In this document: one piece after another, positions 1-64,000 of the stretch
How positions within the stretch are numbered: position 1 is the first letter of the stretch
Layout of the letters: every line of letters begins with the position of its first letter
NCBI RefSeq assembly: GCF_964204645.1
Contig: NC_134025.1
Span: forward strand, 23,664,299 to 23,728,298
Reading direction: 5' to 3'
DNA from: Tubulanus polymorphus
Lineage: Eukaryota > Animalia > Nemertea
Length of the DNA stretch: 64,000 nt
Notes under the pieces: generated by a model
The model's database searches: none
What the model saw: only the letters and a program-made list of their open reading frames with translations
What the model was told of the DNA's origin: nothing
Made by a program: the position numbers and the translations under genes

Positions 1-2920
1 AGAAATCAACGCAGAAGTTCCCTACTCCAAACTGGAAAAACCATTGACACATCAGCACGGGTTCATTCGTCTTCCAGTTACGTCTAATTTAGTTGATTAT
101 GGCGATGAAGGCTCCGGTAGCTTGAAGATACAAGATGTTTTTTGTCGCGACCCACGTTTCACAACAACGTGCACGGCGAAACAGTTGGTACCGTCGAACA
201 ATGATGGGGTCCAAACGAAACCAATAAAAAACTCGGCTGGCAAGAAATCGCTTAGAAACGAACCAGATAGTAAGCTGACTGAGCACGCATTCGCGAAACC
301 TCTCAAAGTGAGCGAAATTGCTTATCCAAAAAGGAAATGCGAGTCCATCATGTCTTCTTCCACCGTGAACAATGGAGATGTGGTGCGAGGCGACAATTAT
401 CAAGTACTTTTGGCCCAATTAAATGTCGACAAACTTGCTGTAGATGAAACAGCTGTTGCTCCTGCGAACTCAGAAAATTATTCAAATGTTGATTATTCGA
501 TGTTGCCAGTACAAATGACTGGCAAACAGTATAAATGTTCGAAGCCGTTCAGACTGGTAAAACGACAGCTAATTGAGGGAAAATTAAAATCATTTGTTTT
601 GCCAATAAACGAAGCAGCTAATGCGGATGTTATACATGCATTACCACCCAAACCGAGTGAACATGGGAAGAAGGTGCCTGCCGTGAGAAACGAAGTTAAA
701 CGATGTTCCTTGGATATGAAAAGAATGACGTCGAAATGCCGACCGAGTTCGGTTGACAAAACACCAAATTCCAATCAACAGCGAGGCGCCTTTGATAGTT
801 TAGCTCGCATCTTTGCCGAAGTTATCGGTTCATTTTCCGATAAAAACGATACTCCTATTGAACAGAATGCAAATGAAAGTGAATGCGGTAGAACTTTTCC
901 TGATTCCGGGCTGAAAGAAAAAAACATTGCTGACGATGGGCCTGTTTCGTTCCATGTAAGCGATGTCAGCGGAGCGAACCACACAGGCGTTGTTGAAAGT
1001 GAATCATCACTTGAGAAAATTAGTAAAGTGTCTACTATATCAATTTCCGAAGGAAAAACTGATTTGGCGAGCAAACCTGATGTGGCTGCCAACGGAAACC
1101 CGTGTGATGCAATCGGCAATATCCAGCCTGATTCGAAAAAGACTGTCGTTTCCTTATCCGATATCGTCAATCCCGATCCGATGAAAAGCGATGATAACAT
1201 GACGGTCGGTAATGTCCATTCGGAATCGAATGAGCCGATAGTTTATTCAAGGGTACCAGCCCCGCCGCGAATCTGCAAAGCTTATCGAGAACGATTTGGT
1301 ATCGTAAAAATGCCAATAGTTCGCTTGAAGAACGTCGGCTATTTGATGCGCAACAAACCGTCAGTTTTGCTAACACAGCCGAAAATGAAGAGATATCTCC
1401 GTCGAACGTATCCTCATGTACTAGATTCGTTGTCAGGGAAAGGTTTTCTCGCATCCTTGTCCCCAGATCTTGTACAGACACGCCCCCGTGTAACCAAACG
1501 TGGTCGAAAAAGTATAGCCGGATCGACTACTAAAACCGATGCAAACGATGCGCGAAATGGTAGATTTTCTTGCGCCACTGGAAGCCATTCAATCGACGAC
1601 GGAAAAACCGTGGAAAACATGCTGCAATGCAAACCGAAAAGCTCACCTGATAGAAGCACGTGTCTCGAAGTAGATGAGAAAGCCAGATATATTCGTTCTA
1701 GCGATTCAGTTCCCAGAAAAATCTCTCGACTGAAAACCGATTTAGTTATAGCTGAAGACGAGAGAAAAACCACCATAAGACGGCGGGTATCCAGATTGCA
1801 GACGCAAAAAGGCCTATGCACCAAATCAAAACTGATGAATGATGTGGATGAACACAAAGAAATCCCTTCTGCTGTCTCAAGAATACGTAGGAAATACATT
1901 AGAAAAGGAGTCGCGGAGAGATTGAAATCTACTAAAAGGCAAAAAAAGAAATCTGGGCGGTTGTATGAAAAGTCTCAAAAAGAATTATCATTAATATGTA
2001 TTACTGAAAAGTCTGAGGAAAATGGCCAAAGGCTATCCACAGGCAGCACCGATATTAAAGCGGTTTCCGATCAGCAGTTTCCACTAACAGCTCGAACGAA
2101 GTTATCTCGTGAAATTTCAAGGCTGAAAACTGCGCTAGTAATTGCTGAAGACGAGGCGAAGGCCATGCAGGAAGACAGGTCTGTTGGTCGCAGGAAGACC
2201 TCCAGACTGCGTTTTACGAATGGAAAGATAGGGCGATCAAGAAACAGCAAGAGACGGAAAGATAGGAGCGACTTAGCTCAAAAACAAGGGACTGATTTCG
2301 CAGAATCTTTCACCCGAATTCGCAAATCCACCAAAGACAAGTTGAGGCAACTCGCCCAAAATCGGAAGTACAAGCATAGTCAGCTGAGTTCTGCTGAGGG
2401 ATCCTGTAAAGTGGAAATAATAGATAGCACCGATAGATCGAAAACTGGCATCGGGTTAGTGATGCAAAGTGACGATTTGCATTCCTCCAATCCTGTCTTG
2501 GAATCTGTACGGACTCCGGAGAAACGAGAACTCGATGCAAATATTAATAGTTTATTTGAAATTGCCAATTTGCACGAAGAACCTACGAAAGATGAAATAG
2601 ATCACGTATCTCTGCTTGGCCTCGAATCGACAGATTGTGATTATGAAGCTTACACCGACGAAAAACGGTTAGAAGATGGGTCGACCCACCTAGTGAACAC
2701 CCGATCGCCAAAAGTTGCTGGAGAAATTGATTCGACTCGGGTAATTATAGCTGGTGATGGTAATTCGTCTCGCGTAGAAAGCACTGAGTCTACAACACGT
2801 ATCGATTCATTTATTAAGATTCGTAGTCGAAACGAAGAAAGAATTTTCAAATTGAAAAAACGTCTTCAAGAACAACAAAAGGCTCTCGAGAACGTTAGAA
2901 GCTTCAATACAAACATCTAA
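1..2920 (+). CDS. Large terminal coding exon (partial, frame open from the window start) of a basic, disordered nuclear protein, LRIF1-like
   Basis: 958+ aa stop-free frame that stays open back to position 2. Contains RERFGIVKMPIVRLKNV (PxVxL), K/R-rich NLS-like stretches and a terminal RNEERIFKLKKRLQEQQKALENVR coiled coil. From memory these resemble the two conserved LRIF1 blocks. AATAAA at ~3968. Confidence 0.6.
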   Translation, partial: EINAEVPYSKLEKPLTHQHGFIRLPVTSNLVDYGDEGSGSLKIQDVFCRDPRFTTTCTAKQLVPSNNDGVQTKPIKNSAGKKSLRNEPDSKLTEHAFAKPLKVSEIAYPKRKCESIMSSSTVNNGDVVRGDNYQVLLAQLNVDKLAVDETAVAPANSENYSNVDYSMLPVQMTGKQYKCSKPFRLVKRQLIEGKLKSFVLPINEAANADVIHALPPKPSEHGKKVPAVRNEVKRCSLDMKRMTSKCRPSSVDKTPNSNQQRGAFDSLARIFAEVIGSFSDKNDTPIEQNANESECGRTFPDSGLKEKNIADDGPVSFHVSDVSGANHTGVVESESSLEKISKVSTISISEGKTDLASKPDVAANGNPCDAIGNIQPDSKKTVVSLSDIVNPDPMKSDDNMTVGNVHSESNEPIVYSRVPAPPRICKAYRERFGIVKMPIVRLKNVGYLMRNKPSVLLTQPKMKRYLRRTYPHVLDSLSGKGFLASLSPDLVQTRPRVTKRGRKSIAGSTTKTDANDARNGRFSCATGSHSIDDGKTVENMLQCKPKSSPDRSTCLEVDEKARYIRSSDSVPRKISRLKTDLVIAEDERKTTIRRRVSRLQTQKGLCTKSKLMNDVDEHKEIPSAVSRIRRKYIRKGVAERLKSTKRQKKKSGRLYEKSQKELSLICITEKSEENGQRLSTGSTDIKAVSDQQFPLTARTKLSREISRLKTALVIAEDEAKAMQEDRSVGRRKTSRLRFTNGKIGRSRNSKRRKDRSDLAQKQGTDFAESFTRIRKSTKDKLRQLAQNRKYKHSQLSSAEGSCKVEIIDSTDRSKTGIGLVMQSDDLHSSNPVLESVRTPEKRELDANINSLFEIANLHEEPTKDEIDHVSLLGLESTDCDYEAYTDEKRLEDGSTHLVNTRSPKVAGEIDSTRVIIAGDGNSSRVESTESTTRIDSFIKIRSRNEERIFKLKKRLQEQQKALENVRSFNTNI

Positions 2921-2948
2921 TTAGCTGTGATTCTAGGTTGAGGTTATA

Positions 2949-3380
2949 TTTTAGCTCATTTTGGACTTAGTGCCAACAGGCTATAATTGCGTTCACTTTT
3001 CGCCCGTCGTCAGTCTGTAGACGAAAATTTTTCTATACGCTTTAGTGTATGGCCGTATCTACATTGAATAGCTTAAAGCTACGCCTCCATGAAAGTTTCT
3101 ATGATTGTGGTGATTTTAAGGTCATTGGCTTCTGCATACAGGGGTGTTGCATGGGAGAAATTACTTAGTATTTCGATTGATATTGGGATCTATGCTTATT
3201 TATCACATTCAATTGCTAAGTTGTAGCTTCGACGTGTTTATATGCTTATGAGTGTGGTGAGCTTCAAGGTCATTGGTTTTTGTTTATGGTCACCAAGGAC
3301 GTAGAATTTTGGAATTGTCAGATTTTCGAGCATTTCAGACCATTTTCGTAGTGGGCATGGTGTCCCTAGACCGCTAGTTT
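2949..3380 (+). mobile_element. Degenerate non-autonomous Helentron-like (HINE/DINE-type) interspersed repeat in the 3' UTR
   Basis: Starts TTTTAGCTCA, then a CCCGTCGTCAGTCTGT microsatellite-like tract, two imperfect internal repeats (tatga.tgtggtga..tt.aaggtcattgg at ~3101 and ~3247), and ends in a GGGCATGGTGTCCC hairpin plus CTAGTTT. This layout is typical of HINEs. Confidence 0.45.
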
Positions 3381-4726
3381 CCAATATGATTTTCTGTTGA
3401 CATATTCAAGATTAATGAATGACAGTATATCGAGCTCTAGATTTCTTAATTCAGAATTTGATAGATTGAAACACACGTAACATGATGAGTGCGTGATGGG
3501 AATATATTTATATGCCGGATAATTGTATGTATTTGTTCAACGGTTTACTATCTACGCAACTATTAGAATTGATTGAATCGAACTTTTTGAATTTTGCAAT
3601 GTTGTTGTTATGAAGTTTCTCTACTCCTTCAAAATCGAGTAATGTTATTGTGTTATTTAAATAATATTTGGAATCTATATGAAATTTGTCTCTTCCTTTA
3701 AAATCAAGTTACATTGTACTATATTATGTTAAAGATGTTTTCATCTTTCTCCGCGAGGTTGATTACATGTATTTTCGTGTATCGCTGGGTGATAAGATCA
3801 TTTCGTACGATGTGAGTTAACTTGAAATCTGATAAATGTCTGCATTTTGTAATCACTATAATTGTAGGGTGGTGGTTAGAAGAATAATTTTAGCACTTTG
3901 TTGACTAACTCTTACATTGCTGTTTGTATGTTTTTTTTTTGCATTTATATGAAAGAAAATATTAAGAAATAAATTTTTCAAATTAAACTCTGGCCAATGT
4001 TAGTTGATGCTTTGCTGGGCATGAGGATACTCGCACTCGTGTCTACCCTCCGGTATTGTAGCTCGATATTACACCAGTAGAAGATCCGTTTAAAAGGAGT
4101 AAGGTGGTACTAAGCGGAAGATGAAAGACGTCAATGCGAGGGCGGGCATAGGGGGATTCCATGGGAGCCCAAGTAGATATCCAAAAATCTAAACATCTCG
4201 TCAAACATAAAATTACTCGGTGCTAACACCTAAACAGTATTACATCAAACGAGATTATTCATTTCTGGCCAGATAAAGGCTTAAAAATCTATGTATATAC
4301 ATTTATAGGGGAAAAGTGAGCAGCAATTCTAAATTGAAAAAAAGTCACAAGATTTCTATCTAGATTATTAATGTAGCTCTCAAATTAAGTATCGTTTCGT
4401 TTTCCCTGGAATTATCATACTGTGGATTGATTTACATGTGTAAGGTAGAATAAATACATTTCGACTCGTCCAGTAATCGGTTGGTATGAGTGATTTCCAC
4501 TCTTTTCCGAATGTTACCCTCTCGACTTAAATATGAAATTCGTCACCAAAGTCACTACATGTACACAGGACTTCTCAAAATATTCACGATAGCTATAACG
4601 ATCTCTTTCAACAGGCAACCTATAATTGCTTGAACAAAATTTAAGTATTTTTTCCTTTTACTTGGAGGTACTTTTTAGACCGAATTGGTATGCTAGAATA
4701 ATCTAGTTTACCACTAGGCCAATCAG

Positions 4727-5407
4727 ATGCGTTGTTTCTCACCGGCAGATTTACCCGTAATCGGGGACTCAAATCTTCGGGAATGTGATATCCCAACAGG
4801 TGTTATTATTTACCAACCAGGCGCAACCAGCGATAAAATATCGTCACTTCTGACTGAAGCTGATTCCGCGGTTCCGGATAGGTCGTCAATTGGTGACGTA
4901 ATTTTACACTTGGGTACCAACGATGTAAATAACAACAAGAATGACACTGACTCAGTTAAAATGAATTTGTCTTTAGCTCTAGCTAAGACTACAGAACATT
5001 ACCCAAATGCGCATGTTTTCTTATCCAGTATAATACCAAGAAAAGGAGGCGACAACAACGTAAAGGCATTCAATAACGCTGCAAAAGGGGTTAACAGTTA
5101 TATGGAAAAACTATGTACAAAACAAAACATTTGTTTCATTGACAATGACACCTTGCTTAAAACAGCTTCGGGAAAGACGCAGGAGCGTTTTTACTCGCCA
5201 ACAGATAAAAGTGGTGTTCATCTGAACGAGACTGGAAAGCTGGCGCTGATTAAAAACTTCTGCGAAGCGATTGACGGCACTGGAGATCGTGATGTTTTCC
5301 AAACTCCGGGTTCTGGAAATAAACTCAAACGCAAAGAGCGATCTTTAACATCAACGCCACCGTCGGCTGAAAAAACGTCAAAAAAACCAAACGTAAACGC
5401 AGAATAG
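4727..5407 (+). CDS. LINE ORF1 fragment, SGNH/GDSL esterase domain
   Basis: Block I VIGDSNLR, block III ILHLGTNDV, block V SGVHLNETG. Esterase-type ORF1 is known from CR1/L2 LINEs. The ATG at 4727 lies inside the flanking inverted repeat, so it is probably not the native start. Confidence 0.8.
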   Translation: MRCFSPADLPVIGDSNLRECDIPTGVIIYQPGATSDKISSLLTEADSAVPDRSSIGDVILHLGTNDVNNNKNDTDSVKMNLSLALAKTTEHYPNAHVFLSSIIPRKGGDNNVKAFNNAAKGVNSYMEKLCTKQNICFIDNDTLLKTASGKTQERFYSPTDKSGVHLNETGKLALIKNFCEAIDGTGDRDVFQTPGSGNKLKRKERSLTSTPPSAEKTSKKPNVNAE

Positions 5408-5738
5408 GATGAGTGACTTGAATATACCGGACATAGTCAATACTTGTGTTTATGTCATTTCGATCGTTTTTCTCCTCGACGTGGTGAATTTCTCTTTCCC
5501 TTCTCACACTGTGAGAAATATAAAAAATAATTATGATTGTCTCAATGTCTATGGTAGTCAATCTTCAATTATAGGTTTAACTAAAACCTGTACACAATTT
5601 AAAAACTATAGCGTAGTATTATATATTTTACTACATTTGGGTGTTTATTCATTGAAATTCCAATGCGTAAACATCCAAATGAAATAATACGTGACTTAAA
5701 TATTTGTGTTCTTTATATTCATTCAAACTTTTGTGAAA

Positions 5739-8654
5739 ATGGATGACGATATACTTAACTGTGAATACAAATGTTCCTATGATTTTGATGTGAATTTACT
5801 AAATCATGATGGCAAAGATTCACCTCTCAGTTTTTTTCATGCGAATGTACGAAGTGCAAATAAAAATTTTGATTCATTTTCCGATTATCTCCAAACTTTG
5901 AACTATAATTTTTCAATTGTCGGTTTGTCAGAAACATGGACTGATGACAATTGTCAAAATGATTCATTGTATCATTTGCCGAATTATTCGAGTTTATTCC
6001 GCAGTAGAAACGATAAAGGAGGTGGCGGAGTTGCGCTTTTGATTAAAAATTCTATAAATTTTAAGATCAGAGATGATCTCTCCTTAGCTGAATCTTTGTT
6101 TATAGAAGTCCCTCTTAAACCGAAAAGCATTATCGTCGGAGTTATTTATCGTGCTCCTGATAGTGATATAGCTAATTTCATCAAAGAATTTCAGTCATTT
6201 ACTGAACGCGTAAATAAAGAGAAATTAGATGTTTTAATTTTGGGGGATTATAACATTGATTTCGGAAATTACGGTGCGAGTGGTCAGTGTGACGCTTTTA
6301 TGGATGAGGCTATTTCCAATTCATTTATGCCATTAATTAATATCCCTACTCGTGTCACTGACCACTCGTCAACCGTAATTGACAATATTTTGGTAAACTT
6401 TTTTGATAATTACAGTTTTACTAGCGGTGTATTTTTGGCGGACATAACTGACCATTATCCTATTTATACTTTTGTTCACGGTTTGTACGAGTCTCATGAT
6501 ACTAAACTACCGCGGATTAAAATCCGAGATATTAATCCTCGGACCACGGAACGCTTCACGCGCTGTTTATTATCATGCGACTGGCAAAATGTGTATAATA
6601 GCAATGACCCAGAAGTCTCATGTAAGGAGTTCTATAACATTGTTGATTATTATTTTGAAATCTGTTTCCCTTTTAAGTATGTAACTCCTGGCGTGGAGAA
6701 AAATGATAAACCGTGGTTAACCTGTGGTATTCGACGTTCTATCAAACAGAAAGAAAAACTGTATAAAAAATATTTACGTAAAAAAACCCAGGAATGTAAG
6801 GATAAATATTGTACGTATCGAAATAAGCTCAATTCGATTTTAAAGAAATGTAAGCAAATGTATTATAAGAATGTATTCGCCTCCTGTAAATCAGATCCTA
6901 AAGAAACATGGAAACAGGTTAATAACTTACTCAATAAACAGAAACGCGATAAACCCCATTCTCAATTTGTATATAAAGACAAAGTAATTTCAACAGATTA
7001 TGATATAGCCAGTGGTTTTAACGACTATTTTGTTAATATTGCCGGCTCCTTAGAATCAAAAATACCGCCTTCCGATAAACATTTTAAAGATTTTCTAGAG
7101 GAACGAAATCATATAAACTTTTTTCTGTCACCGACGACACCCAATGAAATTGAATTAATTGTGCATGGCTTTAAAAATAAACTATCCAGTGGTTGTGATC
7201 AAATCAGCACTAAACTATTGAAATCAATAATTCAAGTTATTTCACAACCCCTTTGTCATATTTTTAATAATAGCTTTCTTACGGGTATTGTTCCTAGCAT
7301 ATTTAAGATCGCTCACGTAACACCTATTTTTAAAAGTGGCGATAAATCGCAGTTCAATAACTATCGACCTATTTCTGTCCTTCCCGCTATATCTAAGATA
7401 ATAGAGAAACTCGTTTATAATAGACTCCAGGCATTCCTTGAAAATTTCAATATTCTATCAGATCGTCAATTTGGTTTCAGGAAAAATAGATCCACTGCCT
7501 CAGCCTTAGCATTTATTACGGATAAGATAACTGATTATCTTGAAAATGGCAAAGTCACGATTGGTGTCTTCGTTGATTTGTCAAAGGCTTTTGACACAAT
7601 CAATCATAATATTTTAATTTCAAAATTGGAAAATTATGGAATTCGTGGGCCCCCTCTACAATGGTTTCGAAATTACCTAGAAGACCGTAAACAATGTGTT
7701 AAATATAATAACTCCTTATCTCCAACTAGAAATATAACTTTCGGAGTTCCTCAAGGCTCAATCCTAGGTCCTTTGCTTTTTCTTGTATATATCAATGATT
7801 GCCCCTCTTCTTGTAAACTCCTAGAGTCAATTTTTTTCGCTGATGATAGTAATTTTTTCATCAGCGATAAGGACCCCAAGAAACTAGAGCAAGTTTTAAA
7901 TTCTCAGCTGGAGAAACTTCTTCAGTGGTTTCGAGCAAATAGGCTCTCTGTGAACGCTATTAAAACTCATTTTATTGTCTTTGGTTATAAGTGTCTAGGT
8001 CAAATTAATCTTTTTTTCGATGGACAAAGAGTTTCGCGTGTAGATAGTACTAAATTCTTAGGTGTAATTTTTGACCAGAGACTGACATGGCGGGACCATA
8101 TTCAATACATCTCTCGAAAGGTTTCCCGGGGAATTGGAATCATCAATAGGCTTAAACATGTTCTTCCTTTTGGTGTTCTTAAAAATTTATATTATTGTTT
8201 TGTCAATCCACATCTTGCATATGCAACTTTAATCTGGGGTAATTCATGTAATATTTACTTGGAACCCTTATTTCGTCTCCAAAAGAAAGCAATTCGGATA
8301 ATAACACATTCTTTTTGGCTAGCACATACATCTCCAATTTTCAAGAAATTAGAAATCTTAAAGCTACACGACATATATCAATTTCAGCTGTGCAATTTTG
8401 TCTTCAGTCAAATTAATCAAAACTTACCATCAATTTTCAATGAATTTTACTGTTTTCTAAAATCCATGACAGGGCGACCTTCTCGTCGCCCACTAAATTT
8501 AAAAGTGGAATATGCGAAATCTAACTTTAGAATGAAATCATTAAAAATCCAAGGTGCAAGATCCTGGAACTCCCTTCCCAGAAAACTCAAATCTTCGAAA
8601 TCACGCCCTTTCTTTAAAAAATGCTTAACCAATTATTTGGTCGCAAAATACTAA
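5739..8654 (+). CDS. LINE ORF2: AP endonuclease + reverse transcriptase
   Basis: HANVRS, GLSETW, GGGVA, VIYRAP, GDYNID, TDHYPI (APE); NYRPISVL, QFGFR, DLSKAFD, GVPQGSILGP, FADD (RT); no internal stops. Confidence 0.95.
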   Translation: MDDDILNCEYKCSYDFDVNLLNHDGKDSPLSFFHANVRSANKNFDSFSDYLQTLNYNFSIVGLSETWTDDNCQNDSLYHLPNYSSLFRSRNDKGGGGVALLIKNSINFKIRDDLSLAESLFIEVPLKPKSIIVGVIYRAPDSDIANFIKEFQSFTERVNKEKLDVLILGDYNIDFGNYGASGQCDAFMDEAISNSFMPLINIPTRVTDHSSTVIDNILVNFFDNYSFTSGVFLADITDHYPIYTFVHGLYESHDTKLPRIKIRDINPRTTERFTRCLLSCDWQNVYNSNDPEVSCKEFYNIVDYYFEICFPFKYVTPGVEKNDKPWLTCGIRRSIKQKEKLYKKYLRKKTQECKDKYCTYRNKLNSILKKCKQMYYKNVFASCKSDPKETWKQVNNLLNKQKRDKPHSQFVYKDKVISTDYDIASGFNDYFVNIAGSLESKIPPSDKHFKDFLEERNHINFFLSPTTPNEIELIVHGFKNKLSSGCDQISTKLLKSIIQVISQPLCHIFNNSFLTGIVPSIFKIAHVTPIFKSGDKSQFNNYRPISVLPAISKIIEKLVYNRLQAFLENFNILSDRQFGFRKNRSTASALAFITDKITDYLENGKVTIGVFVDLSKAFDTINHNILISKLENYGIRGPPLQWFRNYLEDRKQCVKYNNSLSPTRNITFGVPQGSILGPLLFLVYINDCPSSCKLLESIFFADDSNFFISDKDPKKLEQVLNSQLEKLLQWFRANRLSVNAIKTHFIVFGYKCLGQINLFFDGQRVSRVDSTKFLGVIFDQRLTWRDHIQYISRKVSRGIGIINRLKHVLPFGVLKNLYYCFVNPHLAYATLIWGNSCNIYLEPLFRLQKKAIRIITHSFWLAHTSPIFKKLEILKLHDIYQFQLCNFVFSQINQNLPSIFNEFYCFLKSMTGRPSRRPLNLKVEYAKSNFRMKSLKIQGARSWNSLPRKLKSSKSRPFFKKCLTNYLVAKY

Positions 8655-8763
8655 TGCCCGCAACGTGGCCGCCATTTAATTGTTTATATATGTAAAGGGT
8701 GATTCTTGTAACGAATGTGCGTGTATGTGTAAGTGATGAGTGCATGTGAGTGTGATTGTTGAC

Positions 8764-8814
8764 CGAGGGGTAAGGACTCGTATAAGTCAAATTTTGACTT
8801 CTCCTTACTCCTCG
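8764..8814 (+). other. LINE 3' UTR stem-loop (probable RT recognition structure)
   Basis: CGAGGGGTAAGGA pairs with TCCTTACTCCTCG, with an inner AAGTCAA/TTGACTT stem. Confidence 0.65.
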
Positions 8815-9263
8815 CACTATATATTGTTACTCTGAATATAATGTATATTGTGTCGATATTTTTTGTAACAATTTATTTTGCAAATAAATTCAACGAATTG
8901 TTCAACGAATTTGCTACGCATCTGATTGGCTAGATATGTAGACTGGTGGCAACCAGTACGCCTAAGAATCTCGGGCATGTAATACTGCGTGGCCTTGATT
9001 CCAATCTACGAATTATATTTCTGTAAGATTAGAATGCATAAAATGAAGACATGTGTGAATTTTCTGAAAACGCTCACAAATTCAATATAAAGGCCCAGTT
9101 CGGCTGTTAGATCCGAGTTGTATCTTGACTACACCGCACGTAGTCATGGACATCGGTTTCTATGGTAAGTGTGTCGCGAGGGATATTTCTCTAATTTCGT
9201 TTTACACGACGAATTACGTTCTTCTTCCTACGGAGATACGCGCATCTAATTGTTATTTACACG

Positions 9264-10511
9264 ATGGATGATGATACGAGATCTGAGTTCATATTTGCTA
9301 GACGTCGTCTGAGATGTCCTCAAGTAAGAATAGTTGATCGAATATATTTCAAAACAGGACAGTAGGTTAATTCGTCAATTGGGTCATATCAGGTAGGCAT
9401 ATATACCAATGTATATGTTCGCTCTTCAATTCAGGATATTTCCGAACGAAAAAGGAAATTCGATAGCGACGATGATTACGAAACCATTCATAAACGACAA
9501 CGATGCTCAAATAAACAGAGATTTGCGAATCCAAGCTCTACTTTGCAGTCTTCTTTCAATCAATGGACCGTACCAAACGGGCGAAACTCTCCCCTGAGAG
9601 GATCTCAATGTACGTCTATATCGGTTTCTGCGATTTTAGCATCGCAGATTTGCCCAGCCGATAGCTGGGAAAAGAGCCACATCGATTCAATTCTGGGACT
9701 CGGTCACCAAGTTCACAAAAGAACGATCAAACGATTGAAAAGAAAGGGTAAAGCTCCTTACAGAAATTTCCTAATGCCAAAAGAGATCCCCAAGAAATAT
9801 ATGCGGAAAATCCTACCAGAAACAACGGTAAATCTTCTAAAAATCCTGGTCAATTTCTTTTATCAAATGCCTATGAATACTTCGTTTGCATAATATATAC
9901 ATCAGTTTTTTACATTTTTACTGTTTCAGGTGAAATTAATGGATCCAATGGTCGGTTTAGTTTCACGAGATGTAACGGATCCTGATTTGATTGAGCATGT
10001 CACTTCGTTGTATGACGCCATTTCCGTCGTCGGAAGCGTAGATTATGCAGGTCCGTTTTTTTCTATTCAAACCATTTTGTCGCTTGATTTTTTATCCTCG
10101 TCCAAGCGCTTTGCAAATTAGTTTTCAAATGATAGACAACACATTTCCCTATTTTGCAGGAGGCCTACTGACGACCAATGACGAATCTGTCGCAATCCTG
10201 AAATCGTCAGAACCTGAAAGCACGAAATTACATGTCCTAGATCCTCACAGACGAGACCTTGATGGAAAGAGTGACCTTAAAGGCAAAGCAGTGCTCATGT
10301 CTTTCGATTCTGTACACCATCTCGTTAGGTACTTGAAGAAGCAGTCGGCGTGATTGTCCCTTGAATTTCTCCTCGTTTTGAATGATTTAAATTGACAAAT
10401 ATGAAAATACGATGCTATTGTAGATACTGCCAGGCTATGGATGATTTTGGCGATAAACAATTTATGATAACTCCTTTCATTGTCAAGGACAAATCAATCG
10501 TGGCCTCGTGA
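9264..10511 (+). CDS. Spliced gene for a viral-tegument-like deubiquitinase (VTD / peptidase C76-like), ~277 aa
   Basis: Phase-consistent GT-AG exons 9264-9323, 9435-9827, 9930-10050, 10160-10328, 10424-10511. Protein has SSFNQ..RGSQC (catalytic Cys), W...IDSILGLG, HVLDPHRRDLDG...GKAVLMSF (Asp-Pro-His) and QFMITP. Confidence 0.75.
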
Positions 10512-11267
10512 GCTATCTTGTAAGTATATCTCAGTAATTTAATATTTCACTTTTCCATTCTAATTCGTCTATTCAATATCTATCTAATCTGTGCAGGGAA
10601 AGGATGAAATCCTGGTGGTCAATTGGTTTGTTATCTAACTCCCTGGGTGTATGGAACACCCCAACGTACTTGAGACGGAAATAGTGGCGTGTCCTATCGA
10701 GCGACTACAAGAGTCGGGACAGAATTCGAATAATGTTACACATTGAACTTTTTTTATAATGTCATAATATCAGAAAAATACATTTATATACATTTATAGT
10801 TTTTCACGAACTACACTTTGTTTCGTCATTTTTTAACAAAAGGCTGTTTATCTTCTGAAATCGGTATATCTGAGAGGAATATCCGGGGAATATGAGAGGA
10901 TCTAAAAAAGCCAGCACAAAGCAACAATCTTCTAGTAGAAATGACGATTTTTGTGGAATCTTGCTTCCGGTATTTCCCACCATTCGACGGAAAAGATGCA
11001 TTCGTTTAAAATTATGTTAACGTTGCATTGATAATTACATGTGATGAGTGTCAAGTAAATATTTATTGCCAAAGTCGGCACGATTTCGACCCGCAGATAA
11101 CCTGCATCCGGCATTTCCGGTCATTTTGGACAGAGAATTACCCAGTTTGTACCATCGACGATGCGACAGTTCTTCAAAGTAATTAAGCCTTAAAATGAAT
11201 GGTAAATACGTAATGGCCCATGATAATCGTGTGAGTAGTGACAATTACGCAAAATTTGATCATGTGG

Positions 11268-11302
11268 TATATAAGCACGCGTAGAATCATTGCTGGTCAT
11301 TT
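11268..11302 (+). promoter_or_regulatory. TATA box + initiator of antistasin-like gene 1
   Basis: TATATAAG at 11268 and TCATTT at 11297 (~30 nt spacing), ATG at 11326. Confidence 0.6.
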
Positions 11303-11325
11303 CACTTTTCTACAACGAAGGAACA

Positions 11326-13210
11326 ATGAAGTTTTTCATCGTGTTTGCCGTGATCGTAGTTGCTGCCCAGGGTAAGTTTTAAGTTACTCACATCTGAAAT
11401 GTCTTGATATGAAAGAAATGGCTGCGCTTTGGCATTTATCTTGTCTATACATGTACTATGATATTTATGTTCGACGTTGTAACATCGATGTTCGTTATAA
11501 CTTCAAAATATTTCGAACACCAACAGGCTGTCCAGATTTTATGTGCATGATGCATTGTGAACACGGTTTCCAAAAGGGACCTGATGGTTGCGATATTTGT
11601 TTATGTAACGAGGAACCAGGTAAACATTATTACAGTCTTTATCCAATGATGTCACTTGAAATATTGTTACATCTACATAGAAATTGTCATTGAAATTAAA
11701 TCTACTTTCTATTCTATTTGCTCGTGTTCTTCACGGATACATTAGAAAAGAGAAGTAAGTTTCATATCACAGAGATCTAATAAGACGATTGGTAAATTCC
11801 ACTTCTTTACATATGAATGTATGAATAACTGTTTCTAATTCCAGGCTGCCCAGATGTAATGTGTATGGTGCATTGCGAGCACGGGTTCCAGAAGGGACCT
11901 GACGGCTGTGACACATGTCAATGTCACGACGAACCAGGTATGTATAATTCAATATTCTTATTTTGACGACGATACAATAATAATGACGCGTGGAAGTACT
12001 TAATGAATCATCCATCTTTTTTCTTTTTTACACAGCTGCATTAGAAAAGCGAAGTAAGTTTATTATCCTTGTAATAAAAAAAATGGTCATAATGGTGGTA
12101 ATCGGAACTTGCGTTTTACATTGACTTGCTTATATTTGATTCTAGGCTGTCCAGATGTAATGTGTATGATGCATTGCGAGCACGGGTTCCAGAAAGGCGA
12201 TGATGGTTGTGCAGTCTGCAAATGTAACGAGGATCCAGGTAACTTTGATTTGAAAATAATCAACATATTTCCATTTAATTGAACTTCCTCCGAAAATAGA
12301 ATCTCATTCACAATCTCATTCATATTTCGGGGCTTAATCGAGTGTATTTGAAATTTCAATAAAAACGCAAGATTTTTTTGCAGCTGAAGTAGAAAAAAGA
12401 AGTAAGTAGAATAATGAGCGATAGGATTTGAAGCCAAGGACGTTGCCCAAGCATTTTGAGTGTAAAATTCGGCTATTCATTTACTTCGATTTCATTTCTC
12501 TTAGTTATTCAAGATGTTTCCTCGATATGAATCGATAAATCCTTGTTTTTTTTTGTTTTCTGCCAAAAGGTTCAAAGCATTGTAAGACATGTAGAATGCA
12601 CTGTCCCCACGGTTTTGTAATGGGAGCTGATGGTTGTCCTTCGTGCGAATGCCGCCAGATTGAGTTGCCACCTTTACCTGAAGGTAATGTCACCAACACC
12701 TAGTTTTATTATATATTTTTCATTTTACATGCATATAGTTATGAAGAAAAAATGTTGTTAAAAACTTTCTTGAACTTTTTTAAACGGATGATAATTTCTG
12801 ATATTTTATCACATCTATCCGTTTAGAACATTGTAAGACATGTAGAATGCATTGCCCAAACGGTTTTGTGATGGGTGCTGATGGCTGTCATTTGTGCGAA
12901 TGTAAACAAGTACTACCTCCACTCGAAGGTATGTCGCATCACATTCTGGGACTTTCTTTATCTATCGATGCTTACGTCTATCCTTGTATCTAATCCTCAT
13001 GATTATGTTCAGTTCCAGCGAGAAAACCGTGTAGAACTTGTAGAATGAGATGTCCGTACGGTTTCGTTATGGGCACAGACGGTTGTCCAACTTGTGAATG
13101 CAAAGAAAGTCATCAATGTACGTATATATATCTACGAAAGGATCGTTTATGCAAATTCTTCTGAAGTTAAAATTCTCATCTTGTTTAATTTTGTTTTTAT
13201 TTTCACAGAA
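11326..13210 (+). CDS. Antistasin-like secreted polyprotein gene 1 (signal peptide + 6 six-Cys domains)
   Basis: Signal exon 11326-11371 (MKFFIVFAVIVVAAQG). Domain exons 11527-11619, 11845-11937, 12146-12238, 12570-12683, 12827-12928, 13013-13117 (C..CxxxCxxGFxxGxDGCxxCxC). KR micro-exons 12036-12053 and 12384-12401, plus 11737-11754 with a GG acceptor. Stop T|AA is split by the last intron. AATAAA ~13320. Confidence 0.88.
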
Positions 13211-13642
13211 AATCTAAGTGTTGATCTGCGTGTGTGACAATTTTCCAGTTCCGGTGCTCTTATAATTAATTAATCAAAAAGATCGTAAAATTCACACCAT
13301 TATGATATACATGGAATGAAATAAAGAAAACGTTTTAGTAAACAGATGCATTTTCTTAGATTTGTTTTGGTTGTTGTTAACCGAAAGCTCCATTATTATA
13401 TGTAAATCACCAAAGTAACAAGTGGAGCGATAAGAGGAGACACGTATTTATCGGTTGAAGAAAAACGTCAGTCTAGAGCTAATCTGATAAAAATAGAAAT
13501 TTCATTGAATGCCACTTTCATTCACCGAACTAATGAAATGGTCAAAGCCTACCGATAAACGCGTTGACCTGTTGACTCGCTAATGGAAACCATGTGTTAA
13601 CTTTTACATCGATTAAATTGATAACCAAACGATTGAAACTAC

Positions 13643-13676
13643 TATAAGTACTACCAATAAACTATGCCGGTCACTT
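13643..13676 (+). promoter_or_regulatory. TATA box + initiator of antistasin-like gene 2
   Basis: TATAAG at 13643 and TCACTT at 13671, ATG at 13706. Confidence 0.5.
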
Positions 13677-13705
13677 CCACCTGAAGGAACGCATACAGAC
13701 GGAAA

Positions 13706-15321
13706 ATGAAGTTTTTGATCGTACTCGTCTCGGTTATCGCTGCTACCCATGGTGAGTGTTTTCATATTGCCGTCGATAATAGAAATCTTTAGCTAAAGGA
13801 AACATTTTTTCATGAACTGTTTTCCCTACTGAAGGCTGCTCTGATGTTATGTGCATGATGCATTGCGAAAACGGTTTCCAAAAGGGGCCTGACGGTTGCG
13901 ATATTTGCGCATGTAAACCAGGTACGTTTATAAACATAGTTATCGTTTGAGGATCTGTCAAATTATTCCGCAATGGTTATACCTTCGACATGAGAAAAAG
14001 TGAACATGCATATTCAAAATAAATTGAACCGATTATTACTTTTCAATAGCGATATAATATCACCCTGAAAAGTTGATCTCGTCCATTGGCATCTGGTAAA
14101 ATGTACATAGATCTAATTTCTAATTGAAGTCTGCTCAGAAGCTATGTGCATGATGCATTGCGAATACGGTTTCCAGAAGGGACCTGACGGTTGCGATATT
14201 TGCGCGTGTAACGACAAACCAGGTAATTTTGTATTACTATTAGAGCATAGAACCAGATAAAATGACAGAAGGAACTGTTTTTCTAATACATGTTTCTTTA
14301 TCAATCTCTTTACAGCTGCAATAGAAAAGCGAAGTGAGTTTAGATTATCTAGATAATGATTATCTACATAACATTTAATGGTCATACGAAGCATAAACAT
14401 GGAAACATGACTATCACGTTTACCCATACGACTCAAAGCGTAAATGTCTATCATTCCAGGCTGCCCAGATGTAATGTGTATGATGCATTGTGAGCACGGC
14501 TTCCAGAAGGGACCTGACGGTTGCAGCGTGTGCAAATGCAACGAGCCAGGTGTGTTAAAATATTTGTTTGAATCAAGTGATTTTTATCCTTATTAATTGC
14601 TTTATCAAATTTCTTTGATTTTTCCAATCGTATTTATCGTCATTCTTTTTTATTGATTACAGCATTAGTGAAAAGAAGTAAGTATATTTATTAGCGGCCA
14701 GTCAGTCAAGAACTTGTATATCAATCTGACTACACTATTCCATTATAACGTATATTAAAAGGAGTTCCATAATTTCTATTTTAGGCTGTCCAGATGCTAT
14801 GTGTATGATGTATTGTGAATATGGATTCCAGAAAGGATCTGATGGCTGTGATATCTGTCAATGTAAAGAAATACCAGGTAAGTTCGTAGCTTCCGTCATG
14901 CATCACATTGAGATATGTAGTTTCTATTTGATTTCGTAATTTGCTGGGTACGAAATAGTCATCATTCGCTAAAGATTGTTTTCCGTAATGTTTTTGGGTG
15001 TAAAAAAGTTTTGCATCAGTACTTAAATAAGTCTTTTTCGTTGATAATTTTCGCAGCACCAAAGTTCTGTAAAACTTGTCGAATGAGATGTCCGAACGGT
15101 TTCATAATGGGCGATGATGGCTGCCCAACATGCAAATGTAAAGCAACTCCGGAAGGTATGTAAATAAAAGGTTATTATTGACACAATCTCATTCATATTT
15201 CGGGGCTTAATCGAGTGTATTTGATATTTCAGAATGTGCCCGCCGCCCAATGTGTAGAATGTACTGCCAAAATGGATTCATGCAAGGTCCCGATGGCTGC
15301 GACATCTGCAAGTGCAAATAG
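13706..15321 (+). CDS. Antistasin-like secreted polyprotein gene 2 (signal peptide + 6 domains)
   Basis: Signal exon 13706-13751 (MKFLIVLVSVIAATHG). Domain exons 13835-13921, 14130-14222, 14460-14549, 14785-14877, 15057-15155, 15233-15321 (TAG). Micro-exons 14316-14333 (AAIEKR) and 14663-14677 (ALVKR). Confidence 0.88.
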
Positions 15322-16882
15322 ACATTCGGGTACGTGGAGCGATCTGTTCGTGTTTCTTGTATGAAATTCTTCTTCGTAAAAATATCTTTTTCCTTCAGAA
15401 TTTCTTTCTCTGTATTTCCAGTCTCAAGATTCAAGAGATTCGAGTGAAAATCCCTGTGATTAATCAAAGTTTTTGTCTAATTTTTTCATTGTAATGAGAA
15501 ATGATAATAAACGAATGATAAAATGTAACATCTGAGTTTTTACGCGCCGATGGATATTTTTACATACACCTTCATCTCAGTTACGTCGAATCATTTCTAT
15601 CATTCATACAACTGTAGTTGTTGATTTCCAAATAATAAGAAACTCTAGATATATACTTCTCTAGTAATAAAAACAAAGTTTATTTCAAATAAAGAATTTA
15701 CATAATTGATAACACAATATTGCTGATAAGCTTCTATGGTTAAGATCGTTGGAAATTTAAAATCGACTGATAGTAAAATGGACTGGTGAGAAATGCGTTG
15801 GAAAGTGTCCTGTTGTTACGGCCAAGTTGGGAATCGACATCTCCATTATTCCTACGTAATACAACTGAATCATCGGCGAGTGAGCTGTTGTACTGAAAAA
15901 TTTGAATTTATAAATTGTAAGTTAAAATTGGAAAATCCGATTTTACAATTATTTGTATGTTTTATTACGTTATTTATTATGGAAAAATAGAACAAAATGG
16001 ACAATACTTCCGCTAAACATTGTCTCCATGGCAACGGAAAGCGAAATTTACATCTTAAACGAATTGATGATCGGTACTGCTGGCAAAGCAACAAATAGTT
16101 TAGCCATTAGATCATCGAAAAGTAACAACAAATTTGGTTTCTTAATTAGGATTTATTATTCCAAGTTATATTACAAAATAATGTAAATTCGAAATTTGTG
16201 TCAATTTTTCGAAATCCGTTGCCATGATTTCAGAACCATCCGTTCATTTCCTGTAAATAAAATTTCAATTGCGAATTCACAATGTCCATTCAGAAAACAA
16301 CGAAATTGATAAATGAATTTTTGAAACTCATACATACATAGCTTACCTTCTTGACGCGCCTCTAAATCCATATCCTCGATATCTGACCCTCAAACTATCA
16401 AATGTTTTGCGAAACAAACAAGATATTGCATTTTACATACCTGATCGGCGTTTTATTAAAAAGACAAAAAGGTCTACAAATACATCATGAATCGTTACGA
16501 TCAAATTGGACGCCGTCCAACAAAGTTTAGAGAGATATGTACAAAATGCAATGAATTTATACACGCTATATCATACTCCAGTAGTTGAAGCCTATGCTAA
16601 CCATCTAACGAGAGTGCAACTAGACTTCTATTCACCCGCGGTTAAAATCAATTGTCAACGAATTCCTTAAAATACATTCATCATCACAGTTTGTACGCCA
16701 TTTTGTACGCGATTCTATTTTCGTGATTGTCACCATAATATTCATAGCACAGTATATCATATATTGAAATTGTACAATAGCACTAAAAATCCCGGGTTTC
16801 ACTCCGATCGTCGGTAGGAAATATTATATCATTTGATAATATCCTTTGCGTAGAATCAATCCACAGGTGAATGTTTTCTTTT

Positions 16883-19800
16883 TTAATCACTGTGTAGATA
16901 CTTACTAAACGGATTCGGTCCTTTACGCTTCGGTTGCTTGGGAAGCTTCTTATCTGAAATGAAAGGAGGTACGGTAAATGATTACTGATAGTTCGTTGGA
17001 TTGACAAAAGTGGCTGCTAAGTGAATAGTATCGCACCATGTATGCCCATACAATCGACCCATTCGTCGATTGTGATTTTCTTGTTGTTATTCGCATCGCA
17101 GAATTTCACGAAATTTCTAGCGCATTTCCGTAACGATTTCTTTCCTTTCACGTCTTTGTTCGATCGTATTTCGAGTTTAAGATTTCGTCTTTCGCGTCGG
17201 TCGATCATCTGAAGAAGAATCGAAACGTCCAAATTCATCGATAAGTTTTATGAAATTCCCAAAGAAAAATGATCGCCCGAAGAAGCAGCACCGAACTTCA
17301 AGAGTAGACAGTATAATAAGAGACAGAAACCCTCACTCACGTTTTGAAAACATTAAAAATATTTCGTAAGTGCAACTTACCATATTATTATTTTCGTCCA
17401 ACATGTGAAGTTTCCAACGTATAGCCTGTTCCTCTATCGAATGTTTTGGATCAGGATCTGGAACTTTCCTGCAAAACAATATGTAAACTTTTCGGTACTT
17501 TAAACGTATGGAATTCAATGAAATAAATCAAATTGAATTCACGTTATCATAAAGGAAGTCACTCGGAATGCAGACATAAATCATCTCATTTTACTATGGG
17601 TTACATCAAAAGTACATAAAAAGGATGTATTTTTGCTTGCATATATTTCTGAAATGTATTCATTGAATCCAGTAGGTGTCTCACCTTGTACCGGTATTGT
17701 TGTTGGCATATTCAACCATATCTTTAGTCATTTTGTCTAACTGGGCGGTTATGAACCTTCTCCTGTGCACAGGTGGGCAATCTGTTGCAATAAGAATAAA
17801 ATAAAGAAGATAATATTAATTCCAATTCAGGTTCATTATAATTCGTATATATGTTACACTTATATGGACCTTTCATGATACGTATGTTGATGTTTTCGCA
17901 ACTCGGCGTTACTTTGAATGTTGATGTTCCGGCGATTGGTACGCCCGTATTTTCATCTGCACACCAGCAATAGCCAGTCGACTCGTGACACTGGGTCGAT
18001 TGAAATTTACCAGCCGCGCTGCATTTCGGTATGAATATATTACCATTCGGGTCGGTTCGATGGTTTTCCAGGGCCACTTTCCGTTCGTGCGCGCAATCTT
18101 TCGTTTCTTAATAAAAATGAGCTTTTTGTAGCAACATGTATACGTATATATTGCACGTGCATTTATATAATGAATACATTTTTTTTCAAACTAAAGCTGA
18201 GTTCTAGGATTCTTACCTTCGGTATTATCAGTATCTTCCTCTTCTTCTTCATCTGTTCCCACATCGAGCCAAGCAGCGGCGCCACCTGATAAATCTTTGT
18301 GTAAAAACGGAAAGGCATTCATCTCATTAAACAACATAATTTTGCAAATATCTTACAATAAAGAAATCATTAATCTAGTCACTAATAGAGGATGTACCTT
18401 GTTCATGTTGTATAGATAGTGTTGTGCCCGAAGTAACTATTCGTCTTAAACAAATTATATTTCTAGGAGTGAAGTGCTTTGTGAAAACTAGCTTTTTACT
18501 ATTCTGATGAACTCAGAGCTCATTTTAAATCTTACTCATATTTTACCGAATGTGTATATATATTTTTTCAACTTCACAGTCGACGAGGAAAATCTGGTAA
18601 ACTCTGCCTTACCTCCTAGCTTGCTAATGGTTGACTTCTTTTCGGGCGTGATCAGAGGTCGCGCGGTGACTTGCTTAACGTCTGAGTTGAGCGACAAAAA
18701 CAAGCGGAATGAAACTATATAAGACAGGTGTGAGGAGCCCTGTTCTAGTCGTAGAACAGGAAATATATTGCACTTATGCCCGGCCTGCTTTTACTGGTTA
18801 GCAATTACAAGAACAGATAAAAAGAAGACATTAGCAGCGATGTTAGCAAGCGAAAGCAATAAATTTGTTTGGTTCTGTTTATCATTCGAAACTGTAGTTT
18901 CACACTTTTGTTTTTCACAGTTTTGACCAAAAGAGAAAAAAATCTCCAAATTTTCTGTAAGTTGATAATTACGCACCAGAAAAACTATTCCGAGCAAAAT
19001 GCGTTTACGCCACAAAATCCAGTGTTCGGTGTTCGCAACATGTGCTTTTTACAATTGTTGTTATACACAAGCAAGCGAAGCAGTTACCTATTTTCTAAAG
19101 TAAGAGCGGGAATACGAAGATATTTTACAGAAAGACCCCACCACCGTCATTTCAGATACATACTCAGACAAACACGCATCCATTCGGCGATAAGAAATGA
19201 ATTTATATATTTTTCGATTGAGTTGAATAAACCTGAACTAATAATTTAATATTCACCACAAGCATCATAGGTCTTATCAAACAAAGAAGCATAAACGACT
19301 CAGGCTGTAGCTACGGAGAATTTTTTACATCATCTAATTATACATTCACATTCTAGCGAATATGGTTCAATTGGGTTCAAGCATTTGTTGAGATTAAGAT
19401 ATTTGGTTGTTTACTAATTCATCGTTACTCTGTCAACTTAGTTTTGGGTCTGGAATTTGCCGCACGATGTAAGCAATTTTTACGTAGTGATTTTGTCAAT
19501 AATGGGAAGGAAAACAAATATGCGTACATACACGCACGCACTCACACGCTCACATATACAAAAATATTGCACATTTCCCAAACGTTTTCTGCTTTCTTAG
19601 ATCATGCCCGGTTAACTCTGACCGCTACTTCGTGTATGACTGTCTCGGCTCGTATTTGAATTCTATTCTAAAACACTGCGAAGATGACTTACTATTGATA
19701 TCGACTCCAAGGCAGACGGACCATTCGCTGCGAGCTATGCGGCTGTCAGAATCTATATCACAGTACTGCATGAAATCGCGGGCACATCGTTTCGGTTTCA

Positions 19801-22800
19801 CGTGGCGTCGTATCATCCGAGTCAGTGAACGTATTTCAGACTTCTTCAGTCGGTTATCTCGGTTTTTATCCATCTCACTGAACTTCCATTCGATCACTCG
19901 TTTCTCGAACGTGTCTGCGAAATGTTATCATTATTTTTTTCCTCATTATTTCAAAGACAAGATTAATATCATTCGTACACACGTTTTATTTAATGTAATC
20001 ATCTGAGATTAAGATGAATGTTTACTCCGATATGAGGATTTGCGTAATAAAAAAGCTCTTGGGATTAATTTGTGAAACTATAAGACAATCGTGTATTCGA
20101 TGTTTATAATGCCAAAATTTCGAAATGATTAATTGTGCAATTCACCATCGTGGATTTATTCCGTTTGGATGGTGTTCACGCTTCAGTTACATGTTTACTT
20201 AGAATTACCTGTAATCCCACTTTGTTTTAATTTCGGTTGAGAGTCTTTCGGTAATCTATGATATTCCTTTTTAAATAAATTTACGAGATTTGAATTAAAC
20301 GTTGATCTATCGGTTTGGTTGCATCCTGTAAAGATAAAGTTCAATACTTTTCAATACTATAATTGGTAAGGAAAAATGGTTAAAATGTAATGCAGTCAAA
20401 ACTTGAAGACCAGGGACACCGTGCCCACTTGACAATCCGACAGCTTTAACACTGAACGCTCCCTGGTAAAATACAGAAACATGACCTCGAAACACGTCAC
20501 AAACACATCAGGATTTTGGCAAACACTACTGGCTGCAAGCGTGATTCTGATCAGGCCAATTTCTAAGCCGCCGATGTGTCGTCTGGACATGTACAAACGA
20601 AATATCAAGACAATCCATCGAAGCGTCTTCGAAACCTTTCAAAATAATTTGATTCCGTCTACGGACAGACAGTTGAACGAAAACTGAACGCAATAGCCCA
20701 CTTGGGGCAGCTAAAAACATACCCTTCTTTCCCTTTAAGCGTTTCTTTCTTTTCTTTCCTTGCTCTAGAAAAAAAAACAACAAATGCAAAATATAAGAAT
20801 TGTGAATTTCGAAAATATATATCGTAGAAAATCGGAATCGAAGTTTATTATGGTTGCTTTAGGGTAAAACTACCAAGGGAGTTGCTGATTACTCATCATT
20901 TCAAAGAAAATAGTACTTTTGCATTTTCGTGCTCGAACAACTCTGATTAGTCCAAGTCGCCCTTGCTGCGAAAATGAATGCTAAAATAAGTGCAGCTTGT
21001 CTGGCGATCGATCTTTCTCTGAGACAGACTACAAGCGGCGGTCACAAGATAAATCAAGATTTGATCGCGAATAGAACGTAGTTGTTCGAAAGCAGATCGC
21101 TATCTGCGGTCATACGTCGTTGACGTAAATTGCTTCGTAAAGAAAATTAGCCGGCGATATAGATTTCGAAATGGACGTCGGTTTATCATCAACGCCGCAA
21201 TAGAGCATATAACTTAATATGCTTATGTACGTACTAGAAGATGTGCTTACCAATTTCACCCGAGCTTAGCAAAAGCTACAGAGTGTGCTCTGCACCAATT
21301 CAATTCAATTCAAAATACAACAAACGCGTGTACTCGTGAAAGAATTTCCAGCTAGGCCACTTACTTTGGCATTTTGGTTTCTTTCCTTTTACTGATGTGC
21401 CTGGAATGGGTTTGCCTTCCTTGTTTACGCACCAGCAATAACCAGTGGCCTGGTGGCATTGCACCTTGGAAAAAGAACCATCTGCCTCGCAGTTCGGTAT
21501 GTAAATGCCCACAACTCCAGCCCCAGTCGCCCCATCGGACTGCTGTTGGCTTTTCTCAGCTTTCAGTTTCTCCTCTTGACAACGCGTTGGGTCTAAATGA
21601 GAACGAGAAAACTGACTGGCAAGTTTATTGGTTATCTTGCTAAATGATGTCTAGAATAAATGATATAATACAAATTGTATAATATTATGGACCAATACAG
21701 TTATTTCGGATTTCAATTGACCGGCAACGAGCGAAGTATTGATGACGTCGTGCACATCCTCTCAAAAATAATTATTGGAATTTATCAAAAATAGAATAAG
21801 GGTTACGAAATATATCTAATTAGAAAATAAACACCAAAATTCACAATTGCAATTGTTATTTTGAAACGCCAATATTGATGACGTAGTGCACGTCGCCTCA
21901 TACAGAACCTCTTAAGTAACGCATACTAGGTATATATACAAACATTATTCTAACGGTTTTTATAGCGTCAGAAAATTAGAAGATATCTTTTTGACTATAG
22001 CATTTCATTCCATAATTCTAGGTGAATATTTTTTTAAACATGTATAAGTGGACTAAATTGTCTCGGTCGAACCAACTCGCAGGTGGCGAGGTATATTGTA
22101 GCGAATAGAAATATTATGACGAATAGAATATAAACGGATTAGTCGTAGATTTTCGATTTGGAAATTTCATTATGTGAAATGTCATCTTTTGACGCAACTT
22201 AAACAAAATGCAGGTGTACATTTCGTGTGTGTGTGTGTATGTGACTGAGCAATATCTATGGACATTTCAAGTAGTTCTGAATAAGATCTTTAACTCGAGT
22301 GGTCGTGCTGGCAACAATACTCATTTCGAGTGATTAATTTGTGATGTGAACATTTCGTGGTTGAAGTGTGCAACCCGAACGTGAAATTATGCGCAATCTA
22401 TAGACATAGACATGACGTGATCCACAAAACCGAACCAAACCAGCACCTGCACGATAATGGCCCTATTTGATTGTTTCAGCGTCGTACGGGACATGCAAAG
22501 ATCAAGCGCAAAACTTGAACGTGAGTTTAGTGTTTTTTTCGATGAAAGGTTGAGATTTCTTACAAGTCAACACGTCTGTCTGTACCGAAAAAATTGCGAT
22601 TTCACGAGATTTTTATACAGGTGGCCTAAAAGCTGAAATGGCACATCCTTCTTAGAATCGTTCAACGGTGAATAGAATTGTACATCGTTTATTTCTAGTT
22701 TTTAAGAGGACGCTCGACTTCAATTGAAATCGGGTTCATGGGAATGTGAGAACTTACAATATGGCATTACATAATCTAAAAAGGACATTATGATTCAGAA

Positions 22801-25800
22801 ATAAATGACGATCATCTGATTATGAACAAATGGACGCAAATTCAGACTAGAGACATAACGCGCCAACGCACATATTCTCGTAATTGAGCAGATTTATCAT
22901 GTATCAATTTTTGTATAATTTCCGTATAATGTTTGGTATCTCCATCAGACGAGAACTGTTGCAATTGGGCTACTAACATTTGACATAAGTCAACTGCTTC
23001 ATCATTTTGTGACTGTAGGTATTATCACACGCGTCCTTCTAATATTCCAGATTTAGACGATACTAAAGAAGATATACTATTAAACTAACCTGAACATTTT
23101 CCTTTTCTTATTACTTTGATCGGTCGCTTTTCGCAAGTTTTCAAACGCAAAATCTCACATCTGGATTGATACGTTCGACCGTCTGAGGCACATACTTCTC
23201 GCGGCTTAATCTGCGTACAGTTCACCGAACAATTTGTGCTTCGACGGAATCGCAATGATGAGATCTAAAGAGAAGAAGATTAGCATGTCAGTCAAAATTG
23301 AATATTCTTTGTTGAACTGAAGTGAATATCCTAATGACGATTTCTGAAATTGGTTCATTAATTAACACATTTCTCTCAACACTATTTTGGTTTTGGATGT
23401 CTGATCTTCAAAAAATAAACGTTGTCGAAAAGGACTCGGGATAGAATCGTTGCATCTATTTTGTTTCGGAAAGCCTTTTCTCAACGGATATCAAAAGCTG
23501 CCGATGTATCGAAGCAGAATGGGAAACGACAAAATACCGGAGAGATTAAAATGTCGGTTAGGAGGAAATGTTGTCCTACTTTTGGTGGTCATCAGCGTAC
23601 ATACATACGAATGAATGTAAAAGGAAATACGTGGCACGTGTAAGGAAACTATATATTGCAGAGAACTTGCGAGAGAACAAAAAATTTGAAAATTGTCAAA
23701 ATCGGTGGTACTAATTCGGCTGCTTTTGTATTTGTTTGTTTCTCAGCTACGGATTCTTTAACTAGCTCGACTCTTTAAAACATTAAGAAAGATCATCTCG
23801 TAATTTTTCGACGTTTCTTTCTGATAATTCGTTTGGCCACCTTCAAAACTTACGTAAACCCCGAGTAATGAACTTCATCGGGTCACGTGTTAACTATTCA
23901 CCGCAACCCATTTAGACTATTTCAACCAGAATTGATGCACTCAATAAAGCGAATTACGGTGACAAAAAACCACCGTACGTGCAACCACCCTGGAGAAAAT
24001 CTGCTTGATTCTTTGCGAGGTTCGGCACCTTTTTTCCAATTTTCGATGCTCGCATAAACACAGCCGTCTTCAAGTGAAAAAATGCCAGGGCGGATCTAGG
24101 GGAGATGTCAGGGTGTCCAAACCCCCCCTCAAATTTGAAGTGCCCTCAAAATGTCACCCCAAAATATTTTTTGGACCAAGGTTTTCCACCCATAATAGTT
24201 TTTTCAACGCATGAAATGACCGAAAGCACCCCTTAAAATGTTGTAGAAGTATCCGGAGTACGTAGTGTTTCGTAGATAGTGCCCTTTTTTCTCATTGGAC
24301 CCCCCTCCCCCCATGGAAAATCCTAGATCCGCCCCTGATGGATCACATTCGATTCGCATTCGATAATCACATCGCGTTTACAATAACTGCCAAATGAGCA
24401 AAATGGCTTCGATGTAGTTCAAGAGACTCTCACTGTCCTGTCGAGATTATAACACTTTCTCTTGTTTATGGGCTTCACATATGTCATTACTTGAGGTCAG
24501 CGTAAAATGAGCTACCTCAACTGACATGTAGATACAGGGACATATAATGTAGCTTACACACATTTTTTACATTGACTTGATTATGATCATTTTGATTTTC
24601 AAAATGCTCGTAAAACGCTCGTAATATATTTTTACATAATGTACATAATCTTATTGTTACTTATTCTACCATAATCATAATGAAGCAACGAGAGCCGGGT
24701 GCGGGCTTTCAATAAAACTGAAAAACTCATTCTAGATTCCTTCTTCTATATTGGAAAAAAACTAGAAACAACTGCGTTTAGATTTCCCGATAGTTCCGAC
24801 ACTGCTGTGATAGTTTTTTTCTTTAGATTTCAGGTACAAATTCTTAAACGAAATCGTTTGGTTAACGACCGGAATTCTTTCGAAGAAAAGAAATCGGCCC
24901 GTACTTTTTTCTGCTTTTAATTGTAAAGAGAAATGATTTTTCGCATTTCGTGACCTCCCATATAGTCTGGATGATATGGCAGTGTGCGAGGATATCTATC
25001 ATTATCTAGATTGAAGTCTTGTAAATGCACTCACTGCTCCATTGTGATGGGCACGATTTGGATATACAGGAGTCTATTTAATTCAATGAGATAAAAATTA
25101 ATAAGCGACAATACTTTTCATAGTCTGCAGTGTGTCATCATCGCCGTTGAAATATGTCAACGCCGAGTAGATTAAAGACCAGACGATTTGTCAAAAATAG
25201 AATGGTCGCCCGGGTTTTTGAAGACTTCGCAATATTACGATATAAGAGTGGCTCTATTAGTTTATTATCGGTACATTATACCGATGCGCAAAACGAGAAA
25301 TAATTTCAGGGTCGTACATGCAAAATATTATGAATGTGATAATCGCTTTGTTGATAACGCTTATTACACTATGGTGCGTGAAAAATAGCAAATAACAATG
25401 TCGATCTACAAAACTACAGCAGTCTGTAACTCGGTGAAAAAATGCGTTTACTTCACGGGCACCTATTGCGACGGGGAATAAACACCCATACGTTGCCACA
25501 GGGCTCACATTGAAGCCGAAATACCACCTTCGAAGCGTCGGAAGTTTTGATTAACAATTACCCGACAGAAATGATCGAGAGTCTCTTAGCTGCCGCGACT
25601 ACGGTCGGAACAGCAGGGATCTTATTGTTGAATCGCGGTGACCGGAAAATCCGTACGCGACGGCATCAAAACGATGATGTTGCTAAGCATAGTCCGTATT
25701 TTGTAATTTTGATTTCTAGCCCACCGACCGAACACGCTGCGAATTTTTCAATTGAGAGTGTACTTTTCAGCTAGATAACCTCGATTAGATAGATTATATG

Positions 25801-26084
25801 GAAATATATATGTGCAGAAGATGTTTTTGTCCTTAGACAATCATATCTACATATCAACAAAACCATATCTAGATATATACGTGGGCCTTGAAGCAAAATA
25901 ATTTCATACCTAAAAAGACTTAGCATAAGTAGTTTTTCAAACGATATAATACGTACTATATTGCATAATGATATATGTTTCGAACCTGACGTACCTGTTG
26001 TAAACCTTCAGTGTAACTAAATACTAGGAATCCTGTTAGGCATATAGTTTGTAATGTATTCCACGACAATACCCTGTGTTCCAT
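16883..26084 (-). CDS. SMOC: SPARC-related modular calcium-binding protein (SMOC / pentagone-like)
   Basis: Signal-peptide exon 25995-26084 (MEHRVLSWNTLQTICLTGFLVFSYTEG). Kazal/FS exon ~23090-23264 (VCASDGRTYQSRC). Thyroglobulin-1 exons ~21365-21592 and ~17869-18106 (QCH..TGYCWC). EF-hand exons ~19693-19914, ~17381-17468 and 17037-17207. Last exon KRKGPNPFSKYLHSD* ends at 16883. Confidence 0.9.
24085..24337. mobile_element. MITE with ~16-bp terminal inverted repeats in SMOC intron 1
   Basis: CCAGGGCGGATCTAGG ... CCTAGATCCGCCCCTG, flanked by ATG on both sides (possible 3-bp TSD, PIF/Harbinger-like). Confidence 0.75.
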
Positions 26085-27372
26085 ATCACGATTCCGATCT
26101 CTTCAAGTCACTTCTGATCTAAATATTACAACCAGGGAGAGAGCTATAAATAATATCGTATCCTCTAGTCGGACTCGTTAATGACTGTCGATGGAAATAT
26201 GGGGTAATCGCTGATGTGAACCATACGTCTCGATTGCGAATGAATGTCACCAGAAAGAGCGTGCAGCCCACGCCGTGTTTTCGCGACAATTGACAGGGAA
26301 CCAACTGCACATAGACGACCAGACAGTCGCACGATATTCACCGAATGAACATCAGCCCAATGAAACGTTACGCTAAATCCCAGAATCGTAATCGCTCGGT
26401 CATGTGATTTGACTAATGCGAAGAAATATTTCTCTTTGATTGGTTCTGGTGCGAATAGCATGCCGATGTTTATATGAAAAGCGCGTGTAGATCTATTTAC
26501 AGCTCGAAAAAGGGCTCGAAATTAAAGTCTGATGGGTCACGGTAATGCGTGCTTTTCGTTAATTTCGCAATGGATCGTCCGCAGCGCAGACACGTTTTAC
26601 ATGCGTGTGACGTGATATATTATACGCTTAAAATATTCTCGCGTTTAATACGACACGATCAAGAGGCAATATTCATTGAATAACTGGGCAGATAAATGGC
26701 ACACCTGCGAAAACATCCATTAGCCCGTCCATTATTTTTCAAGTACGGGACATTCTTGTAGATCTTGGAACTTTCAACTCTTGAAAGTCCCTCGCTTGTT
26801 TTGAGTGCCGGCGGTGCACCGAAATTCGTGAGATCGTGAAAAGCGTTGAAGTTTTTTCCCGCACAAACCGGTTTTCACGATTTTTTTTTAGTAACCGAAC
26901 ACAACCACAATTCACGCTGTAAAGCAAGCATCGAGTTAACTAAAAGGAATTTTGAAACTGTGGCCAATCAGCAAAAGAAGTCGTTCCTTAAATCTCGACC
27001 GTGATAGCTTCCGACAAATTGCCATATTTTCTCTCGGAAATTTCTCTCGTGCCAAAAAAGTAGAATTTGTGTGATTTTTGTGCTGCTTTCCTTATGGTCT
27101 GCGTGATGAGAAATTGTAAACGAAAAATGTCATTACAAACCAAATATTCAGATATATATATATATATGTATATCATATTTTATTTTCCTTTTTATGTACG
27201 AAATACACAGGTTTCATGATTTGTTAGAATATGTGAAATCGTAGATACACGTGTTTCAAAAATCTGAAAAAGAAATAGAAATATGTAACGAGGAATCAAG
27301 TATACAGTACAGATTTACGTAGCGAAAATGTGACATAGTAATCGCATACGTACATTTTCAATTGCGATGAAG

Positions 27373-27492
27373 TTAAGCGCATTTACATAATGGACAACCA
27401 TCGTTTCCCATTACGAAACCGTTTGGACAGTACATTGCGCAGGCGACACATGGCTTGGCTGAAAAAGATGCATTGTATCATTTAATGGATTC

Positions 27493-27527
<35 letters not shown>

Positions 27528-30500
27528 CACAGAAAGACAAGATTGATTGAGACAACTTACATCTCTTCTTGGCTGAAATCAAATAAAAATAAAACCGTTT
27601 TGTACCTTAGAATAACGTGATCGACTATAGTTTGAATATAATTCAAAGTGACTAATTACCGATACTTCGTTTCGACTTTTTGCATTTGCAAAGTGGGCAT
27701 CCGTCCTTTCCCATCACGAAACCATTTGGACAATACATCTTACAGGTAATACAGGGTTTCCTCTTGACAAGTGATGCTAGAAAAATATTTGAAAGCATTG
27801 GAAAATACTTTGAATACTAATGTAGAGAGTTGTTGGTTCTCGTTCTTTGCAAATGTTGCGTCTTTTAGTGAAAATCGGAGTAATGATGAAAATGATGGAG
27901 AACATCGATTAATCAAACTTATGCTAAATGAGGCTGATATTCATCTCACCCTTGCATTTACAGATGAAACAACCATCGGGTCCTGTTTCAAATCCGTTCT
28001 CACAAAACATAGCACACATTGGACGACGAGCGCATTCTAAAGTAACAGATTTCATAAATGTATTGTTTACCGATACAAGTATTATCACTATCATTTAGGC
28101 ACTAGTATATTCACCTTCAGGGGTAGCTTTGCATTTACATATGGGGCATCCGTCATTTCCCGTAATGAATCCATTCGGGCATTCCATGAAGCATGTTTTG
28201 CATGGAGCTAGAAATTAAAATGGCAAAGATGAGGTATATATGCGTTAATTGTTATAGAGCTGTGATGTCTGATGATTAATCCGTTATCATTTACCTCTCT
28301 TTTGCATTAATTCAGCTGAAAGGGGAATATCCGTGCGATTAGTATTCCTTAGACAAATTCCTTAGATACGTCGTGTCATTTATGATATAACTAATAAAAC
28401 TTACGTGTTGGTTTGTCGTTACATTTGCAGATTTGACAACCGTCCGCTCCTCTCTGGAATCCATATTCACAGTACATCATGCACATCTCATTTCCGCATT
28501 CCGCTGAAAAAAAGAATATTTAATATCTGTAAAATTCATTTGACATTTTTCAATATTTCCATAGTTTAGTAATACTTATTCTTAATCATCCACTGATATC
28601 AGGTTTTTTGAAGACACACTTACGTTCATTTCTTTTGGCCAATTCAGCTGGAAAAATGAATACATTTAAATATAGTATAGAGTTTTCAAAATACAGATTA
28701 TCGAGAAACGCTTGAAGGTATATAACCTACGTTTTGGTGGGTTACATTTGCAAATTTCACAGCCGTTAGCATCAGTTTGGAATCCAAATTCACAGTACAT
28801 CATGCACATAAGTTTACCGCATTCTAGAAGGGGATTCAAGGTTCGATAGAATTCATTTTCAGTAAAGAATTTGGTCGATTTTTCATGATAGATATATATA
28901 TATTTTTGGTACTTTACCTCGTTTCTGCCTCAATTCAGCTAAAAAGACAAAAAAAATAAAATAATGAACGGTATGGAAAAACATCATCTTGCAATAATAC
29001 ATAAAATTCAGGGAAAAATACTTGAAGTCTGATATGAAAATGTACGTATTCAATCTTTCTCGATAGCAAAAAAACTAGGTATGCAACTTACGTTTTGGCG
29101 GGTTACATTTGCAAATTTCACAGCCGTTAGCATCAGTTTGGAATCCAAATTCGCAGTACATCATGCACATAGCTTTACCGCATTCTAGTTGGAAACCGAA
29201 TAGATATGATGTAATTAAGTGACCAAATAATGATAAAATCAATTCGAAATTAGTTTACTTATTTGGAAATGTCTATTTTACCTCGCTTCTGTCTCAATTC
29301 AGCTAGAATTATAAATAAAAATATTTTTATTTTTCAATCAATTCTTCTCTTATATTTCTTAAGTATGTGACGGACAATAAACTAATAAAACTTACGTGTT
29401 GGTTTGTCGTTACATTTGCAGATTTGACAACCGTCCGCTCCTCTCTGGAATCCATATTCACAGTACATCATGCACATCTCATTTCCGCATTCCGCTGAAA
29501 AAAAAAATTTAATATCTGTAAAATTCATTTGACATTTTTCAATATTTCCATAGTTTAGTAATACTTATTCTTAATCATCCACTGATATCAGGTTTTTTGA
29601 AGACACACTTACGTTCATTTCTTTTGGCCAATTCAGCTGGAAAAATGAATACATTTAAATATAGTATAGAGTTTTCAAAATACAGATTATCGAGAAACGC
29701 TTGAAGGTATATAACCTACGTTTTGGTGGGTTACATTTGCAGATTTCACAGCCGTTAGCATCAGTTTGGAATCCAAAATCACAGTACATCATGCACATAA
29801 GTTTACCGCACTCTAGAAAGAGATTCAAGGTTCGATAGAATTCGTTTTCAGTAAATAATTTGGTTGATCTTTTTATGATAGATATATCTGTCAGATACTT
29901 AACCTCTTTTCTGCCTCAATTCAGCTAAAAAGACAAACGAGTAAAATAATGAAAGGTATGAATAAAACATCATCATGCAAACAATGTATAAATTCAGGGA
30001 AACACTGGAAAGGTCAAATATGAAAATGAAAATGTACGTATTCAATCTATTTGGGTAGTAAAGAAAGCAAGGTATGCAACTTACGTTTTGGTGGGTTACA
30101 TGCGCAAACTTCACAACCGTTAGCATCAGTTTTGAATCCAAATTCACAGTACATCATGCACATAACTTTGCTGCATTCTAGTTAGAAACCGAAATAGATA
30201 TGACGTAATTAAATGACCAAAAAAATCATAGAATCAATTCGAAATTAGTTAAAAATGTCTATTTTACCTCGCTTCTGTCTCAATTCAGCTGGAAATTATT
30301 AATAAAGATAAACATTTTTTTTCAATTTTTCAATGTATTCTTCTCTTATATTTCTTAAGTATGTGACGAACAATAAACTAATAAAACTTACGTGTTGGTT
30401 TGTCGTTACATTTGCAGATTTGACAACCGTCAGCTCCTCTCTGGAATCCATATTCACAGTACATCATGCACATCTCATTTCCGCATTCCGCTGAAAAGAA

Positions 30501-32184
30501 GGATATTTAATATCTGTATAATTCATTTGAGATTTTTCAATATTTCCATTATTTAGCAATACTTATTCTTAATCATCCACCGATATGAGGTTTTGGAAGA
30601 CAAACTTACGTTCATTTCTTTTGGCCAATTCAGCTGGAAAAATGAATACATTTAACTATAGTATAGAGTTTTCAAAATACAGATTGTCGAGAGACAATTG
30701 AAGGTGCATGCAACTTACGTTTTGGTGGGTTACATTTGCAAATTTCACAGCCGTTAGCATCAGTTTGGAATCCAAAATCACAGTACATCATGCACATAAG
30801 TTTACCGCATTCTAGAATTAGATTCAAGGTTCGATAGAATTCGTTTTCGGTAAAGAATTTGGTCTATTTTTTATGATAGATATATCTGTTAGGTACTTTA
30901 CCTCGTTTCTGCCTCAATTCAGCTAAAAAGACAAACAAGTAAAATAGTGAACGATATGAGTAAAGCATCATTTTGCAAACAATATATAAAATTCAGGGAA
31001 ACACTGGAAAGTTCAAATATGAAAATGTATTTATTCAATCTTTCTGGAAAGAAAAGAAAGCAAGGTATGCAACTTACGTTTTGGTGGGTTACATGCGCAA
31101 ATTTCACAGCCGTTAGCATCAGTTTGGAATCCAAATTCACAGTACATCATGCACACAGCTTTACCGCATTCTAGTTGAAAACCGAAATAGATATGATGGA
31201 ATTAAGTGACCAAATAATGATACAATCAATATGAAATTAGTTTACTCATTTGGAAATGTCTATTTTACCTCGCTTCTGTCTCAATTCAGCTAAAAATTGT
31301 AAATAAAAATAAACATTTTTTAATTTTCAATCTATTCTTCTCTTATAATTCTTAAGTATGTGACGAACAAAAAATAAAACTTACGTGTTGGTTTGTCGTT
31401 ACATTTGCAGATTTGACAACCGTCCGCTCCTCTCTGGAATCCATATTCACAGTACATCATGCACATCTCATTTCCGCATTCCGCTGAAAGAAAAAACATT
31501 CTAACTCATAAAGAATCGTAACCTTATTATGTAACTAATTAAATACTATTGATTGTTCATTTGTTTACGAAAAAAATGGATTTATAGCTCGTATTTCGTC
31601 GTATGTTTTTACAATTATTCGACAATAAGAGGTTTTCAAAGACAATCTTACGTTCGTTTCTTTTTGCCAATTCGGCTGGAAAAAAAGAAAATCATATACA
31701 TCATATATACGATCAGGAAATTGATGATGAGTTACTATGTTGTGCAGCAGCCACTTACGTGTTGGCTTTGTGTTACATTTGCAGATGTGGCAGCCATCAG
31801 GTCCTGTTTGGAATCCGAATTTGCAGAACATTTTGCACATGGGACGTTTGGAACATTCTATCGAGAAAAATGCATACTGAAATTACTATCCATAATTTTT
31901 TTTTGTTGAAATATCTACACGTATATATTATGGTATTGGACACATTTGGTTGAAATTTACCTTCGAGAGTAGCTTTACATTGGCATTTTGGACACCCATT
32001 TTCACCCATCACAAATCCGTTCTCACATTCCATAAGACACTGCCGGCATACTTTCGCTGAAAATGTATAATTATTTATATACGGGCATGTCAATTTGATC
32101 GATTACATATATATGGGGATAATTCAAACAGGACTTACCAGTAGCAACGACTATCAGAGCAGCGAATATTATAAGGAGCTTCAT
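27373..32184 (-). CDS. Antistasin-like secreted polyprotein gene 3 (signal peptide + 16 domains, 12 cleavage-site micro-exons)
   Basis: Signal exon 32139-32184 (MKLLIIFAALIVVATG). Domain exons with lower coordinates 31961, 31759, 31385, 31078, 30719, 30392, 30085, 29720, 29396, 29092, 28731, 28405, 28115, 27950, 27660, 27373 (TAA). Micro-exons encode PELAKRNE, PELRQKR, PELMQKR and AKKR. All coding introns are phase 1. Confidence 0.9.
28385..31490. repeat. ~993-bp tandem repeat (3+ copies), each unit = 3 domain exons + 3 micro-exons + introns
   Basis: A near-identical ECGNEMCMMYC exon recurs at 28405, 29396, 30392 and 31385, with conserved introns. Confidence 0.92.
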
Positions 32185-32241
32185 GGTTGGTTTTGGTTTC
32201 GTTGGTGCGGGAGACTTGTAACCTGTACTGAGCGTTACGGT

Positions 32242-32278
32242 CAATCTGAATCAAACCTGAAACTTCCGGGTTTATATA
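32242..32278 (-). promoter_or_regulatory. TATA box + initiator of antistasin-like gene 3
   Basis: Minus-strand TATATAAA at 32278-32271 and TCAGATT ~30 nt downstream, ATG at 32184. Confidence 0.55.
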
Positions 32279-35200
32279 CAAAGGTTCTGTCAATAATCAC
32301 GAGATAGAGGATCAATTGAAAGACCTGTTATCATTTTTTGATGAGGTCGTTAAAAACGATACTTCTACATTTAATTATGACACTACGTGTGAGAATGAAA
32401 AATATGTTTCAGCGATTATGGTTGTCTGATTGAACAGTAACGTACGCACACATTGATTTCACGGCCAAATAATTCTCTAACAGAAAAAAACCGGTTTGGT
32501 TGAAAGGTTTTCCTTAGTCAATGCCTCATGGATTCCAATGTGTTGTAATATCCCTCTTGGAAAATTAATACCGTAAGTAATTGATGCAAAAAATAATGAA
32601 CGTATGCGTCACGAAATTCGGCAGTCATCTGGATTGATAGTCCGAAAGAGACTTACTTTGAAAGTTCATTTATTACATCAACACGTATATCAATCGGGTC
32701 AGAAACCATCGTCGCAGACATATGAGTTTTTCAACAATTTCTCAATGTTAGTGTGATTTAATCAGCTCTATTGTTTGACGGTATTGAACATACATACGAT
32801 CTGATTTCGAAACGAATGTAACACAGCTACCACATGTTGATATATATATATATTACATGCATGTAAGGTACTAAAATTTGTTCATATTACACTGTTGGAC
32901 TGTTGAAGAGGATTGCATCGGTTATGAATTGGAAAACGAATGACCAAGATGCAAAAAGTCAGCTGATATGCAGACGAAGAATTAAAGCTTTTTGAAAGGG
33001 AATGCTTCTCATTCTTGCATTAGTAGTCAAAGACGATACGATGAATAAATCATTTGGATACAATTATTATGAATTTCTTTTTATCCAAATGATTTTTGAG
33101 AGATAGATACGTGATATGTAGTGTTGTTAAAACATTTATACTTATACAATGATAATATGATGGCGTCGTATATTAGGATTAAGGTTATTCGATATATTTC
33201 ATGCCAAATAAAATCTCCATTTATTGTGAACAACAACTGGTGGGATTATTCGATGACTGATTGAATGCGAAAGCAAGCTGCTATCTAATGTCGAACACAG
33301 CAATCCGTGAATGTGCCACGGCATTTCGGTTGTTTCCTACATCGCCACCGATCCATATACAGGCTGTGTGAACAAACAACCGAGAAGTTCCGGCAGCAAT
33401 AAAACTTTTAATTTCGAAAAAAGTTCATCATGGGATGTCGTTAATTCGTTACGTTAATCCTGTTAGTGCGGGGGATTTCTTTCTGGTGGTGAAAATGAGG
33501 AAACATCTGCCGGTATTCTAGTGCACTTTGTTATTGATTACAAAGTTAAGGGTAAATAATCGTCTGTCAGGAAATATGACGCATAGCCCTATCATTCGAT
33601 CTAATCTTCTCAAGTCGTCATTTATCAACCGAAGCTCTGTTTCCCGCTTTACTACATTGCTCCATTCCTTATTCATGTCATCTTTTCGCACAAAAGCTAG
33701 TCAAAATTGATCTCGAGTTATCTATAGATACTGGTTATATTATATAAGAGTGGGTGAATTTTTGTTTAGTGAATTATGATCAATAACCACTCACAGCGCA
33801 TTTATCACTTATTTCTTTCATGTTCTGTGTTTCATGTTGTGTTGTCTCACAAGGGCGCCATCACCGGGGGAGAGGGCAGAAGGACAGCAGCCCATTCACT
33901 CGATATGTGTCTACTCATGAAAATATTTCTGGGATCGACCTTCGTGTCCACCGTTCTCAGCTGTGTTAAGATTATTTGTGCTCGATGGCACAAACGACAA
34001 GAAAATCTCTACAAGAAAATACTTTGCTGCTCGTAGCCCTGTACTAGCGCTGAGTGAAATAATCATTAAATATGAAACTTTATGCTTTAGAATATATATA
34101 CTTTTATCAGACAGGAAATGATAGAGAATAGAATATGCAGCATAGTTTTAGATGAAACATATGCAACGAAATCTGCAATTGCAATTAAACAGAATGATGA
34201 GTTATGTTGTATCACATACGCACATATCCTTGGTTCTTAAACATTACATCAATATTCCGGTGTGCCGCCGATACAATCAAACGACCATATCAATAAAAAT
34301 TCATTTTATAGTGTTACTTCCCTCATGATAGTCTATGACGTCTATGCACTTAACCCAGTCATCGAGCGACTTTTTAATCTCGAAATCAAGCTCAAGATGC
34401 TGTTAAGAATGTATCCCCGTCATATAAAACAAGCACTCGGCGATGAGGGTAAGCAATTGAACAGCGTGCCAAAATCTTCTCAATCGACACTTAGACGTTT
34501 TTCTACGAAACAGAAAACTAAAAACATAATTCCCCATACTGAACGTCTTCATAGGAATATTTCATGAAACCGAGTCGTTTCATTTTGGATTTGGGTTTGT
34601 TATGATCGCTTAGCCTACTTTTTGGAGTACACGGTATGTTTAATTTGGAAATGGTGAATTGACGACACTAATAATTTTGTAGAGACGTCCTTCCATTTGC
34701 GAAATTGTCTGGTGTTCAAGTTACGGGTGCACAAATGCGATTGGGTCCGCTAAACACAAACAATTCCCGGAGTACCATTAGTTTAAGTTGAAAGCTGCAG
34801 CCACCATCCTATATTCTAGCTTCCGCCAAGGTGTACGTAGGTGCGCGTATAATTGAAACTGGTGACATGCGGGGTTGTGCAAGATGAAAATGTAATTGGC
34901 TCCCGAGAGGTTGTCAGCGCAAAAATTGACTTTTACAGATTGATTGATAAAAAAAATTCTGAAATATCTCCTTGAAACCAAATTTAATGTATCTTGGTAA
35001 TGTAACATTCGTGGTAGCTCTCATACAGAAAATACATTTTCAACAAAACACATAACTTTGATAAAACGTCTATATGAGATATCTTTACGTATTTTGTATT
35101 ATAGAATGTATGTTTGTTTTGATCGGCTAGATCTTAGATTGCCGTTCGTAAATTCTGGAAGCGAAATTGTGAAGTTGCTAATAAAAAGGATGAAAATTTG

Positions 35201-38200
35201 AAACATTACATCTATGTGTGCTTCACCTCAAAGCTGTATAATCCTAAAATAATTTTCCGTGAAATGTGGAGGAAATATGAACAGTTTGATATCTGATTGT
35301 TCTGTTTCAGGTTACCTAAAACAACCATTCTTGGCACTTATCTTCGTATTCATTGCCAATGTCTCAAAGGTATACACTTTTAAAACGACGTCATTGTTTG
35401 TTATTCACCACACAGAAAGCGGCCTGAGCTGTTATATCACAGATGAAACCGATTTTATACACGGAGTTATCCGCCATCTCCCAAAAGATGTCATTCGCGC
35501 AAGGGGGACTTGTAAGATACGTATATATACATTCACTCTTACATATACTGTCTTGCGATCAAGCGGCTTGAAATATAGAAAGAAAAGATTTCGATTTTAA
35601 CCAAATTCTGACATGATATCTTCGACTTTTGAATCCAGCAAATTATGTATTCCTTCATGAAATATACCGTGTAAAATGTATCTGTATCACCATTCACGTA
35701 TCTAAATTACAGTGTGAGTGAAATACCGTTTGTAAAGAGTGTTCAAAAAATCGCTAGAGATTTTTTTCTTGCTTCATTTTTAGAATATGATATGCAGTTT
35801 TGTTGTTGGAAATGTCAATTGCGCTTATGTTTATCTCTTCCACGCACGTGTACATTTATTTTCTATCGAATCGTTTTATCCACACTTTGCGCAAACATAA
35901 TCAATGGCGAAGATTTGCTTAATCAGTCTTGAGTCGATTTCTATAAACGGCATTTTGGCACCATTAGTATTGACTGGCCGAGCGAAAATAGATAATCAAT
36001 CCATCAACATGTCCGTATTATCAATTCATTAGCAGTCGAATAGTTGACGTTCTCGGCGACTGCGGATCAGAAGAAACCTTAGCAAATTCGGCCTGAACAC
36101 ACGCGACGTTTAATTAGCAGCGGAGATGAGTATTAAATGTCGAATGGATTCGTATTTCAGATATATTCATTCGACCAAACACGTGATTATAGCGTGTAGA
36201 AAGGTGTGGTCGAAATATCCATCTTCATTTGAACTATTCTTACAGTCCACACCCGCAATATTTCTCATATTTGACAGGTAACGTTGTAGTCATGAAAAGA
36301 ACATGTTTTCATTACGTCGCAGCGAATATTGTACGTACATGCATATATATTCAAAAATACACGGTCTCGCACAATTGATGAATAAGATTTTCGATTCGAT
36401 CAATGCTAATAGAGTTGAAAACTAATTTCAATCGTAAATGTTCAGGAGGAATTCAATTATTGAACTGTCGTAAATGAAGCCCATATGCTACTCGCTTCAA
36501 GTGGCCAACATTTCATTGCAGTGTTCGTCGAGTTGAAAGCAATTTCAGGATCGCAGGACGTTCGTACATTACGATTAGAAATCTAATAGCTGGTAATAAT
36601 ATACACGTTTGATGAACTCAGTCAGCCGCACGAATTTGAACTGGCATCCACCCGATCGCTGAGTAAACTGGGTGATAATGGATGTTGGGTGGCATGAAAT
36701 TCTGACCGCGTTAACTGTAGGTAATTAAGGGAGTTCTTGGTCTACACCAGTGGGCAAAACTACAGAAACTGCAAGTTCGAGGTGAATATTCCATGATTCG
36801 CGTCGCGGAAAACGAACGCCATCTTTGGCAGAATTTGGCAAAGCTAAGGATACACGGCTCGGGTGGTTTGATTTAATTTTAAATGCCGGTAGTTTAACTC
36901 AACCGATAGTCAACTGAGCTGAAATAACCCTAAGAATACCGATCTATAAAACTGGTCCCCTTGCCCAGTTGTTGGACAATGTGAGAAAGCAGTCTCAACA
37001 ACTTGAAGTTCAAGCTATAGATAAAAGTTAGATAGTCTGGCCCACTTCCAACGCATTTTTTTTAAATAGCTTATTAGTGAACTCATGTGGTAGACTGTAT
37101 GCTGTTGATGTTATTAATGTGACACGCTTGACGGAGGATTTCCATATTACTCAAGATATAATCATATAGTTTCCCGGCATTCGTTCGGCGATCCGAGAGT
37201 AGATAAACACGGCAGAAAATGAGAAAAGTTACCGACGTCTTTCGCTTGTTTAAAATTGACGCTTATAGACATGAAAGAGAACCTCATTCTTCAGATGATT
37301 TTCCAAGTGGGTGGGTAGCTTCAATTCTAAAAGAAATTTCAAATAAAGCTTAAGCAGTAATTCAAACGTGTATTGACATTGTACATACCTGAACTGCGGG
37401 AAAGCACGACACAAAGAAAAGGCTGCAAATAGAAAAGAACAAATATTTCACATTGACTTATTTCTAGAGAAATTATGATATCTGAATCCCCAGGCTTCAT
37501 TTTGTAAAATTCATTATTCAAGAAGCTCTATTAGCAAATACAAGAAAACTCCATTAAAATCACCGAGGTTTTGCCAGAAAAATATAATTTACAGATTTAT
37601 TGACGGTATATCGGAAGCCGAAGACATCGATCGATCCATCATTTGTAGCGTGTACCACCGGAACGAATGAACGCGAGTAAATGTTTTAGTACGACGGTAT
37701 TATATCAGACGGATTTATGGCCACCGATAAATCTTGTTTTGTTCTCTTTTCGTGGATTAAGAACTGCTTTCATCGGTTTGATATCCGGCTCGGTTTAAAT
37801 ACAACGCAGTTAAGAAGCAGGCTGCTATTATATTCGAACGCCCACCAGTTTCCCAGCCGCTGTTCCACACGGGTTTCGAGCACCAGTGAATCCACGTGAC
37901 AAAGACTCGAGTGAAAAGCAACTTAAACTTTCTCCTACCAACCTAACTGGTGCAAGATTTATTTGATCATATTGGAAAAAAACTGTTGGCAGTTACTTAA
38001 TCAATGCTTGTTCGACAACGCGTCTGGGGTATATATGCACCGCGTCCTCTGGGCGTGAAATCCCCATGCGACAGGAACTTGAATTCCTAATTTAATGAGG
38101 TATTGCGAATCGGAAATTGCAATATTGAAGGGCCTTGAAGCTTAGCGTACCGCGCACAAACTTATTTGCCAGAACAATTCGGTCGTATACCCGTTTTTAG

Positions 38201-39534
38201 ATATCAAAATCTTCACCTTTATTGGTTATATCCTCTTTAACAATCTATATATACCCTAGTGAATCAGGCTATATGGTCGTCTGATACGTGTTGCCAATCT
38301 AAAGGTAACAATAAATTAGTGCAAAGACAAACTGGACGCTGCACTGATTGGCTTGAAGGCCAGACGGCGACAGAACGTCTTTCGGGTTTTGCTGTTTGTG
38401 ATGCCAGCAGACGTGTCGCTGCTTCGGATGAAATGGTCTAGCAAAAATAATCGAAAAACTCTTTATTTAGGGTCTATTTCAATAAACCATATGAAAAAAA
38501 GAATATGATACCCGTGCTGGATGTGCGCGGAGACATGTCGGTTGAACAGTTAATGCATTATTCAAGGCCTTCTAAAATAGCATCGCATTTATTTGCATTC
38601 AAAGTGAAGTCGATTTCGATGCATGAAACCAATTGATCATCGGGCAAGATACTTTCCCGAGATTAACAGCGGCATTATCTGTTGATCTACGTCTGTCTGT
38701 GTGAGACGCATGGATAGGTAATGAAAATGTCTTGTCTCGTCACTTTCAAAGCGCTGATCAAAGCTGCGATTGTAGCCGATATCAGTAGTATCTTATTATT
38801 CCAGAACTTGAATTAATGGTTTACCGAGAAGAATTAGGGAAAACAGTGACATTTCTGTCATTCAACCCTTAGCTTCGAAACATTTTTTTGCGGTTCATTC
38901 CAATTTTTTTGGTTTTTTTTTCATTAATCAAAGACAAACTGTTTATGGATTTTATACATACATTTTATACACACTCCATCATATCTCTCACAGTTCTGTT
39001 AGTCAATTTCGATGGCATCAATCACGGCTGGGGGCTTATTTAGGCTCATAGTCGACGTGGCATAATCTGATTAGAGGCATCACCATCGAAAATAGCAACG
39101 TCTAAGTAATTCGACCATGAACTCTATAGAGTCAATGATTAGACGAAGAAAACAAATCCTCAAAATGATTTTGTTTTCGCCACGTGGAGAATGTCGAAAC
39201 CTTTATATATGATAACAACTATCGTAGACTTTACACAGATTCCATCATTAAGAAGTGACAGTGAATAATGTGCACTCGGGACCCCGAAAAATAGCGCGCT
39301 AGACCAATAGAACTATGCATATTCACTTCACCAGTGGTTATAGGATGTTGTCCTAACGCGTAACGCTACCGTAACGCTGCCCTCCCCTCTAATTGTATTA
39401 CTTCTATTATAACTTATCATATCATGTTGTGTTTAATTATATTTTGTCTTATCATGTAGCCCATTGCCGAGATCACTTTGGGGCTCTACTTACAATGTAA
39501 CGAATGAGAACGAATAAGTGACAACGGCAGTGTA

Positions 39535-39603
39535 GTCACCGAAGATCGAACCTGGGTCTCATACACCAAAGCAAGTGTTCTAACCAATAGGCCAATATAG
39601 CTA
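39535..39603 (-). mobile_element. Degenerate tRNA-derived SINE head / tRNA pseudogene
   Basis: Minus strand has A-box TGGCCTATTGG and B-box GGTTCGATCT at tRNA-like spacing; the cloverleaf stems are poor. Confidence 0.5.
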
Positions 39604-42600
39604 GTCCTCTTGGTCAGTGGTTATACATCATGATGTCGTAATGAGTAACATTATCAGTCTGCGCGTGATTTAGGATTAAAATTTTAAAAAAAATTATTTT
39701 ATAAGCATAATAATATCATCTTCGTTGTTTTGGTTTCATCCACATACATATTCATTATCACATTTCCATAGACATCCCTGGCGTTTGTTTCAGTGCTAAT
39801 CGGTATCAATTTTTAACTTATTTACCAATTAATGACGTCGCTGAAAATGAGACGATAATTTGGCATAGAATCTTTTTTTTCGGTAGACTGATCCCTAGCA
39901 TTATTATTACTATTTTAGACATCAATCAAATCATTTGCAGTTTGTGGAAACACAGTTAAATGTCAATTCGTGCTGTATCACTCCCTTGTGAATATCGTCG
40001 AGACATTTTATATGTATACATATCCGCGTTATATCACATCACAGTAAAATAATATTTTGCAAAATTCTCTTCTTCGTTGTTGTCATTAATCATCGAAAGA
40101 TCCAAATTTTCATACACTTTATACAACGGGTGTTGACTTTACCGACAACTATACGTATATCATTTACTCATAATCAACACAAGTCATCTTTCTAACTGTA
40201 GTTCGGACCTCCAACCATTTCCGCATTTTTGTGGGCGTCTATTTCTATTCCCATAAATATGAAATCAATTCGCGTTTCATTTGCACATGTCCAATTCGAA
40301 TAACAACGCAAATTTACCTGTGTCGCACGACAAACATCGCTCTGGAAGGCAGTGCGGACAATTTGTTATCATCTATACGTAATACAAACTCATCTATCTC
40401 AGATTTAAGCCCAAACCATCGCTTAATTGGATAAAATGAGGATACAATAGTCATCGTAACCGTATTAATCATTTTGGCCCGAGAGTTTCAACGGCGATTT
40501 CCCAATTTGTGTTTCAATATTGTAGTTGAGTTCCACATATATCCTGAACTTCGCTTATTACTGCAAAATGGATTTCGTCACCATAGCAACAGATACGACT
40601 CTTATGTCTTCATTTCTAATCAATTTATCGCTTTGCCGACTGGACACCTGTAAACTGGTTCTTTGATCCATGAAATATCGAGTACCCTAAGTATGATAAT
40701 TGAGCGTTTGTTTGAACTTGTATCTTATTTCGATAGAAATCGAAAGATATCATTTTCAGCCTACGTTGGAAATGTAACAAACAAAAAAATCGGAAATAAG
40801 TTATCAATTACGTAAATTAGTAATCTATGTATTTCAGTCTACTACATATCTATATAGATGGCAATCGAACTTGATAATTTACGTCATCTATTCTTGGTTC
40901 ACCAATATGTGTGACTAAAGGGTTTTCATGTACCAGTTTTAAGTAGAATATAATATCGATATACAATATCTCAAAGCGTATCACAGGCGTGATTAAATTC
41001 TGTTTAACAACACGCTAATATCATATTTAACGCCGCCATCGATAACCACCTGTTTGTCGTCGAAATTAAAAGCTCTTTTGGCCCATCCAGTCACGTAAAC
41101 TGATTCGGTCTGCATACTCACTTCCCGGACTCGCTTATTCATCAACGTTAACGCAATATAATAACCTGTGAGACCTCACTAAATGGGCTGATTGGCATTT
41201 GATTTCTCCCCAAAGCCTATTCGCCGATGTCGATTATAATTTCGTCTTTGGTACTGTTTTGGAATAGCTGCGCACGTGTCGAGATGCCATTATAACATTT
41301 TACCCCCGCTTTAATCAATTTAATGGGTGATACGTGAACAGGTGCTTTTAGCGAAACCGGTAACTAATTGCGTGTTGGTTTTTCATGCAATTCATATTGG
41401 CCATGAAATATTTCCATCAACGACGAATAAAAACAGTCACCTGGAAATTTTAGAACGCCATATCACCCGCAAAGTCTAAGTTCGCAGGAAAAGGATTCAG
41501 CTTCATTATTTCTTTCGTCGTGACAATAATGAAATCTCTTGCTTGGTGTATACTGGGTAGTTATTTCATGTGGCAAAAACAGTTTGAACTAATCGGAAAT
41601 GTCTGTAGGAGCGTTAAGAATATAGCTAACTGTCACTTTCTCCTAGCAAGCCATATCTGTTGCTGGAATACACTGCGAGTTGAACAAATATCGGCGCCGC
41701 CGGGCTAGATCTGCATAACAGTTAGCGGGTATCAATAATAACGCTATTAGGGTTGCACAATTTTCGCTATTAGACTAGGGAGATGTATCCCACCTCTCTG
41801 ATAATACCAACGCGAGCTCAAAATCTGTAGATACATTAAATCATCGAAAATACATGCGTTACATCATCGTGTAATAAACAGTGCGGTGGTCTTACCGGAT
41901 AAATCATTTAAAAAAATGGATATATATTGGTCTTGCCAGGAACCTTCATAGTCCATATTGTCTAGGTCGATATTATACCAACCAATTTCGTTTATGCGTC
42001 GTTTTTGTCGATACGGATAAAGATAAACGTATAATAAGACCATTAACCACACCGATGTCACATCCGCGGTTACACCATCCCGGTGCCACGATCTTCCGAC
42101 GGTAATTATCCAACCGAAGCAGGAAGGGCAAATAGACCCGTCACCAAAGCAGATTTCTTGCGATTGGGTCAAGGATGCAACTTACTCTCTTGTCATTAGT
42201 CTTACCTTCCGAAGATGATGTCGATATTGGTGTGTAATTGAATAGTGGTTGAGCAATTTGAGGAGGGGCAATTATCATCCGATGTGACATTCCGCCTTCG
42301 ATCAATCAAAACCGATCGGTTCGATTTTCATCTCAATTTTAATAATGGATTTACCGAAATACACTTATTTTTATTTCGATAAAATATCTATTTACAACCT
42401 CGATTAAGGCGTTTCCAACAAAACAACGTCATCATTATTGCAACTATCAACGTCTTGTTTTTGAAAATGAGCCTCCGGTGGAATGGTATTTTGAACACCG
42501 AGAAGATAATGAATAATGTTGTTTTCCTTATAATGGTGCATTTTTCTGATAATAGTTATAGATGGTGTAGACCTACATATGAATCGTATGAACGTATGAG

Positions 42601-45600
42601 GGAATAATAATATTAGGCTTACGCATTCCCTTGAATCTCTCCATGTGTCGTCGTTTGTATAATGGTAAACATTTTCATATCTTTGTTTGCACGGTAAGCA
42701 TCTTTACGCCATCACGTGAATGGAGATAAAGATGGAAAATATCGTTCGCTGCAAACAACCATAAGCTGATTTCACTGCGACAGATCGGGGCAAGCTCGTC
42801 TGCGTCACGCGGATTATTGCGGTCAAGGTCGCAGTTGAAATGGACCCAGCCTATACCTCGCTCGATAAATGTGTGTGGATTTTAGAAGTTAACTCCCATG
42901 AATAAGAAAATTTTGAAGTTGAGAGATTCATGTTCGCCTACCAACAAAGTGCAGCAGTAGTTCATCCATATTTAGAAACAGTCGGAAGATGACGCGAGCA
43001 ATTATTGGATATACATACGAACTACATCAGGGATAATATTTGATGATCAATCAACATCAACAAGCTGCGAGTCGTATTTCCTACCAGGATTAATTCGTTC
43101 AGAGGTCTCGACGGAGTTAGCTCCATGTTTTCACTAGCAGGTTATCTTATAGCATCCCGGCTTCACCAAACACCCGATGTAGAAACATTTCATTAGTCGG
43201 CGATTTTCTCCGCAATGGTCTACTTGATATTCGGCACGTGCCCTTGTCTGGACTCCCCTGATCTTATCCCTGGGAGGATGGATAGTCAAAGGGCTAATGC
43301 CCCTGTCAATAGAGACGGAAAAAAAAGATTCGTCGCGATGATTTAGCTAGCACTACAAACCTTGGCAATCCAAGTATTTGCATCACAAAACAAGTCACGT
43401 TTAAAGGGTAATCATTTTTCATGCGTTATGTTCTATAGTGCAACTTGACAATCATTAAATTAATATTCTATACCGTTACCTTTGTTATAAATCGTTCTCT
43501 CCAATATAATTTATTCATTCTTGCAATCCATTGTGGGTTTTAAGGCCAGTGCTAATTCACGGGTAGTATATAGTAACGCATTTGAAATTGATTGCGTCCC
43601 CGATGTTGACGCTGGTGGTTTACTTATGTCAACTGGGAATTGGGCGATTTGTCTTTGATGGCTTACGCGTTCTAGCTTTTAATTAAACCGGATACCACGT
43701 GTGTTAAACCACACATTTCAGAGCTGCTTTGATGGATATTATGTTTGTATTGAATGAAATGCAATAGATATCCCGGGAGTCTCTTCAACAACCCGGTCAC
43801 GTAACCCCAATCCCGCACGCTAAATAATTCTAAGCGATGGAATTCCACTTTCACGCTCGTGATGAAGAAACAATGATGATCATCAGTAATTCGAAGCTTA
43901 GACTGTCAATATCCGATATTGCCATCATTTCACGCGAAAGCAATTTATTTTTATTGTACGGAGACCATTTGACTGAATACATTTCCATTTAAAAAATTGA
44001 CGGACGGTGATAAGCGGGTGTTCTTTATTTATGTGAATATTTCTTGTGCGCTGTATTATGTGTACAAGATAATGCGATGGGTATGGGAAAACTGCTAGAA
44101 AATGTAACCTGCATGCATCGTTTCATAGAAATGAATGAAATACCTTTAAAACCGTTAAAAATAAAAGTTCTTTTGATTTTCTTACTATTTCTCTGCGATT
44201 TTGTTTTTCTTTTGTTTTACTTATTAAAAAATTCTTTTTAACGAAGATTATCTACGTGGTATCTTTTAGGACTCTGGAAGTATAAGACGACCGAAGAATT
44301 ACGCATATACAAATAGAACATACCGGTTTTAAAAATTGAACAAATACTGTTTGCGTCTGCTACTAATTCCAACATTGTTCACGTGGATTAAACACACAGT
44401 GAATATAACAGAAGATACGACGTGAAACTTGTTGTGCCACATTTTGATACACCAAGAATTATTAACGGAAAACTAATGTGATGGCCAGAAAATATTGTTG
44501 AAAAAGTCCCTTAATCATTCGTACAAGAAATAACATGAATACATGTAGATTTTGGATGATCGCATCCTGGTTACGGTATCATTGCAAGTTTCAACATTGT
44601 CGTTACATAGGATCGATTCTTGGTTTCGGTTTTCACCCATAAATTGGTTTGATTTGTGGCCAGAACAAGGATGCGACGTACGTACGTGCATACAACTATT
44701 TGAGATACATATAGTCTGTGTCTACACCCGTGTAATTAGTGCCTGATTACATACCGCGCCAGGATGTAATTATTCCGGCTGTTGTTTTTTCCATGGCAAT
44801 GGGTTTGGAGTCGTGGGCTGCTGCTGCAGAACCACAGCTATTCAGTGAGTACTTGATGAGGTTTGCTGTCGTCACGTCACGGCAAAATACCATTTAAATG
44901 CCTTCGATCGAATGAATACACACATGTGATACGTAAACATAAACTAGGTACCGCAAATTTTAGATGAGCAGTGTCGTACCCAGTGAAGCATAAGTTGCAT
45001 TTACTTATACTTAACATACCATTGTGCGAAGATAATACGCACTAACATCTAATTTATACCCGTTCTTGAAAAAGAATCTGAAAACATATGGTTTGTATTT
45101 GAACTGCCGGCTGAAACTCTTTCGGCAGATGGAGAATCATGGACTCTAAAATGATGTAGAATTTAGATGGTGTGTGGCTATTTTTGGAAACAGGAGCTGC
45201 GACAGTCTGAAGTGTGACCTGATACTGAACGAATAATAACCGACATTAGGCAGTCCTTTTGGTCAAGTAGCTTCTGGTATACGTCTGTTAAGAATAATGT
45301 TAATGAAACATTTCTAGCATTTCCAGACCGAGTGGTTCGAGTGATGTAAAAATCGCGTGGGCTGTCGATAAGGCATCATATATGAAAAGTGAATATTTGC
45401 CAAATACAGTGAACGCACGTTCTATCTTCATGCGGAATAGACTTCTAAAAGAGTAATAAATTCAACAGTGAAAGACGAATACATTACTTTTTATTTCATT
45501 GCATTTGATTTTACTTTCGAATCAATTTGCAACGTTGAAAGGGAAATAAAATGCTTTAATGGTGCTATTTGTTGAATTTATGGGGTCGGAACACTTGAAT

Positions 45601-46671
45601 TTGATTTTCATTGGATTCTCATATTTCATTTCATAACACTGCCACAAGATGTGCCCACGCTCATCGCGTGTGATTCATCAATTCGAAAAAGACATATTTC
45701 TATTTTAAACCACTGTTTGCAATGGAAATCTTACATAAAAAGCCTAACTACCTCATACACGTCCTAAAGCAATACATTACATATGTACTTCATACATTTT
45801 CTTGGTTATCCTTAATGACTTCTAGGGTTTATTGAGGTGCCGATATATATGCTAGAAATTCTGACGGAACTATATAAAAAACGATGTTACGTGTATATAT
45901 CAAAATACTTACGTCTACCCAAACAAGTAAATCATCCATCGAAAGAAGAAAGGTCGTCTCTGTTATAGTAGCTTACATATACATGTATTTCGGTCTATTC
46001 GTCTTAATACACATTCATCATTCGAATTATCAAATATAATATCATTATTAACACCATTCCATAGGAATCTACATAACCACCATTAAACAAAAGCATGTAA
46101 CACGTGATTGTGACTATAATGCGCCGAATAAACCGAAAAGCCCGTTTCCATCATAAATACTAATTCATAAATATATAATTTATGTATATATTTATAAGTC
46201 ACGAATACTGTGGGTTCGTCGCAATATCTATGGATCAGTTCAATCAGCACTTTTATGCCCTAATACTCGCGTCCTTTCAGAGTTTCCATCCGTTCGCCAT
46301 ATTCACGCACAAAAGAAGCCGAATGTCGGAATGACAATGTGGGAACGGAATGATGCATTACCGATATACATATAGAAATACGTATATTCATGTACAGTAC
46401 ATATATGCATGGTCGTAAACGTGATTATGTACAAATATAACTTCCGTGAGTATATGTACAACTGTCGTTTTACAAAAACCGTACAAACTAACTCATGGAA
46501 CGCCGATATTTACACAAAGGTTACAACTGAAAACGTCCCCAGGAAAACAACATAGACACATGCTATTTTTGTCACTACTCAGTTCCAGTCATCAGCGATT
46601 TCATTAGTGCGTCAAGACTTTTTCCTTTATTATCTTGATAAAATCCAGCGAGCGTACAAAACACGCGCTGG

Positions 46672-47151
46672 CTACGAAATTGATTGTCCAAAAGCGTCAG
46701 TTCCAACTTGTCCGGAGTTCCAGTCGCCCGTCGCTCCCTTCGATCGTGTTGAGGCACTTCGGTTGATTTGATTGTTCCCTATGCCCGGGAGAATTCCGTA
46801 CTGAAGTTTTTGGTTAGTCTTTGGTTGTTTTGTGCGCGCGAAGCCCGAATGAGCCATAGATATGGATATGGTCGGTCGTACTTGTAAGGAGGATATCTCC
46901 ATTCGAGGCGTCCTCGACGAAAATCGACGCCGCTTCGTCCAGTTTTCCCAGCAGGATGTAAAAAAACAGCTTTCGCTATCGACACTCGAACAAATTGGGT
47001 CTCGACATCGGCCACGTTTTCGATAGTGATATCGCAGAAACGATCCAAGTAAAAATCCAACGAAACATATCGTTATGAGAACATACGGAATCCATAGTAT
47101 CTTAGCTTTTTCGAGCCCTTCATTTTCGAGCGTTGTGTTGTTATTTTGCAT
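46672..47151 (-). CDS. Small single-pass membrane protein (159 aa), uncharacterised
   Basis: ATG ORF with N-terminal N-glycosylation sequons (NNT/NTT), TM segment ILWIPYVLITICFVGFLLGSF and a basic stop-transfer RYHYRKRGR. Splice-donor-like sites upstream at ~47440 and ~47645, and an AT-rich UTR with AATAAA at ~45490. Confidence 0.6.
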   Translation of the reverse strand: MQNNNTTLENEGLEKAKILWIPYVLITICFVGFLLGSFLRYHYRKRGRCRDPICSSVDSESCFFTSCWENWTKRRRFSSRTPRMEISSLQVRPTISISMAHSGFARTKQPKTNQKLQYGILPGIGNNQINRSASTRSKGATGDWNSGQVGTDAFGQSIS

Positions 47152-48275
47152 GTTTATCTGCCATGAATTAATCGTAAATAGTATTTGTCGCGTCGATTTC
47201 GCGTCGGAAATGTGTTAATTACCCTCAGTAACTAAGTCCCTGTTTCGCTGTGTGTGTATCGTTCTGATACATGTATGCAAATACAACCTATCTCATCGAA
47301 AACCACCGTCTGAGTGTCGCTGCTCAGATTGTCGCTTTACTTCTTAGAATTCTATTGTTTCTCGGAGTATATCGAATATCGCCAGTTATTGTGTCTATAT
47401 AAAGAAACGCTGTAAACCACCTTCTAATAAGATAAGTCTACCTGCCTCCGTGTTCAACACGCTGTGCTGAGTAAAATGTCATAGGTTTCAGCATGAAGTG
47501 ATGATGACAACAACGTACGTATACCGCGTAGAACACCGTGTCACCGAGAATAGTCAAGTCCGTTGAACGAATTTCACATTAACACGTTCGAATAGACAGC
47601 GTTAATCACACGATATAAAACAAAAGACTACGGCGATGATATTACCAGATCATTTCGGTGGTTAGATTCTCGTCGTTCGATCTCCGGTACAGTCCGTTGC
47701 GCTTCGAGAAATGTCACCATGGTCGTACCATTGCGGTAGGAAGCGGTACTCTAACTTGATATGGCACCCGGCTCTTCGTTTTCCGAGTGCTGCCATTTGC
47801 TCACTGGCACAGCTTACCGAATTACGCGAGGCAGATTTTATCAGATCGGCGAAGGTTCCGAGTGTTAGATCGCGCGCAGTGTTTTACGGAGGGAGAGAGC
47901 TCACTCTCGCTAAGCTATCGAGCCAGGGTGTATCAGAGAAACATGCGTGAGTGAAAACTGCCAAGCCAGCTCGAATGAGTCCGATAATCTTCGGTCGACG
48001 AAGATAACTTTTTTCCTAACGTGATCAATCTGGCGAATGAAGACGAGCTTCTATCTGATCTGACGTAGACAAAAAAAAGATTATCGTTTGGTTGTGTGTT
48101 GATCAACCTAATATCATTGCCGAAGGCCTTATAACGAAAATCGATTCGAATTCAATTTTACCTGATGTAGCTACCTGACGTAAAATTCTCAAATCGTCAT
48201 CGACCGATGATGATCTCGGCGGTGTATATGCATATACACCACATAGTGTTATCCATAATTCATATTCTATTCATA

Positions 48276-48581
<306 letters not shown>

Positions 48582-49956
48582 AGCAAATAAAACTGCAGTG
48601 CTCATAGCACGATATGATTCAACAAAAAGTATCATTCTTTTAATGGTTGTCATAGAAATCTACATGACCAATGCTTTGGGCGTTGCCAGAAATAGCGTCA
48701 CTTCAACAGCGTCACGAAAAGAACACAATTTCCTTCGTTGAGATCAAACAATATTCGTTCCGTCAACCTTGACTTGTAATCAACGTCAGTCGAGGACTTG
48801 CTACAAGAGTGTTGTATTAGGGACTCTCGAATTTCAGTTCTCAACATAATTTTCTTCCAAACATACCGTGCACGCGCGCGCGCGCGCATCGTTTCGTTGA
48901 GAACAAGTTCTTATAATTTTACATCTGTCACATACAAGAATGTGACGATATGCCTATAAATTAATCTAAAAGTTGACGTTTCAATAATGGCACGTGCGTT
49001 TAGCTTTCCGCCAGACATATTTATTATGTTCTATGAATAATTTCATATTTGAAAGGTTTGTGTCTGTATCGCATGGCGCACAACCTGACTAAAAATAGAT
49101 GACCGAGGCCAAATTTTAGAAAAATATATATATATATTATAAATACGTTCATGACAGAAAAATCTTATTAGAAATTTAAGTATTTCTCATTACTGTATTG
49201 TGAAATGAGGCCTGTAATGAACTGAATAGCAAATGAAAAACGCATATCGGAAGATGACAAACATTGCTTGAGCGACTATCAGTTGGACAAACATGGCAAT
49301 AGCAATATATTGAATTTAGTCAATCTAGGAATACTCGATGATTAAATAAATTATACTCTTTCACATGAAGTAGAACATGTACTTGAATTATTTTCGCAGC
49401 TTAATTTACTTCAGATCGCAAAATCATTATCTGGAGGAATTGTGTTCAGAACTGGCTAAGTCTGGCTAAGTGTGATGACGACAGCACTCGACATCAAAAG
49501 GCCAGCTGTGTCGACATTTAATAAATCAGGGTTTTCACATTATCGAGAGTCTTCCGCTCAGAACTTCAAAGGACCGCACAAAAATTCAGGCGACCTGTAC
49601 ACACATTTGGCAGGAACTGCACCTTTTTAAAGTCATTCTCTCTAGTATATTACATTAATAATTTTTCTTGTCAAGTTTTTCTGTAATTTCCATCACCGTG
49701 ATCACACAGCATGAGTCGCGGCGGCGATGGGTAGGCTCGGCACCATGGGTTTTTCGAAAGGCATACCCTACTGTCAAAGGATTTTTTTAAAGAATTAAAC
49801 ACAGTCATATCAGGCGATTCTCCAATGAAAGTCCTTTTGTCTTAAGTCGTGTCGTAGAAAATACGCCGACGGTGTGGCGGGCCGCTCCGAAAATAATTCA
49901 ATAATGCTTAATTGAATTGAATCGATGCATGGCAGCACCTTACGGGATGATTTGGC

Positions 49957-49968
49957 AATATGGCGGCG
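49957..49968 (+). promoter_or_regulatory. YY1-type motif near the GCN2 start
   Basis: CAATATGGCGGC matches CAANATGGCGGC, ~120 bp upstream of the ATG. Confidence 0.45.
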
Positions 49969-50083
49969 CCCATGAAAAAAAAAATTCCCAAAATAAAATT
50001 TAATTTTATCGCTTAATTACTCTTTTTTGAATTGTCAGTACATTTTAAGTATAGATTATGCGTTTAAGTCGATTGATTGAAAT

Positions 50084-61304
<11,221 letters not shown>

Positions 61305-63073
61305 TTTACCAGATGACCATTCATATAGCTGAAAATATCATTTAAGTATAATTCCAAGGACATTCCTGTGATTGAGAGGTTAATGTGAATTTACGATATA
61401 TATTTCAAATGCTCAAAAATATCAGAGAATACCGGTAGGCTCAATGTTCATTAAGACATTTTGTTAATTAAACTATATGGATGTATATATGATTGTTGAA
61501 TGCCAATAATGCTTTGCACTGAATGTGGAAATATTTTACTCTGTTGTTAAGAATTTAGATGGTTACTTGGGTGTGCTATTTCTACCACAAAGTAAAGTAT
61601 GACACTATTTCTTGAAAATGCACATGGATTGCATTTGTTTGTTTATTTATTTATTTTTCTAATCTAGTCATAGTTATTCTTAGAGAATAGATTTTTATTG
61701 CTTAAGCTTTAAAAAGTTTTCACAATCTACAAAAAGTGGTACACTCATATCTGACACCAATATTAGATTGCATGATGTCCAATAGGACACAGTTCGACAG
61801 TAATGAGTTAGATTTTCAATTAGGCAATTTAACTCAGAACTGTGGAATTCTATTCTGTTATTTTTGTTTCTTTTACGAATCATCTAATGTTTCGACAGTT
61901 TGTTCAATCATATTCCTCAAATTGGTAGGTGATTATTTTTCTGAACTGTAACGATTCATGTTTATTTTGCTGTGTATGAAGAAAGTTTGGTGCTGATGTA
62001 TGTATACTGGTATATACAATGTATGTGTAGAACTCGGTACACATTGAGTATGTATTTTTTATTTATCTGACCAATAAAGCCTAGACATTCAAAAGATAAA
62101 TCATCCAGCGTACTTTTTTATACAATCGGGTATTTGGATTGCTCTCAATGCAGTGAATCCATAGATAACAAACCCAATCAGACATCCAAGTGTTGAATAA
62201 GTGTTGGCTTGTTTTCAAGTGGAGATACACTTGATTTAATAGGACTAGTCCAGGGCTGGGTTTTTAAGATGTGGAAGCAAAATAATCCCTGGGATCATTT
62301 TGCAATCTGTCAGTTACAACCATCTCATTGATACTTTGATGATTGTCACCCAGATTGAGGATTTATTAGGGGTAACTTTGGTACTCAGTCTATGAAACCA
62401 GGTCCAGAAAACGTAAATGACCGATATTATGGCAAGACTCGAGTGTTACACAAACAGAGGAACGGTGCTTTACAAAATGCTCAATTTATCATCATCATTA
62501 TTAACTATTATTAGGGAAAGGAAATTCACTAAAATCTACAAGCTTTTGGAACTCCAATATAACATTCTTTATTACCTGTCAAAATACAATCTGCTTGTAC
62601 AAACATACATTTTATGGTATCATACTGTAAAATATATTTTAATGAAGTACATATGTAATTCAACATTCATAACTCTAAGCAAATCTTGCCCATTTAGAAA
62701 CTTAATATCAGCCAGCAGCTTTCAGATTGACCAACTAGGTGAATCCAATTTCATAAAGTGACAGAAAATTAAAACCGGTATCAACTGGACTTTTCATATG
62801 TCTATCTGTTAACATGATCCACAACTATCATTAGAAAAAACATACAACACATTACTGTTCTGTTTACCAGTAGTTGAATATCCAAGCATCTTAGATTGAA
62901 TTCTTACACATTACTTATAATATGTCTTTGATTGATATCCACTGGACTATCCAATAAGGAGCACTAAGCTATCACTGTGTGATAAAAAATATCTTTATTT
63001 ACTTGAGTCAAGACTTAGGCACTGGTAAGCACAAACGGCCAAATTGAAATCTGTTCCATTAATTCAGTGTACA

Positions 63074-64000
63074 TCAAGATTTCGCAGATAGTTTTGATTT
63101 CAATATTTTAACGTGTTTGTTAGATATCATATAAGAATGTAGGTATCCGATTCCTGAGCAAAAAGTTGTGGCAGCAGTCAAATACCTGAAAAAATAATAA
63201 TTAAAAGTTAAGTTATGCCATTATTCAAAACTAAGTTATAGTATTAACCATATAGTCGGGCTATTCATATGAGGTTACTCACCATAGGCCTTGTAGATAT
63301 GGATGATCGATGTAGTCAAAAACTGGGGCAGCTATTGTAGCTGTAACTAGTGACAGTTGGATGGCAGTGTTCACCTAAATATGAATACACAAATATGGCC
63401 AGTGAAAAAAGTATTCCTATGCTGAACAAGCCTTATTGAAATTATTTTTGATGAATGAAGTCCTGAATGTTGAAACTTACTTATCAGTGACTTATTATAG
63501 TAAAGAACGAGAAATCATAATTACCTTGCTGATCAAAGAAGGCTGAAGTTCTGCAGTTGGCAATTTTACATCGAAATACCTAGCAACCGTTTTCTGGAAA
63601 TGAATAACAAGAACATTAAAAATATACAATGAGCACATCAATATACAGATTTTCAGTGATTAAAATTTCATTAAATTTTTAAATTTTTCATTTAGAATTC
63701 AAGTATTCTTAGAATACCTCACATGTATTACTTACAGGAGAGGGTAGAGTTTTATATCGGATAAAGCACACACCAGCTACCAGAAGAATATCCCTGCTAA
63801 TTATCAACAGAGCTAATGGAACTGAGAAACAAAAACAAAATTATAACCAAGCACAACAGATAAAATGCCTCATTTGCAAGTGTTGATATGATGAGTGTCT
63901 ATACTCACGCGGTAGAAGATTGACAGCGGTTAATGTAGCCATTAAAACAGTGACTAATATTTTATCCGCCAGAGGATCGAGTGCAGTTCCGAATGCACTT
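63074..64000 (-). CDS. CRLS1: Cardiolipin synthase (CDP-alcohol phosphatidyltransferase), 3' exons, partial
   Basis: Exons translate to [74 protein letters not shown] and [14 protein letters not shown]...; TGA at 63074. Confidence 0.9.

Follow-up and report, generated by a model that had tools for sequence, protein, structure and literature searches.

Antistasin-like genes of Tubulanus polymorphus with Lys-Arg sites on micro-exons, probable precursors of convertase-processed peptides

Organization of the three genes

The 64 kb Tubulanus polymorphus window, meaning the whole stretch of DNA analysed, contains 28 six-Cys antistasin-like modules in three genes, located by a six-frame motif scan. 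Genes A and B (+ strand) carry six modules each and gene C (- strand) carries 16, all confined to 11.5-15.3 kb (+) and 27.4-32.1 kb (-). Every module lies inside a single AG..GT exon. An earlier, sequence-only reading had described each module as one phase 1-1 exon; this is correct for the one-module-per-exon arrangement, while the last module exons of genes B and C carry the stop codon and are asymmetric. In the exon models the reading frames of A, B and C stay open for 225, 209 and 610 residues, respectively. In all three the first exon is a 46-nt hydrophobic signal exon encoding Met-Lys followed by a hydrophobic core, an assignment based on hydropathy (GRAVY 3.3-3.6). The three genes are paralogues. 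Their proteins were absent among the homology matches listed (the best 120 of 439 and the best 150 of 1,403), and one further homology search returned no match. An unrelated SMOC gene (26084-16895) lies within the span 11326-32184, and its exons adjoining the three genes match the named T. polymorphus SMOC protein; nesting of gene C within a SMOC intron was considered and rejected.

Exon 1 of gene A, read from the sequence, extends over 11326..11371 (+; 46 nt, phase-1 donor), with a TATATAA upstream at about 11268. Motif scan and exon model place three C-x4-C modules with Met at P1 (11527-11619, 11845-11937, 12146-12238), followed by a tethered triple of C-x2-C modules with Arg at P1 (12570-12683, 12827-12928, 13019-13117). 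The stop codon is split across the last intron, the final exon starting at 13209. Two 18-nt micro-exons, identified from sequence only, encode (A)ALEKR (12036..12053) and (A)EVEKR (12384..12401). A degenerate linker micro-exon at 11737..11754, the seventeenth of the locus, had been missed in the previous inventory and lies outside contig coverage. It keeps the Lys-Arg codons and a GTAAGT donor together with a non-canonical acceptor, and the sole in-frame AG upstream of the donor defines a candidate 9-nt exon, 11746-11754, encoding E-K-R.

Gene B starts with a 46-nt signal exon (13706..13751, +; read from the sequence). By motif scan and exon model it comprises four modules with Met at P1 (13835-13921, 14130-14222, 14460-14549, 14785-14877) and two with Arg (15057-15155 and 15233-15321, the last with the stop codon). 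Its micro-exons, assigned as in gene A, encode (A)AIEKR (14316..14333, 18 nt) and (A)LVKR (14663..14677, 15 nt). Modules 1 and 2, both P1-Met, are tethered, and an alignment search for a decayed micro-exon between them gave nothing convincing.

The coding part of gene C exon 1 (32139..32184, -), which encodes the signal peptide, is defined by the sequence and by a spliced contig reaching 32247; a TATATAA occurs at about 32278-32272. All 28 introns of the gene are GT..AG. Modules 1 and 2 form a tethered C-x2-C / C-x5-C pair with Leu and Lys at P1 (32056-31961, 31857-31759; contigs and exon model), the micro-exon being absent between them. Modules 3-12 (28405..31483; motif scan and exon model) are ten P1-Met exons of 93 or 99 nt arranged as a tandem three-module unit of ~1 kb, which Tandem Repeats Finder (period limit 500) did not pick up; homologous introns of these inner repeats are 80-100% identical. 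Eleven micro-exons (28295..31675) encode PELAKRNE (24 nt; 31675-31652, 30633-30610, 29636-29613, 28647-28624), PELRQKR (21 nt; 31289-31269, 30922-30902, 30288-30268, 29924-29904, 29302-29282, 28938-28918) or PELMQKR (21 nt; 28315-28295), and spliced contigs connect each of their six distinct sequences to module exons. Contigs and exon model also define a second tethered C-x2-C / C-x5-C pair, modules 13-14, with Phe and Ala at P1 (28207-28115, 28036-27950), the 117-nt exon of module 15 (27660..27776) with in-exon Lys-Arg sites at both ends (SLVKR, KSKR), and module 16 with the stop codon (27373..27458). A 12-nt micro-exon encoding (A)KKR (27561..27572) is supported by contigs of runs X5 and X6, in which its 12 letters separate the two flanking exons. 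Altogether, 12 micro-exons of 12, 21 or 24 nt make up 255 of about 1,830 coding bases.

Module family and predicted inhibitor activity

The antistasin-like identity proposed from sequence was borne out by profile searches: all 16 exons tested, of the 28, passed the curated PF02822 cut-off (29.6-45.6 bits against 21.2), and the pattern C, C, C, G, F, G, C, C, C is the same in all 23 exons aligned. A profile of these 23 exons matches antistasin, bdellastasin, hirustasin, guamerin and gigastasin, and in leech antistasin (1skz) it matches only residues 28-55 and 82-111. The earlier comparison with leech antistasin is loose, the similarity being confined to its six-Cys C-terminal subdomain. Leech domains, one or two per protein, divide ten Cys between two subdomains, whereas here the six-Cys subdomain stands alone, 6-16 per chain. 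The solved leech inhibitors carry an additional four-Cys subdomain, so inhibition by the lone modules described here is a prediction. An AlphaFold model of one 32-residue module has a mean pLDDT of 83; eight of the 11 Foldseek rows for it are leech-type antistasin inhibitors, none significant, with no match at E 0.001, and an ESM Atlas search produced no usable match. The pacifastin family is absent from the Pfam matches of the 16 exons (E up to 0.1).

The six-Cys core and P1 position of leech antistasin, hirustasin, bdellastasin and guamerin align with the modules. P1 is Met in 17 of the 28; modules with Met resemble guamerin, whose own P1 is Met and which inhibits chymotrypsin- and elastase-like proteases (accessible text of PMC6265900), while those with Arg or Lys resemble hirustasin and bdellastasin. 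From sequence, most of the released modules are therefore predicted to be of the guamerin-like chymotrypsin/elastase type, and several tethered Arg/Lys modules of the trypsin type. It is conceivable, if improbable, that the chains are cut and the peptides act on other targets, for example ion channels or microbes, in the manner of certain small disulfide-rich peptides of secretions. The N-terminal subdomain of the leech inhibitors is missing here, one module shows a weak similarity, below the cut-off, to a family of scorpion toxins (E 0.013), and what antistasin-like proteins do in animals that do not feed on blood is called unclear in the part of PMC7851590 available. Against this, the residue following Cys2 is variable (Met, Arg, Lys, Leu, Phe, Ala), with Met directly behind it in 27 of the 28 modules, as in a canonical binding loop of varied specificity, and the Met, Arg and Lys states equal the P1 residues of leech inhibitors.

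Lys-Arg linkers and micro-exon splicing

The eight linker words originally listed are all present on phase 1-1 micro-exons. All 16 micro-exons with canonical AG/GT ends encode Lys-Arg; the screen recovered 15, and 29924-29904, with the weaker donor GTTAAG, was read by eye. As a chance control, both strands of the 54.4 kb outside the genes yielded 85 candidate exons of 9-30 nt, two of them with Lys-Arg. The claim that cleavage sites between modules reside on micro-exons applies to 16 of the 18 inter-module Lys-Arg sites; the other two are inside the module exon 27776-27660, and eight of the 25 linkers in the canonical model lack the dibasic pair. The dibasic Lys-Arg anticipated from sequence is conserved, while the furin consensus R-X-K-R suggested alongside it is found at six of 18 sites, the other 12 being plain dibasic without Arg at P4; one micro-exon copy has lost that Arg (RQKR to MQKR). 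Lys-Arg is fixed directly before the next module in 17 of 17 micro-exons, including the degenerate one of gene A, with silent variation only in the Lys and Arg codons, while the preceding spacer residues vary.

Lys-Arg or Arg-Arg falls within the last six residues of 17 of the 25 linkers here and of 13 of 612 linkers in 209 homologs, with up to 13 such linkers per chain here and never more than one in the homologs, although gene predictions may lose exons of 12-24 nt, which would lower the homolog count. Changes among the gene C micro-exons comprise eight silent and one replacement (p about 2e-5 with a silent-site share of 0.2); both this p-value and the contrast with the homologs overstate the number of events because the 25 linkers, as tandem duplicates, are not independent. 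Protein-level conservation of the Lys-Arg linkers, and a frequency well above that in the homologs, make it likely that the chains are processed precursors, which prohormone convertases probably cut into small peptides, predicted serine protease inhibitors. Secretion of whole multi-headed inhibitors, with Lys-Arg as a charged spacer or clipped only extracellularly by trypsin-like proteases, is very unlikely. It would agree with the 599 of 612 homolog linkers that lack dibasic sites and with crayfish pacifastin, which remains unprocessed (accessible part of PMC2689174), yet a spacer needs no invariant Lys-Arg order, which is fixed here while the spacer residues vary.

Gene C micro-exons are present in transcripts, as the sequence-only reading required: in one sample, spliced contigs link each of the seven distinct sequences to module exons, with 21-24 letters on the shorter side of a joint. 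Runs X5 and X6 were taken as transcript-derived solely on the ground that GT-AG introns are missing from their contigs, none of the eight runs listed being marked as RNA. For genes A and B, runs X5-X8 gave no contigs, which is uninformative either way. Joints 28315-31385, 28503-31652 and 30177-31269, considered as skipping of whole units, were rejected as placements on identical copies; a shorter allele could conceivably lie behind these long-range joints. An X3 joint stepping back 999 reflects a contig across near-identical repeats.

Regulated alternative splicing, by which tissues or conditions would select free monomers or multi-headed inhibitors, had been proposed on the ground that exon lengths are multiples of three. 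Skipping any micro-exon would preserve the frame, the non-canonical acceptor in gene A and the weak donor in gene C could yield partial inclusion, and P1-Met modules exist both tethered, as at the start of gene B, and free. However, none of the 14 joints listed (of 15) in gene C contigs skips a micro-exon, these being from one sample and contigs losing rare forms; 16 micro-exons have canonical ends; and divisibility by three is a by-product of the duplication of phase 1-1 units. The proposal is therefore unlikely. A similarly doubtful reading holds that the convertase-site exon is a cassette of 9-24 nt, included or skipped per tissue to give monomers or multi-headed chains, with exon gain and decay doing likewise over evolution. 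The degenerate gene A exon suggests the evolutionary side of this idea. Overall, the free or tethered state looks hard-wired in the gene by the presence or absence of a linker exon.

Schistosome micro-exon genes encode secreted proteins through very short symmetric exons that form most of the coding sequence and generate variation by skipping. In contrast, the micro-exons here encode linkers only, alternate with module exons of 87-117 nt and form a minority of the gene C coding sequence; the 14 joints listed, from one sample, show no skipping. No paper on exons encoding a convertase site alone was found in the literature searched, which excluded most subscription papers. In the one microexon/furin case that came up, PMC6954182, as far as its available text goes, the furin site belongs to a SEA domain and the spliced linker is a separate element.

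Proposed processing and relation to known systems

In the favoured model of convertase-processed precursors, the signal-peptide-led chain would enter the secretory pathway, be cleaved after Lys-Arg and have its basic residues trimmed. The predicted products are about 14 modules in single form, 2.9-4.6 kDa each (12 from gene C and one each from A and B), together with two- and three-module tethered pieces, the uncut chains being 21-65 kDa. Calculated as averages with three disulfides, the masses are 3,886, 3,900, 3,982, 4,058, 4,071, 4,562 and 4,587 Da for gene C, 3,813 Da for gene A and 3,551 Da for gene B; two-module pieces would be about 6.9 and 7.6 kDa. Release as many small peptides, put forward at about 30-38 residues, is supported as likely, with monomers now predicted at 28-40 residues; the example peptide offered should end after trimming in PELA rather than PEL. 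Tethering would depend on the presence or absence of a linker exon between two modules in the gene and not on splicing control. The duplication unit would be module exon plus linker exon, and doses of one inhibitor could therefore be added by tandem duplication. The peptides probably serve as a secreted mix of protease inhibitors, either for defence or in the gut or mucus.

Hydra antistasin consists of a signal peptide and tandem 25-27-residue repeats, each holding six Cys and two Gly and matching the leech domain in its C-terminal portion (accessible text of PMC7851590). Like the modules here, such repeats match only the six-Cys C-terminal subdomain. Hydra vulgaris P0081 also has basic pairs just ahead of its modules (EKR, EKK), whereas here the sites occupy exons of their own, Hydra having been compared at the protein level. 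Insect pacifastin precursors, the locust SGPP and its relatives, share a signal peptide, several six-Cys inhibitor domains, gene clusters and exon duplication; dibasic sites yield single- and multi-domain products, the locust precursors being cut into single-domain inhibitors. Pacifastins differ in their unrelated fold and in that one exon encodes one or more domains, no exon for a cleavage site alone being described in the part of PMC2689174 on which these comparisons rest. The mode of processing is thus known from pacifastins and, by analogy, would here be built from Hydra-type antistasin repeats. Searches of the same literature listed no paper in which antistasin-like chains are processed at dibasic sites.

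The antistasin fold would thereby join the few inhibitor families that are produced in the form of neuropeptide-like precursors, and exact small peptides can be predicted for ribbon-worm secretions. With the processing site on an exon of its own that can be duplicated, copy number and the free or tethered state can change by exon gain or decay. Exons of 12-24 nt are easily overlooked in gene prediction, so the design may hide in other invertebrate genomes; the similar basic linkers of Hydra antistasin are a hint of this. Should single modules of 30 residues prove able to inhibit elastase-type proteases, they would define the minimal antistasin scaffold.

A venom or defence role would rest, by analogy, on antistasin-like proteins in the secretions of other nemerteans; searches for proteomic data on T. 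polymorphus itself yielded none. Those of nemertean mucus and proboscis share phylum and domain family, come from other species and were compared by description only, from the available parts of PMC9132205, PMC10674772, PMC11768458 and PMC12846013. In the last of these, a related protein of another palaeonemertean, covered to 97% in the proboscis proteome, is listed as one 106-residue mature chain. A 3,543 m/z proboscis peptide of another nemertean, putatively assigned to an antistasin-like transcript (PMC9132205), is of single-module size.

Gene architecture and module family

Scanning the whole window for the motif in all six frames revealed 28 six-Cys modules, which are confined to three clusters. 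Translated exon models assign these modules to gene A (11326 to about 13210, forward strand; 6 modules, 225 aa), gene B (13706-15321, forward strand; 6 modules, 209 aa) and gene C (32184-27373, reverse strand; 16 modules, 610 aa). The first exon of each gene comprises 46 nt and encodes a hydrophobic signal peptide, and all three alike display a TATA-like word on the 5′ side and AATAAA on the 3′ side. Every intron in the models is in phase 1, and GT..AG ends were found in 28/28 introns of gene C. The last intron of gene A (13117/13209), in phase 1 like the others of that gene, interrupts the stop codon (T/AA). A stretch of ~40 bases (CACAATCTCATTCAT...) is common to an intron of gene A (12302-12345) and an intron of gene B (15186-15229), the gene B copy sitting directly 5′ of that gene's last exon.

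The antistasin-like identity proposed in the sequence-only reading was upheld by a search with PF02822, the Pfam antistasin family, which was passed by all 16 exons scanned among the 28 module exons. A profile of 23 exons matched six solved sequences, all leech inhibitors, across the six-Cys subdomain only. The AlphaFold model of one 32-residue exon (mean pLDDT of 83) displays a two-strand hairpin; Foldseek with this model gave no significant match, 8 of the 11 rows being the same leech inhibitors (1.5-2.9 Å). Genes A, B and C resemble Hydra antistasin, described in PMC7851590 as having six repeats of this subdomain type, in that their repeats are built from the six-Cys subdomain. At the position aligned with leech P1 the modules present Met (17), Arg (5), Lys (2), Ala (2), Leu (1) and Phe (1). 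Guamerin, a leech inhibitor with a Met P1, inhibits chymotrypsin- and elastase-like proteases, while trypsin-type leech inhibitors carry Arg or Lys (PMC6265900). A tree of the 28 cores, a rough guide only because it comprises 84 columns, sets the 8 modules of C-x2-C Cys spacing apart from the rest (support 98/96); the 17 Met modules also cluster in it, less firmly (86/93).

Micro-exons encoding Lys-Arg sites

All three genes have canonical micro-exons (12-24 nt) interposed between module exons (A 2, B 2, C 12), and all 16 encode Lys-Arg (KR). A control screen using similar criteria, over 54.4 kb outside the genes on both strands, returned 85 candidates, two of them with KR. The observation of KR micro-exons is judged to be real. 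A literature search, with most subscription papers outside its coverage, retrieved nothing on the processing of antistasin-like chains and no exon encoding solely a convertase site. KR sites outside the Cys cores number 18, comprising the 16 on micro-exons and two within module exon 27776-27660 of gene C; six of the 18 (RQKR) fit R-X-K-R. The first 18 bases of that exon (27776-27759, reverse strand) encode SLVKR and match the A and B linker exons in length, phase and wording, possibly representing a linker exon fused onto the module exon via intron loss.

Eight public sequencing runs, none recorded as RNA, contain parts of gene C, and the contigs of four were compared. Contigs of two runs from one sample, X5 and X6, were taken as transcript-derived because they span gene C exons and omit introns with CT..AC ends; 14 of the 15 joints listed for gene C, out of 16, are of this kind. 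In these contigs micro-exons 31675-31652, 31289-31269 (type), 30633-30610 (type), 28938-28918 (type) and 28315-28295 are spliced to module exons, the 12 letters of micro-exon 27572-27561 are present between the neighbouring exons, and loose contig ends at 29814 and 29904 agree with micro-exon 29924-29904. The presence of micro-exons in transcripts is thereby supported for gene C in one sample, where the 12 micro-exons represent seven distinct sequences, identical copies being indistinguishable in contig placement, and all seven are supported, two on one side only. All transcript support concerns gene C; no contigs matched genes A and B, which is uninformative either way. One X5 contig departs from a module exon at 31472 into 255 unrelated letters, possibly reflecting a chimera or another paralog.

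Proposed regulated skipping and conservation of KR linkers

The proposal that inclusion or skipping of micro-exons could act as a switch was not supported. Exon lengths are multiples of three because all introns are in phase 1, and are therefore uninformative on regulation; the contigs show micro-exon inclusion only. No module-to-module joint bypassing a micro-exon was found among the joints listed for gene C in contigs of one sample, at a likeness threshold of 90 with short sides of 21-24 letters, rare forms being lost in contigs. Regulated skipping is, in our estimation, improbable. Its strongest hint is evolutionary and comes from the gene A linker between modules 1 and 2, where a homolog (18 nt) of the following linker exon retains the KR codons together with a perfect donor, its acceptor being non-canonical. 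The 115 bases 5′ of this donor contain four AG dinucleotides, only one of which is in frame and would yield a 9-nt exon (E-K-R). Linker 1 is thus predicted to be left out, tethering the pair, to be shortened with its site retained, or to be polymorphic.

KR or RR occurs within the six residues immediately preceding the next module in 17/25 linkers of genes A, B and C, which are tandem duplicates and not independent, versus 13/612 short linkers from 209 homologs, predicted proteins that may lack micro-exons. By this rule the 209 homologs listed have at most one such linker each, and counting KR/RR anywhere in linkers of up to 30 residues gave a maximum of two per protein (first 120 homologs). 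One homolog contains four linkers with KK, and P0081, a Hydra vulgaris antistasin-like protein, displays EKR and EKK immediately before modules, with one pair joined directly; basic linkers are therefore not unique to Tubulanus polymorphus, and P0081 may be processed as proposed for the products of genes A, B and C. In the gene C exons of 21 and 24 nt, again duplicates, silent changes outnumber replacements 8 to 1 (p about 2e-5), compared with 5 silent and 10 replacement changes in six 93-nt module exons. In 17 linker exons Lys is encoded by AAA or AAG and Arg by AGA or CGA, with no other residue at either position, while the spacer residues ahead of KR vary in genes A and B. P0020, a further T. 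polymorphus antistasin-like protein encoded outside the window, has C-x2-C modules, and its linkers are acidic and lack KR.

Predicted products and neighbouring features

Convertases cleave at KR and carboxypeptidases trim the basic residues. This is the working rule in PMC9885460. Assuming that the signal peptide is removed, that the chain is cut behind every KR lying outside the cores and that the basic residues are trimmed, gene C would yield a pair, ten Met monomers (35-40 aa), then another pair, two 28-29-aa monomers and a tripeptide spacer; for genes A and B alike one pair, one monomer and one triple would be expected. The C-x2-C/C-x5-C pair occurs three times, never with a linker exon between its modules, and both gene C copies are joined directly by splicing in the contigs. 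The Met region of gene C expanded through duplication of a roughly 1-kb unit (three module exons plus three micro-exons), the inner introns of which share 80-100% identity.

Cleavage, activity and tissue of the products are predicted. Antistasin-like proteins are present in mucus or proboscis proteomes of four other nemerteans (PMC9132205, PMC10674772, PMC11768458 and PMC12846013). A MALDI peak at 3,543 m/z, putatively assigned to a nemertean antistasin-like transcript (PMC9132205, Fig. 4D legend), would fit a single module in size; in contrast, PMC12846013 lists a 106-aa mature chain. Insect pacifastin precursors share the working principle proposed here, with dibasic sites in nearly 90% of multi-domain precursors and the locust ones shown to be cut (PMC2689174).

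Between genes A/B and C, and unrelated to the antistasin-like finding, lies an ordinary SMOC gene, which encodes EF-hand regions and two type-1 thyroglobulin domains. It was recognised through its EF-hand exon at 19.7-19.9 kb; six blocks of P0121, the T. polymorphus SMOC protein, align at 100% identity over 26084-16895 (reverse strand). In a LINE-type retroelement at 4718-8651 (forward strand), a frame of 229 aa matching GDSL esterase-like proteins, presumably the ORF1 esterase of CR1/L2-type elements, precedes a 984-aa endonuclease and reverse-transcriptase frame. The 972-aa open frame at 2-2917 (forward strand), with no Pfam match, probably represents one long host-gene exon. Exon fragments at about 53800-60600 (forward strand), three of which gave no match in Pfam, presumably resemble the eIF2-alpha kinase GCN2. 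An (AT)151 microsatellite occupies 48280-48582.
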